Below are positions 1 to 64,000 of a stretch of 64,000 nt of DNA, one piece after another. The notes beneath the pieces were generated by a model. That model saw nothing but the letters and a program-made list of their open reading frames with translations. It was not told the DNA's origin and made no database searches. How positions within the stretch are numbered: the first letter of the stretch is position 1; each line of letters opens with the position of its first letter. Where the stretch lies: positions 101,830 through 165,829 of IMG/VR virus record IMGVR_UViG_3300010383_000113. One strand, written 5' to 3'. Made by a program: the position numbers and the translations under genes. Source of the stretch: a virus. Taxonomy: Duplodnaviria > Heunggongvirae > Uroviricota > Caudoviricetes.

Positions 1-228
1 CGGCCGGCCCCATGCAGAAGACGAGCTGATTCCTCGGATTTCGGATGGTCTCCAGGTAGGCCTGCTGGCCCGCCGTCTTGGGCATCACCCTTCGGATGAC
101 GTTGGTTTCCTTGCCGCCGCTGACCGTCTTCACCGCGTCAACGCCATCGAGATCGTCGAACAGATTCATGGGACCATCCCTCTGAGGGGGGATTCGGGGA
201 CTGCGACGCCACCCTTGTTTACACCCGA

Positions 229-714
229 TCAATTAAGCGACCAGACCTCGACGACGACGTCTCGGCCCGCCATGCAGGAGCTTAGGATGGACAGGATTTC
301 CGGCCATTCGCCGCCGCCCAGGCCCGCCCCGATTCGCGGCATCGCGATGCCGATCTTCTCTTCATTGCCGCTGTTGTAGTTGCCCAGGAAGTCCAGCAGA
401 CAGGTGAAGGAGTGCCGGACGGCTTCGTAGTCGACGTATCGGACGCCGGGCTTGCGGCCGTAGCCCTGCTGGGTCGCCATGTTGACGACGGCCTTGATGT
501 GCTCGCCGGGATTCCGAAGGCTGACGAGCTGAATCTGGCCTAGACGCCAGCCTTCGGCCCCATGCTGTTCCAGATAGGCCTTGCGGACCTCGGGGAAGAT
601 CCTGGCGATCTGGCCGGCGATACCGCTGCCGAATCCTCCCGAGCAGTTGACGCCGTGGGCGATGATCGCCTGGGTCGTGGAGAAGAGGTCGCCCTTCTTT
701 ATGATGATGGGCAT
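229..714 (-). CDS. macro domain protein (ADP-ribose binding/processing, MacroD-like)
   Basis: 161 aa; AHGVNCSGGFGSGIAGQIA and G-rich loops typical of macro domains; compact ORF. Confidence 0.6.
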   Translation of the reverse strand: MPIIIKKGDLFSTTQAIIAHGVNCSGGFGSGIAGQIARIFPEVRKAYLEQHGAEGWRLGQIQLVSLRNPGEHIKAVVNMATQQGYGRKPGVRYVDYEAVRHSFTCLLDFLGNYNSGNEEKIGIAMPRIGAGLGGGEWPEILSILSSCMAGRDVVVEVWSLN

Positions 715-1169
715 CAGGACTCGCCGCCCGACACATTCTTGAACAAGGCTTCCTTGCCGATCCGCTTCTTCAGAACAGCCTCGATAGAGGAGTTGATCTC
801 GTCAACAAGAGTCTCATGAATGGCGTTGATCACCACTCCCACCTCGGCGATCAAATCTTCTTTAAGAGATCGAATCACCTCACTTCCGCACAAGGAGATC
901 TTGATTGGATCAGCCTTCTTGCCGGCGTCGGACGCGGGAACTCCACAGAAGGCCTTGCCCTTCAGTGTGTCGGACGAATACTCGACCTCGAAACCCAACT
1001 CGCCCATGTACTGAGTCTCGGCCTGCATGTAGTCCGAGTAGGCCTTCTTGACGACTTCGACGAGCTTCTGGCCGTCGTGGGCGACCCCGGTCAAGGCAAG
1101 GGTGCGGGCGGCCAGGGACAGGTTCTCGAACTTCTCTCGCAGGTCGTTGATGTGCTGGGCACGATTCAT
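714..1169 (-). CDS. hypothetical protein
   Basis: likely real start MNRAQHINDL (ATG about 1167-1169) forming an ATGA overlap with the upstream ORF; the ORF-track N-terminal extension to 1565 is GC-rich run-through. Confidence 0.4.
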   Translation of the reverse strand: MNRAQHINDLREKFENLSLAARTLALTGVAHDGQKLVEVVKKAYSDYMQAETQYMGELGFEVEYSSDTLKGKAFCGVPASDAGKKADPIKISLCGSEVIRSLKEDLIAEVGVVINAIHETLVDEINSSIEAVLKKRIGKEALFKNVSGGES

Positions 1170-1525
1170 CGTTGATCCATGTCCTCGACGGTTTTGATGA
1201 TGTCCATCAGGTGGTGGGTCTGGAGCAGGGAGAGGAAGTCCCGGACCTGGGCCAGCCGTTCGTCCTTGGGGTCTTCGAGCGTGGCCAGGTAGGCGTCGAC
1301 GAAGGGCCCGACGTAGGCCTTGAGGTGCCGCTGGTAGAGGCTGAGGAGGAACTCGATCACCACGCGGGTCATGATCGGCACGTTGACCCCCATGATGAGG
1401 GGCCAGAGGGGCCTGACGACGATCCGCTTGACCATCGGGTACTGGCCCAGCACGTCCTCCTTGCAGACTTCCATGGCCGCCCGGACCTTGGGGGCGATCC
1501 GCTCGGCGAGATCTCGCGATGTCAT
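1166..1525 (-). CDS. hypothetical protein
   Basis: 119 aa ORF; ATG at 1523-1525 preceded about 30 nt upstream by the GC-rich motif and a TATAAT box. Confidence 0.45.
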   Translation of the reverse strand: MTSRDLAERIAPKVRAAMEVCKEDVLGQYPMVKRIVVRPLWPLIMGVNVPIMTRVVIEFLLSLYQRHLKAYVGPFVDAYLATLEDPKDERLAQVRDFLSLLQTHHLMDIIKTVEDMDQR

Positions 1526-1555
1526 GGGTCGGTCCTGAAATGAGGAGGGGGCGGG

Positions 1556-1578
1556 AACCTCCCACCCCCTGCTACTCT
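1556..1578 (-). repeat. GC-rich genome-wide motif copy (mRNA sense GAGTAGCAGGGGGTGGGAGG) in the 5' leader
   Basis: plus cccaccccctgctactc; one of about 45 copies. Confidence 0.6.
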
Positions 1579-1587
1579 CCTATTCAC

Positions 1588-1619
1588 ATTATAGGATATC
1601 AAGCTTCGCAACTCTGACA
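1588..1619 (-). promoter_or_regulatory. putative promoter (minus strand: TGTCAG..N20..TATCCTATAAT) in the nrdA-downstream intergenic gap
   Basis: plus-strand attata at 1588-1593 is TATAAT on the minus strand; 33-nt noncoding gap. Confidence 0.3.
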
Positions 1620-3251
1620 GGCCAGCAGGCTCGCCCCCAACTCCTGGGCGGCGTTCACGCTGTACTGGTAGTAGAAAGACTTGATCCCCATCCGCCACCC
1701 CTCGATGTAGAGGGCGTTCACGTCCTTCACGGGCACCTTGGGATGGATCATGAGGTTGAGGGACTGGCCCTGGTCGATGAACTTCTGACGCTGGGCGGCC
1801 TGGACGACCACCTCACGCTGCGAGATCTCGGCGTACGTCTTGAAGACGGCCTTCTCCCGGTCGTCGAGGAAGTCGAGGTGCTGGACCCCGCCGAAGTTCT
1901 TGAGGATCGAATCCCAGACCTCGTCGGTGTTCCTGCCCTTCGACTCCAGGAGGGCTTCGAGCTGGCGGTTCTTGAGGGTGAACTTGCCCTTGGCCCGGTC
2001 CTGGACCTCGTAGTTGGTCCGATACGGCTCGACGCCCTGGGAGACCTGCCCCAGGATGAACGAGGAGGACTTCGTCGGGGCGACGGCCATCAGGGTCGTG
2101 TTGCGTCGGCCGTAGCCCTTCAGGACCTCGGGCTCCCCGAACATCTCCGCCAGCCTCGCCGAGGCGGCGTAGGCGTCGTCGCGGATGGCCCGGAACAGCT
2201 CGACGTTGAGGTACTTGGCCTCCATCGACTCGAAGGGGATCATGCGGAGTTGGAGCAGCGTGTGCCAGCCCATGACGCCGATGCCGAGGGCCCTGTGGCG
2301 TTCCGCGAAGCGGACGGCCCGTTCCATGTAGGGCAGGCCGCCGGCCTTCTCGATGAACTCCGACATCACGGCTTCGAGGACGAAAGTGGCCGTCTCGACG
2401 GCGTCCGTCCCCTTCCACTCGTCGTAGGTGGCGGCGTTCATGCTGAGGAGGTCGCAGACGAACGACTCATCGGGGCCGTCCGGCAGGAAGATCTCGGTGC
2501 AGAGGTTCGAGTGGGTGATCTTGAGTCCGGCGTCCTTGTAGGCGTCGACCGTGGCGTTGTTGGCGTTGTCCGTGAAGAACAGGTACGGATAGCCGACGTT
2601 GGCCCGGCTCGCCAGGACCTTGGCCCAGACCTTCCGCTTGTCAAGGTCCCCGGCGATCATGGACTCCATCCAGGCGTCGGAGATGGTGACGCCGAACGAG
2701 ATGTCCTGGATCGGCGAACCTTCGGACTTGATCGCCAGGAACTCTTCGATGTCTCCATGATCGATCGGAAGGTAGGCGGCGAAACTGCCACGCCGCGTGC
2801 TCCCCTGCGAGATGACGCCGACGAGGGTCTGGAACATCTGCATGAAGTGGACCGACCCGGACGATTTGCCGTTATCCCGGATGTCGCTCCCGCGTGGACG
2901 AACCTCGCCGAAGTAAGCCGACGTGCCGCCGCCGTACTTCGACATCATGCCCACCTCGGCGTGGGTCGACAGGATCGAGGAGACGGTGTCCTCGATATGG
3001 GAGCCGAAGCACGAGATCGGGAGGCCGCGATCCGTGCCGAAGTTCGACCAGATCGGCGACGAGAGCGAGAACCACCCCCGGGCGACGGCGTGCTCGACCC
3101 TGCCGGCCAGTCCGGGGACGCCGATCCGACGCTCGACCTCGCTGGCGATCACCCGCACGCGATCGGGCACGGTCGCCCCTTCCAGCAGGGCGAACGATTC
3201 GAGGAATTTACGCGACAGGTCGTTCAGCCAGACATACTCGGGCGGCGTCAT
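1599..3251 (-). CDS. nrdA: ribonucleoside-diphosphate reductase large subunit (class I)
   Basis: NLCTEI active-site motif, SPIWSNFGT, LGIGVMGWH, C-terminal CQSCEA cysteine pair; start MTPPEYVW (ATG about 3249-3251) overlaps nrdB stop; ORF-track N-terminal extension rejected. Confidence 0.8.
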   Translation of the reverse strand: MTPPEYVWLNDLSRKFLESFALLEGATVPDRVRVIASEVERRIGVPGLAGRVEHAVARGWFSLSSPIWSNFGTDRGLPISCFGSHIEDTVSSILSTHAEVGMMSKYGGGTSAYFGEVRPRGSDIRDNGKSSGSVHFMQMFQTLVGVISQGSTRRGSFAAYLPIDHGDIEEFLAIKSEGSPIQDISFGVTISDAWMESMIAGDLDKRKVWAKVLASRANVGYPYLFFTDNANNATVDAYKDAGLKITHSNLCTEIFLPDGPDESFVCDLLSMNAATYDEWKGTDAVETATFVLEAVMSEFIEKAGGLPYMERAVRFAERHRALGIGVMGWHTLLQLRMIPFESMEAKYLNVELFRAIRDDAYAASARLAEMFGEPEVLKGYGRRNTTLMAVAPTKSSSFILGQVSQGVEPYRTNYEVQDRAKGKFTLKNRQLEALLESKGRNTDEVWDSILKNFGGVQHLDFLDDREKAVFKTYAEISQREVVVQAAQRQKFIDQGQSLNLMIHPKVPVKDVNALYIEGWRMGIKSFYYQYSVNAAQELGASLLACQSCEA

Positions 3252-4225
3252 GCGAAGAGGTCCTCGGCGGTGTAGGATTGGACTTTCTTGGAGTAGGAGA
3301 CGGGCCGTTTGTGGAAGAAGTCCGTGTCCACCGTGGCGAGGATCTCGACGTTGAACCACTCCAGTTCCTTGAGGGCCTCGCGATCGACTTCGAACGCGGG
3401 ACGTCCCCCGATCATCTCCAAACTCTCGTTGAAGCGGTGCTTGATGAATTCCTTGAGCGTGGCCTTCGAGAGGCACTCCAGCTCGCCCTTCTCGAAGATC
3501 CAGTCGATGATGGCACACTCGGCGTCGTAGGCCTTCTTGCAGGCCCGCTGGAGCTTCTCGTAGAAGCCCTCGTGGAACCACTCGGGGCACTCGGCCTTGA
3601 TCTGCTTGATCAGCCACACGCCGAACAGGGCGTGGATCTGCTCCTCCTTGAGGGTGGCCTGGACGACGTTGTCCACGTCCTTGAGGAGGTTGTAGTATTT
3701 GTTGAAGCTCTTGATGACGGCGAACTGGCTGAAGAGGCTGACGTTCTCGATGAAGATGCTGAAGAGGGTCAGCGAGAGCGTGTAGTTCTCGTTCGAGTTG
3801 TCGGCCGCCCCCTTGAGATACTTCGTCAGGTAGTCGACCCTGTCCTGGATCACCGGGTTCTGGAGGAGCTGCTCGAACTCCCCGTTGAAGCCCAGGACCT
3901 CCAGGAGGTGGGAATAGGCGTCGGCGTGGCGGACCTCGCTCTCGCCGTAGCTGATGCCGACCTGTTCGATCTCGGCCTTTGGGAATCGGTCGCCGATCTT
4001 GGTCCAGAAACGCTTGACGCTGACCTCGATCTGCGAGATGGCGAGAAGGGTGTTCTTGATCGCGTTACGCTGGACGTCGTCGAGCTTGACGTGGAAGTCC
4101 TGCACGTCGCTGATGAAGTTCCACTCGCTGACGAGCCAATAGCTGTGGTTGATCGCGTTCTTGAACTCCACGGCCTCCGGATACTCGAAAGGCTTGAACG
4201 CGACCCGACGGTCGAAGATCCCCAA
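3248..4225 (-). CDS. nrdB: ribonucleoside-diphosphate reductase small subunit (class I)
   Basis: SEVRHADAYSHLL (E-x-x-H iron ligands), FIENVSLFSQFAV; C-terminal EDLF; apparent TTG start with GGGGTGGAG upstream. Confidence 0.8.
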   Translation of the reverse strand: MGIFDRRVAFKPFEYPEAVEFKNAINHSYWLVSEWNFISDVQDFHVKLDDVQRNAIKNTLLAISQIEVSVKRFWTKIGDRFPKAEIEQVGISYGESEVRHADAYSHLLEVLGFNGEFEQLLQNPVIQDRVDYLTKYLKGAADNSNENYTLSLTLFSIFIENVSLFSQFAVIKSFNKYYNLLKDVDNVVQATLKEEQIHALFGVWLIKQIKAECPEWFHEGFYEKLQRACKKAYDAECAIIDWIFEKGELECLSKATLKEFIKHRFNESLEMIGGRPAFEVDREALKELEWFNVEILATVDTDFFHKRPVSYSKKVQSYTAEDLFA

Positions 4226-4282
4226 CGCTCCACCCCGTAGACGAAAAAAGCCAGGACGGAGCCCGGCTGCTGACGAATGAAC

Positions 4283-4295
4283 CTATGAACTTATT
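4283..4295 (-). promoter_or_regulatory. putative -10 element CGTCCTACAAT upstream of nrdB
   Basis: member of the cgTCCTAyAAT family, in the 4226-4304 intergenic gap. Confidence 0.3.
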
Positions 4296-4304
4296 GTAGG
4301 ACGA

Positions 4305-4901
4305 CTAGGCGAGGAACCCGTGCCGCTTCAGGTCGCTGATGAAGTTTCGGTCGACAATCCAGCCGAGATCCGGCCTCGTCCGCCTAATAGTTACCCCGTA
4401 CTTCGCGACGATCTCGGCGAATCGAGCGTCCTCGTTCATGGCCGCGTCGGAGAAGCCGCGACGGTCCGCCATCACCCAGTCCAGGACGCCGTGCTCGGCC
4501 AGATAGAGGGCACAGTCCGAGCAGCACTGGCCCGTCACGTACGCCCTCGCCGTGCCCAGCGAACGCAGGTCCACCGTGCTGTTGTCCACGGCGTTGCGTT
4601 CCGAATGGGATATCAGCGAATAGAGCTTGGGTTTGGTCGTCGCCAGGGCGAGGTCGTCGGACCCCGGAGCGAACCCGTTGTAGCCCGTCCCGAGGACGTG
4701 GTGCGTCGCCTTGTCCACGATGACGCAGCCGTGCTTGGTCGACAGGTCGGGGCTGCGACGCGAGGCCAGGAAGGCCAGGCCCATGAAGTAATCGTCCCAA
4801 CTAGGCCGGGAGAGAGTAGCAGGGAGGGCGGGACCAAGGCGGAAGCCGAAACGCCGGCCGAGGGACGCCAGGACGGCACGGAGATTACGCAGGATCGTCA
4901 C
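4305..4901 (-). CDS. dCMP deaminase (cytidine/deoxycytidylate deaminase family)
   Basis: PSWDDYFMGLAFLASRRS, HSERNA (H-x-E zinc motif), CCSDC; a GC-motif copy lies in the N-terminal codons. Confidence 0.7.
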   Translation of the reverse strand: MTILRNLRAVLASLGRRFGFRLGPALPATLSRPSWDDYFMGLAFLASRRSPDLSTKHGCVIVDKATHHVLGTGYNGFAPGSDDLALATTKPKLYSLISHSERNAVDNSTVDLRSLGTARAYVTGQCCSDCALYLAEHGVLDWVMADRRGFSDAAMNEDARFAEIVAKYGVTIRRTRPDLGWIVDRNFISDLKRHGFLA

Positions 4902-4906
4902 GGAAG

Positions 4907-5122
4907 TTATTTCCCATAGGAGAACATTCGGCGGTATTCTTCTTCCTCGGCGGCCGTCGGCTCGTAGGGGATCTTGTCGGGGTCGAGGTGGATGATCGAG
5001 TCGACTGGCGGCTCGTCATCTGGCTGGGGCGGACATGAAGATCCGCCGTAGATCGACCCACCCATCGAAAGCCAGTCTCGTAGAGAGACGACGGAAACGA
5101 ACGGCAACGGCTCAAGCAGCAT
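4907..5122 (-). CDS. hypothetical small protein
   Basis: 71 aa ORF in gene array. Confidence 0.3.
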   Translation of the reverse strand: MLLEPLPFVSVVSLRDWLSMGGSIYGGSSCPPQPDDEPPVDSIIHLDPDKIPYEPTAAEEEEYRRMFSYGK

Positions 5123-5126
5123 GGCT

Positions 5127-5471
5127 TTACCCTTCGGACTTGAGTTCTTCGACGCATGCCATGACGTCGCCCACCGTGAGGCTCCTCCCGAGGCCCAGGA
5201 CGGCCGCGTAGACCTCCTGGACGCTCAGGCCGCTGCCGGAGTCGGCCACGGCGTGCTTGACGATCCTGCGGACCTTCCAGCGGGCCAGGAGGCCGGGGTC
5301 GCGGCACTGCTCGACGGCCGACGCCGGGTACAACTGCCAGCACTCATAGGCCAGCAGGATGAGCTTCAGGATGGCGACCACCAGGACGACGTCGACCTGC
5401 TTGGGGGAATTCGAACCGCTGTCGGACGGAATCGACGCCAGGACTTGCGAGGCCAATCTTGTGATTGTCAT
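5127..5471 (-). CDS. hypothetical protein
   Basis: 114 aa ORF. Confidence 0.35.
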   Translation of the reverse strand: MTITRLASQVLASIPSDSGSNSPKQVDVVLVVAILKLILLAYECWQLYPASAVEQCRDPGLLARWKVRRIVKHAVADSGSGLSVQEVYAAVLGLGRSLTVGDVMACVEELKSEG

Positions 5472-6388
5472 TCAATCGCCACCTTAGTGCCCGGAATACA
5501 CCAGGACACATTGTCAGGAAAGAAACCACGGCTCAAATCTTTGCGTCTCAACCTAGCCTTGATATCAGGTGCATCTCCAACATCATTGAAAAACGCCATA
5601 ATGTCATCACGCCACGGTTGATGAACATCGATTCCGTTCTCTCGCGATCTCCTGAGCATCCCGTAGTAAGCGTGCCACTCCTTGGTATTCACTTTGTTGT
5701 GATCGGGCTTCAACAACAACGGCGTCGTCAGTGCCTCCTCGTCCGTCCAGCCATTCTTATGGCGGTTCCAGAGCACCTGATACGACACGCCGATTTCTTC
5801 CGCCCATTCCGACGCCGGCAGAGTCCTCCCGTTGTATGAGATGAACCAGGTGAGTTCTCTGTTGTTGGTGTTATCTCTCGGTGTTGACCAGGAGAGATTG
5901 TTCGGCATGCGGTTGGTCCGGCACCACTCGCAATCTCCGCAAGTATAAGATCCCGTATTGTCCCTCCGATCGATCTGATGCCGAGAGTCAGGTCTCGGAC
6001 CTACGACCTCAAGGAACTTGGCGAAGTCGTTTTTAATGCCGTCGCAAACCACCACGGGGATGGGAAGCCTTCCCCCATATCGATGGTAGGCATGGTGGTT
6101 GGGATTGCCACATCGTTCAAGGATCCCGTACCAAACTCCCCACTCCGGAGATTTTTCCTTACGTGTGGCATGTCCGTGTTTGGTATTTCGTCTGATCATC
6201 CTTTCCGACGTCAGGCACCCGCACGATCGAACATTTCCACGACGTAATTCACCGCCGGCCGACACATGCCAGGATTGCTTGGGGCAGGTACATCGACACA
6301 GCCAAACTCGATCGCCGTTCGACGCCCTGCCCCATTCTCTGACAACTTTCAGGCGGCCAAATTCGCGGCCGACCATCTCAATCATCAA
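5468..6388 (-). CDS. HNH homing endonuclease (HNH_3 type) with N-terminal DNA-binding domain
   Basis: HQIDRRDNTGSYTCGDCEWCRTNRMPNNLSWSTPRDNTNN (H-x-D..N..NL..N..N), NTKHGH..W..RC.NPN..Y..YGG; markedly lower GC than flanks. Confidence 0.65.
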   Translation of the reverse strand: MMIEMVGREFGRLKVVREWGRASNGDRVWLCRCTCPKQSWHVSAGGELRRGNVRSCGCLTSERMIRRNTKHGHATRKEKSPEWGVWYGILERCGNPNHHAYHRYGGRLPIPVVVCDGIKNDFAKFLEVVGPRPDSRHQIDRRDNTGSYTCGDCEWCRTNRMPNNLSWSTPRDNTNNRELTWFISYNGRTLPASEWAEEIGVSYQVLWNRHKNGWTDEEALTTPLLLKPDHNKVNTKEWHAYYGMLRRSRENGIDVHQPWRDDIMAFFNDVGDAPDIKARLRRKDLSRGFFPDNVSWCIPGTKVAIE

Positions 6389-6394
6389 GTTGCC

Positions 6395-7369
6395 TCACCA
6401 AAGATCGAAATGCGATCTGTCCAACTTCTGAGCCGGAAACCCATCAAACATACTGTAGACGAAGCTATCGCCCTGCTTGAGCATGGCGTCGATCGTCTCG
6501 GGACGTACCCGCAAGGTGCCCTTCGGCCAGAGGATCGTAGGATCGCGTAGGTCACGCAATTGTCCGTGAACGTCTCCCCAACTATTGAAGACGCACGCAT
6601 GCGGAGGAATGCCGTCGCCTCCGGTGTCGACGCCCAGGATGGCCATCTGATGGTTCCAGGTGCCCTGTGCCCTCATGAAGCCGGAAGAATCGGCGTTCAT
6701 TTGAAATCCGTAGTTGGATGCTACGGAAACGCCGTATCCATTCTTCACGGCGTCACAGCAGGCGTCCCATCCTGGAACAAGCGAAGAACTCTTGACAAGA
6801 TGCTTCTTACCCTCGGTGATGAAATTTGCCGGCGGACCACTGCCTCGGCCCCAGGACCTAGCCAAGGATCCGCTGTAAGGGGGCACGCCCTCACCATCGG
6901 CGGCCAAGGCTCCATACTGCAAGACGCCTCGACTCCCCCAGACGCCGAGCGACCCGTCCGTCAGTCCCAGACGAGTTCCTCCGATCTGGACGCGAGAAAT
7001 GCCGTAGAAGTATGGGGGAAAGGTGTCATGCCATTCGTAAAACTCGCCATTGAGGATCGGCAAGCACTGAGTCGCATTGATGGCGTTACGAATACCCCAA
7101 CTTACGCAGTCACCTATAGCTTGTGCAATGTTCGGCCAGTCTTTGCCACCACTGATCTTTCTGTAGAGTTCCCAGAGCATGACACGGGCGGGCTTCTCAC
7201 CCTGATCGCCCACGATACGGAACGTCGGAAACTCGTCACCCCAGAGATCGAAGGCCTGACGCAGCAGGTCCGGACGCTCCTGGCCGACGTATCCGCACAA
7301 CTCCTGGACCGGGAACGACCCGTGCTCATTGACGATGACGTCGGACATGGAAACGGCTCCCCTGTGCAT
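6395..7369 (-). CDS. papain-like (C1-type) cysteine peptidase-like protein
   Basis: Q..GDCVSWG (Cys), HQMAILGVD (His), NSWG (Asn) in papain order. Confidence 0.5.
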   Translation of the reverse strand: MHRGAVSMSDVIVNEHGSFPVQELCGYVGQERPDLLRQAFDLWGDEFPTFRIVGDQGEKPARVMLWELYRKISGGKDWPNIAQAIGDCVSWGIRNAINATQCLPILNGEFYEWHDTFPPYFYGISRVQIGGTRLGLTDGSLGVWGSRGVLQYGALAADGEGVPPYSGSLARSWGRGSGPPANFITEGKKHLVKSSSLVPGWDACCDAVKNGYGVSVASNYGFQMNADSSGFMRAQGTWNHQMAILGVDTGGDGIPPHACVFNSWGDVHGQLRDLRDPTILWPKGTLRVRPETIDAMLKQGDSFVYSMFDGFPAQKLDRSHFDLW

Positions 7370-7417
7370 AAAGGCGTGATTAGACCATCACACATAAATA
7401 CGCCGGGGAGCCGATCT

Positions 7418-8377
7418 TCACTTCTTGGGGATCGCGGCGAATCCCTTCGCGGCCTCGTCGGCGGCGGCCTTGAAATCCTCGGCCGTCCGACAGGTGCCGT
7501 TCTGGTAAAGGGTATAGAGATACCCGCTCATCGTCGACTTGAGGGTCTCGATCTTGGAGGTCGGCACCCCGCTGGAGGCCAGGTTGTCGTTCGCGAGGGT
7601 CTTGGCCGTCTGCAAGATCGTGTTCACGTCCCGCATCTGCGAGAGGGCCGCGATCTGAGACGAGACGGTCTCGTAGGTGACCTTCAACGCCTGCGAGACC
7701 TTGTATTTCTCCTCGCCGGTCAGGCCCTCATAGGTTTTCATGTAGTCGTAGAGCATCTTGGAGATGCCGTACTTGCCCGGATCGAAGGTCGGCTCGGGAT
7801 CCGGCTTGGGGGTCGGAGGGTCCGGATTCGGCGGCGTCGGCGGGGGCGGATTCGGGACGTCCGGCTCGGGCTTCGCCCCGCCCCCCACCTTGATCGTCTT
7901 GACGGAGATCTCGGGGCTGTCGATCTCGGGGTTGACGAGGGCCGACTTCCCTTCGACGGTCTGCTGGGTGCCGAAAAGGCAGTCGACGTCGAGGAAGACG
8001 TTGTAGGTGGCCGGCTTCATCCCGGCCGCGAAGAACAGCTTGGAGCCGTCCGGCCAGACGATGACGTTGTCCTTGGGCTTGCCGTCCTGGACCACGGTCC
8101 ACTGGAACTTGACCTGGACGAGGCCCTCGGGGAACTTCGTCCGGTCGAGGTTGGCCGACACGACGATCATCTCGCCGGGGTCAACCTCCTCCTGGCTGAC
8201 GATGTCGACGGTGGGCAGCACGTAGGTGGAGCCGCGAAGTTCGACGGCGTCGATGCCCTGGGCCTTGAGGATCCGGGCGGCCTCGGCCTTGGAGCCCTTG
8301 ACCTCCAGGATGGTCTTGGGGGCGTCCTGGAAGCCGACGACGCCGAGGCAGAGGACGAGGCTGAAGATCGAGTTCAT
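7418..8377 (-). CDS. secreted protein with proline-rich linker
   Basis: N-terminal signal peptide MNSIFSLVLCLGVVGF; PNPPPPTPPNPDPPTPKPDPEP linker. Confidence 0.5.
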   Translation of the reverse strand: MNSIFSLVLCLGVVGFQDAPKTILEVKGSKAEAARILKAQGIDAVELRGSTYVLPTVDIVSQEEVDPGEMIVVSANLDRTKFPEGLVQVKFQWTVVQDGKPKDNVIVWPDGSKLFFAAGMKPATYNVFLDVDCLFGTQQTVEGKSALVNPEIDSPEISVKTIKVGGGAKPEPDVPNPPPPTPPNPDPPTPKPDPEPTFDPGKYGISKMLYDYMKTYEGLTGEEKYKVSQALKVTYETVSSQIAALSQMRDVNTILQTAKTLANDNLASSGVPTSKIETLKSTMSGYLYTLYQNGTCRTAEDFKAAADEAAKGFAAIPKK

Positions 8378-8392
8378 GGGGTCCTTTCGGAA

Positions 8393-8764
8393 TTATTCGT
8401 CGGGAGTTTCGCCGTCTTCGCCCACCCCCTGCTCCTCTTCGGCCTCGGCCGTCTGGGGAGCAGCAGGGAGGGCGGGTTCGTCGACGGCCGTTTCGGCGGA
8501 GGCGGGGTCTTCGGTCGACTCAAGCTTGTCGATGTCGGCCTGGATGTCGGCGAGAGAAGGCCCGGGGACGATATCGGTCAGGTCGACCTCCTCGGCGGGG
8601 ACCTCGACCGTCTCGACCAGTAGTTCGTCGGCGTCGGTTTCGGGCGAGGGCACCAGGTTCTCGAAGAAGGTCGGCGGCAGGACGAGGTTGACCTGGCCGG
8701 TGTAGACGGGGGGCGTGTCGAGGACGTTCTCGGGCTTGGCGGGGTCGATGGGCTGGCTGGACAT
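8393..8764 (-). CDS. acidic hypothetical protein
   Basis: 123 aa, highly acidic; C-terminus EEEQGVGEDGETPDE encoded by an inverted pair of GC-motif copies. Confidence 0.45.
   Translation of the reverse strand: MSSQPIDPAKPENVLDTPPVYTGQVNLVLPPTFFENLVPSPETDADELLVETVEVPAEEVDLTDIVPGPSLADIQADIDKLESTEDPASAETAVDEPALPAAPQTAEAEEEQGVGEDGETPDE
8421..8476. repeat. inverted pair of GC-rich motif copies (CCCACCCCCTGCTCC..N19..GGAGCAGCAGGGAGGGCGGG)
   Basis: direct reading; lies inside coding sequence. Confidence 0.6.
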
Positions 8765-9240
8765 CAGCAGAACTCCTGGAATTGTCGGTCGGCTTTCTTC
8801 TTCATCTTGGCCATCGCGGCGTGGTAGACGCCTGCGGCCTCCTCGGGACTCATGGACAGGGCCTCGCCGATCCGCTTGAAGGTCATGTCGTCCCGGAATC
8901 GCATGTCGACGACGGCACGTTCGCGGTCGTCCAGATGGGCCAGGAGCCGGCCCGCCACCTCCTGGGCGTCGAGCCGGGCCTCCAGGTCCTCGAACGGCCG
9001 GGATTCGACCGGCCCCGGCGGGGCCTCCCTGACCTTCCGCATGAGCCGACGCTTCCGGAACTCGGTCCGCTGATGCGTGATCATCATGCGGCGGACGCTG
9101 AAGTACAGCGACGTGACGAATTTCCGGCGGCTGTCGGGCTTGTGGCCGATCAGGGTCTTCATGAGGGCGATGCGTCGGATCTGCTCGCCCTCCTCATGGG
9201 TGATATAGGGCACGAAGGGCAGGCACGCCCTCGCCATCAT
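8764..9240 (-). CDS. ECF-type sigma-70 family sigma factor
   Basis: region 4 LDDRERAVVDMRFRDDMTFKRIGEALSMS; region 2-like IRRIALMKTL..FVTSLYFSVRRMMI. Confidence 0.65.
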   Translation of the reverse strand: MMARACLPFVPYITHEEGEQIRRIALMKTLIGHKPDSRRKFVTSLYFSVRRMMITHQRTEFRKRRLMRKVREAPPGPVESRPFEDLEARLDAQEVAGRLLAHLDDRERAVVDMRFRDDMTFKRIGEALSMSPEEAAGVYHAAMAKMKKKADRQFQEFC

Positions 9241-9298
9241 CTTGACGTTGTTGGGATTCTTCCAAGCGGCCTCGAAAGCCTCGTCCGTGATTCGGGCC

Positions 9299-9955
9299 TC
9301 AGAGGTCGTAGTAGACCTCCCCGCCCACGGCCGTCTTGGCGTTCACGTAGTCGGCCAGGCGTCGCACGACGGCCCGGTCGTCGCCGCTCCGGACGAAGTC
9401 GACGGAGCCGTTGGGCAGGGCCAGGAGGGCCCAGAACTGCCCCTTCTCCCTCGCCTCGGACTCCACCTCGACGATGGCCCGGTCGACGTCCGGCCTCCCG
9501 TCCCGCGAGGAAGGGTCGGCCCCGAGGAGCCGCTCGATCCCACGCCGGATGCGGCTCGTGTTCCAGCCGCCGGCCGCGAACGCCTTGCCGAACCCCACCT
9601 TGAACCGATACCGGGTCAGGACGTCCAGGGTCTCCACCCCGGGGAACTCCTCGATCTCTTCGAGGACCTCCTCCGAGATGTTGAAGTTGGCGTGGCCCGT
9701 CCAGAAGTCGAAGGCCTTGGTCGTGTCGGCGGCGATCTTGGTGGGCACCAGGCCCGCCGAAGTCGGGATCAGGACCGGGAGGGCGGCCAGGCGATCGGGC
9801 CGGACGAACCCGTCCTCCACCTCGTCGCCGTCGTCGTCCTCGTGGTCGGCCCCCATGTACTCGGACGGCCGGGCCTCGTCCTCGGGCACCCACTCCCTGC
9901 TCCCGCCCAGCGGATGCTGCCAGTATTCCCAGCGGATCTTACGAACCGGCTCCAT
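9299..9955 (-). CDS. hypothetical protein
   Basis: 218 aa ORF; no recognisable motif. Confidence 0.45.
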   Translation of the reverse strand: MEPVRKIRWEYWQHPLGGSREWVPEDEARPSEYMGADHEDDDGDEVEDGFVRPDRLAALPVLIPTSAGLVPTKIAADTTKAFDFWTGHANFNISEEVLEEIEEFPGVETLDVLTRYRFKVGFGKAFAAGGWNTSRIRRGIERLLGADPSSRDGRPDVDRAIVEVESEAREKGQFWALLALPNGSVDFVRSGDDRAVVRRLADYVNAKTAVGGEVYYDL

Positions 9956-10883
9956 GAATCAGTTCCATGATCTGTCGTCCTTCGAGGGCGGCGTTCATGT
10001 CCAGCCCGAAAGTCTTTTCCGGAAATCCCCGCAGTTTTGCGAAGAACTCTCCCTGCTCCCGCTTGTTGTCGACCCCCTCGGCGATCAGGGCGTGTCGAAG
10101 GTCTTCCTCGTCGTATCCGTCCAGGAAGTCGCGAAGGACCGCCATCTCCATCCGCGTGAACGAGACGGCGTCGAACCGATAGTCCAGGAAGGCCTCGAAG
10201 CAGATCGGGGCCACCTTGTGGACGATGCCGGCGATCACGTCGGCGAACGACCGGGTCTGGGCCTGGGCGTCGGGCTTGCACCTCAGCGACAGGAAGTGGA
10301 ACAGGTTGTGGAGGTCCATCTTCCAGTTGAAGTAGGTGTAGGTCGACAGCGGCAGGTCGATCCGGGCCATCTCCCGGGCGATCCCATCCGCCAGGTTCTC
10401 TTTGTAGGACGAGAACGCTTGGCGGGCCAGGAAGTCGTGCAGCTCGACGAAATCCTCGTACTGGGCCGGCGAGACCGGGCCTCCGCTCCCCTGCTTGTTG
10501 TCGGACGACTGGAAGCAGACCTCGGAGGAGCAGGGGGTGTAGACGACGTCCGGCAGTTCGACGTATCGGCCGGAGATCTCATTGGCGTTGCTCGTGCGAT
10601 GTCTCATCCACTGCCGGGCCACGAAGATTGGCATTCCGATGTGGAAGCTCAGCTCGGTGGACTCGAACGGCGAGGTGTGGCGATGCCGCATGAGGTAGCG
10701 GAGAAGGCGTCGGGTGTCGGCGATGCTGCGGGCCTGCGGGGCGATCTCGTAGGAACCTCGGGCGAACCGTTCCACGGCCAGGTCCCCGCCCATGTAGTCG
10801 GTCAGGGCGACGAAGCCGTGGTCGAGTACGGGGAAGTACCTATCGAGGATCTCGTCGGCCGCCGGGATGGCGAGTCTCGGCAC
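9939..10883 (-). CDS. thyX: flavin-dependent thymidylate synthase ThyX
   Basis: RHRHTSPFESTELS (ThyX RHR-x7-S motif), LDHGFVALTDYMGGD; start probably GTG near 10883 rather than the ORF-track ATG at 10958, which would overlap the upstream gene by 74 nt. Confidence 0.8.
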   Translation of the reverse strand: MPRLAIPAADEILDRYFPVLDHGFVALTDYMGGDLAVERFARGSYEIAPQARSIADTRRLLRYLMRHRHTSPFESTELSFHIGMPIFVARQWMRHRTSNANEISGRYVELPDVVYTPCSSEVCFQSSDNKQGSGGPVSPAQYEDFVELHDFLARQAFSSYKENLADGIAREMARIDLPLSTYTYFNWKMDLHNLFHFLSLRCKPDAQAQTRSFADVIAGIVHKVAPICFEAFLDYRFDAVSFTRMEMAVLRDFLDGYDEEDLRHALIAEGVDNKREQGEFFAKLRGFPEKTFGLDMNAALEGRQIMELIHGAGS

Positions 10884-10884
10884 G

Positions 10885-11241
10885 TCAGTCCTCCGACGGC
10901 CGGTAGCCGTGCATGATCCGGGCGACGGCCTCGGTCGGGGGGACGACGGGGTCGTCACGCCGGGCCCGCATCTTCTCGTTCATGAAGCCGGCCATGTGAC
11001 GCTTGATCTCCCGGGCGTCGCCCTGGGCGTCCATGACCTCGGCGAACCCGTCGACGGCCTCGACGATCTGGGGGATGCAGGACCCGATCTGGAGGTGGGT
11101 GATCAGGCCGGCGAAGGCCTTCAGGTCGGTGTCGGGGCCCCACTCGGCCAGGAAGGTGGGCTCGTCGCCGGCCAGCTCGACCACGATCCGGGCCAGGATC
11201 TCGTCGTCCGCCTCCACCTCGATCTCGATCTCTTCGCTCAT
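10885..11241 (-). CDS. acidic hypothetical protein
   Basis: likely start MSEEIEIEVEADDE (ATG about 11239-11241). Confidence 0.4.
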   Translation of the reverse strand: MSEEIEIEVEADDEILARIVVELAGDEPTFLAEWGPDTDLKAFAGLITHLQIGSCIPQIVEAVDGFAEVMDAQGDAREIKRHMAGFMNEKMRARRDDPVVPPTEAVARIMHGYRPSED

Positions 11242-11251
11242 GAGAATCCTT

Positions 11252-11614
11252 TCAGGACGAGACGACCAGGCCGAGGGTCTTGAGGGCGGCCAGGATGTCC
11301 TGGAAGGCCCCGAGCTGGTCGGCCGGGGTGAGGACGAGGCGGCTGTAGGCACGGGCGACGAGTCCGCTGGCTTCGAGGTAGTCGGCGGCCGTCGCGTCCT
11401 TGAGGCCCCCCTTGACGCTCGTGCCGAGGCCGAAGAGGGACGCCGCCGCCAGCAGGTCGGTCACGCCCCCCTGGATGTCGCGGGGGTCGAGGACGAACTT
11501 GCTGTAGGCACGGGCCACGAGGCCGGTCCCCTGCAACACGTCGGTCGGGGCGAAGGAGGTAGAGGGATCGGAGATGAAGTCGAGGAACGTCACGGGCTTG
11601 GACATGGGTTTCAC
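11252..11614 (-). CDS. hypothetical protein with internal tandem duplication
   Basis: GLVARAYSKFVLDPRDIQGGVTDLLAAASLFGLG repeated as GLVARAYSRLVLTPADQLGAFQDILAALKTLGL. Confidence 0.4.
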   Translation of the reverse strand: MKPMSKPVTFLDFISDPSTSFAPTDVLQGTGLVARAYSKFVLDPRDIQGGVTDLLAAASLFGLGTSVKGGLKDATAADYLEASGLVARAYSRLVLTPADQLGAFQDILAALKTLGLVVSS

Positions 11615-12282
11615 ACCAATGTGGGGTTTTGGATTTTGGGATACTGTCGGTTGTAGATCCGGACCGTCGGCTTGCCGCCGAAGCCCTTGTGGGTGCCGTA
11701 CTCGCCGTACCGCAGGATCCGGTCGATCCCGTGGCGGTCGAGCAGCATGAACCAGGTTCCCCTGGGGAGGGACATCTCGACCTCGACGTCGGGGTCGCCG
11801 TTGCCGCCCACCATGTACGAGGGCGTCGCCACGACGAGGAGCCGGGCGTCCTTGGTGTCCAGGTAGTTGACCAGGTCGGCGACCTTGAAGGTCAGGAAGG
11901 CCTGGGAGGGGGCGTACTTGACCTCGACCGGGTAGGAGCCGGACGGCCCCGTCACCTTGAAGTCGAGCAGCCGATTCCGCCAGCCGCCGTCGACGACCAG
12001 GCGGCCCTCGTTGTCGAGTCCGAGGTCTTCGAAGGCCTCCCCTGCTCCTCCGAAATGCGGCCAGCAGGCCTCGAAGAGGAGGCGTTCCCGGACGGTGTTG
12101 TCGTAGAGGCCCAGGGCGAATCGGCCGAGGCTCCGCTCGTCGCGGCGGTGGCGGAACTTGGCGAGGGCGTGGGGCGGGAGGGAGGCGGCGATCGAGTTGA
12201 TCTGGTCGAAATAATCCCGGCGGGAGATTTCGCTTCGCTTCAGCCTGTCGAAAATATCATCGAGGGTTTTCTGGACGTCCAA
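11611..12282 (-). CDS. hypothetical protein (possible PD-(D/E)XK nuclease fold)
   Basis: D...VEVK arrangement (VVDGGW..YPVEVKYA); weak. Confidence 0.4.
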   Translation of the reverse strand: MDVQKTLDDIFDRLKRSEISRRDYFDQINSIAASLPPHALAKFRHRRDERSLGRFALGLYDNTVRERLLFEACWPHFGGAGEAFEDLGLDNEGRLVVDGGWRNRLLDFKVTGPSGSYPVEVKYAPSQAFLTFKVADLVNYLDTKDARLLVVATPSYMVGGNGDPDVEVEMSLPRGTWFMLLDRHGIDRILRYGEYGTHKGFGGKPTVRIYNRQYPKIQNPTLV

Positions 12283-12391
12283 CAGCGGGGCCGCCGTGCC
12301 TCACGCATTCCGCGTTCGCCTCCGCCGGATTCTGCGGCGGGTTCGAAAGGGACGGCCGGGCGAGGAGCGTGTCCAGGCCCGGCCGCGTGCG

Positions 12392-12667
12392 TCACGGGAG
12401 GAAGGTGCCCTGGTTGGGGCCGTGGCCGTTGGGGGCCAGCTCGACCTGGGCGGGCCGATTGCTGCGGGCCTGCTCATAGGCGGCGAAGTCGGCGAGGACG
12501 CCGTTCAGCGTGGCCAGCGTCATGCCGGTGTCGCGGAGGATGCCGTCCTTGTCGAACAGCCCGGCGGTCCGCTTGAAGAACCAGAGCAACTGGTTGATCA
12601 CGAGCTTGGCGGCGGCGGTCTCGGCCTCGGCGGCGTCGATCAGGTCTTGCATTTCTTCTTCAGTCAC
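12392..12667 (-). CDS. hypothetical protein
   Basis: 91 aa ORF; two GC hairpins downstream at 12330-12391. Confidence 0.4.
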   Translation of the reverse strand: MTEEEMQDLIDAAEAETAAAKLVINQLLWFFKRTAGLFDKDGILRDTGMTLATLNGVLADFAAYEQARSNRPAQVELAPNGHGPNQGTFLP

Positions 12668-13142
12668 TTCGGATCTCCAGGCTGTTTTCGTCTCGGGGTG
12701 GCGGGTTGAATTTGACCATGCGTGGGGCCGGAGCCCTGAATTTCGTCATCTTTTCGGGGGTGCGGACGATCGGCTCGGGCTTTTGCCATCCATCCTCTTG
12801 GAGGATCTCCTCGACCAGGGCCCACACATCCAGGATTCTAGGACATGAGGAAAAGTTCTTGGCGGCCCTCTTGGCTTCGAAGCGGCGGAGACGCTCGGCG
12901 TCGCGGTCGCTGTAGATGTGGTCGGACGTGGCGACGTGGGGATCACGAGACGGACGGTGGCTCATGACGGGCGGCTCCTGGATGTTCGGCGTCGAATCCT
13001 TCGTCGGACCCTGCGGTCTGGCTGATCGTGAGATGGCATCCTCCTCATGGATGTGCCGCCACTTTATGCGAGAGCGTCCTTGCACGCAAGCAAAATGCGG
13101 CTTCGACGACCGTTTTCGAAAAGAAACGGGAGGGGGTTCCAT
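12660..13142 (-). CDS. hypothetical basic protein
   Basis: ATG at 13142 preceded by GGAGGGGGTGCAGG and a promoter-like element. Confidence 0.35.
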   Translation of the reverse strand: MEPPPVSFRKRSSKPHFACVQGRSRIKWRHIHEEDAISRSARPQGPTKDSTPNIQEPPVMSHRPSRDPHVATSDHIYSDRDAERLRRFEAKRAAKNFSSCPRILDVWALVEEILQEDGWQKPEPIVRTPEKMTKFRAPAPRMVKFNPPPRDENSLEIRSD

Positions 13143-13162
13143 CCTGCACCCCCTCCAGTTAT

Positions 13163-13191
13163 ATTATAGGATACGAACTCTCGCCTGTCAG
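13163..13191 (-). promoter_or_regulatory. putative sigma-70-like promoter (minus strand CTGACA-N17-TATAAT, extended GTATCCTATAAT)
   Basis: 45-nt intergenic gap; 17-nt spacing. Confidence 0.4.
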
Positions 13192-13658
13192 CGAGGATCG
13201 ACTCCGACATAGAACCGCTCATACCCCTTGGGGATCATGGCGGACGGGATCACCTCGCCGGTCTTCCAGTTCTTGGAGTACGGCATGGTGGTCGGAGTGC
13301 CCATCACCATGTTGGGGATGCCACGCGGACCCGACTGGTCCGGCCTGAACGTCGGGCCGCCGATCTTCGGTGCCCTTCCCTCCTGCACGGCCGACATGGG
13401 GGTCCGCTTCTCTCTCGGGCGTCCCGCCGAGGCGTCGACGGCGGCCTTGTAGGCCTCGACCCGCCGCATGGACTCCATCTCGGCCATCATCTGGCGGGCC
13501 ATGGCCTCGTCGCGGGCCTGCTGGTTGTGGCGGGCGTAGGCGGCCCGCTTGCGGGCCATCCGCTCCTTCACACTCTGGGGCTGGGACTGGGCCCGGACGT
13601 CGGCCCCGACCAGGACGGCCGAGGCGGCGACGACCAGGGCGAGGATGCGATGCTTCAT
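13188..13658 (-). CDS. secreted hypothetical protein
   Basis: signal peptide MKHRILALVVAASAVLVGADVRA. Confidence 0.5.
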   Translation of the reverse strand: MKHRILALVVAASAVLVGADVRAQSQPQSVKERMARKRAAYARHNQQARDEAMARQMMAEMESMRRVEAYKAAVDASAGRPREKRTPMSAVQEGRAPKIGGPTFRPDQSGPRGIPNMVMGTPTTMPYSKNWKTGEVIPSAMIPKGYERFYVGVDPR

Positions 13659-15061
13659 CAGGACTCCTCCGTTTCGGATTCGGGTTTCCGGGGCTTGCGG
13701 GGACGGCCCGGCTTCTTGGCCGGCACGCCGTCCTTCTGCTGCTTATAAGCCTTCCAGCGGCCCTTGTCCACTCCCAGCGTGCTCGCACTCAGGATCTCGA
13801 TGAGTTCCGCCGGGACTCCGTCGACTTTCTCGAAAAATTCGCCGTCGGGCTTTTTGAGGGGTTGGTCCTTGCGGAACATGTCCGAGAAATAAGATTTGGC
13901 GAACTTGTACATGTCGCGACGCTTGTCCTCGGCCGACGTCCCCTCCAACTCCCGGTCGAAGACCAGGGAGGCGTGCTCGACCATCCGCTGGAGTTCCTCG
14001 TCGATCGGGTCGTCGTCCATGCCGATGGCGGCCAGCCTCCAGGCGAAGCAGTTGGCGATGCCGCAGATCATGTGGGAGCCGTACCGGGTGCCCCCCTTCG
14101 AGGTCGGCGACAGGGCCGAGCCCGGCATGAAGAGACGCTTCTCGGAGTTGGGGTTGGCGGGGTCGGACGGCTCGCCGCGTTCCTCCAGCAGTTGGTAGGC
14201 CTGGACGTAACGCTCGGCCAGCCATTCGGGCGACCTCTCGAAGTGCATCGCGATCAGGCTGCCGCCGTACACCGTGGTCGCCAGCGACGACGAATTGTCG
14301 GCGATGAGGGAGGCGTACTGCACCTTGTTCATGGCGGCCTCGTCGAACGTGACGAAGTTGCCCAGGTGGCTCCGCGTGTCCTTGGCCAGGAGGTGGACGG
14401 TCTCGGTGGCGTGCTTCACGACGGGCAGCTTCTCGTCGTCGTAGTCGCCCGACGCGATCGACATCGACTTGACGAGGTTCCGGCTGGCCGCCTTGCCCTT
14501 CTGGAAGTTCAGGAAGTCCTGGGGGAGGTGCTTGGGCGACAGCGACAGCTTGATGTTGATCGGCAGGGCGTCGATGCGACGCATCAGGTCCTCGTCGCCC
14601 TGGGCCTCGGCGAAGAAGAGTTCGAGGGCTTGGCGGCGATGATTGGCGTCGGGCAGGGGCAGTTTGCGGTCGGTCGTCGCCGTCACCTTGACCCAACGGG
14701 GCCCGCCCTCCTCGGTCGGCTCGGAATACTTCAGCCTATTGAGGTGCCAGTCCTCGATCGCCACCTCCCAGGTCGTGGGCGTGTAGGTGTCGTCCTTGAT
14801 GGCTTCGAGCAGGGCACGGACGTGGGCCTTGGTCGTCTTCCGCTGCCACCCGCCGAGTTTCTCGTAGTCGTACTCGCGGACGTAGATCAGACGCTTGAGG
14901 TAGCCGAACGGCACGACCATCGAGCTGAAGGGCCGGTCCTTCTCGGGGTCGTCGGTGACGTTCCAGACGTAGACGGGCCCGTCGAGTTCGAACGTCTCGA
15001 CCTTGGGGACCTCGGCCTTCGGCTTCGTCTTCGGCTTGGCGGGGGTCTTCGCGGCGGCCAT
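13658..15061 (-). CDS. DNA-binding protein with ParB/DGQHR-like core and C-terminal AT-hook
   Basis: 467 aa; N-terminal PAKPKTKPK; GWQRKTTKAHVRALLEAI and LPLPDANHRRQAL resemble DUF262/DGQHR signatures; C-terminal KKPGRPRKPRKP AT-hook. Confidence 0.45.
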   Translation of the reverse strand: MAAAKTPAKPKTKPKAEVPKVETFELDGPVYVWNVTDDPEKDRPFSSMVVPFGYLKRLIYVREYDYEKLGGWQRKTTKAHVRALLEAIKDDTYTPTTWEVAIEDWHLNRLKYSEPTEEGGPRWVKVTATTDRKLPLPDANHRRQALELFFAEAQGDEDLMRRIDALPINIKLSLSPKHLPQDFLNFQKGKAASRNLVKSMSIASGDYDDEKLPVVKHATETVHLLAKDTRSHLGNFVTFDEAAMNKVQYASLIADNSSSLATTVYGGSLIAMHFERSPEWLAERYVQAYQLLEERGEPSDPANPNSEKRLFMPGSALSPTSKGGTRYGSHMICGIANCFAWRLAAIGMDDDPIDEELQRMVEHASLVFDRELEGTSAEDKRRDMYKFAKSYFSDMFRKDQPLKKPDGEFFEKVDGVPAELIEILSASTLGVDKGRWKAYKQQKDGVPAKKPGRPRKPRKPESETEES

Positions 15062-15173
15062 GCGGCCCTCCTCGTGGATGATCGTGGGTGCGGCGGGCCG
15101 CGTCGAGCGGACGCCCTACACAATCAATCTACGCGGAGCGGCGAAAAATACAAATTGGATTTCGAGTTTTTCT

Positions 15174-15446
15174 TCAGTCCTGGATCTTGGACTCGATCTC
15201 GGCCTTCAGGTCGCCGACCTCGGGAGGGGCCATGCCGATCGCCACGGGCCCGTCGATGACCTTGTAGGCCTTGAGCGTGAGCGACTTCCACTCGGCGGAT
15301 TCCTTGACGGCCCGCTCGTACTCCGCCCCCGTCACGATGTAGCCGGCACCCCAGGCCAGGACGACGGCCACGAGGACCGCGATGGCCCCGCCCTTGTTGA
15401 CCCAGTCGTACAGCCCGTTCGCCACCGTCTGATTCACGTCAGGCAT
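15174..15446 (-). CDS. small membrane protein (single TM)
   Basis: start MPDVNQ (ATG about 15444-15446); TM AIAVLVAVVLAWGAGYIV. Confidence 0.45.
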   Translation of the reverse strand: MPDVNQTVANGLYDWVNKGGAIAVLVAVVLAWGAGYIVTGAEYERAVKESAEWKSLTLKAYKVIDGPVAIGMAPPEVGDLKAEIESKIQD

Positions 15447-15648
15447 GGACAGTCCTCTTCCCTCGGCATTCCCGGCAGACCTTCGCGTAGCGGCAACGCC
15501 GACACCCCGACGTGCCCCCGCATCCCGAACATACGCCGGTGCCCTCGCACTCGGGGCATTCGAAGGGGGAAGCCGCCACGGGGATCGCCGCCAGGGCCTC
15601 GGCCAGGGACGAACAGGACGGGCAATGGCAGCGGGCCTCATTCGCCAC
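15439..15648 (-). CDS. DnaJ-type zinc-finger (CxxCxGxG) mini-protein
   Basis: CPECEGTGVCSGCGGTSGCRRC; ATGA coupling with upstream gene. Confidence 0.45.
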   Translation of the reverse strand: MANEARCHCPSCSSLAEALAAIPVAASPFECPECEGTGVCSGCGGTSGCRRCRYAKVCRECRGKRTVHA

Positions 15649-16024
15649 GGCGGGCCCCCTCGATCTTGTGGGCCAGGTCCTTCACCTCGTTGGCCACCAG
15701 GGCCAGGCCCGACGTCATCTCGTGGACCTGGTCCCGCGTGTCCTTCGCAAGGCTCTCGATCTGGTGCTGGAAATTCTGCGACACGTTGGTGATCTGGGCC
15801 TGGAAGCTGTTCGTGAGGGCCTGGACCTGGGCCTGATGGTTGGCGATCACCGTATCCATGCGGGCGTTGTTCTTGTCGACCGCAGCCTGGTCCTTCGCGT
15901 CGCGTTCGTTGAGGTAATACCGGAAACCCCAGAGCATCAGGAGGACGACGCCGACGGTGCCCCCCTGCTGCCAGACGTGGACCATGTCGCCGAAACCGCC
16001 GGTCACGTTCGCCAGGATGTACAT
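15638..16024 (-). CDS. membrane-anchored coiled-coil protein
   Basis: N-terminal TM VGVVLLMLWGF then Q/A-rich heptads. Confidence 0.5.
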   Translation of the reverse strand: MYILANVTGGFGDMVHVWQQGGTVGVVLLMLWGFRYYLNERDAKDQAAVDKNNARMDTVIANHQAQVQALTNSFQAQITNVSQNFQHQIESLAKDTRDQVHEMTSGLALVANEVKDLAHKIEGARRGE

Positions 16025-16100
16025 CGTCTCGCCCTTCGCACTGGAGGAAAATGTATTCCCGCCGACGCGGCGGCGACTCCCCTATTGAATACCCCTGGCG

Positions 16101-16694
16101 TCAACGCCTAATAAAACCTAGCACTTCGTCGGGATACAGCTTCTCGACGTCGAAGCACATCCAGCGTTTGTGGTGGTTGAACGAGGCGGAGAAGGCGATC
16201 TCGTCGAGGTATCCGAGGACCCCGTCCATGTCGTCGAAGAAGAGTTCGTGGGGCAATTTCCCGAACAGCCAGTCGGGGATCGCCGCCTTGCCCTGCTTGC
16301 ACCAGACCAGGACGGGCTTCTTCTGGTCGTTGGCCCGGGAGATCTCGTCGTAGGTGCCGCAGGCGTGGACGTCAAGGTCGACGAGGGCCACCAGGAAGTC
16401 GGAGACGTTGACCATCCGCAGGTCGATGGCGTGGATCTTCTTCATGATCGAGGCGAAGTCGTCGTAACCGGCCGGGCCCTTGAAGGCGTGGCGGGCCTTT
16501 CGGCTCTCGTCGTCCTCGTGGGCCTCGTCGATCGGCTTGTCCATCGGGTCGAGCACGACGATCCCGCGACGGTGGAGTTCCGGGGTGATGCGTCGCCGCC
16601 ATTCGCGGCCGGAATTCGGGCATCGGTCGATGGGGCCGGCGAGGTAGGCTCTCTGGCCCAACAAACGCGAAACGGTTTTCAATTTCCTGGACAT
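16101..16694 (-). CDS. nucleoside 2-deoxyribosyltransferase-like protein
   Basis: start MSRKLK (ATG about 16692-16694); AYLAGPIDRCPNSGREWRRRITPELHRRGIVVLDP resembles the NDT family N-terminus. Confidence 0.5.
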   Translation of the reverse strand: MSRKLKTVSRLLGQRAYLAGPIDRCPNSGREWRRRITPELHRRGIVVLDPMDKPIDEAHEDDESRKARHAFKGPAGYDDFASIMKKIHAIDLRMVNVSDFLVALVDLDVHACGTYDEISRANDQKKPVLVWCKQGKAAIPDWLFGKLPHELFFDDMDGVLGYLDEIAFSASFNHHKRWMCFDVEKLYPDEVLGFIRR

Positions 16695-16734
16695 GATTTC
16701 TCCAACGAGGGCGATCCGGTCAAGCCACAACCTG

Positions 16735-16750
16735 TACGTAGGACGGGATC
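16735..16750 (-). promoter_or_regulatory. putative -10 element CGTCCTACGTA upstream of 16694 start
   Basis: cgTCCTAyAAT family member. Confidence 0.25.
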
Positions 16751-16830
16751 GGCCGCCTGCGGCGGCGGAGCAGGGAGGGCTGGGCCTGTGCGTTGCGGCG
16801 ACGTCGTCATGTCCCCCACTCCCTGCTACT
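16751..16830. repeat. hairpin GCCGCCtgcGGCGGC fused to GGAGCAGGGAGGGC, and inverted partner CCCCCACTCCCTGCTACTC 33 nt away
   Basis: direct reading. Confidence 0.6.
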
Positions 16831-17002
16831 CTTCTCCGTCCGGGCTGATCAGGATGGGGGCGACGATCTCTCACGAGGGTCGCGGAGCCGATCCCCGGGG
16901 CGGCCTTCCGGGGGAGGAGCAGGGAGTTCGGGGGAGGGGAAGATTTTCCACGCGGCTTGGCACGAGAGAACGGCACCGTTTTTGCTATTAATACTTCTTG
17001 GA

Positions 17003-17030
17003 AGCTTTATTGCCCGAAGGGCATAAAGCT
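17003..17030. other. stable stem-loop AGCTTTATTGCCC-GAA-GGGCATAAAGCT in AT-rich patch
   Basis: 12 bp stem with one bulge and GAA triloop. Confidence 0.4.
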
Positions 17031-17494
17031 CCAAGAAGAAGAAAGGTATGCCTCCCTCTCCCCTCCGAGCTTCTTTCCGGAATTCCCAAAGTTTTTTCCG
17101 AGATCGCCGCCCTGCCCTCCCGGCCCGTCCCGCCGCCGGTCTTGATGCGAGGCGTCCTAGAATAGTTATACCGGGGCACTGGGTCATGATGCCGCCGTCG
17201 GGATGTGGGTCCAGCCGAGACGAGTCGACCGTCGAGGCCGTTCCTGGGGTGCCCGAAACCAGTTCCGCGTCCCAGACGCCGGGTTGATCGAGAGATCGCC
17301 ACGCCGTCCGGTCGCGACGTTCGAGGATCCGAGCCTGTCAACGCGGCGTCCGACTGAGACGCCCGGCTCGGCCCGTCCGTCGCGTCGGCCCGGCGGGGTA
17401 GTCTCCCTCGGTCGGCCCGACGGATGGAGACGCGGTTGACCATCAAGACGACTCTTCAACGTGATGACAAGTGGATTTTTAGAAGGAATTTCTC

Positions 17495-19282
17495 GTGGCC
17501 GATTGTCAGACCTGGATGTTCAACCCCGGCAAGCCATGCTGCGGCGACGACGGACTCAAGTGCGGCGTCCCCCTCTTCCCGGGTGACACGCCGAACACCT
17601 GGATATACTCGCCCGTCGCCTCGGCTTCCGTAGCGGGCCGTGGGAACGTGTCCCTGGCCTTCAGGTACGCCCCTGACGGGAATCGGGGCTACTGGCGATC
17701 GTCCGTCGTCCGGTTCGACAGCGACCATGTCGTGAAGGTCGATCGTGATGGGAACCCCGTCTCGATCGGCCCCGGCGTCTCCGGCTTCCGGATCTTCTTC
17801 CGTGGGTCGTCTCGCAACCCCCTCGGGTACGAGGCCCAGCTCGTCTACATGACGGCCTTCAGCCCCCTCGACCCAGCGACCGGCGAGCCGTGGCCGAATC
17901 CCACGTCGATCAGCCAGGGGTTCCTTGACGTCGGCAGCAGGTATTTCCGGATCGACGGGCCCGTCGTCGACGGCGGTGATCCCTTCTCGTTCTTCGGCAT
18001 GAAGCGTGAGTATGAACCGGGTGCCGATGGGCCTTCGTTCGGCGTCTCCGCGTCCGGCCTCTTCGTCGGCACCTCCTTCGGATCGATCGCATTCAACTCC
18101 GCTTTGACGAGACCCGTCGGATCGTCGATCAATTACGGCGGCACGCCGAGGTTCTTGGCGTCCTCTCCTCCGACCGTCGCTTCAAGTTTCGGAGTCTCAA
18201 CCCAGACGGCCGACGCGAGCGAATGCTGCCGTCCATGGTGCCAGACCTGCCAATGCTTCCTGGATTACTTCGCCACGGTGGACGACGGCAACGGAGTCTG
18301 GTGGCTCAATCGGACGAACACGCAGTCTGGCATCGCCGGGGGTAGGAACGTCTACACGGGGAGTGGATGGAAGCACACCGGGCTGTTCTACCCGGACTAT
18401 CCTGGTTCGACCAAGTTGTTCGAGCGTTTCAGTAATTACGACTTCAACGTCTACTGCTGCGGTGATTCCATCAAGCTCGCCGTGCAGTACAACCTCTACG
18501 AATACGGCGTTGGGCTTGGCGGGCAGACCATCATCTACACGCGGAACATGGTGCCCTTGTATAAGCAGTTCGTCCTAACGGGCGACCCCGGTTCCGGTCA
18601 GATGTCGCTCGAACCGATGGATGGCGTCTACACACAGAACACCTACTCGCCGCCGAGCGTCCGGGACGCCTGCACGAACCTCGTCAAACTCGACGTCGAT
18701 GCCTACAACGCCCTCTACTCGAACAACCAGACCTTCCCTCACACGATGTTCGTGCTGGACCATGACGGCGGTCCGAACATGCCGGTCACCGGCGGCACGG
18801 TCGCCATCCGGACGATGGACCAGCGTCGTGTCGTGTGCTGTCGCTATCCCTTGCCGAAGAAGAACCTCGTCCTGAGCTGGACCCACCCCGAGATCGGCGA
18901 CGGATCCGTGAGGTTGATCTACAACGGCGGCGACCAGATATTCACGGCCGGGTGGGTCGCCGAGTCCGTCGTGCAGACGAGCGTGCCGTTCCCGGCCGGG
19001 ACTTCGTGTGCGGGTCGTCCGGCGGGATTGAAGTTCATCCTCGGATGCGGAGGCCTCGGCTACCAGCCTCATTCCACGGACGGATGCTTCAGCACGGACA
19101 CGTCATCCCTGCTCGAATTCCACCCCTATCCGGTCGCCACGACGTCGGAAGACCTCCTCTTCTGGATCAGCAGCCGCCCCCTCGTCATCGAATGGCAGAA
19201 GTATTGGCGTCCCGAACTGGGTACTCCCGTGCCCTCGTTCTTCTCTCAGCTCGGCTTCACCAGCCTGACGATCACGGAGTGA
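17495..19282 (+). CDS. large Gly/Ser/Cys-rich hypothetical protein (possible structural or adsorption protein)
   Basis: 595 aa; GTG 17495 or ATG 17516; CCRPWCQTCQC, YCCGDS; only long plus-strand gene. Confidence 0.5.
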   Translation: MADCQTWMFNPGKPCCGDDGLKCGVPLFPGDTPNTWIYSPVASASVAGRGNVSLAFRYAPDGNRGYWRSSVVRFDSDHVVKVDRDGNPVSIGPGVSGFRIFFRGSSRNPLGYEAQLVYMTAFSPLDPATGEPWPNPTSISQGFLDVGSRYFRIDGPVVDGGDPFSFFGMKREYEPGADGPSFGVSASGLFVGTSFGSIAFNSALTRPVGSSINYGGTPRFLASSPPTVASSFGVSTQTADASECCRPWCQTCQCFLDYFATVDDGNGVWWLNRTNTQSGIAGGRNVYTGSGWKHTGLFYPDYPGSTKLFERFSNYDFNVYCCGDSIKLAVQYNLYEYGVGLGGQTIIYTRNMVPLYKQFVLTGDPGSGQMSLEPMDGVYTQNTYSPPSVRDACTNLVKLDVDAYNALYSNNQTFPHTMFVLDHDGGPNMPVTGGTVAIRTMDQRRVVCCRYPLPKKNLVLSWTHPEIGDGSVRLIYNGGDQIFTAGWVAESVVQTSVPFPAGTSCAGRPAGLKFILGCGGLGYQPHSTDGCFSTDTSSLLEFHPYPVATTSEDLLFWISSRPLVIEWQKYWRPELGTPVPSFFSQLGFTSLTITE

Positions 19283-19284
19283 AC

Positions 19285-19722
19285 ATGAAGTGCGATCACT
19301 GTCCGGTCGCCCGAGGAGGATCGTGCCGTGGAGAACGGATCAAACGATATTGCGAGTTGTCCGACCCGGCCCGCAAGGACTACGACCCCACCTACGTCGA
19401 CTTCTTGATCGGGGATGCGAAGCAGGGAGGGGTTGGGCCCGGCCCCTCGTTCCTCAAGAAGGCCGCCAACTTCGCCAGGGCCGCCGTCAAGCACGCGGCC
19501 GACGGGTTCGGCGTCGTCCCGGACGAGGTCCGCGAGGCGAGGCTGGCCAGATGCCGCCCATGTCGCTTCTACGACGACGGGACGTGCCGGCACGAGGAAT
19601 GCGGCTGCCACCTGGAGACGAAGGCGTCCTGGGCCTCCCAGGCCTGCCCGATCGACGAGTGGGGCCCTCATGAGGTCGACGGCCCCGGGCATGGCTGTTC
19701 CTCGTGCGGGGGTGGGCGATGA
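19285..19722 (+). CDS. cysteine-rich putative metal-binding protein
   Basis: MKCDHCPVARGGSCRGE..CRPCRFYDDGTCRHEECGCH; the ORF-track upstream extension overlaps 17495..19282 in another frame and is rejected. Confidence 0.5.
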   Translation: MKCDHCPVARGGSCRGERIKRYCELSDPARKDYDPTYVDFLIGDAKQGGVGPGPSFLKKAANFARAAVKHAADGFGVVPDEVREARLARCRPCRFYDDGTCRHEECGCHLETKASWASQACPIDEWGPHEVDGPGHGCSSCGGGR

Positions 19723-20381
19723 AGATCTGCTGCGTTTCCGATCTCCACGGCCATCTGCCCGAGATCCCCGACTGCGACCTCCTGCTCCTCGGCGGCGACC
19801 TGGTCCCGAGGTGGGCCCACGAGCCTCTCATCGGCCGATCCTGGCTCGACACGAACTTCCGGCGATGGCTTGACGGTCTAACGAGTCGGTGTCGCGTCGT
19901 CGGCGTGGCGGGCAATCACGACTTCGTCTTCGAGGCCGGGATGGGCGATCTCGCACGCCCCCTGCCCTGGACCTACCTCCAGGACTCGGACTACACAGTC
20001 GGTGGCCTCAAGGTCTACGGGAGCCCTTGGCAGCCCTACTTCGGCGGATGGGCGTTCAACCTCGAAGAGGACGACCTGGCCGCCAGGTGGGAGATGGTCC
20101 CGGGCGACGCGGACATCCTCCTCCTGCACGGCCCTCCCTATCTCCATGGCGACTTGACGCCCGAGGGCCTCCATGTGGGCAGCCCCTCCCTGCTCCGATC
20201 CATCCGGAGGGTCCGACCACGCCTGGTTGTTTGCGGACACATCCATTCGGCTCGCGGCGTCTACGAGGTCGGCGTCACGACGATCGTGAACGCCTCATTG
20301 GTCGACGAGGCCTATCGGCCCATTCATGAGCCGTTCCTGGTCGAGATCGACGGCGACGAGGCCGAGGTCCTTCGGGTGTAA
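19719..20381 (+). CDS. metallophosphoesterase (calcineurin-like)
   Basis: VSDLHGH, GGDL, GNHDF, GHIHSARG; ATGA overlap with previous gene. Confidence 0.7.
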   Translation: MKICCVSDLHGHLPEIPDCDLLLLGGDLVPRWAHEPLIGRSWLDTNFRRWLDGLTSRCRVVGVAGNHDFVFEAGMGDLARPLPWTYLQDSDYTVGGLKVYGSPWQPYFGGWAFNLEEDDLAARWEMVPGDADILLLHGPPYLHGDLTPEGLHVGSPSLLRSIRRVRPRLVVCGHIHSARGVYEVGVTTIVNASLVDEAYRPIHEPFLVEIDGDEAEVLRV

Positions 20382-20383
20382 AC

Positions 20384-20426
20384 GAAAAAAGCCGCAGAGG
20401 TCGTGCCCCTGCGGCTTGGTTCTTCA
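20384..20426. terminator. bidirectional rho-independent terminator between convergent genes
   Basis: AAAAAA-GCCGCAG-loop-CTGCGGC-TTGGTTCTT; a U-run follows the hairpin on both strands. Confidence 0.6.
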
Positions 20427-21194
20427 GTCGATGATCTCGGCGATGGCCACCTTCATGCTGGCGGCGGCGGTCTCGTAGGCCTCGGCCGACTCCTTGGGGT
20501 TCAGCTTGAGGCGGCGGCCGATCTTGGCGAGGGACTCGGGCTCCTCCCGGTCGATCCCGAAACGCCTCACGAGGAAGTAGCGTTCGGCGGGGTCGATGCG
20601 ATGGAGGCCGTCCCGGACCAGCTTCACGACGCCGTCGCAGCCGATGTCCGAGGGGTCGGCCTCGTCCTCGTCGGCCACGTCGAGCCTGGTGCCGTCCTCT
20701 CGCGGCGAGTGGAAGGAGGCCGTCTTGCGAGACGCCAGCACGGCCACGATGGCGTCGTACTCGTCCGACGACAGGTCGAAGGACGACATCGCCTCCTCCT
20801 TGGTCGGACGGCGGCCGTTCTCGTCCTGGAACCAGCGGACGAGCCGCTGAAACTTCAGGATGGTCTTGCTGGCGTGGACGGGGACGCGGATCAGGGTGCC
20901 GTTGCGATAGATCGCGTTCTGGATGGCCTCGACCACCCGGAACTTCGCGTGGGTGGAGAACCGGGCCTTGCCGGGGTCGAAGTCCTCGACGGCACGGCAG
21001 AGGCCCAGCATCCCTTCCTGCATCAGGTCCTCGCGTTCGACGCCGCGTCCGACATATGTACGGGCGACGGCCCGGACCAGGGGGATGTGCTTGGCGACCA
21101 GGTCGGCTTTCGACGTGGGCCGGCAGTTCGTGTCGGCTTCGACGCCGCAACCTTCGAAAAAACCACGTTCCTCTTCCAGCGTCAGGTAGGCCAT
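20424..21194 (-). CDS. sigma-70 family sigma factor (group 3-like)
   Basis: region 2 DLMQEGMLGLCRAVEDFDPGKARFSTHAKFRVVEAIQNAI; region 4 YFLVRRFGIDREEPESLAKIGRRLKLNPKE. Confidence 0.7.
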   Translation of the reverse strand: MAYLTLEEERGFFEGCGVEADTNCRPTSKADLVAKHIPLVRAVARTYVGRGVEREDLMQEGMLGLCRAVEDFDPGKARFSTHAKFRVVEAIQNAIYRNGTLIRVPVHASKTILKFQRLVRWFQDENGRRPTKEEAMSSFDLSSDEYDAIVAVLASRKTASFHSPREDGTRLDVADEDEADPSDIGCDGVVKLVRDGLHRIDPAERYFLVRRFGIDREEPESLAKIGRRLKLNPKESAEAYETAAASMKVAIAEIID

Positions 21195-21205
21195 GCGAGG
21201 TTCTC

Positions 21206-21472
21206 TCAGGCGTGGATGTCGGTCAGGAGGTGGGGGAGGCGTTCGATCTGGTGGCCGTAGGTGCCGGTCTGCTCTTTCAGCGGGTCGACGATGACCAGGC
21301 GGACCTTCTGGTTGTCCGAACCGGGCTTGCCGGTGATCTTCCCGATGTAGATCTCGATGGGGCGTCCGGTCGAGGGGGGGACGAGTTCGATGCCTTCGTT
21401 CAGCTTCCGTTCGATGACGAGTGCCAAGCGGATTCTCCGTGCGTTCGATGCGTTTCCATGTGCGGTCTCCAA
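21206..21472 (-). CDS. hypothetical protein
   Basis: 88 aa ORF. Confidence 0.45.
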   Translation of the reverse strand: METAHGNASNARRIRLALVIERKLNEGIELVPPSTGRPIEIYIGKITGKPGSDNQKVRLVIVDPLKEQTGTYGHQIERLPHLLTDIHA

Positions 21473-21497
21473 GTGCCGGGGCCGGGCCCCTATTCAG

Positions 21498-21510
21498 AAT
21501 ATAGGACAGA
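21498..21510 (-). promoter_or_regulatory. putative -10 element TGTCCTATATT in 75-nt intergenic gap
   Basis: cgTCCTAyAAT family. Confidence 0.3.
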
Positions 21511-21548
21511 AGGTTTCGTGTTCGTGCGATCAGGAGTGCGTGATCATC

Positions 21549-21802
21549 TTAGGCGTGAAACGGCACGATGCAATAGGAATCTTCGAGATGTCCGCATGTC
21601 GATGCCAGTTCAGCCTTTCGGCAAGCCTCGCGGTAGGACGGGAATCGGGTGGCGGTGGCGGGGTCGGTCGTGAACCGGGTGCCCCAGACGTAGGAGGCGA
21701 TCGGGCGGCGGGGGTTGTCGACGCGGATGATGAGCGATTCGGCCATCGGGGTCTCCGGGTGAAAGTTCGGCGGACCCCTGTAATGTAGGACGAGCGGATC
21801 CA
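21549..21802 (-). CDS. hypothetical small protein
   Basis: ATGATG at about 21797-21802 lies 4 nt after GGAGCAGGGAGG; an alternative start MAESLII (about 21740) is preceded by CGTCCTACATT and GGAG. Confidence 0.35.
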
Positions 21803-22639
21803 TCATCCGGCCTCCCTGCTCCTCTGCCCTCCCCCTTTGGTCATGAGATGGTGACGGGCCAGGTCGAGGATCGTGATCGCCGCCGACTCCGGGAGGTCGG
21901 GGTGGACGATCTTCACCTCGACCGAGGCCTTGTACGCGGGCGTCTCGACGGGGATGATGAACTTGGAGACCTTGCCCTTCAGGAGGGTGGACTCCTTGGG
22001 GTTCTCGGCCCTGGCGACGCTGTAGGCTTTCGTCAGGCTGATCTTGCCCTCGATGAGCTGCTGCCTGGTCGTCTCGTTCAGCTTCAATATACTCAGCATC
22101 TTCGAGACGTGTCCGGCGGAAATCCCGATTTTCTTGGCGACCTGATCCTGGCTCATGCCGAGCTTGTCCATCATGGCCTTGTAGGCCTCGGCCTGCTCGA
22201 CCGGATTGAGGTCTTCGCGGGTGCAGTTCTCGATGAGCTGGTCGACCAGCAGGTTCCCGTCGTCCAGCTTGCTCGTCTCGATCAGGGCCTCGATCGCCGT
22301 CACGCCCGCCATCCGGCAGGCCTGCCAGCGACGCTCCCCGGCGATGATGACGTAGTGTTCGAGCAGGTCGTCCCACCGGACGCGGATCGCCTGGAGGAGC
22401 CCCCGGTCGCGGATCGTGTCGGCCAGGCGTTCGAGTTCGACCTGGTCGAATTGCTTGCGGGGCTGGTTCGGGTCCGGCTTGATCCGGTCGATCGGGATCA
22501 GGCCCGAGTTCTTGAGCTTCTTGACGCCCTGATGCTGGGCGGACCTGGCGGGGGCCGGCGTGGCGGCTTCGGCCGACGCGGCCTCTTCGAGCCCGGCCCC
22601 CATCGACTCGGCCATATGGTCTTCGTTGAACCTGCTCAT
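21803..22639 (-). CDS. parB: ParB partition protein
   Basis: IIAGERRWQA (ParB GERR box), HTH region; start MSRFNEDHMAESMG near 22639. Confidence 0.75.
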   Translation of the reverse strand: MSRFNEDHMAESMGAGLEEAASAEAATPAPARSAQHQGVKKLKNSGLIPIDRIKPDPNQPRKQFDQVELERLADTIRDRGLLQAIRVRWDDLLEHYVIIAGERRWQACRMAGVTAIEALIETSKLDDGNLLVDQLIENCTREDLNPVEQAEAYKAMMDKLGMSQDQVAKKIGISAGHVSKMLSILKLNETTRQQLIEGKISLTKAYSVARAENPKESTLLKGKVSKFIIPVETPAYKASVEVKIVHPDLPESAAITILDLARHHLMTKGGGQRSREAG

Positions 22640-23439
22640 GCCGCGATCTCCCCGTTTCCGTTCGTGAGGATGCGAAGCTCGATCTCGTTGGCGAGGTCCC
22701 CCACCGCCTCGTGGGCCGCCGACTTCTTCTTGAAGTGGCAGATGGGGGTCCGGCCGACCACGGCCTCCTTGAAGGCCGAGGCGTTGGGGATCGTGGTCAG
22801 CATCACCCGCTGCTTGTACGTGTTCCGGAGGAGTTGGTGGAACTTCTGGTGGACGGCCAGTTGGCGGTTGTATTGCGAGATGAGGTAGCCCAGGAGGGTG
22901 GGAGGGCCGCCCCGGATCTTCTGGGCCTTGGCGATGGCCTGGTTGACCTCGAAGATGCCCTGAGTGCCCAGGTCCTCGGGCTGGAGCGGCACCAGGACCC
23001 AGTCGCTCGCGATCAGGGCCGCGTGGGTCGTGAAGTCGAGCGACGGCCTCGTGTCGATGAGGACGTAGTCGTAGTCGTCGCGGACGTCGTCGAGGAAGTC
23101 CTTCAGCGACTCTTCGCCCTCGTGCCACTCCTCCTCGGCGGTCCGGTCACGCTTGATGACGTCGCGATGGCCGGGCAGCAGGTGGAGGTTGTCGAAGCCG
23201 GTCGGGTGGATCACGGACTCGTCGACGATCTCGTCCGAGTAGACCTGGTCGATCGACCGTTCGCGGGGCAGGGCGTGGAGGCCCTTCGGCCCCCAGAACA
23301 ACTGGGTGAGGCTCGACTGGGAGTCGTTGTCCACGACGAGGACTTTCCGGCCTCGTTGGGCCAGGACGCCCCCCAGGTGGAAGCAGGTGGACGTCTTGCC
23401 GACGCCCCCCTTGAGGTTCGTGACCGCGATGATGGGCAT
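22636..23439 (-). CDS. parA: ParA partition ATPase
   Basis: deviant Walker A KGGVGKTS, VDNDSQ; ATGA-coupled to parB. Confidence 0.8.
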   Translation of the reverse strand: MPIIAVTNLKGGVGKTSTCFHLGGVLAQRGRKVLVVDNDSQSSLTQLFWGPKGLHALPRERSIDQVYSDEIVDESVIHPTGFDNLHLLPGHRDVIKRDRTAEEEWHEGEESLKDFLDDVRDDYDYVLIDTRPSLDFTTHAALIASDWVLVPLQPEDLGTQGIFEVNQAIAKAQKIRGGPPTLLGYLISQYNRQLAVHQKFHQLLRNTYKQRVMLTTIPNASAFKEAVVGRTPICHFKKKSAAHEAVGDLANEIELRILTNGNGEIAA

Positions 23440-23549
23440 GACGATCGGGCTCCGGTTAGATGGTGATCACCACCCTTCTTATCGGAGCCGTGCCCGTGGG
23501 CCTGCAAGAAAAACGGGAGGAGCAGGGGGTGGTGTCGTCCCGGCCCCGT

Positions 23550-23728
23550 CTTTCTCGGAGAAAGTTGCCGGCCGCCCTCGCCGTCACGGTCCCCGGCGGG
23601 GCGATCTTTCCTCAAGAAAGGTCCGGCTGTGCGGCCTCTGATATGTTCGATCGACCCGTCTTTCTCGAAGAAAGATCGACCTGCGGCGTGCCGGCCGGCC
23701 CGTCGGACGACGCCTTTCTTGAGGAAAG
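23550..23728. repeat. centromere-like array: four 15-bp palindromes CTTTC-N5-GAAAG at about 55-bp spacing
   Basis: CTTTCTCGGAGAAAG (23550), CTTTCCTCAAGAAAG (23606), CTTTCTCGAAGAAAG (23660), CTTTCTTGAGGAAAG (23714); immediately upstream of parA. Confidence 0.6.
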
Positions 23729-23738
23729 ATCGCCCGTT

Positions 23739-23767
23739 CGCCCTCCCTGCTACGCGGCGAAGCCGCC
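23739..23767. repeat. motif-hairpin module CGCCCTCCCTGCTAC + GCGGCgaaGCCGC
   Basis: direct reading; flanks the parS array opposite GGAGCAGGGGGTGG at 23512-23530. Confidence 0.6.
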
Positions 23768-23780
23768 GAGGGTCGCGACC

Positions 23781-24311
23781 TCAGACGTGCTCGTAGATGT
23801 CGCCCAGGTCGAAGTGGCCGTAGACGACGCCGTCCAGGTCGATGGGCACCGGCTCGCCGGGACGGTAGTCCTTGACGCCTTCGAGCGAGGTTTCCTGGAG
23901 TACGCCCTCGATCGGGTCGATCATCCAGTGGGTCCTCAATCCGCTTCGAAGGTAGATTTGCCTGCCGACGACGATGCGTTCGTGATTCGATCGCGAGGCC
24001 ACGTCGATGACGAGCCCGGCGTCTTTGGCGTTGATCGCCCGATGGTCGGTCCCTCGGCAGACGAGGACGGCCGGCACGTAGACGTTGTAGGGGTCGCAGA
24101 AGACCCATTTCTCGCGATGCGACGCGGCCGTCCAGAGGGACGGGTCCAGGCTGTCTTCGACGAGGTGGACGAGGCGTTCCGCGATGGAGTCGACCGTGAA
24201 GCTCTGGAGCAGGAGGTGGGGGACGCCCCGGAAGAGTTCGACCTGGTTGCTCCGGGTCTCGTCCCTGTACCACCCCAGGCCGATCGTCTGGATGAATTGG
24301 CGGGCGTCCAT
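23781..24311 (-). CDS. Uma2-family (DUF820) putative endonuclease
   Basis: start MDARQF; DVASRSNHERIVVGRQIYLRSGLRTHWMIDP matches the Uma2 C-terminal pattern. Confidence 0.5.
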   Translation of the reverse strand: MDARQFIQTIGLGWYRDETRSNQVELFRGVPHLLLQSFTVDSIAERLVHLVEDSLDPSLWTAASHREKWVFCDPYNVYVPAVLVCRGTDHRAINAKDAGLVIDVASRSNHERIVVGRQIYLRSGLRTHWMIDPIEGVLQETSLEGVKDYRPGEPVPIDLDGVVYGHFDLGDIYEHV

Positions 24312-24340
24312 CCGGTACGGGGAGTAGGGGCGTGCCGGCG

Positions 24341-24803
24341 TCAGGTAGTCTCGACGCCGAACCTTAACTGGTGGTCGCTCAGGTCGCAGTAGCCCTTCAC
24401 CTTCGTGTGCTTGCATACGGCCCTCATGAAGTACCAGGCGTCGGCCTCGTGGGCCCGTTCGTCGTGCTCCATCCCGAGTCCCCGGAGGGCGTCGAGGCAC
24501 CTCTCCGTCAGACGATAGGCGGATTCGCCGGCAGCCGCAAGGCGAGGTACGGCCAGCCAGTCGTCCGGGGGGAGCCCGATCGGCCCCGGCTCCTCGGAGG
24601 CGGTGAGGACGACGCGGCCGTCCGGAAGCGGGATGAAGTCGAGGACCATCTTGGCGATGATCGTCCCGACGCGGAATTTTCTCGGGCCGTAGGGAGACGT
24701 GGCCGGTTCGGCGTAAGGCCCGACGACGGACTTGGGATCGAGCAGGCGGCCTCGACGATCGAAGGGGAGGGCGACCCCGCCGAGGTCGACGTAGCCCTTA
24801 ATG
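24341..24803 (-). CDS. hypothetical protein
   Basis: probable GTG start VTRIKGY overlapping the upstream stop. Confidence 0.35.
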
Positions 24804-25190
24804 CGTGTCACTGAGGTGCCCGATCGGCTGGAAGATGATGAGTTTCTGTCTGCGGACCGTCTTGCAAACCATGCTGAACGGCAAGGAGTCGACAGGGGCG
24901 GTCGTAAATGGGTGTACGGCCCGATCATGATCCGGGCCCAAGATCCAGCGAACGATCCCCTGGCCGTCGAGTTCCTTGAGCTTGGCTCGGTTGAGGCCGA
25001 ATTTGCTGTCGGTCAACAATTCCCCAACGCGATCGAAATCGAAACCCTCGGACACCCAGATCAGGGCGAACAGCGTTTCGTCTTCCTCTAGCAGTTCTAC
25101 CAGGTCGCCATAAGTCTTAAGCGGGTGGAGCATCTCGATCTCCGAAGGATTTCGTTCGTCACGGTGGCCCGTCGTCCCCACGAAGATCAT
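24798..25190 (-). CDS. hypothetical protein
   Basis: 130 aa ORF. Confidence 0.4.
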   Translation of the reverse strand: MIFVGTTGHRDERNPSEIEMLHPLKTYGDLVELLEEDETLFALIWVSEGFDFDRVGELLTDSKFGLNRAKLKELDGQGIVRWILGPDHDRAVHPFTTAPVDSLPFSMVCKTVRRQKLIIFQPIGHLSDTH

Positions 25191-25205
25191 ATTCGTCGCT
25201 CCGTT

Positions 25206-26606
25206 CTAGCGGGGCGTGTTTCCCCGATTTTCCAGGATGTAGCGAATTATCTTCTCTCGCAGGGCTGCCGACTTCAGCGTCTTCCGCCATCCAGCCTTCC
25301 TCGGCTCCGCATGCTCATTATCAATATCTCTGAATGTCAGTTCAAGTTCGTTTTTGTAAAGTTCCTCGACTTTCTCGGTAATTTCACGTCGCACGGCATC
25401 CGACATCTTCGACCAGATCCTCTCGGCGACCGCTGAATCGTCGAGTTTTGACTCATGATTGGCACCATCCCGTCCGACATGAATAGTTGTACGCACCCGA
25501 GATGAGATGTCAACGGGCAGTCGGTGGAAACCTCCCGGAATCGCACGAACGACATATCCTGCCAGGCTTCTCTTGATTTCCCCTTTTGACTGCATTTCCC
25601 GTGCCACCTTCACGGTGTGCAGGATGTCGTCCTCGCGATGCTCGGCGGCCAGCTTCTCGGCGGCCTGGCGGGCGACACCGCACTCCAGCAGGGCCCTCAA
25701 CCCCTCGGAGGCGGGGGCCTGGACGGGGAGGGGAGGAGCAGGGGGGGTCGAGGGGAGGGTCGCATTTCCGGCCCGGACGACGACGCGGACGTCCCAACCC
25801 CCGTCGGGCCTCTTCCTATAACGCCCCTCGGGGCCGGGTTGTTCCAGGAATCCGACGGATTCAAGCTGTGCAAAACCCGGGCTGAGCTTCTGTTTGATCT
25901 GGCCGGCGTCGAGCTTTTCACGCCCCATCATCCCCATCTTGTCGAACGCGAAGCTCCGAAGGTCATAGGCCTGCTCCAGGGAGCCGACGTGGGCCTGCCT
26001 CCCGAGGTAGCGGAACATGTGCTTGGCGAGGGGCTTCGAAATCCGGCGATACGTCTCGAAGTCGAACTCGCGGACGTTGCCGGCCCGCAGGCTGTTGAAC
26101 ATCCGGCTGTCCCAGGTGACCTCGTAATACGATCGCCCCCTGCTCCCGGCCCCCTTGCCCTCCACGAAGTTGCCGATCACCTGGAAGTGGGCGTCCTCCA
26201 GCACGCCCGTCGTCTTGTTGAACCAGGCGTTCTTGAAGTCGAGCAGGACGAGCCGCCACAGGCTGATGGAGGCTTGCAACCTCTCATACGACCACCCCTG
26301 CTTCCTCCACCCTATCAACTTGATCATTTCCGTAGGGGTGAACGAGAATGCGGGCGTCTCAAATCCGTCGATCCGATGATGCAGCGTAATCAGACCCAGG
26401 ATCACTTCCTCGTCGACCGTGGACGGGAGGTTCAGGCTGCCGTTGACCGATATCGTGAAGGACCTGACGACGGGCTGGCCCGTGATCGGGTGCGGGATCC
26501 GGTCCTGGTAGGTCACGGACCTGGCCCCGACCATCTTCTCGCTCGCGGGGAAGCACATGGGGAAGTCCGACATGTTCAACTCGTCGCGGCCGGGGTCCGT
26601 CGTCAT
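25206..26606 (-). CDS. repA: replication initiator protein (RepA-like)
   Basis: 466 aa; sits directly between an AT-rich inverted repeat and an eight-copy iteron array, and next to parAB; assignment is by context plus weak family resemblance. Confidence 0.5.
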   Translation of the reverse strand: MTTDPGRDELNMSDFPMCFPASEKMVGARSVTYQDRIPHPITGQPVVRSFTISVNGSLNLPSTVDEEVILGLITLHHRIDGFETPAFSFTPTEMIKLIGWRKQGWSYERLQASISLWRLVLLDFKNAWFNKTTGVLEDAHFQVIGNFVEGKGAGSRGRSYYEVTWDSRMFNSLRAGNVREFDFETYRRISKPLAKHMFRYLGRQAHVGSLEQAYDLRSFAFDKMGMMGREKLDAGQIKQKLSPGFAQLESVGFLEQPGPEGRYRKRPDGGWDVRVVVRAGNATLPSTPPAPPLPVQAPASEGLRALLECGVARQAAEKLAAEHREDDILHTVKVAREMQSKGEIKRSLAGYVVRAIPGGFHRLPVDISSRVRTTIHVGRDGANHESKLDDSAVAERIWSKMSDAVRREITEKVEELYKNELELTFRDIDNEHAEPRKAGWRKTLKSAALREKIIRYILENRGNTPR

Positions 26607-26612
26607 CCGGGT

Positions 26613-26660
26613 CTCCTGTTGTTGATTCTTTTCGAAAGAACATCAAACAAACAACAGGAG
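26613..26660. promoter_or_regulatory. AT-rich inverted repeat at repA start (operator or DNA-unwinding element candidate)
   Basis: CTCCTGTTGTT..N26..AACAACAGGAG with internal TTCTTTTCGAAAGAA. Confidence 0.45.
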
Positions 26661-26710
26661 CGGACGTCACGATCCGCAAATGCCGTTTGTTCCGCTACTT
26701 ACGATGGACG

Positions 26711-26883
26711 CCTACTCGGTTTGACTCCAAATCCTACCCGGGATGACGCCAACCCTACCCGATTTGACTCCAGATCCTACTCGGGACGACTCCAAGCCTA
26801 CTCGGTTTGACTCTTGGGGTTCCTACCGCCTTTGACTCCAGACCTACCCGAGATGACTCCAAAGCCTACTCGGTTTGACTCCA
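26711..26883. repeat. iteron array: eight tandem 21-22 bp direct repeats, consensus CCTACYCGRKWTGACTCCA (putative oriV)
   Basis: direct reading; two-helical-turn periodicity; adjacent to repA. Confidence 0.7.
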
Positions 26884-26907
26884 GGGCGACGGCGTCCGAG
26901 AGCATGG

Positions 26908-26951
26908 TAACAAGAAAGCCCCGCACCAGTCCAGGAGACTGATACGGGGCT
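26908..26951 (-). terminator. possible terminator for the minus-strand gene ending at 27011
   Basis: AGCCCCG-21 nt loop-CGGGGCT followed by TTTCTTGTT on the minus strand. Confidence 0.3.
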
Positions 26952-27010
26952 GCTATTAGGCTGGGGTTATGGCGGTCGCCCGGCCCGGAGGACGCATCCC
27001 GTATGCGGGA

Positions 27011-27270
27011 TTAGGTGGGCTTAAGCAGGCCGAGAGCCAGGTCCACGGCCTCTTTCTCGCCCTCGCACCACTTCAGGAGGCGGTAGCGGGGGGTCTCGCC
27101 CTCCGGGGCCTTCTCGTACACCAGGATGCGGTCGGCGGCGTGGTGGTCGATGTGGACCAGTCGATCGCCCAGGGCCACCGTGTAGACCCGGGGCCTGTCG
27201 CCCGTGGCCGAGACTCCATCCGTCCAGTCATGGAAGGCTTCATCCAGCCTGTCGTGGAAGGCGTCTTGCA
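27011..27270 (-). CDS. hypothetical protein
   Basis: start MQDAFHD; ORF-track extension rejected. Confidence 0.35.
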
Positions 27271-27969
27271 TCACTGGGGCCTCGCCTCCAGCAACTCCAG
27301 GATCAGGTCGAACGCCTCGTCGGCACTGGAGGCCGGCGTCTCCTTGCCCTGGTAGTCGTCGAGGGTGATGTGGTTCTCGTCCTTCCAGGACACCAGGAGT
27401 TTGGAGCCAGAAGGTGACTCGACGACGAATAGGTAGCAGTCGTTCAAGGGTGCCGAGTAAGCCCATCGAACGATGATGCCCATCGGCACGAGTTGCTGGG
27501 ATGTTCTATTCCAGAATTGTTCCAGGAGGAGCTGACTGCGTTTTCCGTCTTCGTACTTCCTGACCCGAGCGGCGGCTTCGGGGTTGTCGTTAAGGTAACG
27601 CCGTCGCGTCTCGATGGCCACCTGCCTGGCGTGCTCGATGCTGATCGGCGAATAGACCCAGGCTCCCCAGTTGCTTTGATCGACGAGGCACTTCTCGGGA
27701 TGCCGCAGGAACCTGATCGGATCGTATCGACTATCGTCCGATATCTCGCCGCTCTCGAAGTTGATGACGACACAATGAAGGTCCCCGACCTCATATCCCT
27801 CGATGGGGACGGAGTCCGAGTCGAGTTCGAACTCCTTGGGTGAGTTCCAGATTCCGGGGCCGTCTTCGATGTGGGCCGCCATGTACTGGAAGGCCTTCTC
27901 CTCCGAAGAGAAGACGCCCTCGACCGTGTAATCCGAGTAAGACCCTGTGCTTGCGATCCAGACTTTCAT
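27271..27969 (-). CDS. hypothetical protein
   Basis: start MKVWIASTG with ATG 5 nt after GGAGCAGGGAGGGG. Confidence 0.45.
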   Translation of the reverse strand: MKVWIASTGSYSDYTVEGVFSSEEKAFQYMAAHIEDGPGIWNSPKEFELDSDSVPIEGYEVGDLHCVVINFESGEISDDSRYDPIRFLRHPEKCLVDQSNWGAWVYSPISIEHARQVAIETRRRYLNDNPEAAARVRKYEDGKRSQLLLEQFWNRTSQQLVPMGIIVRWAYSAPLNDCYLFVVESPSGSKLLVSWKDENHITLDDYQGKETPASSADEAFDLILELLEARPQ

Positions 27970-27972
27970 GAG

Positions 27973-28002
27973 GCCCCTCCCTGCTCCCCGCCGAAGGCGG
28001 CG
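27973..28002. repeat. motif-hairpin module GCCCCTCCCTGCTCC + CCGCCGaagGCGGCG
   Basis: direct reading; functions on mRNA as hairpin-GGGAGGGG-5nt-ATG. Confidence 0.6.
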
Positions 28003-28036
28003 AACGAAAGTATTCTCGATCGGCCGAAGGTCGATC

Positions 28037-28331
28037 TTAGTAGAGGTAGTTGACGCACCAGACGGCCCCGGTGTGTTCCCCGGCCATGATGTGGCGGAAC
28101 GGGACGCCTTCGAGCTGGGCCATGTCGGAGGCCTTGGCGGCGTTGCAGAGGATGGCGTCGCCCCTGGCCGAGTAGTAGGTGCCGTACTGGCGACCCTCGT
28201 CCCAATACTGACCGGCTTCAAGCTCGATCCACGTCGAGGTGCCCAGGATCTTGCGACGCTTCAGGTAAGCCCAGGGGGGACGGCCAAGGTCGGAGGTGAC
28301 GGGCGGGCGTTCGATGGTGACGGTGCTCATG
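28037..28331 (-). CDS. hypothetical protein
   Basis: start MSTVTIERPP. Confidence 0.35.
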
Positions 28332-28359
28332 ATGCCTTCGGCATTATCCAGGTTGTTCG

Positions 28360-28914
28360 TCAAAGGGGACAGTTCCAATTCAGGTCTTTCGGGATGGGGA
28401 TGGGTTTGTCGCGGAGTCGCTGGTCGACCTCCTCCCAGGGCAAGGGCCTGAAGTCGTTCGCGTCGACCCCTACGTCGAGACGACGCATCAAGGGGTGGTC
28501 CGGCAGGTTGCCGTGCGTGTGGCCGTGAAGGTGGTAATAGCCCTTCCAGATCCCAGGCCAGGTGTAGAGGGGATAGTGCGAGAGCCACATGGTCGTCTCG
28601 TCGTACTTCAGCTTTTGGATCTGCTTGATGGTCACGAAACGGTCGCGACACTTCGTCGAAATCATGGACTCGTCGTGATTGCCCTCGATGGCGTGGATGC
28701 GGCCCTTGAGCCTGTCGAGTATCTTTCGCAGCTCCGGTTTGGGGGCTCCACCCAAGTCCCCCAGGAAATAGACTCGGTCTTGCTTGGATACGACGGCGTT
28801 CCATCTCGCGATGATCGTCTCGTCGTGTTCTTCGACGGATTTGAACGGCCTGAACTTGAGGACGCCGGGTGACAAGAAATGCGTGTCGGCCGTGAACCAA
28901 ATGTTCTCAGGCAT
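28360..28914 (-). CDS. metallophosphoesterase (calcineurin-like)
   Basis: start MPENIWFTADTHF; GDLGG, GNHDE, HGHTHG. Confidence 0.65.
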   Translation of the reverse strand: MPENIWFTADTHFLSPGVLKFRPFKSVEEHDETIIARWNAVVSKQDRVYFLGDLGGAPKPELRKILDRLKGRIHAIEGNHDESMISTKCRDRFVTIKQIQKLKYDETTMWLSHYPLYTWPGIWKGYYHLHGHTHGNLPDHPLMRRLDVGVDANDFRPLPWEEVDQRLRDKPIPIPKDLNWNCPL

Positions 28915-29398
28915 TATGGCTTTCCACCACGATTTGAGACTGGGCCTCCACGGATCCCTGATAGGACGTCGGGGCCTTGCCGTAGGGCCGAACGACGAAG
29001 CGGCTCCCGTCCCAGTCGTCGTCGGGTAGTGAGGTGACATCGGTGACCCTCATGACGCCTCCATAGTTAACGTCGATCGATACCGTGAGATCACCGTCAT
29101 TTCGAAAGATGTGCTTGGCGATAGGTCGGATCACGGACCCGGTCAGGGTTTGGGCGAGGGCCTTGGCGGCCTGATCTTCGTATGGCCCGAAGACCTCTTT
29201 GACCCCGACTTCCAGATTGCCCGTTATCACGACATAGCGAGTGGCCAGGGTCTTGGATTCCTCAAGAAGGGCGTCTCGCTCGGGCTTCATGAGGCTTTCG
29301 TATTTGAGGACGGCCAGGGCTACGGCATGCATGAGGACGTCGGCGTTCGATCCAGTGACGTCCAGGGCTTCGTTGGCGATGCCTTCGATGTAGGACAT
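28907..29398 (-). CDS. hypothetical protein
   Basis: 163 aa ORF, TAATG overlap with downstream start. Confidence 0.4.
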   Translation of the reverse strand: MSYIEGIANEALDVTGSNADVLMHAVALAVLKYESLMKPERDALLEESKTLATRYVVITGNLEVGVKEVFGPYEDQAAKALAQTLTGSVIRPIAKHIFRNDGDLTVSIDVNYGGVMRVTDVTSLPDDDWDGSRFVVRPYGKAPTSYQGSVEAQSQIVVESHNA

Positions 29399-29405
29399 AG
29401 GAGCC

Positions 29406-29888
29406 TCAGAGGTTGAAGGGCCAGAAGTTCCGGAACGGCTCGTCGCCCTGGTCGGTCGGGGGAGTAGCAGGAGGGGTAGGAAGGTCGGGTAGTCGGATCT
29501 CTGGCAAGGAGGCGAACTCCTCGACCAGCCCTGAGACGGCCGACCTGTAGCCTTTCAGGTCCGTGGGAATGTCGCTCATCGAGGTCTGGTACAACGGATA
29601 GTGCAGCATAGTGAACCATCGCCCCAGCCGTTGGATTTCGTCGGGACCTAGACTGTCGCCGCACTGCCTCAGCCGCCTGGAGGTGTCATCGCGAAATCGC
29701 TCGATCTCGTAGAAAAGCTCGTGGACGGCCTTCTCGGCGTCCTGGATCAAGGCCACACCTTCTTCGATGTGGTCGAAGGCCTCGGCGACGGATTCTCGGA
29801 AGCCATCGTCGGCAAGGCTGATGCGGTCGGCATAGTGACTATGAGCGAAGTTGGTGGCCTGAATGAAGGATTCGAGATTGGTTTTCAT
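29406..29888 (-). CDS. hypothetical protein
   Basis: 160 aa ORF. Confidence 0.4.
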   Translation of the reverse strand: MKTNLESFIQATNFAHSHYADRISLADDGFRESVAEAFDHIEEGVALIQDAEKAVHELFYEIERFRDDTSRRLRQCGDSLGPDEIQRLGRWFTMLHYPLYQTSMSDIPTDLKGYRSAVSGLVEEFASLPEIRLPDLPTPPATPPTDQGDEPFRNFWPFNL

Positions 29889-30310
29889 GACTTAGTCCAA
29901 AGGTAGGATGGTAGCCAGGGCCAGCGTCGAGGTGCTGATGGGTCTCGATCTGTAGGAAGAGACTCGAAGTCTTCGAGCAGTTGCTTGAGGCTGTCGCCGC
30001 GATCGTCCAGGTCCGAGAGGTCGTCTTCGGGCGGACCCGATCGGTAGTCGCAAAGCTCGATGGACCAGTCGGTCCAGCCGGGCGTGTCGACTTGGGACTC
30101 GACGGTCTCTCGGAAGGATTCTAGGACGTGGCGACAGTCGTCGAGGATATGGTCGGCCAGCCGGCTGTGGGTGACGGCCAGGAGGAAGTAGTGGCGGGCC
30201 TGGTCGATGTGCTCTCTGTACTTGACGTCGCGTTTACTAACCTCGACGATTGCCTGCCGGCGTTGTTCGAGCAATTCTTCACTGAACTCGAAGGGCTTCG
30301 CTTGGCTCAC
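29885..30310 (-). CDS. hypothetical protein, paralog A of a tandem pair
   Basis: MSQAKPFEFSEELLEQRRQAIVEV aligns with the next gene MPTPKPFKFTKELLEQRQAVIEGV. Confidence 0.45.
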   Translation of the reverse strand: MSQAKPFEFSEELLEQRRQAIVEVSKRDVKYREHIDQARHYFLLAVTHSRLADHILDDCRHVLESFRETVESQVDTPGWTDWSIELCDYRSGPPEDDLSDLDDRGDSLKQLLEDFESLPTDRDPSAPRRWPWLPSYLWTKS

Positions 30311-30725
30311 TGGTCTTGACCTTATTGACGTGGATTGGGAGTTCGAGGAACTGATCGAGCATCTCTTGATGGACGTCTTCTGCTCCGGACAAGACGGGAA
30401 TGCTGGAGGCCGACGTTTCGCCGGACGGATACTCGATCTCCAGTTCCATCCAGTCGTTCCACTTCTCCATCTGCCTCGGCGTCATGTCGTAGTGGAGATT
30501 CTCGATGTCATCCACGATCTTGCTCCGAAACTCTTCCAGTTCATCCCAGGACTGGTCCATCAGATTTTCCGCGTCATGGATAGTCGATGCGGCTTCTTTG
30601 AGAAGGTCGTCAGCCCTGGCGATCAGACGCCTGTAGGTGGCGTCGCGAGCCTTCACCCCTTCGATGACGGCCTGACGCTGTTCGAGCAGTTCCTTGGTGA
30701 ACTTAAAAGGCTTTGGCGTGGGCAT
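30279..30725 (-). CDS. hypothetical protein, paralog B of a tandem pair
   Basis: N-terminal similarity to 29885..30310. Confidence 0.45.
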   Translation of the reverse strand: MPTPKPFKFTKELLEQRQAVIEGVKARDATYRRLIARADDLLKEAASTIHDAENLMDQSWDELEEFRSKIVDDIENLHYDMTPRQMEKWNDWMELEIEYPSGETSASSIPVLSGAEDVHQEMLDQFLELPIHVNKVKTSEPSEALRVQ

Positions 30726-30901
30726 TTCAACGTCCGATTCTTGGGGGCGGAGGAGGTGGGTTGGGTAGTGGTTTTGTGAGCGTCGGAGGCTGTCGAGGCT
30801 TCGGTGTGGGCAGAACCCACTCTACAAGCCGTGAGAGCTTACTCATGAACACGGTGATCTCCACATCAAGCACAAAGGACGAGCCGGAGAGTCTCCGAAC
30901 T

Positions 30902-30931
30902 CGCCCTCCCTGCTACGTCGGCGTAGCCGAC
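30902..30931. repeat. motif-hairpin module CGCCCTCCCTGCTAC + GTCGGCgtaGCCGAC
   Basis: direct reading, just downstream of the 30934 stop. Confidence 0.6.
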
Positions 30932-30933
30932 TC

Positions 30934-31854
30934 TTAGGACAAGACAACGCTGGGCTTCGGGCCGTCGTCTTCTCCACCAGTCAGGTAGTCCGAGATCCAA
31001 GTCCACCGTCGCTTGTTCTCGATCCTGGGGCCGTGGACGACCCGTCTCCAGTGCCCCCTCCTGTGTTGGGGTGCCATCCGGAGATCTGAGAAAGTAGCAG
31101 GGGGAGTATAGGACGAAGGCCTGGCCTTCAAGACCAGGTCCCTGAAGACGATCTGCTGGAACTGGCGAGCGGCGAGGTGCTGGAGCTTGGGGTCGCGGCC
31201 TTGGCGGTGCCGGACCGTCTTCGTGGGCAGGGGCGTCGTCGAGATCTGCCGGTGGGCCGCGAGCATGACCAGGTTGCAGGCCACTCGGCCGCCCAGCACG
31301 ACCAGGCGGACCTCGTCCTCGTCGTCGGCCCCCTCGGCCAGGATGAGCTGGTCCTCGATCGTGGGGGTTCTGGTATCACCGATCATTGTATGGTACATCA
31401 CCTGGTTATACTTCGAGAGAGTCCAAAGCATGACGGTGTCCGGAAACATCTTCCAGGCCATCGTCAGCGATCCCTTGTGGCGTCCGACGATCTCCTCGGG
31501 CAGTTCGACGCCGATGATGGGGAACGGCATCCGGAACTCTCGGGTCGAAACACGGATCTCCGTCTCATGCAGAGCACGACAGAGATCCAGGTTCGGCCGG
31601 ATGATGACGGGACCCTGACGCATCCAGAGGCCGAGGCAGCGGTACGCCAGGGCGGTGGGGGCGATCTCCGAGCGAGGAATCTCGGTCCCGCTGAGTAGTT
31701 GTTCGGCTAAAGGGCCCCTGTCGCCGATCCGGACGTCGTGACTGGTCGTGGATTCGCCCCTCTCGATCTCCAACTCGTCGTAGACGTCCCAGGACAACTG
31801 GAGGGCCTCTTTCGGGAAGTATCGCGTCAGGTCATCCACGGCCACGCCTCTCAA
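30934..31854 (-). CDS. hypothetical protein
   Basis: 306 aa ORF; internal CGTCCTATACT -10-like element at 31100-31115 with adjacent motif. Confidence 0.4.
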   Translation of the reverse strand: MRGVAVDDLTRYFPKEALQLSWDVYDELEIERGESTTSHDVRIGDRGPLAEQLLSGTEIPRSEIAPTALAYRCLGLWMRQGPVIIRPNLDLCRALHETEIRVSTREFRMPFPIIGVELPEEIVGRHKGSLTMAWKMFPDTVMLWTLSKYNQVMYHTMIGDTRTPTIEDQLILAEGADDEDEVRLVVLGGRVACNLVMLAAHRQISTTPLPTKTVRHRQGRDPKLQHLAARQFQQIVFRDLVLKARPSSYTPPATFSDLRMAPQHRRGHWRRVVHGPRIENKRRWTWISDYLTGGEDDGPKPSVVLS

Positions 31855-32522
31855 TCGAGTTCGACGACGGAATCCTCGATGGCATTATCCACTTCGCGGC
31901 GATCCTCGACCAGACGGAGCTGGTCCTGGGCCATCAAGAGGGCCTTGTGGAGTTGGTGGGCGTCGATCTCGCCCTTGGCCATCGTGACGATGTTCTGCAT
32001 CTGCTCGCCGAACGAGTCGAGGACGAACGGCAGATTGCAGACGATCTGCGTATGGGCCTTCTCGACGAGGCCTTGGACCTCCTGCATTTTCGACTTGGTG
32101 ATCGTCTTGCCCGACATCGCTTCTTCGATGACGCTCTGAACCTCGTCGAGGATCTTGCCGACCTTCCTGACGCCTTGTTGGAACTCGTTGTGGAACTGCT
32201 CGGCCCTGTCAGTGAACGGCGGCCTGGGGACGTCTCCCACACCCTTCGTCCACGAGATGGTGCAGGGCACTCCGGTCCCGTGAGTCGTCAAGAGTTCGGC
32301 GAATTGGACGGGCGACATCAGGACCTCGATGATCCGGCCCTCGTCGGTGATCCAGTCGGAATGCAGATCTCGCTTGAGGGAGGCCTCCGAGATCCGGATG
32401 GCGATGAATTCGCCGTGCTTGACCGAACTCGCGAATAGGACCCCGGGACTGCCCGTGCAACGCGAGATTTGGATCTTGCCGTAACTGGGATGCGTTTCCC
32501 TCTCGGGGCTGTCTTTCATCAT
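31851..32522 (-). CDS. hypothetical protein
   Basis: start MMKDSPERETH (ATGATG about 32517-32522). Confidence 0.4.
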   Translation of the reverse strand: MMKDSPERETHPSYGKIQISRCTGSPGVLFASSVKHGEFIAIRISEASLKRDLHSDWITDEGRIIEVLMSPVQFAELLTTHGTGVPCTISWTKGVGDVPRPPFTDRAEQFHNEFQQGVRKVGKILDEVQSVIEEAMSGKTITKSKMQEVQGLVEKAHTQIVCNLPFVLDSFGEQMQNIVTMAKGEIDAHQLHKALLMAQDQLRLVEDRREVDNAIEDSVVELD

Positions 32523-32545
32523 AGGGTCCTTAGTGTGCTTGTTGG

Positions 32546-32869
32546 TCAGACGAACATCGCAAAGCCGTCGGTGTCGGTGTCGTACCTGACGCCGCATCGT
32601 ATCAGATCGAGGATATCTTCCCGAGTAGCAGGGGAGTCCACCTCGAAGAGTTTCTGGGGGTCGCCCTTGAGGTAGATCTCGTCATGTTCGGCGGCGACCA
32701 CGACATCGCCTGGCTCGTTGGGGAACAGGCGGTCGATCAGGATGAAGGCGTTCAGGTCGTTGGACATGGCGACCCTGTTCCCGGGCGTGATCCGCTCACT
32801 CATCAGATATTCGTCTTCATTGTCTTCCCAGAACTGGTGGGCGTATTGCAAGGTGTCGTTCTCGGTCAT
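32546..32869 (-). CDS. hypothetical protein
   Basis: 107 aa ORF. Confidence 0.35.
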   Translation of the reverse strand: MTENDTLQYAHQFWEDNEDEYLMSERITPGNRVAMSNDLNAFILIDRLFPNEPGDVVVAAEHDEIYLKGDPQKLFEVDSPATREDILDLIRCGVRYDTDTDGFAMFV

Positions 32870-33318
32870 CGGCTCTTGTTCTCAATCATTCGCTCGTCGT
32901 CGCAGACGAAGCAGATTTGATGGCGGTAGTGGGTGACGATGGCTTGATAGTCCTGCCCGTCCCAATCGTTAGACTCACGGATCGTTTGCCAGAAGTGCTG
33001 GCAGGAGGTGCGATGGTTCTTGATTTGGTCCTTAGCTTGCTCGATCTCACGCCGGAGATCATTTATAGCGATTCTTGGTGATAGTCTTCCCTTGGCGAGA
33101 GTGACGAGTTCCAGGGCGGTTTCGACCCACAGCTTGGGGTCGTCGGCAACAGCACCCAAGAAGGCGGCCGTGAGGTTAATCTTCTGGATACGGGGCTCAA
33201 GATCGTTGCGGAGGTCCCGGCACATCTCCTGCTTTTCATGATCGGTGAGTAGTGGATGAGAGAGGATCTGGTGAGCTTGTGTAATGGTCCGAAGAAGCAT
33301 GTCGGCGTCGCTCACCAC
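32866..33318 (-). CDS. hypothetical protein
   Basis: 150 aa ORF. Confidence 0.4.
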   Translation of the reverse strand: MVSDADMLLRTITQAHQILSHPLLTDHEKQEMCRDLRNDLEPRIQKINLTAAFLGAVADDPKLWVETALELVTLAKGRLSPRIAINDLRREIEQAKDQIKNHRTSCQHFWQTIRESNDWDGQDYQAIVTHYRHQICFVCDDERMIENKSR

Positions 33319-33569
33319 CCACCCCCGTCGTATCTGAAGCCGACAAGAGCCACGACGGCCCCGAAGTCGGGGTCGCCATCATTGGTGTGCTCGGGCCTGG
33401 AGTCGTGGATCAAATTCCCTATTCCGTCGTTCCCGTAAACGGTCAGTTTCAAGTCCTGGAGGAGGGGTTGGCACTGGTCGAACAGCTTCAGTAGTCGAGT
33501 CAGTTTGCGTTTGTCGATGCCGGCCTCCGCGATTTGGGCGTCGGTCCAGCGGATGTTTGGGTGGTTCAT
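33312..33569 (-). CDS. hypothetical protein
   Basis: ATG 3 nt after GTAGCAGGGAGGGCG. Confidence 0.4.
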   Translation of the reverse strand: MNHPNIRWTDAQIAEAGIDKRKLTRLLKLFDQCQPLLQDLKLTVYGNDGIGNLIHDSRPEHTNDGDPDFGAVVALVGFRYDGGGW

Positions 33570-33823
33570 TCGCCCTCCCTGCTACCCGCCATCGGCGGCC
33601 AGAGCAGTTCAAGAGTGGGACGGCCCGTGATCTGGGTCTTGTCGACGAAGGCAAAGGAGCCGTCATACTCCCCCTTCTCCTGGGCGTGTCTGACGGCCGT
33701 GGGGAAATCGGCGTAGCGATCCTCCAGGGTCTCGACTTGTCCGGTGTCGTACCAGGCCTGGACGACCCAGGCGTCCTTCTGCTGGGCCACGACGTAGATG
33801 TAGGAGCAGTATTTCCTGTTCAT
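33566..33823 (-). CDS. hypothetical protein
   Basis: 85 aa ORF. Confidence 0.4.
   Translation of the reverse strand: MNRKYCSYIYVVAQQKDAWVVQAWYDTGQVETLEDRYADFPTAVRHAQEKGEYDGSFAFVDKTQITGRPTLELLWPPMAGSREGE
33571..33598. repeat. motif-hairpin module CGCCCTCCCTGCTAC + CCGCCatcGGCGG
   Basis: direct reading; encodes the C-terminus AGSREGE of the upstream gene and the ribosome-binding region of the downstream gene. Confidence 0.6.
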
Positions 33824-34003
33824 TTGAGGTTATCCACGACGCTGATGAAGGCTTCCAGGCGGACGGGGCGGTTCAACCCGAGCTTCTCCACGACCTGGAG
33901 CACGTCGAAGTAGGAGAGGTGGCCGGAGAGGGGAGCCCCGTCGGCGTCCCAGGACGCCAGCATGCAGTTCAGCACCTCACGTTCGCGGTTGATCAGCATG
34001 GCC
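33823..34003 (-). CDS. small hypothetical protein (59 aa, below ORF-track cutoff)
   Basis: MLINREREVLNCMLASW...; ATGA overlap with the downstream start; GGAGCC 10 nt upstream. Confidence 0.3.
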
Positions 34004-34058
34004 TCGGGGCTCCGAAATCAGGGGAGTAGCAGGGGGTGGGCCGTACCCACCTCAGAGA

Positions 34059-34586
34059 TCATACGCACGACCCACGAATCTTGCCGAGGATTTTGAGGGA
34101 TTTCTTGTGGTGGTCGTAGACCTGGCGGAATCCATGGCCGCCGACCGTCGCCAGGAAGGGGTAGCAGCAGGCCGACGCGAAGCACGCGACCTGATTGAAC
34201 TCGTCCTCGAATGGGAAGTCGGCCGCCTCTTCCCCGCAACGACTAGCCCTGAAACGCCGCCATGTCCCGACGCTTTCGACGGGCTTGGTGTTCTTCAGGA
34301 TCTCGTCCCAGGTCTTCTCCAGGATGAAAACCGATCGTTCCTGGGGGTGGGTGTCGCCCTTCGCGAACTCGGGCTCGAAGCCTTCGACCCAGCCGTAGTG
34401 GTTGTAGGCCCCCTTGACGATCGCATGGACGAACTCGCTGATGTCGCAGTGGGTCGTGAGGAAGTTGTGGTGCGGATGTCGTGAATCCTCGACGCCCTCC
34501 TCTGTAAGCCAGATCATCACGACCCGGCGGCCCTTGCGGATGGGCTCCTGGGTGAAAGCGTCGGTAGCCTCGAAGCAGCCCATCAA
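34059..34586 (-). CDS. hypothetical protein, paralog pair member
   Basis: MMGCFEATDAFTQEPI..VVMIWLTEEG..YNHYGWVEGFEP parallels the next gene. Confidence 0.45.
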   Translation of the reverse strand: MMGCFEATDAFTQEPIRKGRRVVMIWLTEEGVEDSRHPHHNFLTTHCDISEFVHAIVKGAYNHYGWVEGFEPEFAKGDTHPQERSVFILEKTWDEILKNTKPVESVGTWRRFRASRCGEEAADFPFEDEFNQVACFASACCYPFLATVGGHGFRQVYDHHKKSLKILGKIRGSCV

Positions 34587-35092
34587 AACTCCTCCATTTC
34601 TTTCTCATGATCGTGAAGCCTCTGCTTTCCCCAGGCTCGAAGATCAGAGAGGAGTTCGTACTTATCGACGTCGTCGCCTCCCCAGTATTGAAGACCTTTG
34701 GTGGCCAGTGGTCCCTTGAGATCAATCCTGCATCGGCAAGCGAAATCTAGGACCGTCGCCAGCTCGTTCATAAACTCGATGCCTTTTGGGTCGTTCGCCC
34801 TCACTTCGGTTTTAACGATGGTGTCCCAGACGTGCCGAGCAACGAAGATCGTGTGGCATTGAGGATGAGTGTACTTCTCGTCGGTGTCGTCTGGGTCGTC
34901 AAGATCCTCAAGCCAGCCATAGTCGTCGTACACTCCCTTCTTGATGAATCCCACTGAGTATTTGAGCGAATATGCGTCTCTCAGCATAATGTTGTTCTTG
35001 AGACCGGAGTGTGTCAAAAATATCATAACGACTTCATCGCCCGCGAAAATCGGATGTGTCGTGATGGCATCAGACTCTTGCCAGCAACCCAT
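34583..35092 (-). CDS. hypothetical protein, paralog pair member
   Basis: MGCWQESDAITTHPI..VVMIFLTHSG..YDDYGWLEDLDD. Confidence 0.45.
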   Translation of the reverse strand: MGCWQESDAITTHPIFAGDEVVMIFLTHSGLKNNIMLRDAYSLKYSVGFIKKGVYDDYGWLEDLDDPDDTDEKYTHPQCHTIFVARHVWDTIVKTEVRANDPKGIEFMNELATVLDFACRCRIDLKGPLATKGLQYWGGDDVDKYELLSDLRAWGKQRLHDHEKEMEEF

Positions 35093-35093
35093 A

Positions 35094-35279
35094 TCAGATG
35101 TTCTCCTTCGTGTGCTTCAGGATGATGGCGACACAGTCGTCGACCAACGCCCAGGTGTCCTCCCATTCGTCTTCGTTGCACTCTTCGTCATCGGGGTAGA
35201 CGAACATCTCCTTGTACATGTCGTAGTCGAGGCGTTCCGTGAGTTCTTTGAGCAGTTCGACGGCCTGGGCGTGAGTCAT
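35094..35279 (-). CDS. small acidic hypothetical protein
   Basis: start MTHAQAVELL. Confidence 0.3.
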   Translation of the reverse strand: MTHAQAVELLKELTERLDYDMYKEMFVYPDDEECNEDEWEDTWALVDDCVAIILKHTKENI

Positions 35280-35710
35280 GACTGGGTTTCCTGTTGCTTC
35301 CAGTGGGCTTTGCGGATTTCGACGATCTCTTCCCGGGTCAGGATGGGGCCTTTGACGTAGTCTCGAACCAGGTGTTTGCGTTCGAGCTGTGGCAGTGGGC
35401 CGCTGACGTTCAATCGCCAGAAGGCCCATCCCTCCTCGGCGTAGCCGCAGCCCGTGCAGACGCGGACTGGCAAGAAGTCGCAGATCATGCCGTACTCGGC
35501 GGGGCTTTCGAGCACGATGTGATTGTGATCGCATTCCTCCTGTCGGCGGGCGATGATGTCCTTGATGCGGGCCCTGTGCTCGGCGATGACGACCTTGGAC
35601 TTTTCGATCTCTTCACTATCCGCCTGACGTCGTTCCTTGAGATCCTTGGAGATCGATTCCATGCTTTTGATGAGGCCTTGGCCAAGTAGGGTCTTCTCGT
35701 CCGTGCTCAT
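35276..35710 (-). CDS. hypothetical protein with CxxC..CTGCG zinc-binding pattern
   Basis: CDHNHIVLE...VCTGCGY. Confidence 0.4.
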   Translation of the reverse strand: MSTDEKTLLGQGLIKSMESISKDLKERRQADSEEIEKSKVVIAEHRARIKDIIARRQEECDHNHIVLESPAEYGMICDFLPVRVCTGCGYAEEGWAFWRLNVSGPLPQLERKHLVRDYVKGPILTREEIVEIRKAHWKQQETQS

Positions 35711-36204
35711 TCGGCCAACCTCTTGAGGACATCCTCTTGTTCATTGCTAATCATCTCCACAACCTCGCGAACTCGATCCAGACGAGAAAGACAGGGGGTA
35801 TCCTGACGGTTCGCCCTCCCTGCTCCGTCGCCGAAGGCGACCTCTCTGAGGTAGAGGAGACGATACAGGACGGCCTGCCAGCCGAAGTGCGACCTCGGAT
35901 CGAACTCAAAGCGTTCGCCTTCGTCGGTTATGTCGTTGGCCAGGCAACTCTCCCATGTCGCAGATAGCTCGTCCCCGAATCCCCAGATCGTGATGTAGGG
36001 CAGGAACTTGCCCATGTTGTACCAGACAAGTTCGACGACGTTCCTGTCTTCGGCGGAATCAATCATGGTGCATTCATCGAAGGTGATGTCGTGGATCCCT
36101 GACATCGTCTTTAGGGTGGGCTCGAAGTCTTCGCCAAGGTTCAGTGCCCGAAGGCTTGATAGGAGTTTGACCATCGGTAATCCTTGGGTTTGAGTCGTCC
36201 GCAC
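35707..36204 (-). CDS. hypothetical protein
   Basis: 165 aa; motif-hairpin module 35812-35841 is read in-frame as VAFGDGAGRAN. Confidence 0.4.
   Translation of the reverse strand: MRTTQTQGLPMVKLLSSLRALNLGEDFEPTLKTMSGIHDITFDECTMIDSAEDRNVVELVWYNMGKFLPYITIWGFGDELSATWESCLANDITDEGERFEFDPRSHFGWQAVLYRLLYLREVAFGDGAGRANRQDTPCLSRLDRVREVVEMISNEQEDVLKRLAE
35812..35841. repeat. motif-hairpin module CGCCCTCCCTGCTCC + GTCGCCgaaGGCGAC
   Basis: direct reading. Confidence 0.6.
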
Positions 36205-36719
36205 ATGCCCCAGCCGTCACAGTCCTTGCACACGCCGTCGATGATGTACTGGTGCGAGTACAGCCCGCCGCCGCAGATGCCGCACCAGTCCGAGCCGTCC
36301 ACCTCGCGGAAGTCCCCGAAGCAGTAGCCCTTGCCTCCGCAGGTGCGGCACTCCAGAACCCTGTGGATGGCCTTGGAAGCGTTGGCCTGGACCTGGCTGT
36401 GGACGCTGCGGCGGGCCCAGAACATCCAGCGGAGGACCTCTGGGCCCATCTTGGCGACGTCCTCGACGCCGCGATCCTTGCACCTTGGGCACTCTTCATC
36501 CCAGAGGTCCACGGCCTTGGCCACCTCCGGGGGCATGAAGGAGCCGTACAGCACCGGCTTCTCGGGATGGCTTTCTCGTTGGGCGGCGATCGTGCTGTCG
36601 ATCACGAAGTCTTCCTGGGCCCGGTCGAACCAGAAGTCGTCGATCGTGTAGGAGCCGGAAGACCAGACGGGGGTTTGGGCTAGGAGGCAGAGGAGCAGGG
36701 TGGTGGATAGGATACTCAT
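36141..36719 (-). CDS. secreted cysteine-rich protein
   Basis: signal peptide MSILSTTLLLCLLAQTPVWS; multiple CxxC pairs. Confidence 0.45.
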   Translation of the reverse strand: MSILSTTLLLCLLAQTPVWSSGSYTIDDFWFDRAQEDFVIDSTIAAQRESHPEKPVLYGSFMPPEVAKAVDLWDEECPRCKDRGVEDVAKMGPEVLRWMFWARRSVHSQVQANASKAIHRVLECRTCGGKGYCFGDFREVDGSDWCGICGGGLYSHQYIIDGVCKDCDGWGMCGRLKPKDYRWSNSYQAFGH

Positions 36720-37017
36720 TCCATAGACCAGATCAGGGGCTTGATGTTGAGTTCACGGTTCAGGGCCAGGACGATCTCGCGTTTCTCGTCGTCGGTCAGC
36801 CCTACGAGGTCTTCGGGCATGTACTTGCGGATCTTGCTTTGTGACGACAGCACGATGATGTCGACGTCGATACTGGGCGTGTCTGCGTCCAAGTCGGGCA
36901 GGTTGGTGTTGATGAGGTAGTCGGGCATCCGGCCGCTGTAGTGGACGATGATTTCGTCGCCCTCGACAACGCTGAAGGGGGCGTCATCTTCGCCGAATGG
37001 AACGGAGTTCTCAGCCA
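36716..37017 (-). CDS. hypothetical protein
   Basis: start MAENSVPFGEDD. Confidence 0.35.
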
Positions 37018-37358
37018 TCGAGGAGGCACCTGATTGAGATGGAATAGCCGGACTTGAACAGCAGAAGGAAGTGCCCATCGTCCGAGATCCCCAGCGAGGA
37101 CGGATCGAAGCCGACCGTCCCCATCGTCTGGTCGTAGAGGATCTGCTCGATCGTGTCGTACCTGACGCGATGGACCTTGAGACTGGCGGTGATTAGTTCG
37201 ATCCAGTCGTTCGCTAAGTCACGGCGAACCCCGATGAGGATCTCGTCCAGGTCGAGGTCGTCTTTCTTTGTCGCGATGGCGTAGAGCCGATCGAAGGGGA
37301 CGACGTAGGTGGAGTGGTCGAACATAAGGGGCTCTAGGATCCTGGTTTTTAGTTCCAT
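37011..37358 (-). CDS. hypothetical protein
   Basis: start MELKTRILEPL. Confidence 0.35.
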   Translation of the reverse strand: MELKTRILEPLMFDHSTYVVPFDRLYAIATKKDDLDLDEILIGVRRDLANDWIELITASLKVHRVRYDTIEQILYDQTMGTVGFDPSSLGISDDGHFLLLFKSGYSISIRCLLDG

Positions 37359-37563
37359 TTTTTCGGGCACGAAGTGCTCATCGCCTTCCGAACTTCTTCG
37401 GGCCACTCACGCAGCATCCGAGTCATGTAGTCGAGCCACGCTTGATGTTCGGCGTCAAACTCGGCGTTCTTGCGGTCTTCTTCGAGCCTCTCCCGATCCT
37501 TGCGGCCGATGCGGCTCAGGATCCGTTCTTCGCGGGCTTGGCGGCGTTCGTTGTGAGATTTCA
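37349..37563 (-). CDS. hypothetical basic protein
   Basis: start MKSHNERRQ. Confidence 0.35.
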
Positions 37564-38358
37564 TCAGCAGTTCTTGGCCAGGGCCGAATAGAAGGCGTCG
37601 GGGTCGATGCACGAGAGGCCGGACTGTTCGAAGGTGTTCATTTCGACCATGATCCAGCCGCCGGCCGCCTTCTCCGCGACGTCGATGACGAAGGAATGGG
37701 CGTGGCACTTGGCGACGGCGGCGACCTGGTCGGCGAACTCCCTGGCTTCCGCAGGCACTTCGCCACGGCTGTCCGCCCTGTCGGACTCGCTCCAGTAGAA
37801 GCCGCCGGCAAGATACTCGCCCTGGTCGTAGAACAGCCGATACTCATTCGTGAACGGCAGGCCGTTGAGGCCGACCTCATGGGTGACCAGCGGCTCATAC
37901 TTCCGATATAGGATGGACTGCGAGGCCAGCAGCGAGTCTTCGCTCAGCATGCAGCCGATCCGGACGGCGTCTTGCTTGGTCCGGGCGAACATGTGGGTGT
38001 CCCAGTTGTACTTCTTCGAGTTGGTCCTTCCCTTGACCACGAACGGCCCGGGGTGGGTGCATCGGTAGAAGTCGTCTGGGGTCCAGGTCTGGAACGTAAA
38101 CTCCTTCAGTTGGTCGTAGTAGCCGAAGTCGGCGATCCACCTGAAGGCGTCGGGGCTGCTCGGATACTCGTTGCAGTTGAATTCGAGATCCAGGACCAGG
38201 TCGACGTAGTGGGGCAGGGCGGAATATCGCGGGATGACCAGGGTGCGTCGGCACGAACATCGGCTGGTCGTGACGTCGAAGTACCTGGCCGCAGCCTCGA
38301 ACTCGTCAGGGTTGTTAAGCAGTGCTTCCGTGGTCGTCAGGATCGTAGCCCGTCTCAT
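37564..38358 (-). CDS. ATP-grasp-like domain protein (phage DUF4343-type)
   Basis: YVDLVLDLEFNCNEYP, KGRTNSKKYN, GGWIMVEMN resemble the ATP-grasp_4 family; weak. Confidence 0.4.
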   Translation of the reverse strand: MRRATILTTTEALLNNPDEFEAAARYFDVTTSRCSCRRTLVIPRYSALPHYVDLVLDLEFNCNEYPSSPDAFRWIADFGYYDQLKEFTFQTWTPDDFYRCTHPGPFVVKGRTNSKKYNWDTHMFARTKQDAVRIGCMLSEDSLLASQSILYRKYEPLVTHEVGLNGLPFTNEYRLFYDQGEYLAGGFYWSESDRADSRGEVPAEAREFADQVAAVAKCHAHSFVIDVAEKAAGGWIMVEMNTFEQSGLSCIDPDAFYSALAKNC

Positions 38359-38594
38359 CCAACGACCTCCATGGAGGGGGAGGAGCAGGGGGTGTAGGGG
38401 ACGACGTCGTGACGGCGGGTGATCGTCGTGGTGGTCTTGAGGATGCGGAACTCCCAGGCGTTGTCGGGCCGAGACGTGAAGTAGTCGACCTCGGCCTTGG
38501 CCTCGGGCAAACTAAGGTTGTCAGCCCAGACCTCCCAGGAAGTGGCTCCCGGGAGTCGATGGCATACGCAGTAAGTGATCTCAGTGCTTTTCAT
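38355..38594 (-). CDS. hypothetical protein
   Basis: 79 aa; its C-terminal codons form the palindrome CCTCCATGGAGG next to a motif copy. Confidence 0.35.
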   Translation of the reverse strand: MKSTEITYCVCHRLPGATSWEVWADNLSLPEAKAEVDYFTSRPDNAWEFRILKTTTTITRRHDVVPYTPCSSPSMEVVG

Positions 38595-39075
38595 GGGCGG
38601 CAGACTTCCTCTTGAGGCACTCTATAATCTCTTCCACGGAATTGATTCGATCACTCGGGTCGACGTCGAACATCTTGAGGGCTTCTTCGAGGGCGGGCCG
38701 AAGCTTACCCATGACCTCGCTCGCCCTCGGGCCCTTGACAGTGATCATCTGCCTCCAGTGCCCCTCGTACTCGAAGGCGATCGTTGTGTCGGAGCCCTTG
38801 GCGTAAAGTTCGACGAACTTCGAGGTGACAAGTGGCACTCGGTACTTGTCTTGGATCACCTCGACGTCGAAGTAGAGTTCGTCGTTGTGGGTGTTGTATG
38901 AGACGACCTGAAAGATGTCGCCGGCCCTGACGGTGTGGGGCTGGCCGTCGGTCGTCCGGTCGGCTGCGTATTCGTGGTCGGGCCCCGTATACCGAACCCA
39001 ATCACCAGGCTCAATCTTCAAGGTAGGATCTCCCATCGCGAGACTGTTCTCCAAGTTGGGCTTAGACATCTCCAC
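38581..39075 (-). CDS. hypothetical protein
   Basis: ATG directly follows GTAGCAGGGGGTGGAG. Confidence 0.4.
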   Translation of the reverse strand: MEMSKPNLENSLAMGDPTLKIEPGDWVRYTGPDHEYAADRTTDGQPHTVRAGDIFQVVSYNTHNDELYFDVEVIQDKYRVPLVTSKFVELYAKGSDTTIAFEYEGHWRQMITVKGPRASEVMGKLRPALEEALKMFDVDPSDRINSVEEIIECLKRKSAAHEKH

Positions 39076-39790
39076 CCCCTGCTACTGTCTTTTCTAGGGC
39101 GGCCCAGGCGTTCTTGGCTTCTTCCTCGGACAGCCCGGACGAAGACAGTCGATGGACTAGAGTCTCAAGCTGCTCGGTCGATTGAGCGAGGCATTCCGAC
39201 GCTTCCGTAAAAGACTTGGCCGCCGCCTTGATCTTCAAGTGATCCACCACGTCGGACGACCCGAAGCCGTTGGTCCCACGCGAGGTCTTCGGGAGGGCTT
39301 CGTAGGCTTTCGGCGTGATGTAGTCGGGCCGAGGGAACTTGGTCTCGACCACGAGGATCTGGGTCAGGGCCTTGCCGTAGGGTACGGTGATCGTTGCTTC
39401 CTGGATGGCGTTGTTGATTGCCCAGACGGATGCGGCGGCATTATGGCCGATCTCCATGGCCGACGCTAATCGGCCGAGCATGGTCTGGATGATGGGCCAG
39501 ATGTTCACGTTCGTCGCCACGACCTTGAGTTCGCCCCGATAGGGCCCGTCGATGCAGCCGCCGAGGATGGTGAGGCCTACTTTGGCACGGCCGCTCTTGT
39601 CCCAGGCTAACGCCGTTTGGCCTTCGTCTAGGGCGATCTGAAGGCCGGTCCGGATGCTGACGACTTCGCCAGGGCGGATGACAACCTCTTCAAGGGCGAA
39701 GATGTCGATGCCTGCGTCGTCGGGGTTGTTCCTGACGGGGTCGATGGCACGGGGGTCATTTTTGGTATAGGGGAGCAGGGGGGTGGTCAT
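39062..39790 (-). CDS. dut: dUTP diphosphatase with C-terminal extension
   Basis: DAGIDIF, GCIDGPYRGELKVV, SRGTNGFGSSD (dUTPase motifs 1, 3, 5). Confidence 0.75.
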   Translation of the reverse strand: MTTPLLPYTKNDPRAIDPVRNNPDDAGIDIFALEEVVIRPGEVVSIRTGLQIALDEGQTALAWDKSGRAKVGLTILGGCIDGPYRGELKVVATNVNIWPIIQTMLGRLASAMEIGHNAAASVWAINNAIQEATITVPYGKALTQILVVETKFPRPDYITPKAYEALPKTSRGTNGFGSSDVVDHLKIKAAAKSFTEASECLAQSTEQLETLVHRLSSSGLSEEEAKNAWAALEKTVAGGGDV

Positions 39791-40506
39791 GATGCGAGAC
39801 TCGCGATTCCTTTGTCGTTGTGGTTACGGACGAATGCGTATTCCTTCGACTTGCCCTTGGAGGTCTTGAAGTCGCCCAGTTCTCGGAAGGGGAGCCAGTC
39901 TGCGTTCGGTCCTTCGCAGACGATGAGTTGTCCCGTCCTCGTTAGGCACCAGGAAGCCAGCCGCTCGTAGTCGTCGAACCTCATCCGGTAGTATTTGCCC
40001 TTCTCCTTGTAGGGCGGGTCGACGTGCCAGGTCGCCTGGATTTCGGGGGCCGTTTCGAAAGATCCCAGTGAAACGGTCCATTCCCGGATGAAACTGATCT
40101 GTTCCGCGATCCTCTGCTTGGCCTTCGGCCCCCAGTTTAGCTGGGCCTTATCGGATCTAGCCGAGTAGGCGGTTCGCGACTTTTTGGGGCTGGCACTACC
40201 TCGATTTAACCAGAAGCCGATCAACCACTTGGCTTCTTCGGGGATGGTGTGATCATCGACGGAGTCGCCCACCAAGGGGAGTTCTGGAAGGGAGAGGATT
40301 TCCTCTTCCGAGACGGAGATCAAGTATGACCAGACACCCACGATGATGGGGTCTGCGTCGACCAGGATTGCTTTTTGAACGTGGTGGAACGTCGAGTATC
40401 CGGCTGATCCAGCGAACGGTTCGATGACGGTTTCGTGTGCTGGTGACGGATAGTGTTTCGCCAGGCTCCACTTGGATCCGTAATAAGGGAAGAACGGCCG
40501 CAGCAC
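39787..40506 (-). CDS. DNA N6-adenine methyltransferase (Dam-like)
   Basis: YYGSKWSLAKHY..VIEPFAGSAGY and WHVDPPYKEKGKYY (DPPY motif). Confidence 0.75.
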   Translation of the reverse strand: MLRPFFPYYGSKWSLAKHYPSPAHETVIEPFAGSAGYSTFHHVQKAILVDADPIIVGVWSYLISVSEEEILSLPELPLVGDSVDDHTIPEEAKWLIGFWLNRGSASPKKSRTAYSARSDKAQLNWGPKAKQRIAEQISFIREWTVSLGSFETAPEIQATWHVDPPYKEKGKYYRMRFDDYERLASWCLTRTGQLIVCEGPNADWLPFRELGDFKTSKGKSKEYAFVRNHNDKGIASLAS

Positions 40507-40788
40507 TTAGTTGAACTCCAAAACGATGTTCGAGTCGTTGTTGGTGGTCAGGCAGTTCCAGGGGGAGAAGTCGCTCTGCATGGTGGCTTCAAGCCAGCCG
40601 AAGAGGATGTGGTCTCCGGCCATCTTGCGGATCTCCTCATAGGGCACCATGATTGGGCGAGTCCAGTGTTCCCAGTCGAACTCGCACTGGTCTTCGATCT
40701 CGTTCCAATGCTCCAGCTCCTCATCGACGTCGAGACTCTCAGAGTAGGAGCGTTTGCCGGCGTGGATCGTGGCTTTCAGGTAGCTCAT
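40507..40788 (-). CDS. hypothetical protein
   Basis: 93 aa ORF. Confidence 0.4.
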   Translation of the reverse strand: MSYLKATIHAGKRSYSESLDVDEELEHWNEIEDQCEFDWEHWTRPIMVPYEEIRKMAGDHILFGWLEATMQSDFSPWNCLTTNNDSNIVLEFN

Positions 40789-41363
40789 CAGACCCTCACT
40801 TCGACCTTGAGCTTGTCGGAAATCTCCTTGAGCTGGATCTTGACGGTCTCGTGGATCCCCTTGGCGATCGAGTTGTTGGCGTTCTTCAGGGCTTCTCGCA
40901 TGGTGGATTCGATCTGGACGTACAGCATGCTGTGGACCAGGTGGGCGACGCGGGTCTGCTTGGGGCTGAAGTTGTAGTCGCCTTGCCCCTTGGGCTTGCC
41001 GCTGTAGTCGACCGGCTCGTTGAGATACCTCTCGGCCTGGGAGATGAGGTACTCGCGGAAGGTGACCTCTTCACCCTTCTTCTCGCCCCACTTGTTGGTC
41101 GCCTGGAGCTTGATGTTCTCGACGGCCTCCGCCGTGATGGGCTCGACGACCCGCGTCGCCAGGTCCTCGACGGCCTTATCGATCTTCTTGCGGGCCTCGT
41201 TCAGGATGGTGTCGCGGAACTTGGAGGATCCCTCGAAGTCGTAGAGATCTCCGTACTCGTCGTAGCGGGCCGACGAAAGGATGTTCTTGACGATGCCGTC
41301 GACGACGCGATCCTGGAGGACTTCGGGGGTGAGGCCGGCGAGCTGGAGCAGTTCGTTGTTCAT
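40788..41363 (-). CDS. hypothetical protein
   Basis: 191 aa ORF. Confidence 0.4.
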   Translation of the reverse strand: MNNELLQLAGLTPEVLQDRVVDGIVKNILSSARYDEYGDLYDFEGSSKFRDTILNEARKKIDKAVEDLATRVVEPITAEAVENIKLQATNKWGEKKGEEVTFREYLISQAERYLNEPVDYSGKPKGQGDYNFSPKQTRVAHLVHSMLYVQIESTMREALKNANNSIAKGIHETVKIQLKEISDKLKVEVRV

Positions 41364-41418
41364 GGCGTTCCTCGGGGAAGGGGGAAAGGCCGGAGAGTTG
41401 TTCCCCGGCCCTTAAGAA

Positions 41419-42318
41419 TTACTTGCTGTCCGGAACCTGAATGAAGGGCAGGGGGGATTGGCCGCTCATGAGGGTGGGGAGCTTGCCGTCCCACTTCTCG
41501 ACGGTCTGATACTTGAGCAGGTCGGGCGTGATGCTCTGCTGCAACAACTGGTTGGCCTTGGATTCGGCCTCGGCGATGGCCAGCGTGGCAGCCGCCTTGC
41601 CCTCGGCCTCGGCCTTCTGGGCGTCGGCCTTACCCTTGGCGACCGCGACGGCCTGGCGGGCCTCGGCCTCGCTCTGCTTGACCTTGGCGTCGGCTTCGAG
41701 GGCCTTTTGCTGCTGCGTGATCGTCGCACTGATCGCGTCGATGACCTTGCTGTCGACACGCATTTCGCCCACGATGCTCACCATGTCGATGACATAGCCC
41801 TTGGACTCAAGCTCCTCCTTCAGGTCGTTCGTGACGTCCGTGAGGACCTTCTCCTTGCCGCTGCCCATCACCTCGTGGACCAGGGCCTTTCCGCCGTGAC
41901 GCACGAAGGCGTCGCGTACCTTCGACCGAAGATAGACGTTGGTGATGCCGTCGATGTCGCGACGCTGCTCGCGGAAGATCGTCGTGACCTTGTCCTCCTT
42001 GATGGAGTAGGCCAGGGCCACGTCGCAGTTCACCGAGTTGCCCTCGGCGGTGTTGAAGGTGATCGACTCGTCGCCGTCCGGCCCGTCCTTGTGCCAGACG
42101 GGCTGCTGCATGAAGATGGGGAAGGTGTAGATCTCGGTGGCCAGGGGGTTGTACCAGACTCGGCCATAGGCGATGTCGTAGTCCTTCTTGGCCTCCTTGG
42201 AGCCGTAGAGCGGCACGATGACCCCGACGTAGCCGGGCTTGATGGTCTCGCAGCAGCAGCCGGTGTTGAAGATGCTGGCCAGGGCGATGAGGCAGAGGCC
42301 GATTCGGTTGAACTTCAC
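41419..42318 (-). CDS. SPFH/band-7 (prohibitin/HflC-like) lipoprotein
   Basis: lipobox-like LIALASIFNTGCC; coiled Ala/Lys/Gln segment and C-terminal LLKYQTVEKWDGKLP typical of SPFH. Confidence 0.6.
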   Translation of the reverse strand: MKFNRIGLCLIALASIFNTGCCCETIKPGYVGVIVPLYGSKEAKKDYDIAYGRVWYNPLATEIYTFPIFMQQPVWHKDGPDGDESITFNTAEGNSVNCDVALAYSIKEDKVTTIFREQRRDIDGITNVYLRSKVRDAFVRHGGKALVHEVMGSGKEKVLTDVTNDLKEELESKGYVIDMVSIVGEMRVDSKVIDAISATITQQQKALEADAKVKQSEAEARQAVAVAKGKADAQKAEAEGKAAATLAIAEAESKANQLLQQSITPDLLKYQTVEKWDGKLPTLMSGQSPLPFIQVPDSK

Positions 42319-42545
42319 TTCGAGGGGCTCCAGAGCTTGAACAGGTGGGCGACCAGGTAGACGGGCAGGAGGAGAGAGCCGACGAACGTAGCGAACCCCA
42401 TGAAGAGGAGCAGGGGGTCTCCCGAATTCACCATGTGGGAGGAGGCGACGAAGCCGAGCTGACAGACGAGGAACGCCAGGGCGATCCAGATGACGGTGAG
42501 GGCGATCTTGTGCTGAATGCGTTTGATCTTGGGGGCTCCTTGGGG

Positions 42546-42749
42546 CTACCGCTCGTTGGTCCAGAAGACCAGACCTGCGTCGTCTCGGATCCGGTAGAGA
42601 CGCTCGCCGTCGAACTTGCAGGTCACGACGCGGCGATGACAGTCGGCGAGTACGGGCGACGAGATGATTTCGTGCCAGGCCTTACCGTAGTTGTAGGACA
42701 CCTCAAGCAGGTACTTGGGCGTCGCCTCTGCGATTTCTTGGGTGGTCAT
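42546..42749 (-). CDS. hypothetical protein
   Basis: start MTTQEIAEATP. Confidence 0.3.
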   Translation of the reverse strand: MTTQEIAEATPKYLLEVSYNYGKAWHEIISSPVLADCHRRVVTCKFDGERLYRIRDDAGLVFWTNER

Positions 42750-43234
42750 TGGGGTAGGGGCATCCAGTGGGTGGGTCGTGATCCTCCGTCGGTGAATCGG
42801 TCGTTCGCGTGGTTGACCCAGTCGTCTCGAAAGTCTGCGATCCACGCCCCGACGCTGACTCGATAGGGAGTGGTTGAATAGCCGCTAGGCCCCCTTAGAA
42901 GGACGTAGGTGCCGTCGAGAGGGGCCGTGGAGATCGGCATCCATGGGGACTCTGGAATGTCGACGTCCCGTTTGCCAGCACTCTGAAGTGCCTCGACACC
43001 TCGATCTGTGAGGATGGCAGGGACGTTTGATTTCTCGCAGAGCCCTGTGTGATACCATCCGGATTTGATGTAGCCGAGCATGCGGAGCGTCTCGAACGCA
43101 TCGACAAAGGCTTGGCGGTCCGAGAAGCTGTATCGAGTCGCCCCGATCCTCCAGATTTCCTTGATGTCGAACCCGCGATCTCGGCTCGCGATGATGTCGA
43201 GGATGTCGCACTCGATCTGCGAGATGGGATTCAA
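42746..43234 (-). CDS. DUF551-domain phage protein
   Basis: C-terminal WMPISTAPLDGTYVLL...THWMPLPQ. Confidence 0.5.
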   Translation of the reverse strand: MNPISQIECDILDIIASRDRGFDIKEIWRIGATRYSFSDRQAFVDAFETLRMLGYIKSGWYHTGLCEKSNVPAILTDRGVEALQSAGKRDVDIPESPWMPISTAPLDGTYVLLRGPSGYSTTPYRVSVGAWIADFRDDWVNHANDRFTDGGSRPTHWMPLPQ

Positions 43235-43551
43235 GCGTCTTCCTTCCTGAGAATGTCGTCCCAGATGGGGGTCGTGGTCCGCTTCAGCTCGTCGATGTCA
43301 GCCTGGGTGACTTTGACGAGTCCGTAATGGCCGGAGTGCCACTGGGCTGAGAATGGGTCTTCGTCTTTCAGGCCGTTGTGATCAGCGACGGACACAACCC
43401 GGATGGGGTAGTTCATGAATCTTTTGCCGTCGGCCTCCCGATCTATCCCAACCACCCTCCAGAAAGGTCCATAGGGTTTTCCATCCAAGTCAACCATGCG
43501 GAGGACATCGCCGACCTCCAGGCCCATTTCACCGAGAGTTTGAATCATCAT
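43231..43551 (-). CDS. hypothetical protein
   Basis: start MMIQTLGEMG 3 nt after GGAGCAGGGGACG preceded by hairpin GCGTCCaaaGGACGC. Confidence 0.4.
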   Translation of the reverse strand: MMIQTLGEMGLEVGDVLRMVDLDGKPYGPFWRVVGIDREADGKRFMNYPIRVVSVADHNGLKDEDPFSAQWHSGHYGLVKVTQADIDELKRTTTPIWDDILRKEDA

Positions 43552-43843
43552 CGTCCCCTGCTCCGCGTCCAAAGGACGCCGCTTCCCTGACCTCGAAGCC
43601 GTGAACCTTGCTCTGGTCGTCTTCGATGGTCACGGCGATCCGATACTCAGGCTCGATCAATGCATTCAGCACGCCGAGCAGTCCGACCTCGCACGAGCCG
43701 TCCTCCCTCGCCCTGACCTGGATCGTAGGATGATCGGCCAGGGCGTCGTTGCAGGGCACCCGATTGAAGACGAGATTGCGAGTCGCCTCGGGATCCAACG
43801 CAAGCATTTCGTTCAGCAGACTTGCGACTTGTTTGGCGTCCAT
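43529..43843 (-). CDS. hypothetical protein
   Basis: 104 aa; AAGGAG 12 nt upstream of ATG. Confidence 0.4.
   Translation of the reverse strand: MDAKQVASLLNEMLALDPEATRNLVFNRVPCNDALADHPTIQVRAREDGSCEVGLLGVLNALIEPEYRIAVTIEDDQSKVHGFEVREAASFGRGAGDDDDSNSR
43552..43579. repeat. motif-hairpin module CGTCCCCTGCTCC + GCGTCCaaaGGACGC
   Basis: direct reading. Confidence 0.55.
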
Positions 43844-43891
43844 CTCAGAAGAACTCCTTGTCGATCAGGCTCATTTCACCGGGGGTTTGCT

Positions 43892-44347
43892 TCACGATCG
43901 CCCTCCCTGCTCCGTCGCCGCAGGCGACTTCTTCGGGTGTTCAGGTAGCGGCATCCAGTGGGTCACCTTGTCGATCGGAGGTCGTCCGTCGACACCCAGC
44001 CATCTACCATCTTTCTCCTCGCGATTCTTGACGAAGCCCATTTCTCGGACGTTCCCGTTGTCCATGGCCGCCAAAACCCTAACATAGAGCTGATGGTATC
44101 GATGATCGTGAGGGATGGTCGGAAGTTCGGTCTTGACGGAGATCCAAGGCTCGATGTGTTCGTCGGCAGTCTGCATGTTAACATTTCCTGTTCTAAGGTA
44201 CGTGAAGATCATAGGTCGATGATTAGGGCGACCGCCCACAGCGATCACCTCACCATCCGTCCTGGATAAAGCACCGCTCTGCTCGTACGACCGTTCAACG
44301 ACCACACCGTCTTTCTTCACCATAACGAACGAGCTGTTAGTGGGCAT
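43892..44347 (-). CDS. DUF551-domain phage protein (second copy)
   Basis: KVTHWMPLPEHP; ATG 5 nt after TAGCAGGGAGGGCGGCC. Confidence 0.5.
   Translation of the reverse strand: MPTNSSFVMVKKDGVVVERSYEQSGALSRTDGEVIAVGGRPNHRPMIFTYLRTGNVNMQTADEHIEPWISVKTELPTIPHDHRYHQLYVRVLAAMDNGNVREMGFVKNREEKDGRWLGVDGRPPIDKVTHWMPLPEHPKKSPAATEQGGRS
43899..43928. repeat. motif-hairpin module CGCCCTCCCTGCTCC + GTCGCCgcaGGCGAC
   Basis: direct reading. Confidence 0.6.
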
Positions 44348-44567
44348 GGCCGCCCTCCCTGCTACCCGCCGTAGGCGGCACCAGCCGGTCCAACTTCTCC
44401 TCGATCCGCTTGAGCCTCCAGATGATGTGGTGATGGACAGTTGGTCCGTCGCCCCGAGGCTCGTAGTCGTTCGACTCGGGGTTGTCGCAGCCCTGGATTA
44501 GAATCGAGAGCAGAACCAGCGACATGACGGCGAAGTAGAGAAGGGCAGTTTTTAGACCTTCGGTCAT
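44337..44567 (-). CDS. small lipoprotein-like protein
   Basis: signal and LIQGCDN. Confidence 0.4.
   Translation of the reverse strand: MTEGLKTALLYFAVMSLVLLSILIQGCDNPESNDYEPRGDGPTVHHHIIWRLKRIEEKLDRLVPPTAGSREGGHAH
44349..44377. repeat. motif-hairpin module CCGCCCTCCCTGCTAC + CCGCCgtaGGCGG
   Basis: direct reading. Confidence 0.6.
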
Positions 44568-44893
44568 TTCTCTTTTCCTACCTGTGAGGTGCCCAGCACC
44601 ACCATGCTGGTGCCGTACTCCTCATCCTCGACCTTGGGAGGATTGACGGAGCCCGAGGAACGCAGCACGACCGTCTCACGGGACAGTTTCTTGTCCACGA
44701 TGGTGACGACCTCGAAGAAGGTGTTCGTGCCGGGGTGGCGGTCGACGCCCGAGGTCGTCACCTGGAAACGGCCGGCGTCGAAGGCGAGGGGTGCTGGCGG
44801 GGGTTTCGTCTCGCAGCCACAAATCACTAATATCGCGACGCCGAGAAGTTTCAAGCGTCCTTCAGAAATCTTCGTCTTCGTCGATGAATTCAA
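44564..44893 (-). CDS. lipoprotein
   Basis: LGVAILVICGCETK lipobox. Confidence 0.4.
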   Translation of the reverse strand: MNSSTKTKISEGRLKLLGVAILVICGCETKPPPAPLAFDAGRFQVTTSGVDRHPGTNTFFEVVTIVDKKLSRETVVLRSSGSVNPPKVEDEEYGTSMVVLGTSQVGKEK

Positions 44894-45140
44894 AGAGGGG
44901 CTCCTCGCTGTCGGCCAGGGCTTCGTTCAGGGCCTCGCAGGCTCGGTTGAGTTGATCGTACCTGTCAGCTTCGGGGAGATGGTGATTTTCGCTGACATAG
45001 GACGAACGGACGATTTCCCCCGTTCTTTCGAACTTCACTTCGACACTTCCATAAATCACCGTCAGTACGCCGACTTTCTCCCTGTCTAGGAAGAACTCAT
45101 AATGGTCGGAGTCCTTTTGCCTAACCTTTAGTTTCTGCAC
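44862..45140 (-). CDS. hypothetical protein
   Basis: GTG start with GGAG 9 nt upstream; motif in leader. Confidence 0.35.
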   Translation of the reverse strand: MQKLKVRQKDSDHYEFFLDREKVGVLTVIYGSVEVKFERTGEIVRSSYVSENHHLPEADRYDQLNRACEALNEALADSEEPLFEFIDEDEDF

Positions 45141-45179
45141 GATCGGATCTCCAGGGGTGAAGGGGAGGAGCAGGGAGGG

Positions 45180-45710
45180 TCAGTCATCGAGTCCGTGCCA
45201 ACGCACGAAGTTGTCGATGAGGCCACGATAGAACTTAGGATAACGGTGGGCGAAGGCGTCCTCGATCAGGCAGAGGCCGAGGATGAGGTTCAGGGGCAGT
45301 CGCACGATCAGTGTGGCGACGGCGGTGAGGCCTTTGAGCATCGGGAGGATCGGCCGAGCGAAGAAGAGGACGCAGTAGTCTCGTCGTTCGGACTCGATCT
45401 TGACCCGGAGCCAGCCAATGAACTCGTGGTCGGTCAGATCCGGCGAGGGGTACGTCAACTTCCGAGACCGGCCGACGATCTTGCCCATCTGGACTTCGTT
45501 GAAGTAACTCTGGCAGATCCCACAGACGACCACGTAGAAGGTGCAGAGAAGGATCCCAAGGGCGAACAGACCGTTCATCGAATCTCCAAACAGGGCTGAG
45601 AGGGAGGGGGTTTGAGCAACGTCCGATTTCGTGAAAATCATTATCAGCGTGGGACGAGGGCTCGAACCCCCAGAAACCCTGGAAAACAAGCCCCCTGCCC
45701 GTGCATCCAC
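45180..45710 (-). CDS. membrane protein
   Basis: several hydrophobic segments (LFALGILLCTFYVVVCGI, LTAVATLIVRLPLNLILGLCLI). Confidence 0.4.
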   Translation of the reverse strand: MDARAGGLFSRVSGGSSPRPTLIMIFTKSDVAQTPSLSALFGDSMNGLFALGILLCTFYVVVCGICQSYFNEVQMGKIVGRSRKLTYPSPDLTDHEFIGWLRVKIESERRDYCVLFFARPILPMLKGLTAVATLIVRLPLNLILGLCLIEDAFAHRYPKFYRGLIDNFVRWHGLDD

Positions 45711-45778
45711 TCATGAAATTCAGACCGGGAATCGCGTTTATGTATCAGAACGACTGGTGTAGGACCCAGTAAGGGGTC

Positions 45779-46506
45779 TCAGGTGACGTTTGTGCGGCGT
45801 TTGTTCTCTACGATGAGTTTGATCGCCGCCGGGGAAACGCCGTATACTCGGGCGATTTCGGCCTTCCGACGGCCGTCCTGATAGAGTTTGCGAATTCCAC
45901 GTACGTCATCGTCCGAGAGTTTCTTCCTCGGTTGACCCTGAGCTTTAGGATTGGGCGTAGGACTGTAGTGAATGCCCGTGAGGCTGCTCCAGGATCTTCC
46001 TTTGATGATCGCGTTGATGGTGGTCGGGTCAACGCCAAAGAGAGCGGCGATTTGCTCCTGCGAAAGGCCCTCGTCTTTGTAGAGCCTGATGATTTCCAGG
46101 ACTTTATCAGGGTCGAGTTTTGCGTGGGGGTGGTGACCACCGGGTTGGAGGTAGTTGGTGCCGTGCTCGACCTGATCCTGGTAGTTCTCGGCCGGGCTAC
46201 CGTATTTGAGGTTGTCCAGTCTGTTGTTGGATGGATCCCCGTCGAGGTGCCGGATGAGCATCCCATCCGGTCTAGGCCCAACGTAAGTCAGGAGTACGAG
46301 TTCGTGGACGAAGAAGAAGTTCTTCCTCCCGAGTTCCACCCCGCGATGCCCCCTGTACTGGACGCTCTGCTTAAGCTGCTTCCAAGGCCCGGTGACGATA
46401 TGGTCTTTTCGTTTGTAGTGAAGGTTTGACCAAACGGTGCCGTCGTTGCCAACTCGGTAGTTGCTATAGCCGGGAACAAGGCGATACTCAACTCGAAATT
46501 CCACCG
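45779..46506 (-). CDS. HNH homing endonuclease (NUMOD4 + HNH_3 + C-terminal HTH repeats)
   Basis: YRVGNDGTVWS, HLDGDPSNNRLDNLKYGSPAEN; GTG start with AAGGAG; lower GC than flanks. Confidence 0.65.
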
Positions 46507-46680
46507 GCAGACGTCTCCTTGATGTTGAAGTGCATGGCCTGGGTGATGATCGGACCTTCGCAGTAGACCGAAAGGTCGATGGCGACCTTGACGGCGGCCT
46601 TGGGGTCGTGGCCGAGGTGCATGGCGGCCGTGGCGAAGTCGCAGCCGGCCCCGATGGCGTCGTACGCCAGGATCTCGTCA
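46507..46680 (-). pseudogene. C-terminal fragment of an HslV/proteasome-beta-like (Ntn hydrolase) gene
   Basis: NHCDGYYVDEILAYDAIGAGCDFATAAMHLGHDPKAAVKVAIDLSVYCEGPII aligns with the HslV C-terminus; N-terminal 100+ residues absent, in-frame stop upstream. Confidence 0.3.
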
Positions 46681-46795
46681 ACGTAGTAGCCGTCGCAGTG
46701 GTTTCAAAAGCTTCTTCGAAGCTTAACGGATGGGATCGGTAGGGAGTTTGAGGTGATACTCAAGTGATGGAACAACTCGGCCGGGAGGTCGACCT

Positions 46796-47041
46796 TCAAC
46801 TGTCTTGCCCCTCCCTGCTCCTCTTTCTCCACGACTCCTCCAGGTATTGGGTCAGAAGTTCACACTCCAGCATGGTCATCGTCGACCACTCCGAGTACAT
46901 GCCGTCCTTGACTTCAGCGTAACGTGCCGGGAGGCCCATTCTGACGGCCTCACAGTAATCTTCATAGGACGCGGCTTTGTGGACCCTGAGAGACGCCCTG
47001 CCCTCCAGGATCATCCTGGCGATAGCCCGCAAGTCAGACAT
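46796..47041 (-). CDS. hypothetical protein
   Basis: start MSDLRAIARM. Confidence 0.35.
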   Translation of the reverse strand: MSDLRAIARMILEGRASLRVHKAASYEDYCEAVRMGLPARYAEVKDGMYSEWSTMTMLECELLTQYLEESWRKRSREGQDS

Positions 47042-47305
47042 CGGAGATGTAGCCCCGCACATGGTCGTTGACGCAGCGATGCTCAGACTCAGTGACCTCG
47101 ACAAGCCCCTTCTTGAGTTTGAGGATGGGACCGAAGTGGGAACTGCTCATCGCTTCTCCTTCTTGATTGTGGCGATCTCGGCTTTCAGTTGGCGGATCTC
47201 GCTGTCTTGAGCGAAGTTGTAGATCATGGTCAGCAGGATCATGAGCGTTAAGCCGACCACTTGGACGAGACAGAATCGCTCTCCTTCAGACACGAAGGGC
47301 TCCTT

Positions 47306-47536
47306 TCAGATGTCGTAGTGTTCTTTCAGCAGCAGCGTGAGTTCTTCGGGATCCACGATCACGGCCTTGTCCTTCCAGGCCAGGCACTTGTCACGCTCGA
47401 TCACGGCGTCTTCATAGGACGGGAAGGTGTAGATGTGGCGGACGTCGTCCTCCGAGGATCCCGCGATGACGATCCAGCAGTTCAGGGTGATGGTCTCGCG
47501 GACTTTCTCGTACTCGTCACAGCCTCGCAGGGCCAT
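47306..47536 (-). CDS. hypothetical protein
   Basis: start MALRGCDEYEK. Confidence 0.35.
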   Translation of the reverse strand: MALRGCDEYEKVRETITLNCWIVIAGSSEDDVRHIYTFPSYEDAVIERDKCLAWKDKAVIVDPEELTLLLKEHYDI

Positions 47537-47793
47537 CAAGAATTCTCCGGAGTAGCAGGGAGGGAAGGGTGATATTCCTTTGTCCTGTCTGGCAGGTCTG
47601 TGTATATAAGAGCCGCATAGACAGAGCCTTGAGTGCCCTGGCGAACATGCTTCCAATATGGACCCTCGGCTACAACCCAGATGTACTCAACGTCCGCCGG
47701 GATTAGGTCCCTGCAATAGTTTGTGTCCGGCAAGGTAAGCACTGGAATGTCAGGACCAAGAAGTAATTTGCGAGCGAGTTCATGTGTGGTCAT
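47536..47793 (-). CDS. hypothetical protein
   Basis: ends PATPENS within a repeated 30-nt junction sequence. Confidence 0.4.
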   Translation of the reverse strand: MTTHELARKLLLGPDIPVLTLPDTNYCRDLIPADVEYIWVVAEGPYWKHVRQGTQGSVYAALIYTDLPDRTKEYHPSLPATPENS

Positions 47794-48401
47794 CAGGAAT
47801 TCTCCGGACTGGCGGGGAGGATGATCGAGGTACGCTTAGTGCCCGGAAACCAAGACAGGGGATCTTTGCGGGCTTCACGACCTCGGATCACCTGGTTGAG
47901 GCTTTCGATGGCCTGGTAGATGTCGGGGGCGGCCTCAGAGAGACTGTGACCCTCGGGCAGGAAGTCGCAGGCCCAGTCGTCCGGATCGATCTCGCGGCCG
48001 TATTCGGGCTCGCAGACGACGAGGTCAAGGTCGGCCGGGTCCAAGTCCTGATCTTCGCAGTAGTCGTAGACGTCATCTTCATCGAAGAAGTAGCGGTCGC
48101 CGCTGTAGAGAGTCAGCGGCGTTTCACCGTCCCACTCGACGAATTCAAGGCCTTGGTAGGCCAGCCGATCCTTTGCGGCTCGGCACTTCTCGCAGGACAT
48201 CCAGCCATGCTTCTTAACGAAGGCCCCACACTCGCACTGCCGATGGGTCGAGCCGTCGTAGCGGGCCGCACGCTCATCGGCCCCGTAGAAATGGCCTTCT
48301 CGCGAAACCCAGCCGGTGACGGTCTGGAGTTTGGCGGCCTCGTCGGATTCGGGCAGGACTACCAGTTCGTCCTTCTTGGTCTCAGGCATCGTCGGCCTCA
48401 T
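47793..48401 (-). CDS. hypothetical acidic protein
   Basis: ends PASPENS, same junction sequence as previous gene. Confidence 0.4.
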   Translation of the reverse strand: MRPTMPETKKDELVVLPESDEAAKLQTVTGWVSREGHFYGADERAARYDGSTHRQCECGAFVKKHGWMSCEKCRAAKDRLAYQGLEFVEWDGETPLTLYSGDRYFFDEDDVYDYCEDQDLDPADLDLVVCEPEYGREIDPDDWACDFLPEGHSLSEAAPDIYQAIESLNQVIRGREARKDPLSWFPGTKRTSIILPASPENS

Positions 48402-48903
48402 TCCCGTTGGAGATCACGGTCAACCTGCCCTGTGCGAAGGCCTTCAGAAGTTCTTCGAGGAACCGGCAGTCGTAGTGGGCCCCCTCGTAGACGTGCCCAA
48501 GGGTGATGCCGGACGATCCGAGGGTGGAGCACTCAGGGTAGTAATAGCTTCCCGGCTCATCCTCGTAAGAACTTCGCCCATCCCACTCGTAGTCGCCGTC
48601 CTCGGCCCACGAGGTCTTCTCGAACAGGCGGCGGAGGGCTTTGTCCGACATCCCCACCCCCTGCTCCTCCCACTGCATTTCGGTCGTCTCCACCGCGTCA
48701 CTCGCGAGCCGCAGCAGAACGCCGGCATCCTCCAGGACGGTGACGACCTTGGTGATCTTGAAGCGGGAGTATCCCATCGAACGTCGCTCGGCCGCCGCCT
48801 CGACGGCCTGCTCGATCGTGTTGTAGCCGTCGAACAGGCAGAGCCAGGGCGTCGTCCCGTCCGCGTCGTCGACCTGGCCGTACAGGACGTATCCAGTCCG
48901 CAC
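48382..48903 (-). CDS. hypothetical protein
   Basis: 173 aa; an internal motif copy encodes EEQGVGM, so it could be two genes. Confidence 0.35.
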   Translation of the reverse strand: MRTGYVLYGQVDDADGTTPWLCLFDGYNTIEQAVEAAAERRSMGYSRFKITKVVTVLEDAGVLLRLASDAVETTEMQWEEQGVGMSDKALRRLFEKTSWAEDGDYEWDGRSSYEDEPGSYYYPECSTLGSSGITLGHVYEGAHYDCRFLEELLKAFAQGRLTVISNGNEADDA

Positions 48904-49130
48904 TATGAAACCCTCTCCGCTTTGAGTTCGAATGATGCGATCGTCTTGACCTCCTCTTCATAGGACACGATCCGGACGATCTTGTAGGTGCGGACGATGT
49001 CCGCACTCTCGCAGGTCTCCTCGATGTCCCAGATGGCCTGTTCCGCATCTTCGAGCGTCCGGTATCCGTCGAAGACCCAGGCCCATTTTCCGTTCTTTTC
49101 GAGCGTGTAGATCGTGAACGTGACGTTCAT
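48903..49130 (-). CDS. hypothetical protein
   Basis: 75 aa ORF. Confidence 0.4.
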   Translation of the reverse strand: MNVTFTIYTLEKNGKWAWVFDGYRTLEDAEQAIWDIEETCESADIVRTYKIVRIVSYEEEVKTIASFELKAERVS

Positions 49131-49552
49131 GAGGTTGTTCCGGGGAGTAGCAGGGAGGGGCGAAGTTTGGTTTCCACTTGGAGTTCACCATGTTCATCTT
49201 GGAAGAACTTGGCGTAGACGACCTCGATATGCAGATGCTCGTTGTAGTAGGTTTGATCCACCCCCTGCTCCAGGCCCGCCAGGGCCTTCTTGTGCAGAGT
49301 TCGAGGGTTCCACCTTCGCCACTTGAACTCGCGAATGGAGCCGGGATCGAAGTTCTTTGCGATACCCTCCCCGTCGTCGTCTGCTGTCAGAAGATCGACT
49401 ATGGCGTCTTCGATGATCTCGTCCGTCGAAGTGAACGAGTAACGCTGGACGGGCTCAAGCAACAGGACAGGCCGGTCGAATTCCCAGCGGGCGTCCCAGG
49501 TCACGGACAGGAAGCGGATGGTCTGGTTCAGGGGTGGGCGATAGTTAGGCAT
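49127..49552 (-). CDS. hypothetical protein
   Basis: start MPNYRPP; CGTCCTACTGT -10-like element at 49560-49575. Confidence 0.4.
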   Translation of the reverse strand: MPNYRPPLNQTIRFLSVTWDARWEFDRPVLLLEPVQRYSFTSTDEIIEDAIVDLLTADDDGEGIAKNFDPGSIREFKWRRWNPRTLHKKALAGLEQGVDQTYYNEHLHIEVVYAKFFQDEHGELQVETKLRPSLLLPGTTS

Positions 49553-49839
49553 CAGTCTACCCAAGACAGTAGGACGAGGCTCCAGTCGACGGGTTCCAGG
49601 TTGGACTTTGCACGGGCCGCATTCACCTTGCCGAGCCACACGTCAATGAAGTCGTCGTCCATGTGGTGTCCGACCCCGACCTCTTCGTCCTGGTCGTCGT
49701 AGAGCGTGAGGAAGGTGTCGTCGTTGTAGCCCTCCAGGCTGATCCTCCAGCCGTCGGGCAGATACTCGGCGGTCGCGAAGAGTTTCTGGAGGTCCATGCA
49801 GAAGTCGGTCCGGCTCGTATGCGTGAGAAGTGGAGGCAA
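49552..49839 (-). CDS. hypothetical acidic protein
   Basis: 95 aa ORF. Confidence 0.35.
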   Translation of the reverse strand: MPPLLTHTSRTDFCMDLQKLFATAEYLPDGWRISLEGYNDDTFLTLYDDQDEEVGVGHHMDDDFIDVWLGKVNAARAKSNLEPVDWSLVLLSWVD

Positions 49840-49883
49840 GGGTGACCTCGATGTGATTGTGGGGGCGTTACCGCCTCCTGAAC

Positions 49884-50285
49884 TTAGTCATAGGGCAACA
49901 ATACGGCGTCTTCCAAAGGCCCGACCATGATGATCGGGGACAGCGGGATGATGTATTGGTAGTGGTCAAACCAGCCCTTATGTGGCGGATACATGATCTT
50001 TGCGTGATGTGCCGCACGCTCTCTGGCCTCTTCGATCGAGTTTGCCGCGTCCAGAAGATGACCGTGCGTAATGTGCAGTGAGACAGTTCCGTCTTTCAGG
50101 CGATAACGACGAGCCGTATGCACGACGGCAAAAGCTTGCGATGCTCGAACGGCTTTGATGCCTGTCGCGATAACTTCTGGCTGAGTATCTGGAACTACGA
50201 AGATCTCCTCTCTTGGTGCCTCCTCCAGTTCGCTCTTAGCAAACAGACTCAGGACGCGATTCCAGAGACATCTGAGGTGTTCCAT
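49884..50285 (-). CDS. hypothetical protein in locally lower-GC segment
   Basis: 133 aa; LHITHGH; AT-richer than surroundings. Confidence 0.4.
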   Translation of the reverse strand: MEHLRCLWNRVLSLFAKSELEEAPREEIFVVPDTQPEVIATGIKAVRASQAFAVVHTARRYRLKDGTVSLHITHGHLLDAANSIEEARERAAHHAKIMYPPHKGWFDHYQYIIPLSPIIMVGPLEDAVLLPYD

Positions 50286-50286
50286 C

Positions 50287-50553
50287 TCAGTCCTTCTTGG
50301 CGGCCTCGTCGGCCTTCTTCTGGTTCTGTTCGATGGCGATCTGGGCGTCGACGAAGTAGCCGACTCGGGCCATGTCGTTCATGGCTTTGAGTTTGGGCAG
50401 GGCTTCCGGGTTCTGGATGATCCAGGCCGATCGTGCCTCCCAGTACGAGTTGTGCGTGTCGCAGGCGAAAGGGACCGTCGCGAACAATCCGGCGACAGAG
50501 AAAAGCAAACAGCCGAAGCCAAACTGGATAAAGCCTTCGAGGATGTCGCTCAC
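50287..50553 (-). CDS. small membrane protein
   Basis: TM FGFGCLLFSVAGLFATV. Confidence 0.4.
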   Translation of the reverse strand: MSDILEGFIQFGFGCLLFSVAGLFATVPFACDTHNSYWEARSAWIIQNPEALPKLKAMNDMARVGYFVDAQIAIEQNQKKADEAAKKD

Positions 50554-50798
50554 TTCAGTCCCTCGATCTTGAGCTTGGCATCAATGTAGGTGGACCTGTC
50601 TTCGAAGCTGCTGAGTTGTTTGATGGCTGAAACTTCGTCGAGATGGGTCAAGACGTATTCCAGGCGAGCACTCTCTTCGGCGGCGTACGATTTACCGTTC
50701 ATGATGACGGTAAACCAGCAGACGACGAACATCACCATCAGCAAGAAGATCATAAGCGGGCCCGTGTAATCATCATTCGACTGCGGCTGTGTCTGCAT
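50550..50798 (-). CDS. small membrane protein
   Basis: TM LMIFLLMVMFVVCWFTVIM. Confidence 0.4.
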   Translation of the reverse strand: MQTQPQSNDDYTGPLMIFLLMVMFVVCWFTVIMNGKSYAAEESARLEYVLTHLDEVSAIKQLSSFEDRSTYIDAKLKIEGLK

Positions 50799-50893
50799 CG
50801 GGTGAGTCCAGTAAGTCTGCGAGGAATTGGTCGGCGGCCGGAGTTAGTCTGGTATAGCGAACGCCGACGTAGCGGCTACGGGCACGTTGTTCG

Positions 50894-50924
50894 GGGCTGG
50901 CTTCGCCAGCCGTAGCAGGGAGGG
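50894..50924. repeat. hairpin-motif module GGCTGGCttcGCCAGCC + GTAGCAGGGAGGGC
   Basis: direct reading (opposite orientation to most modules). Confidence 0.6.
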
Positions 50925-50926
50925 CC

Positions 50927-51226
50927 TCAGACGATGGCGACGTGCTCGTGGGCGATGATGACGGCTCGGGAGGTGACTTTGAATCCGGCGGAGGGGCTTC
51001 TCTCCTTGAGGACGTTGGCATGGTCGACGGCTTCCTTCTGGCTTGTGAAGGTGAGATGGCGTTCGCGGTCGTCCCTGACGATCTCCCAAAAGCCACCATA
51101 CGTCGCCCAGGGGTCTCCGATCCGAGTCTCCCAGATCAGGTACTCGATCCGGGCCTCCACTGCGTCGGCTTCCTGGATGTAGTAGACGATATCGTCGGGG
51201 TCGCTGAGGATCTTGGTCATGGTCAC
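50927..51226 (-). CDS. hypothetical protein
   Basis: 99 aa ORF. Confidence 0.4.
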   Translation of the reverse strand: MTMTKILSDPDDIVYYIQEADAVEARIEYLIWETRIGDPWATYGGFWEIVRDDRERHLTFTSQKEAVDHANVLKERSPSAGFKVTSRAVIIAHEHVAIV

Positions 51227-51558
51227 CGGAGGTTTTGAAGGAGTTTGTTCATCTTGTCCTCACCGCAGAGTTCGACGAGGCGTCTCTCCGCCCTCTTGAT
51301 ATAGGTCGGACGGTATGCCAGCTTCTCTCGGACGCACCGGGTGATGACGATCGCAGACATGACGAGGACGGAACTGAGCCGGTCTGGGTCGAGGAATCCA
51401 AGGAAATCGTTGATCTCGCCAAACATGCCCGCATGGCACATGCGGTCAATCTGGTCGAAAAGGAGATCGGCAGCCTCTTCGTCCCTGTCTTCGTCCGGCT
51501 CCGCCAGGCGATAGAACTCATCAAGCAGTTCAGCGACGCCGAGAATCTCATTCGCCAT
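51223..51558 (-). CDS. hypothetical protein
   Basis: 111 aa ORF. Confidence 0.4.
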   Translation of the reverse strand: MANEILGVAELLDEFYRLAEPDEDRDEEAADLLFDQIDRMCHAGMFGEINDFLGFLDPDRLSSVLVMSAIVITRCVREKLAYRPTYIKRAERRLVELCGEDKMNKLLQNLR

Positions 51559-51663
51559 GCACGCCGCTCCATTAATCCAATTCGTACGACAAGAGTAGAA
51601 GGCCCATGAAGATGGCGATCAGCATCAAGATAAGGCCGTAAGCCATGAGGTGCCGCAAGTAGT

Positions 51664-51933
51664 TCACGAGGGATCCGAGTTGAGGGCCACCTGGTAGTCG
51701 TAGAGACTCTGACGTTCCTCCTCAAGCTGCTTCTCGTCGATCTCCAGGTAGGCCATGATTAGCGACTCGTGCGACCGGGTATGCTCCACGACGCGGTCGT
51801 TCGGCAGATACTCGCCGATCATGAGGTCCTGTTCGTAATACAGCCATTCGAGGAAGGACTGGATGGTGAGTCGCTCGGACCGGAAGGCGGCCAACTTCTC
51901 GCACATCGGCGTGTCGGGACACTCAGTGGGCAT
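51664..51933 (-). CDS. hypothetical protein
   Basis: 89 aa ORF. Confidence 0.35.
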   Translation of the reverse strand: MPTECPDTPMCEKLAAFRSERLTIQSFLEWLYYEQDLMIGEYLPNDRVVEHTRSHESLIMAYLEIDEKQLEEERQSLYDYQVALNSDPS

Positions 51934-52140
51934 TCTTTCGCTCCTTGGCCTGTTCGATCGTGATTTTGGTGTCGATGAAAGGGTAGATTTGGCGAATAGT
52001 GTCGAGGGTCAGAATGTCGTCAGCGGCCTCGGGGTGAGACGCAACCCAATGGATGCGACTAGTGATGAGTTTATCGTGTTGTTCGGTGATCCAGACGATA
52101 AGCCCTGTAAGGAGGGTAGAGAACGCCACTATCATCAGCA
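51923..52140 (-). CDS. small membrane protein (paralog of 52858..53076)
   Basis: MLMIVAFSTLLTGLIVW..HWVASHPEAADDIL vs ..NWLAAHPEAGAHVL. Confidence 0.4.
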
Positions 52141-52190
52141 TGATTCGCACGCGAGGTTCCTTTCGTGGTGGTGGAGGGCCGTGTTGGACT

Positions 52191-52220
52191 TTGCCCTCCC
52201 TGCTACGTGGCCGAAGGCCA
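52191..52220. repeat. motif-hairpin module TGCCCTCCCTGCTAC + GTGGCCgaaGGCCAC (intergenic)
   Basis: direct reading, immediately after the TAA of the 52224 gene. Confidence 0.6.
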
Positions 52221-52223
52221 CTC

Positions 52224-52499
52224 TTACTCAATGACGACCATGTCTTGTTCACCGAGGATCACGATACGCCTGACGATCTTGTAGATGAAGTCGGCGTTCT
52301 TGTTGGTCGCCACCCAGAGCTTGGCCTGGTCCAGGGACGCGGCGATCACCGGCTGTCCGCCCTCGATCGGGGCACGCCAGAAGCCGTTGGACAAGCTGAC
52401 CGAGTCGCCGATCTTGGTACGCAGGACGTGAAACTCTTCCCTAGCCTCAAGACCCTGGAGGTCGTCGAAGATTGTCTCGTCGAAGTTTTGATAGATCAT
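52224..52499 (-). CDS. hypothetical protein
   Basis: 91 aa ORF. Confidence 0.4.
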   Translation of the reverse strand: MIYQNFDETIFDDLQGLEAREEFHVLRTKIGDSVSLSNGFWRAPIEGGQPVIAASLDQAKLWVATNKNADFIYKIVRRIVILGEQDMVVIE

Positions 52500-52861
52500 C
52501 GATCCTCATTCTCGCGAAGAAAGTTTAGGGCGGACCTTACACTCTGCTCAAACCCTGGCTTCGAGGTGATTTGCCGTAAGGATGCGGCGAGACCACTTCT
52601 GTCGGATGGGTAATCGATGATTCGTGGATCAGCCAGGCTGTGCGGCAGAGCATTCGATTCTGGATGATCGGTTATAGTGCCGACACGTACTTGCTCGCCG
52701 ACTTCCAGCTTGAGCATGTCGAGCATGATGAAACGCTCGATTGGAATCCCATCGAAGTCGTCGTCGGCCAGGCCGCACTCCTCATCATTCAGTAGGATGA
52801 CGAAGCACTTGGATCCGCGAACGTCGGCGATACGCTTCAGATAGATGTGGCCGTAGTTCAC
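52496..52861 (-). CDS. hypothetical protein
   Basis: 121 aa ORF. Confidence 0.4.
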   Translation of the reverse strand: MNYGHIYLKRIADVRGSKCFVILLNDEECGLADDDFDGIPIERFIMLDMLKLEVGEQVRVGTITDHPESNALPHSLADPRIIDYPSDRSGLAASLRQITSKPGFEQSVRSALNFLRENEDR

Positions 52862-53076
52862 GGACGCTCCTTCTCGATTTCGGCGTCGATGTAGCGACGC
52901 ACCGCGTCGTAGTCTCGGAGCTGGAGCACATGAGCACCGGCCTCGGGATGGGCGGCCAGCCAGTTGATTCGTGTGTGGTGTTGGTTAGTGCCGCCAATCA
53001 TCAGAAGCATCACGATCAGGGACGCCACCACGCAGATCAAGATTCCGGCCAGCGAGAGAAGGTCTAGGTCTTTCAT
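52858..53076 (-). CDS. small membrane protein (paralog of 51923..52140)
   Basis: start MKDLDLLSLAGILICVV. Confidence 0.4.
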   Translation of the reverse strand: MKDLDLLSLAGILICVVASLIVMLLMIGGTNQHHTRINWLAAHPEAGAHVLQLRDYDAVRRYIDAEIEKERP

Positions 53077-53111
53077 GGGGTCTCCTAGGTGAGAATGTGG
53101 GAGCAGTGAGG

Positions 53112-53568
53112 TCATCCCTTGTCGTCCTGGTTGAAATACTCATAGGACAGGTGTTCGGCCCGGGGGACGCGGATGGCGTTCACGCGGTCGCACATAGGGC
53201 TGTTCGCGAGCATTGTGCATCGGAAGTCGAGAGAGTCCGGCTTCGCGTTATGTACGAACGGGTGACAGCACAATGAACAGCTCGCGGGAACCATGATCTC
53301 GCTCCAGGCAATGTCGTCCGGGTCGATGAGGTCGCCGTCTTGATACTTGGGAGGTCCGATCCCATCTTCGACGAAGGGGATGATAACGCTCCATGACATC
53401 GGGGCGGCCCCATAGACCTTGTCGGGATTCTGGGTGTGGAGCGACTCGGCCGCCGCACGAGCCTCCTTCCAGGTCATGTGGCGAGACACCACGTCCAGAC
53501 AGTCCGCTCGCTGGACCAGGACGAAGTATCGAGGCTTGTTGTAGAGATCATCAACATCAACCATCACG
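53112..53568 (-). CDS. hypothetical protein with Cys-rich C-terminus
   Basis: probable start MVDVDDLYNK; SCSLCCHPF. Confidence 0.4.
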
Positions 53569-53585
53569 TAGTCTCCCACAAAGAA

Positions 53586-53634
53586 GAGGAGCAGGGAGGG
53601 CACGTCTCCACCCCCTGCTCCCCGACGAAGTCGG
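53586..53634. repeat. near-perfect inverted motif pair GGAGCAGGGAGGG-8nt-CCACCCCCTGCTCC plus hairpin CCGACgaaGTCGG
   Basis: direct reading; 12-13 bp potential stem. Confidence 0.65.
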
Positions 53635-53826
53635 TCAGCTTTTGACGCCCCTGTGAAGATCACGGCACTTCTCTGAGCAGTAGTGCAGCCATCTTCCCTT
53701 TCGGCTCCGCTCGTAGATCAGGGTTCCTTCATCGACCATCTTACGTCGAGCCGTGCAACCATCTACGAGTTCGTTGAATATCTCCCTGGAACATCGATCG
53801 CAGATGGCCTTCCATCCTTTGGTCAT
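53635..53826 (-). CDS. zinc-ribbon mini-protein
   Basis: CDRC...CSEKC. Confidence 0.35.
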   Translation of the reverse strand: MTKGWKAICDRCSREIFNELVDGCTARRKMVDEGTLIYERSRKGRWLHYCSEKCRDLHRGVKS

Positions 53827-54293
53827 TCATCCGCCCTCATCAGATTGATGCTGCGGTCGTTGTTGATCATGATCCGGAAGATGTCGCCGACTTGCGGGAG
53901 GTGGTCGAAGAAGACCCTGTCGGCGTGTTCTCGCAGGATCATGGTCCGGCCGTCCTTCAGGCCGCGAACTTCTACGACGACATCATAGGACCGGGCCTCG
54001 TGCTGCTTGTAATTGCCGTACTTGTAGACGTCGGTTTCGCCCAGGGCTCGAACAACTTCGACCAGGCCGTCGTTGCTCTTGGCATAGCCCTGAAGATTTG
54101 TCAGGACGGCCTGTTTCTTCAGGTGGTCGTTAACGGCCATGTAGCCGAACACAGTCAGAATCAGGAACAACGGGAGGAGTAAACCTCCCATCATCGTCCA
54201 GAAAAAGATCTGGGCGTCTTTGTCGGCGTCGGAGACGCCTCCCTTGGTGGTTCTGGTCGCATTCGAGATCGCCACCATCGCTGGTAGGTTCAA
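53823..54293 (-). CDS. membrane protein
   Basis: TM MMGGLLLPLFLILTVFGYM. Confidence 0.4.
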   Translation of the reverse strand: MNLPAMVAISNATRTTKGGVSDADKDAQIFFWTMMGGLLLPLFLILTVFGYMAVNDHLKKQAVLTNLQGYAKSNDGLVEVVRALGETDVYKYGNYKQHEARSYDVVVEVRGLKDGRTMILREHADRVFFDHLPQVGDIFRIMINNDRSINLMRADE

Positions 54294-56080
54294 GACTGGG
54301 CCCTCCTGCGGATCTCGGCGAAGGTCTCGTCGATCAGCAGGCGGCCATCGCGAAAGACTTCACGCATCTGGTCGTCCGGCTCGTTGATCGAGGCACAACG
54401 ATCCACCAGGCGGTAGTCGCCGTTCTCGTCGAGGACCACCTTAGTATATCCACGAGCTGATTTCTTGGTGCCGGAATCGGTCGCGGGATCCTTGAAGATC
54501 TCGCGGAACTCGCCGTTGACGATGCCGGCCGTGGACTTCACAGCGAAGCCGAAGGTGTCCCGAGTGACCATCTGATAGGTGTTGTGGGATAGGTAGCCGT
54601 TCGTGATGAACGTGCCACACGAGGTCTGAATGCCTGCGATCGGTTGTTTCCCGACGGGGTTGATCGAGGTGATCGTCGCCAGTTGGTAGGTCCTCCCTCT
54701 GGCCAGAGCGGGCATCTCTGCGGTAATCGCGTCGATCTTCTCCAGTAGTCGTTCGGGTCGTACCTGGCCGAGGAAGCGGAGTGTTTCTACCCATCCCCCC
54801 GTAAGGATGACGTGTTCGCACTTACGGTCAAGACGGTAGTACGTGAATTCTCGATCGTCGAGTCGGGCTTTGATTCGTTCCAGTGTGGGCGTTTGGTTTT
54901 GGGAGATGCTTACCTTCCATGACGGAATTCGATCCCCGGTGTTGCAGACACCAAGTCCTCCTTCGCCGTCGAACATGCCCGCAAGCCACCCGCCTTCGCG
55001 GGTATTGTCTGTTTCCCAGGGGTCGCATAGGTAGGCGATCTGATCGCCCACTTCGAGTTCGTAGGTTCGTTTCCAAACCAGGCCGGGATTTCGAGGGAAG
55101 TCCTTCGATGATTGGGCTTTGTTTGGGTCGAAGAAGACGTTGTTCTTACGGCGGCTTGGTGCGTAGACCAGCCAGGGATGGTCGTCGCTGGCGGTGATGT
55201 CTGGTCCGATATCGGTTGAGATCTGGGTCGAGAGTTTCGTGCCTGGATTGTTGTACTCGATGGTAGCCTTGCGGAATCGACGAGTGGCATGACGACCATT
55301 GTCGAAATTCGGATCCTCGTCGAACGCGATGATTTCCTGCCCGACTTTCAAATCACCGGCACGTCGCCAGATCAAATCGGCACACAAAATGAGAGTTTCG
55401 GGATGGACGCAATAGGAACCGACCCCAAACGTGATGTTCGAGGATGCGAACCCCTTTGCTTTCAGGCCCTCCAGGATGGCCTTGGCACGCTCCAGGGTGA
55501 TCGAGTCCCCATAAATCGTCCCGATGTGGCTGTCGAGGACTTTGTAGCCCTTGGAGTTGATGGTCCCGCCGAACGTCTGCCATAGCACGTCCAGGGTTCC
55601 CATCTCGGCGGGCTCGGGAATGGCGACATTCCAGTCAGAGATCCAAACCCGGGTCGCGACGCCCTGCTGGGCCTCGTACGAGCAGGTAAGGTCCCAGTAG
55701 ACGACCAGACCATCCTTGTCCACGCGAATGCGGTCGACGTACTTATGAGGCCGTCCGCCGACATGCAAGACCTCCTCGTTGATCTTGAACTTGGCTACAT
55801 CGCCGTGTTCCTGTATCGCTTGCTCGATCGACGAGTAGGTCCGGACTGGCTTTCCGCAGATCACTTCGACTGGACTGCCAGAATCTGGTCTCACTACAGT
55901 CTTCCCGTCGCGGGACATGATGACTTTCTTGAGACGTGGAAGGCTGTCTGATAGCACAGACCAGTAGTCGAATGAGTCAGACACCAGCGATACGATCCCC
56001 TTGGGATAAACGTTGGTGATCATGTGCTTGATGAAGGCGGTTTCAGACAGCAGTCGGTAGTTCGTCTCGAAACTCGTCAT
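54290..56080 (-). CDS. nicotinamide phosphoribosyltransferase-family protein, C-terminal half, interrupted by an intein
   Basis: LVSDSFDYW and RPDSGSP (NAMPT motifs) then GVGSY|CVHPETL...TASDDHPW...LAGMFDGEGGLG...ITNGYLSHN|T (intein blocks A, B, LAGLIDADG, terminal HN). Confidence 0.7.
   Translation of the reverse strand: MTSFETNYRLLSETAFIKHMITNVYPKGIVSLVSDSFDYWSVLSDSLPRLKKVIMSRDGKTVVRPDSGSPVEVICGKPVRTYSSIEQAIQEHGDVAKFKINEEVLHVGGRPHKYVDRIRVDKDGLVVYWDLTCSYEAQQGVATRVWISDWNVAIPEPAEMGTLDVLWQTFGGTINSKGYKVLDSHIGTIYGDSITLERAKAILEGLKAKGFASSNITFGVGSYCVHPETLILCADLIWRRAGDLKVGQEIIAFDEDPNFDNGRHATRRFRKATIEYNNPGTKLSTQISTDIGPDITASDDHPWLVYAPSRRKNNVFFDPNKAQSSKDFPRNPGLVWKRTYELEVGDQIAYLCDPWETDNTREGGWLAGMFDGEGGLGVCNTGDRIPSWKVSISQNQTPTLERIKARLDDREFTYYRLDRKCEHVILTGGWVETLRFLGQVRPERLLEKIDAITAEMPALARGRTYQLATITSINPVGKQPIAGIQTSCGTFITNGYLSHNTYQMVTRDTFGFAVKSTAGIVNGEFREIFKDPATDSGTKKSARGYTKVVLDENGDYRLVDRCASINEPDDQMREVFRDGRLLIDETFAEIRRRAQS
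54580..55410 (-). mobile_element. intein (about 277 aa) with LAGLIDADG homing-endonuclease-like domain inside the NAMPT C-half
   Basis: N-terminal Cys, TxxH block B, LAGMFDGEGG, C-terminal SHN followed by Thr; lower GC; coordinates approximate. Confidence 0.6.
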
Positions 56081-56663
56081 AGTACATCCAGATTAGTGGC
56101 TCGTTGGTTTCCGGGTGTTTGCCCGCAGATCTACATCCGTAGAGCTTACGACAAACCCGAGTCAAGTTGCCGCTGTCGATTCCGTATTTCTGAGCGGCTA
56201 ATCTAGCAGATTCAAAAACATCGCCTGTGTTCAATAGGACAACAGGCGTTGACTTGGGATTTTCCTTGCCTGTGCGTTTGCCCTTGTGGGCCTTGGATAG
56301 CTTCTCGCTGCGTTCCACGGTCGATTTCAGGAGATTGTTGTCCCATGCGTGTTGAATGTTCTCAGCGTGGGTCATCCACTCCAGGTTGCCGTGGTGGTTG
56401 TCGAGTTTGTTTCCGGACTTGTGGTTCACCTCCGGCTTATCGTCCGGATTTGGAACGAACAGGATCGCTACTAGCCGATGAATCCGAAGCGTTTTGCGTC
56501 GACCGTCGTCGCCTCGAAGAGTGATGACCGGATAGCCGTCCTCGTTGATTTGAACGGGAAGGTGCGATTCAGACTTTGTGTCGCACACTTCGCCGGAGTC
56601 GGATATCCGGTAGCGGCCGAACCCCTCATAGGTCTTCCAGGTTGATTCCGTTCCACGATCCAT
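56043..56663 (-). CDS. HNH homing endonuclease (NUMOD4 + HNH_3) inserted between NAMPT halves
   Basis: YEGFGRYRISDSGEVCD, EVNHKSGNKLDNHHGNLEWMTHAEN; about 50% GC; overlaps both NAMPT half-ORFs by about 37 nt. Confidence 0.7.
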   Translation of the reverse strand: MDRGTESTWKTYEGFGRYRISDSGEVCDTKSESHLPVQINEDGYPVITLRGDDGRRKTLRIHRLVAILFVPNPDDKPEVNHKSGNKLDNHHGNLEWMTHAENIQHAWDNNLLKSTVERSEKLSKAHKGKRTGKENPKSTPVVLLNTGDVFESARLAAQKYGIDSGNLTRVCRKLYGCRSAGKHPETNEPLIWMYYDEFRDELPTAV

Positions 56664-57456
56664 TGACGCGAAGGCTCTCCTCGATGTTGAAGATGTTGAG
56701 CGTGGCGACGCTGTGTTCCGTGGCTGGAACGCTTACGCCCACCACCTCCTGCTCCACATCCGCGTTGTAGTAGCTCTCGACCAGGTCGATGGCACAGATC
56801 GAGTCCGTCCCGATGAACGAAGTCAGGTGCCCCGCTCCGCTCATCGCCCCGTCTTCGAGCCCACTCAAACCACGCATCGAAAAATCGTGTGCCTGAGTGT
56901 TCAGATGGGCGTCCGAGTCGCAGGTCTCATCCGCGTACTTCTTGAGGAGCAGGCGGTAGTGCCTCGCCACCGTCGCGGAAGTCGTGGGCTTCCAGAGGTA
57001 GGCCGAGAGGGCCGTCTCCAGGAAGTTGGTCAGCCACGCGAAGTCCTCGTGGGTGTTGTAAAGAACCAGCACAGGGGTCTTCATCGGCACCTGACAGCCT
57101 TCGGGCAAGGCCTTGATGCAGATGGGCAGGTAGCCGAGGTCGTGGAGTTGTTCGATGTGGTCGGTCGGGACCGCGTCCTTGCCGAGGTAGGCGTCCATAC
57201 GACGCTTGAACCGCAGGACGACCTCTCGCTTGGGCCGCTGGAAGAAGCCGACGTCCCAGGTTTCCTGCAAGAACTCCTTCAGGAAGTATTGGAGGCCGAA
57301 GAACGTGACCTTCCCCGTCCACAGATCGTCGGGGATGTTCTTGAGGCGATCACTTCTAGGGGTCAGGTTGCTGTACACCATCGAGGTGCCGGCCGGGTAC
57401 TGCTGGCGGTGGCTCTGCTTGTAGCCGTCAGCACACGTCAGGGGGTTCTTAAGCAC
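56626..57456 (-). CDS. nicotinamide phosphoribosyltransferase-family protein, N-terminal half
   Basis: ADGYKQSHRQQYPAGTSMVYS, DFSMRGLSG, GAGHLTSFIGTDSI, VSVPATEHSVAT match the NAMPT N-terminal region; homology stops where the HNH insert begins. Confidence 0.7.
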   Translation of the reverse strand: MLKNPLTCADGYKQSHRQQYPAGTSMVYSNLTPRSDRLKNIPDDLWTGKVTFFGLQYFLKEFLQETWDVGFFQRPKREVVLRFKRRMDAYLGKDAVPTDHIEQLHDLGYLPICIKALPEGCQVPMKTPVLVLYNTHEDFAWLTNFLETALSAYLWKPTTSATVARHYRLLLKKYADETCDSDAHLNTQAHDFSMRGLSGLEDGAMSGAGHLTSFIGTDSICAIDLVESYYNADVEQEVVGVSVPATEHSVATLNIFNIEESLRVNGSWNGINLEDL

Positions 57457-57718
57457 TGTCTTTCCTCCGGGCGTATCGCCCGTCCAATTCTTCAGTTTCG
57501 AACATTTCCATCCGGCCGTTCGGGAAGCGGATGTAGTAGGCGGCTCTCGGGGTCACTAGACAGCGAATGATGTCCTCGACGATCCCTTCCTGCCCAAGCA
57601 AGTCACGGATTGCGTGGACGTTCTCGGTGAGATTCTTGCGTACCCTGACGGCCTGGCCCACCTCGAAGATGGGCTCTGGCCGAGGTGCCTGTGCGGCGAG
57701 TTCGATCATGTGTTTCAC
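57449..57718 (-). CDS. hypothetical protein
   Basis: 89 aa ORF. Confidence 0.4.
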   Translation of the reverse strand: MKHMIELAAQAPRPEPIFEVGQAVRVRKNLTENVHAIRDLLGQEGIVEDIIRCLVTPRAAYYIRFPNGRMEMFETEELDGRYARRKDSA

Positions 57719-58116
57719 GAGAGAGTGACCCCTGACTCTTCGATCCGTTCAACGAAGTAGTCAAGAGTCCGGCCGATCGCTTCGACGACATAGGTGGTGT
57801 TGACGGGCTTGTCCATGGTGCCGGATGAGGAACTCGCACAGAGGGATGAGATCTGACTCTCAACCCTGAAATGAGCGGTGACCCAATTGACTTCCTCGTG
57901 GCACGAGAGGGTCAAACTGATGGGGTCTTTCCCCTTCTGCCAAAATCGGGCCTTGGCGTAAAGCTTCCGGTTGTCGTTCCACCAACTGAAGAAACCATGG
58001 CAGGTCTTCACGACGACGGTGCGGTTTTCATAGCCGTGGTTTTCCAAAATGTCGGCGATATCAGAGATTTTGGCGGAAGTCGCCTCGACGACCTCATCCC
58101 AAGCGATGGTTTCCAT
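57715..58116 (-). CDS. hypothetical protein
   Basis: 133 aa ORF. Confidence 0.4.
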   Translation of the reverse strand: METIAWDEVVEATSAKISDIADILENHGYENRTVVVKTCHGFFSWWNDNRKLYAKARFWQKGKDPISLTLSCHEEVNWVTAHFRVESQISSLCASSSSGTMDKPVNTTYVVEAIGRTLDYFVERIEESGVTLS

Positions 58117-58125
58117 GAGAACCTC

Positions 58126-58368
58126 TCAAAATTCGTGACAGATACAGGGACAGTCGTAGTCCAGACCCAGGCACTCACAGCACTCCTCGTCCTCGAAGTC
58201 AAACGACGGAGGGCCTGCTTCCTGCTGTTCGAGCTTTCGTTCGAGTTCGTCGAGTCGCCGGGTGGCGTTGTGCCACTCGTTCTCAACCCTGGCGAACTGA
58301 CTGATGGCCCAGAACGCCCAGGACCCGTGTAAGATAGTTAGGACGACGACGGTGATCAGGATGCTCAT
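58126..58368 (-). CDS. membrane protein with Cys-rich tail
   Basis: start MSILITVVVLTIL; CCECLGLDYDCPCICHEF. Confidence 0.35.
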   Translation of the reverse strand: MSILITVVVLTILHGSWAFWAISQFARVENEWHNATRRLDELERKLEQQEAGPPSFDFEDEECCECLGLDYDCPCICHEF

Positions 58369-59286
58369 GAGAAGCTCCGAAGGTTGCCGTAGGAATCGAA
58401 GTCGAGGGGCATCACGCCGAAAGGTTGATTGGGCCAGAGCCACAGCATGTCGTCGGCTCGCAGGACGGATTCCGACTTAAAGCTGTCGGTCGTGTAGATT
58501 CCGTCGATATCTTGGTAGAGAACGTCCACACCCTTGGAGAAGATCCCGTGGGTGACGTACAGGAGGACCTTGGAGGCCCCCGCCTTCTTCAAGACCTTGG
58601 CCAGTTCGAGGAAGGTGCGTCCGCCGTCGCAGATGTCGTCGACGATGAGGCAGGCCCTCCCTGCTACCTTGTGACCCTCGGGCAGCTCGGTCGAAAGGAT
58701 GTCGCCCGTCTTCGTGCATCGCACCTTGGTGGCCGTCACCACGTCCAGGCCGTAGGCCGAGGCGGTCTTCCAGGCCTTCTTGTAGGCCCCGGCGTCCGGG
58801 CTGACGATAACCGTCTGGGAATCCTTGAGGACGCCCTGGAGGCCGCTGTGGGCCCTCACAAGGGCATCCTGCTCGATCACCCGGCAGTTGTTCAGGAGGG
58901 CCGGCGTGACGTCCGAGTGAGGGTCGCAGATGATGATGTTGTCGTGCCAGGGATGGTCGTCGATGAGGCGGGCGATCGACTTCAGGGAGAAGGCCTCGCC
59001 GTGTGCCATCCGACGGTCCTGGCGGGCGTACGGGAAGTAGGGCACGACGAGGTTGCAGATCCCACCAAAACTGCATTGCTCGTTCAACAGATCGAGGAGG
59101 AGCAGGAGGTGAATGACATCGTCGCTCGACTGGAGCCTCGCCGTGATGGTTACGTCGCCGGAGAAGTGCTGTGGGACCAGGGAGGCCTTGGCCTGAATCT
59201 CTCCTCCAGAGAACTGGAAGGAATTGGTGTTGAGGATCTCGCGTTCCCAGGGTTTCGGCCAGTGGGAGATTTCGATCTGATTCATG
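58365..59286 (-). CDS. ribose-phosphate pyrophosphokinase homolog (Prs-like; possibly ADPR-pyrophosphate synthetase)
   Basis: start MNQIEISHW; VVPYFPYARQDR and LIVDDICDGGRT (PRPP-binding loop). Confidence 0.7.
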
Positions 59287-59344
59287 GGGCCTTCAGTTGG
59301 TGTCGTGATAGAGGACTTCCAGGACCGTCTTGTGGCAGCAGCGA

Positions 59345-59722
59345 TCAAGATTTGCCATTTACTCGTTCGACCACATAGAAATACAGGTAAGACGACGCTA
59401 TCAAGGCCACGGTGATTGGTCCAAAGGCGGAACCGACGGCGACGGTCCCACTGAGTTTGAGACGCTCTCTCCAGCAGAGGTCTTTGATTGGGAAGCCGAG
59501 ACGAAGGTCGATCTTGTAGTGGCGGTCCAGGTAGAAGAGAAGGCTTTCCGTCATCATCACGCAGGCGATGAGCGAACAGACGGCCCAGAAGACGAAGAAG
59601 TTCACTTGACGGTTCCTCTGACCTTGATGGAGTTCGAGAGGCGACGCATGATACCATTCCAGCCGTTCACGGCCCCTGCCCTCGTGTACCACTTGGGGCC
59701 ACCGCTGCCGCACCGCCGACAA
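59345..59722 (-). CDS. membrane protein
   Basis: hydrophobic segments VNFFVFWAVCSLIACVMM, ITVALIASSYLYFYVV. Confidence 0.35.
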   Translation of the reverse strand: MSAVRQRWPQVVHEGRGRERLEWYHASPLELHQGQRNRQVNFFVFWAVCSLIACVMMTESLLFYLDRHYKIDLRLGFPIKDLCWRERLKLSGTVAVGSAFGPITVALIASSYLYFYVVERVNGKS

Positions 59723-59835
59723 ACGACCTGGTAGGTGCGACTGCCGAGGTCGAGGAGGTCGGGAGCAGGGAGGGCGGCCAGGTCGAGCATCTCGCAGACG
59801 CGACAGCCCTCTAGTCTGTAACGGGTTCTCGGCAT
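59602..59835 (-). CDS. zinc-ribbon mini-protein
   Basis: CRVC...CRRCG. Confidence 0.3.
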   Translation of the reverse strand: MPRTRYRLEGCRVCEMLDLAALPAPDLLDLGSRTYQVVCRRCGSGGPKWYTRAGAVNGWNGIMRRLSNSIKVRGTVK

Positions 59836-59874
59836 CGTCTCGTCGCCTCTCGGGTTAGGGTGCGACGAAGTATA

Positions 59875-60111
59875 TCACGAACGCCGCAGTTTCCTTCGTC
59901 GGCAGTTCGAACACCCTTCGCAGGGGCCGAGTTCGCCGCTACCACCGCACCTCTTGCAGGTGATGACGACTCGAAGTTCGCCGCCGAGGTAGATCGAGCC
60001 GCCGCCACCGCACTTCTCGCAGATCTTACGGCCGAACCAGTTACAGCCGAAAATGATCGAGCCGAGACCTGACTTCTTCGGGAAGCTGGAAATCCAAGAG
60101 GTAGATTTCTT
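59875..60111 (-). CDS. DnaJ-type zinc-finger (CxxCxGxG) mini-protein, second copy
   Basis: CEKCGGGGSI, CKRCGGSGEL, CEGCSNC. Confidence 0.4.
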   Translation of the reverse strand, partial: KKSTSWISSFPKKSGLGSIIFGCNWFGRKICEKCGGGGSIYLGGELRVVITCKRCGGSGELGPCEGCSNCRRRKLRRS

Positions 60112-60565
60112 CATCCCAGGTGTCGTCGGTGTTCCTGTCGCGGTAATGGAAGCCTCCAAAGCATTCGCCGATGTAGAGGGAGGCGTGGCGGCCGTCCCTG
60201 TTCCAGTAGTAGATGATGTCGCCCTCTCCATCGGGCATGGCGTCGGGTAGTTCTAACTTGCCCTTGTAGTCGAGGGACAGTCGCCCCCAGATTTCGATCG
60301 CCAGCATCGCGACGCTGTGGCTGATGTTCTTCTCGTCGACCTGGGAGAAGAGATAGGTGATGTGCCTCCGCTTGTCGTTGTCGATGACCCACTGGAAGGA
60401 CTGAAGTCGTTCGATGGCTTGCCGAGTCTCTTGGAGTAGGATCTCCACTCGCGTGAACGCCTCCTTCTCGCCTTCACAATACCTATTGTAACCGCGATGG
60501 ACGATGAGATCGGCCATTTCTTGAAGGTTTTGCCGGCAGTCATTAAGCTCAAGAATCTTTCTCAT
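60041..60565 (-). CDS. hypothetical protein
   Basis: 174 aa ORF; overlaps the previous gene by about 70 nt. Confidence 0.4.
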   Translation of the reverse strand: MRKILELNDCRQNLQEMADLIVHRGYNRYCEGEKEAFTRVEILLQETRQAIERLQSFQWVIDNDKRRHITYLFSQVDEKNISHSVAMLAIEIWGRLSLDYKGKLELPDAMPDGEGDIIYYWNRDGRHASLYIGECFGGFHYRDRNTDDTWDEEIYLLDFQLPEEVRSRLDHFRL

Positions 60566-61002
60566 GATTCATCTCCCAGGGCGTTCTTCTCCATCTCGAT
60601 GGCCCTCTTGAGCCTCTTCAGGGCGACCCTCAACGCGAGGATGGCCGACGCCACCTCCAGTTCGACCTCATCACCCCCTGCTCCTCCCTCCCTCTCGGCC
60701 ATCTCAAGAGTGAGAACAGCGAGGCGGTGGTGAAAATCGGCCAGGCGATGAGATGGATCTTGCTGCGTATGAAATGTGACCAGTTCGTCCTGGGCCTTCC
60801 GTACCAGGTTGTAGTCGCTTCGGTCAAAGTAGACCATGCTGAAGTTCTGGTCTTCTTCGATGCAGTTGTGCACGTAGTTGACCAGTTTTACGACAGCACT
60901 CTCTGTTTTGCTTTCCGTGCTTTCCCCCTGGCCGATCTCGTCGGGTGCACTTTCAGATTCTAGTTTTGGCTCCGGCGAGAACAGCTTGGTTTCCTCAATC
61001 AT
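60562..61002 (-). CDS. acidic hypothetical protein
   Basis: 146 aa ORF. Confidence 0.4.
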   Translation of the reverse strand: MIEETKLFSPEPKLESESAPDEIGQGESTESKTESAVVKLVNYVHNCIEEDQNFSMVYFDRSDYNLVRKAQDELVTFHTQQDPSHRLADFHHRLAVLTLEMAEREGGAGGDEVELEVASAILALRVALKRLKRAIEMEKNALGDES

Positions 61003-61214
61003 TCAGAGTTTCCTGATGTCTTGTATGCTTTGCCGCTGCATCTGGGACAGATCGTGGTTCCGTCTCTCTTGAAGACCCAGCCCCGTCGACGTGCCATTCG
61101 ACGGCAGGAGGATCCCTTCTGGTCGATGAACTGGTGCGGGAACTCATCAAAGGCATGGTTCGAGTTCTCGGCGTCGCAGTAGAGATCGAGCGTGTAGCAG
61201 CCGTATTCGCTCAT
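60999..61214 (-). CDS. zinc-ribbon mini-protein
   Basis: CYTLDLYC...CPRCSG. Confidence 0.35.
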   Translation of the reverse strand: MSEYGCYTLDLYCDAENSNHAFDEFPHQFIDQKGSSCRRMARRRGWVFKRDGTTICPRCSGKAYKTSGNSE

Positions 61215-61747
61215 AGCGGAGGATCCATGTTGAGTTCACGGCGAGCGTCGTCGACCGCTTCGTCGCTGAGGACCGCCAGGAAACGGTCGCCAGGCACGCC
61301 CGGCCCCTCCGCCCTGGGCATCGCCTGATAATTCGACAGAACGTCCATCAGGTACTTCACCCCCTCGCCAATCTCCACTTTGGGCCTTCGCTCCACGGTA
61401 AGGAGGAGTGAGAGCAGATTCTCAAGCCCCTCTCGGGGAATCGTCAGCCACTTGCTGTTGGGCTGTACTGAGTAAAGGTCTAGCCATCCGAGCACCATGG
61501 TTTCGGCCTTGGCCAACTTTTCGGAATTTCCGGATAGCTGACCGCCCGCCCGCTCGGCCGGCGGGACGGCGAGGTGGGTGGCGAACTTCGCAGCCTCGGC
61601 AATCGCCCACGCGGCGGTAAACCGTCTCTGGCGAGACGGGCTGTAGGCGTAGCCCTGATCGACCTCCCAGTCGTCCACCCCGTCCCATGCAACCCTGTTC
61701 ATCCATTCGCACGCCCGCTCAAGGCTCATCTCAGACATGATCGTCAA
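61211..61747 (-). CDS. hypothetical protein
   Basis: 178 aa ORF. Confidence 0.4.
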   Translation of the reverse strand: MTIMSEMSLERACEWMNRVAWDGVDDWEVDQGYAYSPSRQRRFTAAWAIAEAAKFATHLAVPPAERAGGQLSGNSEKLAKAETMVLGWLDLYSVQPNSKWLTIPREGLENLLSLLLTVERRPKVEIGEGVKYLMDVLSNYQAMPRAEGPGVPGDRFLAVLSDEAVDDARRELNMDPPL

Positions 61748-62153
61748 TCCTCGCTAGAACGGCCTCGTACATCTGCTCGTCTGGCAGGTTGAACAGCCTA
61801 ACCAGACCATCGAACGCTTCGTCATCGACCTGAAGACGCGAATCGACAGCCCTTCTAGCGGCGTCGCGGATCATGTGGGCGACCGTGGTCATCGCCCGTC
61901 GAACGGCGTTGGTGTCAAACGACTCGGCAGGCGTCTTGTGACCCAACATCCATCTGACGGCCTCTTTGAAACCGGCGTCGAACCCGAGGTGGTAGCACGT
62001 CTCCTTTCCGATGGTATGCCATGTGCTGTCGTTGAACAGGCGGTCCATCATCCAGGCCCGATCGGCCGCTTCGCACGCCTCGCTGATCTCTTTTGCCGTC
62101 ATCTCAGCCATCACTCGCACCTTCCTTTGTCCATATTTTCGATGCGGATCCAC
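61731..62153 (-). CDS. hypothetical protein
   Basis: start may be MAEMTAKEIS near 62111. Confidence 0.35.
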   Translation of the reverse strand: MDPHRKYGQRKVRVMAEMTAKEISEACEAADRAWMMDRLFNDSTWHTIGKETCYHLGFDAGFKEAVRWMLGHKTPAESFDTNAVRRAMTTVAHMIRDAARRAVDSRLQVDDEAFDGLVRLFNLPDEQMYEAVLARIDDHV

Positions 62154-62410
62154 TCGCGATCGATGGACAGGGCATCGAGCATCTCAAGAAGCTCGTTATA
62201 GCCATCCTTCAGGAGTATGCCGTCGACGAAGATCGCCAGATTCTTGTTCTTGTCATCGACCACGATTTGAATCCTCAGTTCCTTGCCGGTCCTGCTGTTT
62301 TGCAGGCTGGTTTTCGTCCGATAGGTGTCTAGGGGTATCAGGCCACTCCCGGCGGTGATGGTAGGATCGGTCCTGTCGATGGGGCCACGGTAGAAAGTCA
62401 ATTCAGCCAT
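62111..62410 (-). CDS. hypothetical protein
   Basis: 99 aa ORF. Confidence 0.35.
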   Translation of the reverse strand: MAELTFYRGPIDRTDPTITAGSGLIPLDTYRTKTSLQNSRTGKELRIQIVVDDKNKNLAIFVDGILLKDGYNELLEMLDALSIDREWIRIENMDKGRCE

Positions 62411-62759
62411 TAGCGAGTTCCTCAGCGTGCTCTTTGAGTGCTTGAAGTTCTTCTCGGGCGGACCTCACGTCTTGAGGGCAGATGAACCCTCGATGGGTCT
62501 CATGCGTGCCTTTGGCCACATAAACAATGGCTTGGACACCCTCGTGACCGCTCGACGATTCAAACTCCGAGATGAGTAGGTCGATGATTTCTGTCGATGG
62601 TGTGTTCTTAAGTGCCGGCCGACGATTCCACTTCAGAAGGCTGTCCGTCCAGATGTCGCAGGACTCACAGCCATAGGTGTTGTACCACCAGCCAGTTTCA
62701 TCTAGGGTTCGCTCGCTGGTCGCCGCCTCGCCGCAGAATGGGCAATTCTCAACTATCAC
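62403..62759 (-). CDS. Lar-family-like zinc-ribbon protein (possible restriction alleviation)
   Basis: N-terminal NCPFCGE...CESC resembles the Lar-family KPCPFCG signature. Confidence 0.4.
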   Translation of the reverse strand: MIVENCPFCGEAATSERTLDETGWWYNTYGCESCDIWTDSLLKWNRRPALKNTPSTEIIDLLISEFESSSGHEGVQAIVYVAKGTHETHRGFICPQDVRSAREELQALKEHAEELANG

Positions 62760-63349
62760 GTCTCGCTCTCCTCTGTTCCGGGTGATTGGTTTAGTAGTTC
62801 ACGCAATGTAGCGACAGCGATGGAGACTGGCGGTTGTGAGGTGTGGGTGTTGATCTCGACCCTCCATTCGTTCGGCATGTCGGCCATGACGAGCAACAGA
62901 AGCGATCGGGCACCGTCCATCTGAGCCTTCGTTAAATTGTTGGCGTCACGGGCCTCGGTTGACGCTTGCTCAAACTTCGCCGCGAATGCCCGGGGCTTGT
63001 ATGAACGCACCTCGCCATCGGGCATGGTGACGATCCAATCACCTACGTCCACGGGGCACTTGCCGCTACGGGTTTGGACTCCTGGTAGTGGGACTCCATC
63101 GAAAGTACAGCCGACCACTGCGGGGTGATCTCCCCACTTAAACCATTGAATAGCTTCAACTTCGAATGACCTCGGTCGATATCGTCCAACATTCATTAGT
63201 CGAATTGCCTTTCGTCTTGGTACTTCCAACGCTCGGAGGATCTGATCTCCGGATTGGGCATTGTCGTCGCTGAGGAATGCTTTCGTCAGGGCGTGACTGT
63301 CTTGGTCGAGCAGTCTTCGGACTTCGGGCGACATGGGGACTTTTGACAT
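62756..63349 (-). CDS. hypothetical protein
   Basis: 197 aa ORF. Confidence 0.4.
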   Translation of the reverse strand: MSKVPMSPEVRRLLDQDSHALTKAFLSDDNAQSGDQILRALEVPRRKAIRLMNVGRYRPRSFEVEAIQWFKWGDHPAVVGCTFDGVPLPGVQTRSGKCPVDVGDWIVTMPDGEVRSYKPRAFAAKFEQASTEARDANNLTKAQMDGARSLLLLVMADMPNEWRVEINTHTSQPPVSIAVATLRELLNQSPGTEESET

Positions 63350-63385
63350 CAGTCTGTCGACCTTTTCTTTGGTTGGTCTAAGTGG

Positions 63386-64000
63386 TCAATGACGCAGTTG
63401 CAATTCGATACCGCTTCTTGACGTGCCCACCCCCTGCTCCTCTTCGCGTTTCTGATCGTACTTCCAGACGCCCCAGGCCACGGCCCAAAGGGCCCAGATC
63501 AGGCCGTATGAGGGAGCCGTCAGATTGTAGTCGTAGATGCTCTCGAAACCGAAATCGCAGGCAATCCTCGTCGCCTCTTCCTGGCCGTGGTCGGCATATC
63601 CCGCGACATCTGCCCCCTCAAGACGCTCGTCTTCCGTCCCGTCTTCTACCATCTCCATGATGGCCTCGCGGAAGCGTTCGGGGCTGTATCGCTCCATCCC
63701 ACGGCCGACGTCGGCGGCGACCACCTTCTCGCCCCAGTAGTACGGATTGATGGTCAGGGACGCTTGGGGCCCGGCCTGCCGGAAGAACTCGAACATGTCC
63801 TCCGTCCGCCGGAAGACGTAGCAGCCGAGGTCTCCGCTCAAGGCTAGGTGGTCGGGCCAGGTCGTCAGGCTGTAGCTGGAGAAGCCCGTGCCCGGCGTCG
63901 CGAATCGGATGTGGCGGTGGACGCCCTGGTCCAGGACCACCTCCATGACGTGGCCACGCACCTCACGCAAGAATTCCTCAAGGCTCGGCTCGAACTTCAC
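63386..64000 (-). CDS. hypothetical protein, 5' end beyond window
   Basis: partial; C-terminus KREEEQGVGTSRSG encoded through a motif copy at 63425. Confidence 0.4.
   Translation of the reverse strand: MKFEPSLEEFLREVRGHVMEVVLDQGVHRHIRFATPGTGFSSYSLTTWPDHLALSGDLGCYVFRRTEDMFEFFRQAGPQASLTINPYYWGEKVVAADVGRGMERYSPERFREAIMEMVEDGTEDERLEGADVAGYADHGQEEATRIACDFGFESIYDYNLTAPSYGLIWALWAVAWGVWKYDQKREEEQGVGTSRSGIELQLRH

Follow-up and report, generated by a model that had tools for sequence, protein, structure and literature searches.

The 64-kb window analysed here (the whole stretch of DNA under study, taken from a 171.7-kb IMG/VR contig) contains, at positions 25206 to 27010, a locus that a preliminary description of the DNA interpreted as a plasmid-type, iteron-controlled replication module. 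This raises the questions of whether the locus is indeed a replicon of that type and what kind of element it would maintain. The features of the locus are as follows:

25206-26606, minus strand: rep, 466 amino acids (aa), ATG start, replication initiator of the RPA family
26613-26617, minus strand: Shine-Dalgarno sequence AGGAG, read from the sequence, 6 nt before the rep ATG
26613-26660, minus strand: AT-rich palindrome, CTCCTGTTGTT-N26-AACAACAGGAG, with an inner near-palindrome TTCTTTTCGAAAGAA
26661-26710, minus strand: spacer of 50 bp that separates the palindrome from the iteron array, containing AACAAACGG...
26711-26883, no strand assigned: iteron array of eight 19-bp direct repeats, proposed as the oriV core, to which Rep monomers would bind
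26917-26951, minus strand: terminator-like hairpin

The Rep protein matches the RPA family of Pfam (PF10134; hmmscan, 25.8 bits, E-value of 9.7e-6, aa 50-212, marginally below the curated threshold of 27), the same assignment as in the precomputed annotation of the protein collection; none of the NCBIfam models matches Rep. The homologs of Rep include 11 PF10134 proteins (E-values from 3.7e-41 to 2.8e-17), the identity to any other initiator being only 28-32%. PF10134 is borne by 66 of 67 profile-search matches, 4920 representatives of the family were recovered by profile search, and Rep itself scores 585 bits against the family profile, the alignment of which included Rep. All 15 invariant positions common to 62 family sequences are kept in Rep, as is the conserved N-terminal motif GRDELN..FP, with the ATG only 5 residues ahead of GRDELN, and the homology to recognised RPA members extends over the full length of the protein. 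Searches with tblastn identified plasmid genes annotated as 'replication initiator protein A' (26-29% identity) in Isosphaera, Singulisphaera, Paludisphaera, Aquisphaera, Frigoriglobus and 'Planctomyces' SH-PL62. Every homolog examined is located on a plasmid or plasmid-like contig, beside ParA. No relatives of Rep were detected among the 50,697 phage records of INPHARED, nor among IMG/VR contigs with either the single protein or the alignment as the query, the latter search requiring shared exact peptide words, such that distant relatives could be missed.

RPA has been listed as one of the Pfam domains found in initiators of the winged-helix type (bioRxiv 10.1101/2024.09.03.610885). A structural model of Rep built from the 62-sequence alignment (pLDDT of 83.8) resembles Pi, RctB and RepE in its fold; a model from a 12-sequence alignment (pLDDT of 57.5) was discarded. 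The predicted domains are WH1 (approximately aa 30-165), WH2 (approximately aa 183-277), a proline-rich linker and two C-terminal helical domains (301-358 and 384-459). In this model, the fold is the tandem winged-helix, WH1-WH2, of iteron-binding initiators. The set of initiators with a double winged-helix comprises Pi of R6K (2nra), RepE of F (2z9o, RepE54), RepA of pPS10 (1hkq), TrfA of RK2 and domains 2-3 of RctB of Vibrio chromosome 2 (5ubf). The identity of Rep to these proteins in structural alignments is 8-13%, with no detectable sequence similarity, and sequence-profile searches of PDB with Rep produced nothing significant. Unlike these initiators, Rep contains about 170 extra C-terminal residues, which form the two helical domains.

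Upstream of rep, Tandem Repeats Finder detected an array at 26711-26883 with a period of 21/22 bp and a super-period of 43 bp, the latter because two iteron subtypes, ..CGGTTTGAC.. and ..CGGGAYGAC.., alternate for the most part. The consensus of the 19-bp repeats is CCTACYCGRKWTGACTCCA on the plus strand, that is, TGGAGTCAWMYCGRGTAGG in the rep sense. The copies start at 26711, 26733, 26754, 26776, 26797, 26822, 26843 and 26865, with successive spacings of 22, 21, 22, 21, 25, 21 and 22 bp, or about two helical turns. There is no variation at positions 1-5 (CCTAC), 13-15 (GAC) and 17 (C); three mismatches occur in copy 6 and two in copy 5, and the other six copies have none or one. When up to three mismatches were allowed, the pattern CCTACYCGRNWTGACTCCA had eight matches in the window, every one inside the array (0.34 expected), and none of 100 shuffles gave eight matches. 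Iterons are recognised as at least three helically phased direct repeats of about 17-22 bp beside rep; here, there are eight such copies of 19 bp, the nearest of them 104 bp from the rep ATG, so that both the eight tandem repeats of the preliminary description and their distance of about 100 bp from the 466-aa gene stand as described. The 404-bp stretch 26607-27010 contains no open reading frame longer than 42 aa, and the iterons are therefore non-coding. The preliminary description had called for an HMM search with the 466-aa protein and would have been overturned by a match to an unrelated family together with repeats conserved as coding sequence; the search led instead to a family of replication initiators, and the repeats are intergenic.

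A DNA pattern of two iterons had no matches in metagenome contigs or in viral contigs, and the sole match in genome contigs (L008) was dismissed as fortuitous, being one of the REP-like chromosomal repeats near haem and cobalamin genes. The CCTACYCGRNWTGACTCCA pattern identified no second iteron cluster downstream of rep in the 64-kb window. DnaA boxes, which are common although not universal in iteron-type theta replicons, are absent at the array, in which respect the origin differs from those of the double winged-helix systems: the sequence TTATCCACA, with at most one mismatch, occurs at three sites in the window (5.3 expected), none of them within 5 kb of the array. The cumulative GC skew keeps rising at 26.7 kb, without a reversal and with no more than a local dip at 25-27 kb. 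On the far side of the array, after the gene upstream of the origin, lies the terminator-like hairpin, detected by a terminator scan and as inverted repeat I3 (16 pairs, 9 of them G-C, and a T-rich tail), which would protect the origin and the rep promoter from read-through transcription.

The 48-bp AT-rich palindrome of the preliminary description is present at 26613-26660, but its GC content is 37.5% rather than 35%, and it does not overlap the start of the gene: it ends 6 nt from the rep ATG and leaves the coding sequence untouched. Its arms (26613-26623 and 26650-26660) are 11 nt long and 100% complementary, with a loop of 26 nt; just two loci in the window have a perfect inverted repeat of 11 nt or more, with a loop no longer than 40 nt. 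The GC content is within the lowest 0.13% of all 48-mers of the window, and the palindrome is the only AT-rich stretch of the intergenic region, 50 bp from the iteron array. The hairpin z-scores are -3.05 for an RNA leader and -4.95 for single-stranded DNA. Read in the rep sense, the palindrome contains a -35-like TTGTTT, an 18-nt spacer, a -10-like AAGAAT and then CAACAACA followed by AGGAG, the arms covering the -35-like hexamer and the region of the start site and the Shine-Dalgarno sequence, which is within the rep-proximal arm. No promoter of the sigma-70 consensus passed the scan, and the tRNA and Rfam searches returned nothing relevant. The sequence AACAAACGG... in the spacer is imperfectly complementary to the distal arm (inverted repeat I1, with 19-nt arms, 74%). 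The operators of F and pPS10 resemble iterons, whereas the arms of the palindrome in the window (CTCCTGTTGTT) are unlike the iteron and share no half-site with it.

We propose that the palindrome comprises the rep promoter together with an operator or a leader hairpin; it is also the sole candidate for an unwinding segment. The preliminary description presented the locus as the classic layout of DNA-unwinding element, operator and rep gene. The arrangement of iterons and rep holds and recurs in 11 relatives, but the assignment of the palindrome as a DNA-unwinding element is tentative: it contains no repeated unwinding motifs of the 13-mer type, and promoter-like features are present in it as well. 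By comparison with the relatives, the role of a rep promoter with an operator or leader would fit better.

RPA (PF10134) replicons have been described on plasmids of Planctomycetota, for example, pPL62-1, pPL62-2, pPL62-3, pISOP01, pSINAC01, PALBO1, pOJF2_1 and pPL17-1, and most planctomycetal plasmids combine an RPA initiator and a putative iteron origin with type I partition (bioRxiv 10.1101/2024.01.22.576637). The homologous initiators encoded by these plasmids are about 470-510 aa long, share the domain order of Rep and are accompanied by ParA and ParB of the same lineage as those of the window; the plasmids also have in common with it a repeat array (100-300 bp upstream of rep on the plasmids), an AT-rich promoter-like segment and the motif CAACAAC before the start codon. 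In pPL62-3, as in the window, two iteron subtypes alternate, with a period of 44 bp. In contrast, protein identity is only 26-29%, the iteron sequences are unrelated, the N-terminus of Rep in the window is short, unlike those of the plasmid initiators, and the module is located in a phage-like genome of about 172 kb instead of a plasmid with metabolic or TPR cargo. In all 11 relatives, rep is preceded by an array of 4-11 repeats (roughly 15-24 bp each, spaced at multiples of about 11 bp), and the array, an AT-rich promoter-like segment, CAACAAC and rep follow one another as they do in the window. The sequence of the repeats varies between replicon groups, as would be expected of iterons. A resemblance noticed by eye between TGGAGTCAAACCGAGTAGG and TAGAGTGAAACGAGACAGG of relatives L003 and L004 was rejected as a sign of iteron homology across replicons, having failed a matrix test: with a gapped weight matrix derived from the iterons of 20 relatives, the iterons of the window fell outside the top matches, and shuffled sequence scored higher.

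All 12 planctomycetal relatives have the motif CAACAAC ahead of the likely rep start, as does the window, in which the two strands of the entire 64 kb together contain just 12 copies. In 11 relatives, it is located 13-225 nt from the annotated start, and in L004, it lies 35 nt inside an apparently mis-called start. A repeat array, a GC dip ahead of rep and CAACAAC, taken here as the marks of planctomycetal RPA replicons, are all found at the locus; the use of CAACAAC for this purpose was derived in the present analysis and is unpublished. The similarity extends beyond the motif, TTGTTT-N18-AAGAAT-CAACAACA of the window being parallel to TTGTTT-N18-TAGAAG-A-CAACAACA of pPL62-1 and its kin. The order of the arms is everted, TGTTGTT...AACAACA in the window versus CAACAACA...TGTTGTTG in the relatives, such that the partner arm of CAACAACA is upstream in the window, at a distance of 26 nt and over the -35-like hexamer, and downstream on the planctomycete plasmids. 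For the RNA hairpin of CAACAACA and TGTTGTTG in the relatives, RNAalifold gives -0.67 kcal/mol, with near-invariant arms in which covariation can scarcely be assessed; pPL62-2 provides one compensatory case (CAACAACC/GGTTGTTG). In a secondary reading, the CAACAACA palindrome might be a control element common to the entire clade, read not by the iteron-reading surface but by a host factor or a conserved region of Rep.

A predicted partition module is located about 3 kb from the origin:

21803-22639, minus strand: parB, 278-aa centromere-binding protein
22636-23439, minus strand: parA, 267-aa Walker-type partition ATPase
23550-23728, no strand assigned: four 15-bp palindromes CTTTC-N5-GAAAG, candidate parS and/or par operator

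ParA matches AAA_31 (1.7e-40) and CbiA of Pfam as well as the ParA_partition and RepA partition models of NCBIfam, and its best plasmid matches are on Isosphaeraceae plasmids, with 45% aa identity to the homolog on pPL62-3. ParB contains the ParB_N (2e-21) and HTH_ParB (1.9e-18) domains and scores above the TIGR00180 cut-off, and parB has nucleotide matches to ParB genes on Isosphaeraceae plasmids. The stop codon of parA overlaps the parB ATG (ATGA), indicating translational coupling. A search for canonical parS returned nothing relevant. The motif CTTTC-N5-GAAAG has four matches in the window, all of them upstream of parA and 54-56 bp apart (0.08 expected), and we take this array to be a candidate centromere. 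A Walker-type ParA, a ParB with ParB_N and HTH domains and a candidate centromere are the constituents of a type I ParABS system. The inner palindrome TTCTTTTCGAAAGAA near rep is akin to the par palindromes, a similarity that we take to be coincidental given the different spacing between CTTT and AAAG (N3 versus N7).

Taken together, the RPA match, the winged-helix fold, the intergenic repeats, the recurring layout and the nearby ParA and ParB bear out the original notion of a plasmid-type, iteron-controlled module. With high confidence, we consider 25206-26951 to be a theta-type replicon that belongs to the RPA family and is regulated by iterons; by sequence comparison, this replicon together with parS-parA-parB (21803-23728) is apparently a plasmid-maintenance module like those on plasmids of Isosphaeraceae and other planctomycetes. 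The following mechanism is suggested by homology and the anatomy of the locus, with the fold taken from prediction. Monomers of the 466-aa initiator would bind the eight iterons via the predicted tandem winged-helix domains, the 21-22 bp phasing placing all iterons on one face of the helix. The Rep-iteron complex would then melt adjacent DNA, for which the 48-bp palindrome 50 bp away is the only AT-rich stretch, and recruit the host helicase and replisome. Rep would be transcribed from its own promoter within the palindrome (TTGTTT, 18 nt, AAGAAT, CAACAACA), with the terminator-like hairpin blocking transcription from upstream, and the palindrome might restrict Rep synthesis as an operator or a leader hairpin. 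Copy number would be limited through pairing of Rep-loaded iteron arrays, and ParB on the four CTTTC-N5-GAAAG palindromes, together with ParA, would segregate the copies.

The module is of a known kind; what is unusual is its location in a large genome with genes resembling those of big bacteriophages. The window contains about 90 genes, nearly all on one strand, among them genes for both the large and small subunits of ribonucleotide reductase (RNR), dCMP deaminase, ThyX, dUTPase, Dam methylase, an R2K ATP-grasp protein, HNH/homing endonucleases and NAD-salvage enzymes (NAMPT/PRPP-synthetase-like), the NAMPT gene carrying an insert of the Hint/HNH type. PHROG families were matched by 21 of 50 window proteins, whereas none of the 50 scanned (from 64 of 171.7 kb) matches virion, packaging, lysis or integration families. 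Within the 64-kb window, no repressor or integrase gene was identified, and no polymerase, helicase or primase genes were seen. IMG/VR contigs with the same RNR gene have only nucleotide-metabolism genes in common with the window. Look-ups of identical proteins for Rep and for the product of 61211-61747 returned no record, and the contig was missing from the IMG/VR and metagenome contigs scanned.

Because the surrounding genome resembles that of a large bacteriophage, the likeliest role of the module would be to maintain the element, as in P1, as a plasmid prophage of low copy number. Phage P1 encodes RepA, with iterons at oriR, and ParA-ParB-parS. The window resembles P1 in combining an iteron-type initiator and ParABS with phage-type genes in a large genome, the functional logic being the same. 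Unlike P1, the initiator belongs to the RPA family, with no match in the phage records or IMG/VR contigs searched, there is no second iteron cluster downstream of rep, whereas P1 has incA, and the presumed host phylum is Planctomycetota; with virion genes unseen in the 64-kb window, membership in the same class is tentative. Plasmid replication and partition genes, by which phage-plasmids are recognised, are present (rep, iterons, parA and parB). The status of a phage-plasmid, for which the phage-like auxiliary genes are the only evidence, is plausible but unproven, the case being about evenly poised. The same applies to the fuller scenario, to which we assign roughly an even chance, that the 171.7-kb contig comes from a temperate near-jumbo phage of an Isosphaeraceae-like planctomycete that persists as a low-copy plasmid prophage by means of an RPA/iteron/ParABS module of planctomycete-plasmid ancestry.

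The contig could instead be a large plasmid or another non-viral replicon with phage-like nucleotide-metabolism and NAD-salvage genes, in which case the module would be an ordinary plasmid replicon. Consistent with this, head, packaging, tail, lysis and integration PHROG families are unrepresented among the 50 proteins scanned, searches of the phage and IMG/VR collections found no member of the initiator family, the contig was missing from the IMG/VR copy searched, and the nearest relatives of Rep, ParA and ParB alike are plasmid genes. However, large phages typically have such a gene set and nearly all of their genes on one strand, and no conjugation genes or typical plasmid cargo were seen in the window (64 of 171.7 kb); we regard such a replicon as possible but unlikely. 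It is less probable still that Rep and the iterons are the early theta-mode origin of a virulent phage, comparable to lambda O and its iterons, rather than a device for prophage maintenance. In lambdoid phages, initiators that bind origin repeats serve lytic replication too, which provides a precedent, and neither a repressor or integrase nor a polymerase, helicase or primase was seen in the window. Nevertheless, translationally coupled ParA and ParB, together with a candidate centromere, lie 3 kb away and have no obvious purely lytic role, and the homologs examined are those of plasmids, beside ParA.

A reading of the module as the inactive remnant of a plasmid fragment acquired through recombination might be suggested by the identity of only 28-32% to other initiators, the two degenerate repeats out of eight and the arrangement of the palindrome arms unlike that in the relatives. 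We consider this highly improbable in view of the intact rep, parA and parB, the codon-position GC pattern of rep, which is like that of the neighbouring genes, the retention of GRDELN..FP and the 15 invariant family positions, the six repeats with at most one mismatch, and the intact Shine-Dalgarno sequence, CAACAAC and terminator. Direct-repeat arrays function as centromeres in some plasmids, and the eight repeats could accordingly be viewed as a centromere (compare the partition sites of types Ib and II) or a transcription-factor array rather than an origin. The array, however, abuts rep and not parA, which has a separate palindrome array directly upstream; ParB is of the HTH/ParB_N type, which typically binds palindromic sites; and in the relatives, the array stays beside rep whether parA is adjacent or distant, leaving this possibility with a negligible chance.

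If the preferred reading, that of a temperate phage maintained as a plasmid, is correct, no phage-plasmid would have been reported from Planctomycetota before, and no other phage would be known to use an initiator of the RPA family. Should the element prove to be viral, the range of phage-plasmids would grow by one phylum and one family of initiators, and maintenance modules would be seen to move between plasmids and large phages beyond the well-studied cases in enterobacteria and Firmicutes. Planctomycetota are without replicative vectors, IncQ, IncP and pBBR having given no replicating plasmids (bioRxiv 10.1101/2024.01.22.576637), and for this reason, the compact oriV-rep cassette (about 1.75 kb, terminator included) and the parABS cassette are candidates for the construction of shuttle vectors. 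The CAACAAC motif of the promoter region offers a testable handle on rep control in planctomycetal replicons.

The 466-aa protein encoded on the minus strand at 25206-26606 (Rep) has a single Pfam match, the RPA family (PF10134, replication initiator protein A; 25.8 bits, just below the cut-off of 27), and no match among the NCBIfam models. All 11 homologs found by sequence search (E-values from 3.7e-41 to 2.8e-17; 26-32% identity) contain PF10134, as do 66 of the 67 proteins retrieved from the same collection by profile search, which bears out the preliminary description of the gene as RepA-like. Across 1.84 billion representatives, a full HMM search yielded 4920 family members. On plasmids, tblastn identified 'replication initiator protein A' genes of Isosphaera, Singulisphaera, Paludisphaera, Aquisphaera, Frigoriglobus, 'Planctomyces' SH-PL62 and an Isosphaeraceae isolate, with farther matches on plasmids of Manganitrophus, Rubrobacter (annotated as TrfA) and Deinococcus; no match to Rep was detected in 50,697 phage records or in IMG/VR contigs. 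In Foldseek comparisons, the AlphaFold2 model (mean pLDDT 83.8; 62-sequence alignment) matched RctB (3.5e-9) and then RepE54-iteron complexes, pointing to the tandem winged-helix architecture of iteron-binding initiators. Beyond this, Rep has a Pro-rich linker plus two additional helical domains at the C-terminus, conserved across its family. The lowest-GC 48-mer of the window (25316-25363, 29% GC) lies within the 3' end of rep, in a C-terminal helical domain. Repeats occur inside or downstream of rpa in some planctomycete plasmids (10.1101/2024.01.22.576637); none were seen at 25316-25363.

Replication and partition module
21803-22639: parB (ParB_N and HTH_ParB), downstream of parA
22636-23439: parA (AAA_31 at 1.7e-40)
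23550, 23606, 23660 and 23714 (span 23550-23728): four copies of the 15-bp palindrome CTTTC-N5-GAAAG, spaced 54-56 bp, directly upstream of parA
26613-26660: palindrome CTCCTGTTGTT-N26-AACAACAGGAG, perfect 11-nt arms
26711, 26733, 26754, 26776, 26797, 26822, 26843 and 26865: starts of the eight repeat copies
26951-26917, minus strand: terminator-like hairpin, 3' of the gene upstream of the origin region

In the 404-bp stretch 26607-27010, the longest ORF is at most 42 aa, and Tandem Repeats Finder detects a period-21/22 array with a 43-bp super-period at 26711-26883. Eight tandem direct repeats had been proposed upstream of rep, and they hold up: allowing up to three mismatches, the proposed consensus occurs eight times in the 64-kb window and nowhere outside the array (0.34 expected; no shuffle reached eight). 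The copies are spaced by 22, 21, 22, 21, 25, 21 and 22 bp, or roughly two turns of the helix, and the nearest lies 104 bp from the rep start. Positions 1-5 (CCTAC), 13-15 (GAC) and 17 (C) are invariant. The 43-bp period arises because two repeat subtypes (..CGGTTTGAC.. and ..CGGGAYGAC..) mostly alternate. Cumulative GC skew rises without reversal at the origin, showing only a local dip at 25-27 kb; the absent reversal may simply mirror the one-strand gene orientation.

In three metagenomic plasmid-like contigs, the rep homolog is divergent from a ParA gene, with 4-8 copies of GGTGAAAYGAGACAG in the intervening spacer of about 650 bp, at spacings of 22, 33, 55 bp and similar. Cultured planctomycete plasmids likewise have repeat arrays upstream of rep.

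Repeat arrays upstream of rep in planctomycete plasmids
pPL62-3 (L006), 3672-3810: seven 22-bp tandem copies of two alternating subtypes (..ATACTCCGGGG.. and ..ATATCGCGGGG..), 44-bp period
pISOP01: eleven 21-22-bp copies
pPL62-1, pSINAC01, PALBO1 and pOJF2_1: 7-9 copies of CGATTAACCGGACATAC
pPL17-1: seven copies
pPL62-2: five copies

This shared layout agrees with the planctomycete plasmidome preprint, in which most plasmids carry RPA initiators adjoining putative iteron origins, with type I partition systems (10.1101/2024.01.22.576637). The 44-bp alternation in pPL62-3 resembles the 43-bp pattern of the window, and iteron arrays may expand by duplication of repeat pairs. The repeat sequence varies from one replicon group to another, as expected if the repeats act as specificity determinants. 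Sequence homology between the iterons of the window and those of relatives was rejected: a weight matrix built from the repeats of one group misses those of the window. REP-like palindromic repeats (GTCAGCCCGAGTAGCCGCC...) at 5440-5870 of a MAG chromosomal contig (L008) are an unrelated chance match to the two-iteron pattern.

The palindrome between the iterons and rep has a GC content of 37.5%, slightly above the 35% originally given, placing it among the lowest 0.13% of the 48-mers in the window. Contrary to the preliminary description, it does not overlap the coding sequence, ending 6 nt before the rep ATG; its proximal arm holds the Shine-Dalgarno sequence AGGAG. Only one other perfect hairpin-type repeat of 11 nt or more occurs in the window; it lies at 44702-44762 and has 13-nt arms and a loop of about 35 nt.

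Comparison of upstream regions anchored on rep (L001, L003, L004, L006, L007, L009-L014 and L099, plus the window) revealed the motif CAACAAC, in the rep sense. It precedes the likely rep start in each of the 12 planctomycetal relatives examined, and in 11 it is within 13-225 nt of the start as annotated; the 64-kb window contains only 12 occurrences on both strands. In most relatives, the motif is part of a palindrome, CAACAACA-N10..21-TGTTGTTG; both arms are altered in pPL62-2 (CAACAACC/GGTTGTTG), a Rubrobacter plasmid has the motif in part (AACAACAGGAAATG), and the Manganitrophus and Deinococcus relatives lack it. The annotated rep starts look misplaced at L004 (protein P0006), where the called N-terminus includes the motif, 35 nt past a start that was apparently mis-called, and in pISOP01 (L007), where about 190 nt separate the palindrome from the annotated TTG start downstream. 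This conserved promoter-region element goes beyond what is known and is not mentioned in the text of the plasmidome preprint (10.1101/2024.01.22.576637). In relatives and window alike, an AT-rich promoter-like segment precedes the motif.

Promoter-like segments
pPL62-1: TTGTTT, 18 nt, TAGAAG, A, CAACAACA
pPL17-1: TATAAT, AAA, CAACAACA
Window: TTGTTT, 18 nt, AAGAAT, CAACAACA, GGAG, 6 nt, ATG

The window palindrome therefore includes the promoter-proximal motif conserved in the family, which argues that the AT-rich element primarily serves as promoter and control region of rep. In the window, the complementary arm is found upstream and covers the -35-like hexamer, whereas in the relatives it is downstream. 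The mechanism we favour, with about an even chance, is a DNA operator with arms bracketing the promoter. More tentatively, the element may be the unwinding region, perhaps contacted by Rep in a strand-specific manner as in the solved Rep-DUE structure 8ac8, one of the Foldseek matches of Rep; the ssDNA hairpin z-score is -4.95. A leader hairpin sequestering the Shine-Dalgarno sequence would form if transcription starts upstream, and the RNA fold z-score of the leader is -3.05, but we consider this role unlikely. The three roles are not mutually exclusive. Because the arms are conserved and the iterons variable, the arms are presumably read by a conserved part of Rep or by a host factor, not by the iteron-specific surface.

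All four CTTTC-N5-GAAAG matches in the window (0.08 expected) fall upstream of parA, making this array a candidate centromere, par operator or both. The stop codon of parA overlaps the ATG of parB. Between rep and these palindromes are three small ORFs, which match no family. ParA (45% amino acid identity) and ParB have their top plasmid matches on the very Isosphaeraceae plasmids that carry the RPA initiators, which argues for planctomycete-plasmid ancestry of the whole maintenance module, and the identities of 26-45% indicate old divergence, not recent capture. The host is probably an Isosphaeraceae-like planctomycete.

The RPA initiator, the tandem winged-helix model and the repeat layout common to relatives uphold the original reading of a plasmid-type iteron replication module and support a complete theta replicon of the iteron type, with a double winged-helix initiator of the RPA family, plus ParABS. 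DNA binding, firing of the origin, autoregulation, the site of the unwinding element and the lifestyle of the whole element are inferences. The module is a divergent newcomer to a replicon type already described for planctomycete plasmids; new is its putative phage-like host genome.

The codon-position GC screen indicates about 90 genes in the window, nearly all on the minus strand.

Identified genes outside the module
Nucleotide metabolism: ribonucleotide reductase (RNR) large and small subunits, dCMP deaminase, ThyX, nucleoside deoxyribosyltransferase-like protein, dUTPase
Others: Dam-type methylase, R2K ATP-grasp protein, SPFH protein, phosphoesterases, HNH endonucleases
20424-21194 and 8764-9240: sigma-factor-like genes, one with Sigma70_r2, the other with Sigma70_r4 and a borderline match to the ECF model PF07638
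56626-57456 and 54290-56080: N-terminal and C-terminal pieces of a NAMPT-like gene, the latter with an HNH-containing insert
56043-56663: 206-aa ORF between the NAMPT-like pieces
58365-59657: PRPP-synthetase-like gene adjoining them

Such a gene repertoire is characteristic of large phages. The sigma-factor-like genes suggest that the element redirects host transcription, and 54290-59657 has the look of a phage gene pair for NAD salvage or reconstitution that was broken by a homing element or intein. Among 50 window proteins, 21 match PHROG families; none of the 50 belongs to the categories head/packaging, tail, lysis or integration. Relatives of the RNR genes occur in IMG/VR contigs at 55-76% identity; these contigs share no further synteny with the window. 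The window is part of a contig of 171,667 bp, which is a singleton in the protein collection. The element is quite likely a virus; for a phage-plasmid in the strict sense, the balance tips at most slightly in favour. GC content is about 61-67% left of rep (about 8000-25000) versus about 55-63% to the right (25000-64000); the replication and partition module is located at this boundary, and the step may mark a mosaic join.

Follow-up and report, generated by a model that had tools for sequence, protein, structure and literature searches.

Organisation of the NAMPT locus

In the window (the whole 64,000-nt stretch of uncultured-phage DNA that was analysed), a NAMPT coding sequence is spread over two minus-strand open reading frames (ORFs) that enclose a third one, an HNH endonuclease gene, and each of the three lies in a different frame. 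The features discussed below are:

58365..59285 (-): ribose-phosphate pyrophosphokinase (Prs) gene, upstream context, from Pfam and PHROG profile searches; start codon provisional
56626..57456 (-): NAMPT N-half gene, 276 aa, GTG start; NAMPT_N domain, first barrel motifs, tail ATLNIFNIEESLRVNGSWNGINLEDL*
56626..56663 (-): 38-nt overlap of the HNH start with the N-half end
56043..56663 (-): free-standing homing endonuclease gene, 206 aa; NUMOD4 and HNH_3, C-terminal DNA-binding region
56043..56080 (-): second 38-nt overlap, shared by the 3' end of the HNH gene and the beginning of the C-half; C-half ATG at 56080
54290..56080 (-): NAMPT C-half precursor gene, 596 aa; extein, intein and extein
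55412..56080 (-): N-extein of the C-half (aa 1-223) with VSDSFDYW, RPDSGSP, YGDSIT and GVGSY
55613..55843 (-): lineage-variable loop segment, C-half aa 80-156; not a mobile element; unmodelled (pLDDT below 50)
54581-55411 (-): class-1 intein, 277 aa (C-half aa 224-500); Cys1, block B SDDH, terminal SHN
54719..55000 (-): endonuclease part of the intein, a single LAGLIDADG domain with the motif WLAGMFDGEG (intein aa ~138-231)
54290..54580 (-): C-extein of the C-half (aa 501-596 plus stop), first residue Thr+1 (TYQMVTRDTFGFAVK)

An earlier, sequence-only reading had taken the two outer ORFs for the N- and C-terminal halves of a NAMPT, and the profile searches agreed. The N-half matched Pfam NAMPT_N (36.4 bits) and NAPRTase, above the cut-offs, and PHROG 448 over profile positions 13-260 of 500 (E 1e-98), while the C-half matched NAPRTase (82.1 bits, above the cut-off) and PHROG 448 from position 259 onward (E 2e-82). 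The halves thus adjoin on the profile, and as two collinear ORFs they jointly cover the whole NAMPT family. With NCBIfam PRK09198 they scored 264.7 and 247 bits, respectively, which is below the whole-protein cut-off of 405 bits, as would be expected of half a protein. Both can be aligned over their full length with uninterrupted homologs, among them that of Erwinia phage pEp_SNUABM_01. The N-half contains DGYK, HDFSMRG, GTD and PATEHS, and the C-half the VSDSFDYW and RPDSGSP motifs on which the sequence-only reading had relied. All of DxYK, HDFxxRG, GTD, EHS, VSDxxD, RPDSG, YGDxI, GxGS and TRD are intact and fall in invariant or near-invariant alignment columns; their specific catalytic roles are presumably those assigned in human NAMPT. 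When the N-half was fused to the spliced C-half, the model folded as one NAMPT (pLDDT 82), with low confidence in the junction region. The loop segment of the C-half (aa 80-156, 77 aa) is about 73 residues longer than the corresponding place in the solved NAMPT 9w5x, but we regard it as ordinary since this loop varies from 12 to 381 nt among intact homologs. Prs is the usual partner of phage NAMPT, and the same pairing was seen in five further loci (L004, L005, L007, L009 and L253); an NMN adenylyltransferase was looked for near the NAMPT locus and not found.

The insert between the halves

The middle ORF is a complete endonuclease gene that fills the insert, as had been proposed, with both HNH_3 (34 bits) and NUMOD4 (26 bits) above the Pfam cut-offs and further support from PHROG. 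Its ATG sits within the V-N-G codons of the N-half, and the stretch read as NLEDL-stop in the N-half reads T-W-K-T-Y-E, the start of NUMOD4, in the HNH frame. The Shine-Dalgarno sequence ahead of the C-half ATG is weak in the window (tGGAtg) compared to the GGGAG or GGAGG of relatives. The insertion point is some 25 residues past the catalytic EHS motif, in a surface loop that is variable.

A self-splicing group I intron carrying the HNH gene, with the halves joined in the RNA to give one NAMPT chain, would be in keeping with the frequent intron-borne state of phage HNH genes and with the genuine group I intron present elsewhere in a related NAMPT (L032); the homologous insert of Pectobacterium phage CB7 was also named an 'intron' by its authors (PMC7344957). 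However, the HNH ORF shares 38 nt with each half, which leaves no non-coding sequence in the insert that could hold a ribozyme core, a point that the sequence-only reading had already made. Rfam searches returned neither an intron nor an RF00028 match at positions 53500-58500 of the window (E<=10) and no intron in five related split loci (L007, L008, L009, L018 and L078; E<=1), whereas the same search scored the L032 intron, our positive control, at 70.9 bits. The layout of stop, Shine-Dalgarno sequence and ATG was kept across the split loci compared, and RT-PCR in CB7 showed that the equivalent insert is not spliced from the mRNA (PMC7344957). Overall, the evidence supports a free-standing gene, and we consider an intron very improbable.

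The order of half, free-standing endonuclease and half would also fit a 'fractured gene' with split-intein pieces at the broken ends, whose halves are ligated by protein trans-splicing, and most N-halves with a WNG tail do have a Cys, Ser or Thr two residues past EHSV. This Cys is native, however, since intact genes have EHSVMCMG, and a similar loop is ordinary sequence in the intact homolog L032. The non-native sequence amounts to an N-tail of about 22 aa and a C-head of about 8 aa, far below the size of any intein. The C-heads consist of M plus 1-7 residues and then run into the native helix; none has a His-Asn with Cys, Ser or Thr after it. Trans-splicing at the break is therefore hardly conceivable. 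Split-intein fragments were rejected as candidates, the tails being too short and without splicing residues, and in this the locus differs from the fractured genes of Dassa et al. (2009, PMC2677866).

Conservation of the split and base composition

Orthologs of the HNH gene with 43-51% identity were found at the same site in four related loci (L008, L009, L018 and L078), with further ones in L171, L173 and L174. The window HNH retains every residue that is invariant among the aligned orthologs, including N80, H81, N93 and H105; the endonuclease may still be active. Its closest relatives were found only between NAMPT halves: a search with the HNH alignment yielded 160 loci, of which six (five of them distinct) were of this kind, and these six were its top matches. 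Among the 80 IMG/VR NAMPT loci, 77 were without the HNH gene and two had it at the same site. Of the 120 homologs closest to the N-half, about 40 are split in the same loop, and 22 retain the N-half tail.

An artefact of metagenome assembly that joined unrelated fragments would be in keeping with the metagenomic contig from which the window comes and with the lack of a close match among deposited phages. Yet the junctions are codon-exact, and independent assemblies from several samples, as well as the genomes of cultured phages, show this architecture too, which makes this explanation next to negligible.

The GC content of the inserts (52.8% for the HNH gene, 55.8% for the intein) was indeed lower than the roughly 60% of the exteins, as the sequence-only reading had it, but not as low as its figure of about 50%. 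The contrast was clearer at third codon positions, with a GC3 of 0.61 for the HNH gene and 0.65 for the intein compared to 0.79-0.85 for the exteins, and by their low GC3 both inserts stand out as foreign.

These data also bear on the possibility that the endonuclease insertion inactivated NAMPT and left decaying remnants. The weak ribosome-binding site of the window C-half would be consistent with such decay, and degraded relatives do exist: L001 has frame disruptions, L251 retains the N-half only, and in P0002 and P0003 the C-terminus of the intein is mutated and the exteins are scrambled. In the window, by contrast, there are zero stops or frameshifts over the 872 codons of the two halves, all catalytic motifs are intact in both, and the GC3 of the exteins is that of the neighbouring genes. 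Furthermore, many lineages that share no more than 50-60% identity, cultured phages included, carry this split with neither half disrupted, which points to long-term purifying selection. We thus regard a dead gene as improbable.

An intein in the C-half

The intein of roughly 277 aa that had been proposed for the C-half turned out to be exactly 277 aa long when compared to 9w5x, in which residues 392 and 393 are contiguous precisely at the insertion point of the window's intein; the breakpoint is thus exact. The site was empty (zero gap) in 78 of the 80 IMG/VR loci, the other two being L032, which has the intron, and L023, which ends before the site. It coincides with the phosphate-binding motif GxGS(Y/F)|T of the C-half. 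The splicing residues comprise C1, S-D-D-H with the invariant His78, SHN and T+1; Cys1 and SHN/T were as first read, but block B does not have the TxxH that had been assigned to it. A terminal His-Asn was found in 20 of the 22 intein relatives retrieved, and in a family alignment of 16 relatives all have Cys1 and 15 have a final His-Asn with Ser, Thr or Cys after it. The intein is predicted to undergo protein splicing.

Profile comparison, structure model and fold search all confirmed the Hint and LAGLIDADG assignments. The intein profile matched Mxe GyrA (3e-9), PI-PfuI, PI-SceI and hedgehog, and the LAGLIDADG part gave profile matches to I-AniI and I-HjeMI. Pfam did not detect a Hint domain in the window intein sequence alone; in the 16 relatives it found Intein_splicing in seven and LAGLIDADG_3 in 11. 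The AF2 model (pLDDT 87.8) had endonuclease-bearing inteins as its best fold matches, with a Foldseek probability of 1.00 to the TliVMA, PI-SceI and DnaB inteins. The endonuclease consists of one alpha-beta-beta-alpha-beta-beta-alpha unit with one motif within about 95 aa; it is a single domain and not the two-domain pseudo-dimeric LAGLIDADG of PI-SceI and PI-PfuI, and may therefore need dimerisation or be inactive.

The two elements occur separately in relatives. The HNH split was found without the window-type intein in L008, L009, L018 and L078 (the L173 contig ends before the intein site), and the intein without the HNH insert in L001. This distribution shows that the gene was invaded twice independently, as the sequence-only reading had claimed, and that both elements recur. 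Across NAMPT and its relatives, no fewer than two HNH lineages share one loop, and there are two inteins and a group I intron, which lies 5 nt from an intein site.

Relation to known systems

An HNH-interrupted NAMPT has been described for the Pectobacterium phages CB7 (CB7_244/245/246) and phiTE (phiTE_195/196/197), and the authors of the CB7 study proposed a two-peptide enzyme (Buttimer et al. 2020, PMC7344957). The enzyme and the loop after EHS are the same, the N-tails are comparable (...NGSYDGKSLED... in CB7/phiTE, ...NGSWNGINLEDL* in the window), and so is the order of Prs, N-half, a NUMOD4/HNH_3 gene overlapping the N-half, and a C-half beginning at the HNH stop. However, the HNH protein is 30% identical to that of the window and has another C-terminal region, the Pectobacterium NAMPT is without an intein, and the lineages are unrelated (enterobacterial Vequintavirinae of about 50% GC compared to an uncultured phage of 60% GC).

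The locus also resembles the 'genes in pieces' of Aeromonas phage Aeh1, whose nrdA is split by mobE, and of T4, with gene 39/60 and mobA; for Aeh1 NrdA, reassembly of the two polypeptides has been demonstrated (PMC2988022). There, too, a promoter-less free-standing HNH gene lies within a metabolic gene and overlaps the upstream ORF. The NAMPT case involves another host enzyme and another HNH subfamily, its reassembly is putative, and the split has spread through far more lineages.

The closest counterparts of the intein are class-1 LAGLIDADG inteins of actinophages, in the portal protein of Gordonia phages and the terminase of cluster-C mycobacteriophages (Kelley 2016, PMC5050341; Gosselin 2025, preprint). 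They match it at 32-41% over all 277 aa and share the architecture from Cys1 to His-Asn and the compact size, but reside in portal or terminase rather than NAMPT. NAMPT is absent as an intein host from the surveys of Kelley 2016, Gosselin 2025 and Novikova, and no window-type intein in NAMPT was found among deposited phages. The NAMPT split itself is already published for CB7/phiTE and the individual phenomena are all established, whereas an intein in NAMPT appears to be unreported in the literature searched. Several independent selfish elements in one metabolic gene are reportedly also found in Bacillus prophages, whose ribonucleotide reductase genes are said (Lazarevic 2001, as cited in PMC3037004) to hold both introns and inteins; here the combination is instead a non-splicing endonuclease split and an intein.

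Proposed explanation and significance

The locus is a phage NAD-salvage NAMPT (NadV) gene that was split by an HNH cassette and also carries an intein, the two being unrelated selfish elements, and we consider the following account of it likely. A promoter-less NUMOD4/HNH_3 cassette would have entered the variable loop past EHS in the NAMPT of a large phage and brought with it the stop codon of the N-half and the ribosome-binding site and start of the C-half. As the cassette supplies stop and start, NAMPT would be a 'gene in pieces', translated as polypeptides of 276 and 596 aa. The in-frame 277-aa intein would have to splice out to give a C-half of 319 aa, which would then pair non-covalently with the N-half and rebuild the active site. 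Indirect support for an association of the halves comes from the conservation of both across diverged lineages and from the fused model, and the enzyme would still form NMN from nicotinamide and PRPP.

A broader reading, which we put forward tentatively and think rather unlikely as a whole, is that the HNH cassette is a self-contained gene-splitting module and not just a passive parasite, that NAMPT is a hot spot for mobile elements and that the LAGLIDADG domain of the intein forms a homodimer. The module could bring its own stop, a ribosome-binding site (in the conserved W-E-F codons of the endonuclease) and a start, with the flanking loop peptides as docking elements. If this is true, such a module can pass between NAMPT genes that have diverged strongly and leave them alive, and the hot spot has previously gone unrecognised. 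The single LAGLIDADG domain of the intein could work as a homodimer; we know of no such architecture described for intein endonucleases.

Phage NAMPT/Prs modules rebuild NAD+ and have a bearing on NAD-depleting host defences. That many phage NAMPTs are naturally two-piece, and that some would also need protein splicing, affects annotation, and for enzyme engineering the loop offers a natural permissive split site. Together with its relatives, the locus makes a compact system for mobile-element biology: three sites of a single small gene are contested by an endonuclease split, two inteins and a group I intron. At present, the halves are annotated as separate 'NAMPT' genes, as 'domain-containing proteins' or in separate PHROG families.

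Organisation of the split NAMPT gene

The window is from a large uncultured phage and carries a nucleotide-metabolism block encoding RNR large and small subunits, thymidylate synthase, dUTPase and a ParB-like protein, with the gene for ribose-phosphate pyrophosphokinase (Prs) immediately upstream of NAMPT (NadV, the phage NAD-salvage enzyme). The three-ORF layout proposed in the sequence-only reading was borne out by ORF, Pfam and PHROG checks. All three ORFs lie on the same strand, each in its own frame:

56626-57456, minus strand: NAMPT N-terminal half (N-half), 276 aa; Pfam NAMPT_N and NAPRTase
56043-56663, minus strand: HNH endonuclease gene, 206 aa; HNH_3 and NUMOD4 above Pfam cut-offs
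54290-56080, minus strand: NAMPT C-terminal half (C-half), 596 aa; PHROG 448 from position 259, E 2e-82

Both halves are related to NAMPT, as they match the PHROG 448 NAMPT profile, the N-half spanning positions 13-260 of its 500 positions with an E value of 1e-98 and the C-half at 2e-82, and the profile scores of the NAMPT halves and the HNH gene are far beyond chance. The VSDSFDYW and RPDSGSP motifs are both in the C-half. By megablast, the locus has no DNA-level match among GenBank phages, and Pfam revealed no NMNAT partner near it. The RNR gene at the window start was also considered as a split gene and was ruled out, as ordinary large- and small-subunit genes are present.

Alignment to uninterrupted homologs confirmed that one NAMPT has been split into two collinear halves. 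The single 573-aa NAMPT of Erwinia phage pEp_SNUABM_01 matches N-half residues 1-276 and resumes, at the next nucleotide, with C-half residue 9; in other intact homologs too, the N-half alignment runs straight on into the C-half. The break site is a variable loop approximately 25 residues past the catalytic EHS motif, which reads EHSVMCMGTxxxExxTFRRLIxxxYP in ordinary NAMPTs. Here, the N-half ends with EHSVATLNIFNIEESLRVNGSWNGINLEDL and a stop codon, and the C-half opens with MTSFETNYRLLSETAFIKHMITNVYP. At the equivalent place, L032, a homolog whose long loop is intact, reads NIANIQQSLDITGKW..., so the N-half tail is mostly native loop sequence. A third mobile insert at C-half aa 80-156 (77 aa) was rejected, as this segment has no intein ends and its GC3 is host-like; the loop at this place ranges from 12 to 381 nt among intact genes, which also counts against it.

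The endonuclease gene is free-standing

The sequence-only reading favoured a free-standing endonuclease gene over an intron, and the evidence upholds this. The HNH start codon (56663) lies within the V-N-G codons of the N-half, whose terminal NLEDL-stop is read as T-W-K-T-Y-E in the HNH frame, where the NUMOD4 domain starts, and the C-half ATG (56080) is 38 nt inside the 3' end of the HNH ORF. The ORFs thus overlap at both junctions, so that no non-coding sequence remains for a ribozyme. Rfam searches found no intron in 53500-58500 (E<=10) and none at the HNH site in the five split loci among six related loci (E<=1), while the positive control, a group I intron in L032, was recovered (70.9 bits, E 4.5e-16). 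Finally, the homologous insert of Pectobacterium phage CB7 stays in the mRNA by RT-PCR (Buttimer et al. 2020, PMC7344957). On these grounds, the group I intron explanation was rejected for the HNH site. A 'fractured gene' joined by a split intein (cf. Dassa et al. 2009, PMC2677866) was likewise excluded, since the non-native ends amount to about 30 residues in total, among which no splicing residues occur.

The position of the C-half ATG in the compared split loci ranges from 7 nt past to 38 nt ahead of the HNH stop. The Shine-Dalgarno sequence before it is GGGAG, GGAGG or GGAG in relatives and weaker in the window (tGGAtg); in the following relatives it lies within the endonuclease gene:

L018:3497-3524, C-half Shine-Dalgarno
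L171:474-501, C-half Shine-Dalgarno
L078:5295-5322, C-half Shine-Dalgarno
L173:3318-3345, C-half Shine-Dalgarno

It is encoded by conserved C-terminal Trp-Glu/Arg-Phe/Tyr codons of the endonuclease, and parasite coding sequence therefore doubles as a translation signal for the host half. No sigma-70-like sites were found in a promoter scan of 54000-59800, which is consistent with a promoter-less cassette but uninformative here.

Base composition sets the inserted elements apart.

GC3 of the segments of the locus
Exteins and Prs: 0.79-0.85
HNH gene: 0.61
Intein: 0.65
First ~80 C-half codons: 0.66

GC3 falls sharply at the N-terminal boundary of the intein. C-half codons 1-79 (55844-56080; GC 0.515, GC3 0.66) are closer to the HNH gene than to the host gene (~0.8) and could be a co-conversion tract acquired alongside the endonuclease gene; near the junction, protein segments resemble split loci no more closely than intact ones. 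Another free-standing HNH_3 gene (45779-46681, minus strand; 300 aa, several HTH domains, GC3 0.66) is present elsewhere in the window.

An intein with a single LAGLIDADG unit in the C-half

The LAGLIDADG intein claimed for the C-half was substantiated by its exact insertion, its splicing ends, profile matches, and modelling with a fold search. Aligned to a solved NAMPT structure (9w5x), C-half residues 157-223 correspond to chain residues 326-392 and residues 501-592 to 393-487, placing an exact 277-residue insertion between GVGSY and TYQ. Among 22 relatives, four of which occupy the same NAMPT site (45-58% identical) and the others unrelated proteins, the C-terminus is His-Asn in 20 of 22, and Cys is the first residue in 19 of the 20 whose N-terminus is complete; in the family alignment (n = 16), Cys opens all 16, and 15 close with His-Asn and have Ser, Thr or Cys next. 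Pfam gave no match to the window intein on its own, which an NCBIfam intein-containing radical-SAM model matched at 5e-9, and across 16 family members Pfam detected LAGLIDADG_3 in 11 and Intein_splicing in seven. A Hint domain is present, as this part of the family profile matches Mxe GyrA (3e-9), PI-PfuI, PI-SceI and hedgehog; the centre matches I-AniI and I-HjeMI (about 1e-6). The AlphaFold model (pLDDT 87.8, pTM 0.84) retrieved endonuclease-bearing inteins with probability 1.00.

The model contains only one alpha-beta-beta-alpha-beta-beta-alpha LAGLIDADG unit (54719-55000, intein aa ~138-231), whose motif residues G141, L143, G145, D148, E150, G151 and Q171 are kept across the family. PI-SceI and PI-PfuI have a two-domain endonuclease; the single domain of this family may function as a homodimer or may be half-degenerate. 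Members of this intein family are also found in the portal genes of Gordonia phages (41%) and the terminases of cluster-C mycobacteriophages (32%). This intein was found in NAMPT in none of 164 deposited phage records, and NAMPT is not among the hosts in any of three intein surveys (Kelley 2016, PMC5050341; the Gosselin 2025 preprint; Novikova); the intein is thus of a known family, and its host protein is apparently new within the literature searched. ICP1 was ruled out as an 'intein + nadV' case, as its intein sits in NrdA.

The closest intein relative (58% identical) is in L001:5126-7431, a NAMPT without the HNH insert whose N-terminal part is interrupted by frame changes, either decay or sequencing error. 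Degenerate NAMPT inteins, with an HD or HS terminus instead of HN and a scrambled C-extein, were seen in L002:2896-4002 and the protein homolog P0002; their surroundings, with genes for GGDEF/EAL proteins and histidine kinases, look bacterial.

Independent invasions and spread of the split

The proposal of two independent invasions also held, since each element was found without the other: loci L008, L009, L018 and L078 have the HNH split without the window's intein (the L173 contig stops short of the intein site), whereas L001 has the intein without the HNH insert. A second intein of ~330 aa lies at RPD|SG of NAMPT in L064 (~4950-5940) and L171 (~685-1656); it reads C-Y-x-[ED]-[DQ]-T ... AVCGN|S, ending in Gly-Asn rather than His-Asn. 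L171 combines it with the HNH split, so NAMPT has been doubly invaded more than once. In L032:5396-6722 (IMGVR_UViG_3300033068_001142), NAMPT is interrupted by a group I intron (RF00028, 70.9 bits) that contains a 343-aa ORF. Its splice site falls inside the G-I-G-S-Y-T motif, in the Ser codon, and the window's intein is inserted only 5 nt downstream of that point; intron and intein therefore share one target motif.

Related N-half loci were retrieved with an alignment as query, a single sequence having given none. Tails were classed among the best 120 N-half homologs, many on long contigs.

Tail classes among the best 120 N-half homologs
Intact: 54
Split, WNG-type tail (as in the window): 22
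Split, second tail type (EEEWDExxxxW...): 10
Split, other tails: about 9

A NUMOD4/HNH_3 ortholog is present in the WNG-type loci L008, L009/L010, L018, L078, L171, L173 and L174, with 43-51% identity in four (protein alignment) and 36-44% in the others (tblastn); the copy in L008 is frameshifted. In loci of the second tail type, L007:5001-7237 (Zavarzinella formosa JH636446, a planctomycete genome contig that looks prophage-like) and L252:3501-5729, the gap holds a classical HNH gene (GWHIDHI.PC...NL.PLWW) that is unrelated. The HNH alignment used as query retrieved 160 loci, and the six closest (five distinct) are the only ones in which NAMPT halves lie on either side; the window's HNH belongs to a site-specific endonuclease lineage. 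Among the nearest 80 IMG/VR NAMPT loci, 77 are uninterrupted at the HNH site and two are split. Split genes resemble the window no more than intact ones do, and a crude neighbour-joining tree, star-like and without support values, did not resolve them as one group; both results are compatible with vertical as well as horizontal spread. NAMPT genes split by an endonuclease have been published before, in CB7 and phiTE; these cultured phages and DU_PP_I/IV share the window's arrangement and loop, with an HNH 30% identical. In a Microbacterium phage record (L003, 191,968 bp), NAMPT is gene 253 (523 aa) and is uninterrupted, lacking both the HNH gene and the intein.

Predicted function

The sequence-only reading of the locus was correct overall. 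NAMPT motifs are intact throughout both halves, and the N-half fused to the spliced C-half models as a single NAMPT fold (pLDDT 82), with low confidence at the junction. Most likely, we infer, the three ORFs would be co-transcribed, the N-half and the C-half precursor separately translated, and the intein then spliced out before the halves associate non-covalently, as has been shown for Aeh1 NrdA (reviewed in PMC2988022).

In L251:3501-4328, a NAMPT N-half with a fourth tail type (...TLSIFTIMSSPEFEDIKKEFY...) stands alone, with no C-half within 3.5 kb downstream. The split NAMPT loci L252 (84-2594, 6471-7436) and L251 (362-1069) adjoin PARG, ADP-ribosylglycohydrolase, Acb3-like and nucleoside deoxyribosyltransferase-like genes, which suggests a role in NAD/ADP-ribose conflict with the host.

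Follow-up and report, generated by a model that had tools for sequence, protein, structure and literature searches.

A probable NARP1 operon with an HNH-split, intein-carrying Namat gene in a large phage or phage-like element

The DNA analysed here, a 64-kb window of a 171.7-kb source contig, probably harbours an operon of NAD+ reconstitution pathway 1 (NARP1) that belongs to a large phage or phage-like element, with a Prs-fold gene of the Adps type and a NAMPT-fold gene of the Namat type. The features at the locus are strong homology matches, i.e. chance is excluded, and, judged by its sequence, the locus can be recognised as a copy of the known two-enzyme pathway, unusual only in the gene for the second enzyme, which an HNH gene cuts in two and an intein interrupts. 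NARP1 itself has been published and is present in ~4% of sequenced phages (bioRxiv 10.1101/2024.02.11.579819). The original prediction had regarded the pair of Prs and NAMPT homologues as the architecture of this pathway, a view supported by the placement of the two proteins with Adps and Namat, respectively.

The locus lies on the minus strand and begins with adps (58365..59285), which codes for a divergent 306 aa Prs-fold ADP-ribose pyrophosphokinase homologue and starts with an ATG at position 59285, with GAAGG located 8 nt upstream. The start of ORF80 (58126..58368, minus strand), a small predicted membrane protein with a Cys-rich tail and no Pfam or PHROG family match, overlaps the end of adps via ATGA (junction sequence TCATGAGC), and ORF80 is translationally coupled to adps through this overlap. 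It is followed on the same strand by ORF133 (57715..58116), an ORFan without Pfam or PHROG match for which a search of 5.8 billion proteins returned only ORF133 itself, and by ORF89 (57449..57718), which overlaps ORF133 by 4 nt and the N-terminal namat fragment by 8 nt and shows no similarity to the neighbouring genes of related loci. Then come the namat N fragment (56626..57456, minus strand, 276 aa), a free-standing homing endonuclease gene (56043..56663, minus strand) and the precursor of the namat C fragment (54290..56080, minus strand, 596 aa), inside which a 277 aa intein is encoded (54581..55411, minus strand). A stretch of 908 bp with the three small ORFs separates adps from the N fragment, and this distance lies within the proximity that Osterman et al. 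use as operational definition of NARP1; in contigs L010, L011 and L013, an Erwinia phage, ICP1 and SPbetaL1 the two genes are adjoining or at most two small ORFs apart. The genes of the operon are closely packed on one strand, with stops overlapping starts, and are probably co-transcribed; no consensus terminator is found on the coding strand in 53000..60500. The original prediction had correctly described a split NAMPT-family gene some 900 bp from a Prs homologue; the latter, given as 58365..59286, is present with both motifs named for it, YFPYARQDR and DDICDGGRT, whereas its start had to be moved to 59285. Neither the endonuclease ORF between the namat fragments nor the intein in the C fragment had been spelled out.

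The adps product matches the Pfam families Pribosyltran_N, Pribosyltran and Pribosyl_synth as well as PHROG 619 (E=8e-81). The product shares 38% of its residues with the validated ICP1 Adps, 33% with SPbetaL1 Adps and 26% with E. coli Prs, the only canonical Prs sequence used in the direct comparison. Against the NCBIfam Prs equivalogs it scores 58-123 bits, i.e. below every one of their cut-offs (296-536 bits), and the validated SPbetaL1 Adps likewise stays under all curated cut-offs; the broad TIGR01251 subfamily cut-off is passed (132 vs 113 bits). Residues R88, H123, D164 and K187 correspond to R87, H121, D161 and K185 of ICP1 Adps, D216, D217, I218, C219 and D220 to D212-D216, and F225 to F221, so that the hairpin lysine and the PP loop (K185 and D212-S220 in ICP1), which here also comprises G221 and T224, are kept. 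ICP1 residues F92 and F223 are replaced (M93 and E227), at positions that vary in other Adps proteins, too. The segments DPHSDVTPAL, K187/R189 and VDDICDGGRTF are near-invariant among 119 relatives and common to ICP1 Adps, whereas E. coli Prs differs. Moreover, according to the AF2 model (pLDDT 92.8), the 14 residues behind the last strand (residues 289-292) form no helix, i.e. the C-terminal α11-α12 module of PRPS, the absence of which distinguishes Adps (PMC13586617), is missing; the tail has 37 aa compared to a family median of 22 aa. The placement of the kinase relative to Adps and Prs, which had been proposed as a check, thus comes out on the Adps side by motifs, catalytic residues, sub-cut-off Prs scores and absent terminal helices, and we assign the gene to the Adps clade rather than to housekeeping Prs.

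A corresponding picture emerges for the transferase. The N fragment contains NAMPT_N and the beginning of NAPRTase (Pfam), matches PHROG 448 (E=1e-98) and PHROG 16547, is 50% identical to residues 10-251 of SPbetaL1 Namat and aligns with residues 1-276 of an intact Erwinia phage homologue; it starts with GTG, preceded by a GGAGGA ribosome-binding site. The C fragment matches PHROG 15800 (E=1e-87), is identical to protein P0121 of a 171,667-bp JGI contig and is reduced from 596 to 319 aa once the intein is removed, the spliced form aligning with residues 277-566 of the Erwinia homologue and 255-487 of SPbetaL1 Namat. The joined sequence is 50% identical to SPbetaL1 Namat, 46% to ICP1 Namat and 35% to KVP40 NadV, and in a PDB sequence search SPbetaL1 Namat (9w5x) scored 490 bits, compared to 223 for Xanthomonas Nampt and 218 for human NAMPT. 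In a neighbour-joining tree of 12 sequences (200 bootstraps) Adps-linked and NMNAT-linked clades separate at 100% bootstrap, the former including the biochemically validated SPbetaL1 and ICP1 enzymes and the latter KVP40 NadV. The transferase from the window falls into the Adps-linked clade, so that the phylogenetic placement called for by the original prediction sets it inside the Namat clade and apart from NadV.

The catalytic and NMN-site residues defined in the Namat structure are conserved without exception (15/15); the N fragment provides D10, Y12, the SCL residue R37, F192, R195, D218 and the catalytic H248, the C fragment R340, D342, G467-D468 and the SCH clamp (residue roles according to PMC12774641). 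Of the clamp residues, R40, F392 (here Tyr), Y394 and T398-R399-D400 (SPbetaL1 positions) are conserved. The SCL stacking residue, which may be Arg, Lys or Tyr, is Arg37, aligned with SPbetaL1 Arg40, in a loop that is long as in Namats and unlike that of KVP40-type sequences. After intein removal the adenine clamp reads GSYTYQMVTRD (GGGLLQ in the KVP40 type), where positions 3 and 5 are Tyr, and fits the Namat SCH motif GS-X-φ-X-φ-X-φ-TRD with an aromatic position 3. At position 7 (SPbetaL1 Tyr396), where an aromatic residue is expected, Met503 is found in the joined sequence; among 112 relatives this position is Tyr in 89 and Met in 5, and single clamp mutations lowered Namat activity only 1.3-1.7-fold (PMC12774641). 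The NAMPT-fold gene can thus be assigned to the Adps-associated Namat clade.

These assignments bear on conventional salvage, the alternative named in the original prediction, in which, similar to NARP2 of KVP40, Prs would make PRPP, NAMPT would make NMN and an NMNAT from the host or encoded elsewhere would finish NAD+. Both folds suit PRPP/NMN chemistry, Namat enzymes can still use PRPP to some extent in vitro (PMC12774641), the kinase exceeds the TIGR01251 cut-off, and the window covers about one third of the source contig. Nevertheless, we regard this scheme as very improbable, as the transferase does not group with the NMNAT-linked Nampt clade and has a Namat clamp instead of GGGLLQ, and the kinase combines Adps-family motifs with scores far under all Prs equivalog cut-offs, i.e. 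both proteins place with Namat and Adps instead of a PRPP plus NadV pair. Moreover, Pfam searches of the ~80 ORFs of at least 99 aa in the 64-kb window gave no NMNAT, Nudix, NadR or PnuC domain, and tblastn with KVP40 NatV against the window gave nothing below E=4, in line with the earlier statement that no NMNAT is visible nearby. Finally, Osterman et al. found no phage with both pathway types (10.1101/2024.02.11.579819).

The insert in the C fragment interrupts the adenine-clamp helix, with GSY before and TYQMVTRD after it. It begins with Cys1 (CVHPE) and ends with SHN followed by Thr+1, i.e. the splicing residues are intact, it carries a LAGLIDADG-like segment (WLAGMFDGEGG), and its excision restores an ungapped alignment with the Namat crystal-structure sequence 9w5x. 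The NCBIfam intein-containing model matches residues 222-506 of the C fragment (E=5e-9) and the C-terminus of the Mxe GyrA intein is matched at E=0.03; the Pfam Hint and LAGLIDADG models gave no match to the C fragment. Inteins of 274-289 aa occupy the same site in 27 of the 120 best metagenomic clusters, namely P0121 itself and 26 others. From these features we identify the insert as an intein.

The second interruption is the ORF at 56043..56663, which matches Pfam HNH_3 and NUMOD4 and PHROG 59 (E=1e-41) and overlaps the end of the N fragment and the start of the C fragment by 38 nt each, in other frames. From these data we conclude that namat has been invaded twice by selfish elements, the HNH gene and the intein. 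As phage HNH/NUMOD endonucleases are often intron-encoded and the interruption falls inside coding sequence, the HNH gene might reside in a self-splicing group I intron, yielding one continuous Namat mRNA and polypeptide. This is barely conceivable, though, since the ORF fills nearly the whole interval and overlaps both fragments, leaving no space for a ribozyme core, the homology between the N fragment and intact relatives extends through its tail up to the stop codon, and a permissive Rfam search of 53500..60000 (E up to 1) gave no intron model.

Rather, the gene would be expressed in pieces, which raises the question whether the HNH insertion inactivated Namat and left a decaying module that no longer rebuilds NAD+. 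The physical interruption of the gene by a stop codon behind Leu276, the weak ribosome-binding context of the C fragment (no clear Shine-Dalgarno sequence), the exchange of a clamp residue to Met and the fact that the nearest full-length relatives (P0141, P0143, P0145 and P0150) are unsplit would be in line with decay. We nevertheless consider it unlikely, as each fragment forms a complete ORF that lacks frameshifts and internal stops and whose third-position GC is normal (0.83 and 0.71 for the N and C fragment, respectively), all catalytic residues are retained and the splicing residues of the intein are intact. Moreover, the C fragment starts with an ATG of its own, and the gene is cut cleanly where residues 276 and 277 meet in the intact Erwinia homologue, in a loop that connects helices 248-265 and 278-290 of the fused Namat model and belongs to a clade-specific surface insertion. 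The existence of separate families for N-half (PHROG 16547) and C-half (PHROG 15800) NAMPT proteins also argues against decay and indicates that split NAMPT versions persist in cultured phages.

As had been noted earlier, the window also contains a Macro-domain gene (229..714, minus strand, 161 aa), ~54 kb from the operon. Its product matches PF01661 (23.8 bits) and PHROG 335 ('phosphatase', E=2e-37), is 27% identical over the full length to the validated Adpp of Vibrio phage Gary (E=8e-14) and in the PDB matches Poa1p (6lfu, E=8e-7) and a DarG-type macro domain (5m31, E=6e-8). It is a candidate Adpp/Poa1p-like ADPR-1''-phosphate phosphatase that is unlinked to the operon, and its family is widespread in phages regardless of NARP1 (2544 records).

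Based on homology to the validated enzymes, Adps would transfer the β-γ pyrophosphate of ATP to the 1'' hydroxyl of ADP-ribose, the leftover of Thoeris, DSR, SIR2-HerA and similar NADases, yielding ADPR-PP and AMP. Namat would then join nicotinamide and ADPR-PP directly to NAD+ and PPi, so that an NMN adenylyltransferase would be unnecessary. An active Namat would require that the C fragment undergo protein splicing, which rebuilds GSY-TYQMVTRD, and that it associate non-covalently with the N fragment, a kind of fragment complementation that is not known for any NAMPT-family enzyme. The unlinked Macro protein could feed ADPR from ADPR-1''-phosphate. As 64 kb of the 171.7-kb contig were inspected, a clamp Tyr is replaced by Met and Namat is in pieces, activity is something we infer. 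We speculate, with slightly less than even confidence, that the three-piece Namat is functional, that the Macro protein extends the pathway in trans to ADPR-1''-phosphate, and that the ORFans of the operon are possible accessory factors. If so, this would be the first split, intein-bearing enzyme of the NAMPT family, and NAD+ reconstitution would hinge on protein splicing because of the position of the intein within the adenine clamp.

The NARP1 systems of Bacillus phage SPbetaL1, E. coli phage Bas63 and Vibrio phage ICP1 (NrsA/NrsB) comprise the same two families in the same order on one strand, and the catalytic residues, PP loop and hairpin lysine of Adps and the clamp frame of Namat are kept here at identities of 33-38% (Adps) and 46-50% (Namat). 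In contrast to these systems, three small ORFs separate adps and namat, Namat is HNH-split and intein-bearing with Met in place of clamp residue Tyr396, and it has insertions of ~25 and ~80 aa, common only to Vequintavirinae-type and some metagenomic homologues. The Vibrio phage Gary has a NARP1-AP system of the order Adps-Adpp-Namat, and the study describing it counts an Adpp gene when it is located within two genes of the NARP1 genes (bioRxiv 10.64898/2026.01.28.702374). A full-length Adpp homologue is also present in the genome of the window, but far outside this two-gene distance; in the related contigs L012 and L013 a homologous Macro gene is found 0.8-3 kb from Namat.

With NARP2 of Vibrio phage KVP40 (Nampt/NadV plus NMNAT) the locus shares the NAMPT fold, the nicotinamide-binding core and the purpose of restoring NAD+, whereas KVP40 NadV belongs to a different clade with the clamp region GGGLLQQLDRD, and here a Prs-fold partner is present and no NMNAT was found in the window. 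Among named relatives, the one nearest to the N fragment (58% in tblastn, 55% over the whole protein) is encoded by a bacterial prs-nadV operon on Acinetobacter contig L004, which combines a Namat-type clamp (GSFTYNYLTRD) with an Adps-type partner containing DDICDGG. This operon differs in being chromosomal, unsplit, intein-free and followed by the gene for a Nudix plus winged-helix protein (NrtR-like regulator), and its role may be housekeeping recycling rather than counter-defence. As to the split, nrdA of Aeromonas phage Aeh1 is a gene in pieces due to the free-standing homing endonuclease gene mobE. The host gene differs, namat additionally has an intein, and the arrangement is known here from sequence; in both cases, an endonuclease ORF within a conserved metabolic gene brings a new stop and a new start, so that two ORFs together account for the whole protein.

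The Prs-fold kinase and the NAMPT-family transferase encoded within 54290..59286 probably form a genuine NARP1 module, in which the kinase Adps converts ADPR to ADPR-PP and the transferase Namat joins the latter to nicotinamide, yielding NAD+. This is the pathway that the original prediction had proposed for the pair, and it is the reading best supported by the clade of the transferase, its adenine clamp and the Adps motifs of the kinase. The surrounding gene block lies almost entirely on the minus strand, as do all window genes given with coordinates below. The Prs homologue (adps, 58365..59285) encodes 306 aa beginning with MNQIEIS and has GAAGG 8 nt 5' of its start; the gene is thus where it had been placed, only its start coordinate, formerly 59286, being corrected. 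The expected distance of about 900 bp to a split NAMPT-family gene was measured as 908 bp, and this gene (namat) indeed consists of two ORFs, an N fragment (56626..57456; 276 aa) and a C fragment (54290..56080; 596 aa), both of the NAMPT family. The two are separated by an HNH_3/NUMOD4 endonuclease ORF (56043..56663) that overlaps each fragment by 38 nt.

The 908 bp separating adps from namat are filled by three small ORFs inside the operon (57449..58368). ORF80, the first, shares an ATGA stop-start overlap with adps and encodes a protein with a TM helix and a tail rich in Cys, ORF133 is an ORFan with no homologue among 5.8 billion proteins, and ORF89 has no family match. None of the three matches NARP1 neighbours in related loci, and they could be accessory factors or filler. 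Neither a sigma-70-like promoter nor a minus-strand terminator was detected in 53000..60500, and megablast against 50,697 phage records returned no near-identical genome.

Joined in silico, i.e. as N plus C fragment with an intein removed, the transferase scores 490 bits against SPbetaL1 Namat, the protein of crystal structures 9w5x/9w5w (PMC12774641), as compared to 223 bits against Xanthomonas Nampt and ~218 bits against human NAMPT among PDB sequences. Global identity is 55% to an Acinetobacter chromosomal homologue, 50% to SPbetaL1 Namat, 46% to ICP1 Namat (NrsB) and 35% to KVP40 NadV, the enzyme of the rival pathway NARP2. In a neighbour-joining tree (462 columns), to which four further KVP40-type phage homologues were added, Adps-linked and NMNAT-linked sequences split at 100% bootstrap; two of these four, from Ralstonia RSP15 and Caulobacter CcrPW, lie directly downstream of a NadM-type NMNAT gene. 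The phylogenetic placement suggested as a check puts the window transferase within the Adps-linked clade and not with the NMNAT-linked Nampt enzymes, closest to a group formed by the Acinetobacter sequence and the related contigs L010 and L011.

The substrate-binding residues point the same way, with one deviation. The clamp motif (SCH) reads GSYTYQMVTRD, corresponding to GS[FY]TY[QN]Y.TRD in validated and Adps-linked sequences, as opposed to GGGLLQ..[DT]RD in the KVP40 type. The stacking loop (SCL) is long, with Arg37 aligned to the stacking Arg40 of SPbetaL1, and the nicotinamide-, ribose- and phosphate-binding residues as well as the catalytic His are all conserved. The only departure is Met instead of Tyr at clamp position 7, which among 112 close relatives is occupied by Tyr in 89, His in 8, Met in 5 and Cys in 4; in published mutagenesis of Namat, single clamp substitutions caused merely a 1.3-1.7-fold loss (PMC12774641). 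The second-best structural relative (427 bits) is a 495-aa 'nicotinamide phosphoribosyltransferase' (PDB 9ke8/9keo) with an atypical clamp, GAQTYQRNTRD; for 9ke8 we found no source phage in the phage collection and no paper.

The kinase matches three Pfam Prs-fold domains weakly (E=1e-8 to 1e-10) and the phage family PHROG 619 strongly (E=8e-81). Its identity is 44% to the partner gene in an Erwinia phage, 38% to ICP1 Adps, 33% to SPbetaL1 Adps and 26% to E. coli Prs, the one canonical Prs in the sequence comparison. As for the NCBIfam models, it clears the broad TIGR01251 subfamily model alone (132 vs 113 bits) and reaches 58-123 bits against the curated Prs equivalogs, the cut-offs of which are 296-536 bits; validated SPbetaL1 Adps behaves in the same way. 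Structures and kinetics are available for ICP1 Adps (PMC13586617), and its residues R87, H121, D161, K185 (which is essential), D212, D213, I214, C215, D216 and F221 are all matched in the window kinase. Thus, the residue check proposed for the kinase turned out in favour of Adps, with the exception of F92 and F223, which are unmatched and lie at positions that vary in other Adps proteins, too. The motifs DPHSDVTPAL, hairpin K-x-R and VDDICDGGRTF are near-invariant across 119 relatives and also occur in ICP1; DLHAEQIQGF and VDDMIDTGGTL are the counterparts in E. coli Prs.

Loss of the C-terminal helical module has been proposed as a signature of the Adps family (PMC13586617). As the length of the C-terminal tail by itself is uninformative in this respect (37 aa here vs 40 aa in E. 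coli), we judged helix loss from a structure model. The AlphaFold2 model (66 sequences; pLDDT 92.8) has the PRPS fold, with a Foldseek TM of 0.70 to the PRPS of E. coli and human (20-25% identity), and its chain stops, helix-free, 14 residues past the last beta strand, i.e. the kinase is predicted to be devoid of the C-terminal helical module of PRPS. A PDB search with the kinase matched PRPS entries; the PDB copy searched returned no solved Adps structure.

Gene pairing is in agreement with these assignments. The closest kinase relatives (50-52% identity), on L010 and L011, have a 493-495-aa NAMPT-family gene directly downstream, and Adps and Namat are likewise paired in SPbetaL1, ICP1, the Erwinia phage and the related locus L013. 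L010 and L011 also encode MmeI-type restriction-modification, an IS605 transposase, a T4SS coupling protein and a giant helicase, so that the Adps-Namat pair also appears in mobile-element or defence-island-like bacterial contexts.

Conventional salvage from PRPP by NadV as in KVP40, the alternative named in the original prediction, would call for a Nampt of the KVP40 type and an NMNAT. The transferase falls outside the KVP40-type clade and, as stated earlier for the vicinity of the pair, no NMN adenylyltransferase was found: Pfam detected no NMNAT, Nudix, NadR or PnuC domain in ~80 ORFs of at least 99 aa, and tblastn with KVP40 NatV gave nothing below E=4, both results covering the 64-kb window out of a 171,667-bp JGI contig, to which the window was assigned through the identical proteins P0001 and P0121. 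We therefore regard this route as quite improbable. The closest match of the N fragment, 'Acinetobacter phage MD-2021a' (L004, CAKLQF020000015.1), was weighed as evidence for classical NadV-NadM salvage and rejected, since its third gene, annotated as NMNAT/ADP-ribose pyrophosphatase, actually encodes a 255-aa NrtR-like protein with Nudix and winged-helix domains, and its NadV carries the Namat clamp. The prsA_2-nadV pair of this contig is of the Adps/Namat type, and the contig, although part of a phage collection, resembles a bacterial chromosome (ABC transporter, AraC and similar genes).

The N fragment is homologous to intact relatives up to its stop codon (...INLEDL), and the C fragment picks up at the next residues (LSETAF...) behind a new ten-residue head, MTSFETNYRL. 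As no residues are missing, the break is clean and falls between Erwinia residues 276 and 277. When the fused, spliced sequence was modelled with AlphaFold2 (pLDDT 89), the junction came to lie in a lower-confidence loop between helices 248-265 and 278-290. Intact homologues, i.e. those of Erwinia phage pEp_SNUABM_01 (573 aa) and the metagenomic proteins P0141 and P0143 (849-850 aa), have a ~25-aa insertion after EHSVATxN. A group I intron around the HNH gene was considered and rejected: a permissive Rfam search yielded no match with an E of 1 or lower, and the HNH ORF, which takes up the interval and runs into both fragments, leaves no space for a ribozyme core, so that an intron that escaped detection is extremely unlikely. 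On these grounds, and given the clean break, we read the split as the insertion of a free-standing homing endonuclease that turned namat into a two-subunit gene. Phage NAMPT-family genes include separate families of N halves (PHROG 16547) and C halves (PHROG 15800), indicating that split versions persist elsewhere. The split product may be functional. The C fragment further contains an ~80-aa insertion (residues 78-156, window ~55613..55849) modelled at low pLDDT (38-67), which SPbetaL1, ICP1 and KVP40 do not have and which is partly present in the Erwinia phage and metagenomic homologues.

The C fragment is also interrupted by a 277-aa intein (54581..55411; CVHPE...SHN, then Thr), excision of which joins GVGSY to TYQMVTRDTFGFAVK and leaves an ungapped alignment to the SPbetaL1 Namat crystal-structure sequence. 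It displays Cys1, a block-B-like SDDH, a LAGLIDADG-like WLAGMFDGEGG, a terminal SHN and Thr+1. The Pfam Hint and LAGLIDADG models do not match it; an NCBIfam intein-containing model covers C-fragment residues 222-506 (E=5e-9), and its C-terminus weakly matches the Mxe GyrA intein. Of the 120 best database clusters, 27 (the window's own and 26 others; P0122-P0152) have an intein of 274-289 aa at exactly this site, mostly in unsplit genes of 750-875 aa. The shared site reads GS[YF]/C...[ST]HN/TY[QN] (slashes marking the intein borders) and belongs to the helix of the adenine clamp encoded by Namat-type genes. Related inteins occur in unrelated host proteins, e.g. P0235 (portal-like) and P0208. 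The literature searched contained no paper describing an intein in the Namat gene family.

With the intein inserted into the adenine clamp, a precursor that has not been spliced should be inactive, and the main residual doubt is the activity of a Namat that needs both splicing and reassembly rather than the identity of the pathway. A module in decay would account for a gene in such pieces; we consider decay unlikely, if less so than the salvage route. That two selfish elements have persisted in a single gene suggests selection on namat.

As noted originally, a Macro-domain gene is located elsewhere (229..714; 161 aa; PHROG 335 'phosphatase', E=2e-37), 54 kb from the NARP1 genes, its family being present in 2544 phage records. 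Its alignment to a biochemically validated ADPR-1''-phosphatase, Adpp of Vibrio phage Gary (sequence from the supplement of 10.64898/2026.01.28.702374), spans the entire protein at 27% identity (E=8e-14). There are PDB matches to yeast Poa1p (E=8e-7) as well as to DarG-type macrodomains (E=6e-8); its best NCBIfam match, the DarG antitoxin macrodomain, is below the cut-off. Homologous genes lie 0.8-3 kb from Namat in two related contigs. The protein is a plausible candidate for an Adpp acting in trans, and it could counter aRES-type or DarT-type defence.

The window further encodes ribonucleotide reductase (RNR), ThyX, dCMP deaminase, dUTPase, a sigma factor, several HNH proteins and ParA/ParB/RPA-like proteins, which suggests a large phage or phage-plasmid as source. 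A nucleotide-metabolism cluster (1599..8377) includes the RNR large (1599..~3240) and small (3248..4225) subunits and dCMP deaminase (4305..4901). One RNR PHROG matches two separate ORFs, and the large-subunit gene may thus also be in pieces. Two ORFs, 5468..6388 and 6395..7369, have lower third-position GC and may be the source of HNH-endonuclease PHROG matches that the scan reported at batch level without assigning them to ORFs. At 45779..46681 lies another HNH_3 endonuclease gene, in fusion with several HTH domains; the genome carries multiple homing-endonuclease-type genes. The region at 21803..23128 and its neighbours encode ParB (N-terminal and HTH domains), a ParA/MinD-like ATPase and a Replication-initiator-protein-A-like domain, and no structural genes were recognised in the window. 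With such genes accompanying those for phage nucleotide metabolism, the element may be a phage-plasmid rather than strictly a lytic phage.

A recurrent intein allele aimed at the substrate-selectivity clamp of Namat is among the more useful by-products of this analysis, and a natural Namat gene in pieces could reveal fission-tolerant sites of the NAMPT fold. The locus adds one more NARP1 operon, carried by a large, GC-rich and uncultured phage or phage-plasmid, to an already well-described counter-defence system. NARP1 itself is common and has been both published and structurally characterised, and the sole noteworthy extras are the recurrent intein at the clamp site and the splitting of the gene by an endonuclease; the current understanding of the pathway is unchanged by the locus, the intein or the split gene.
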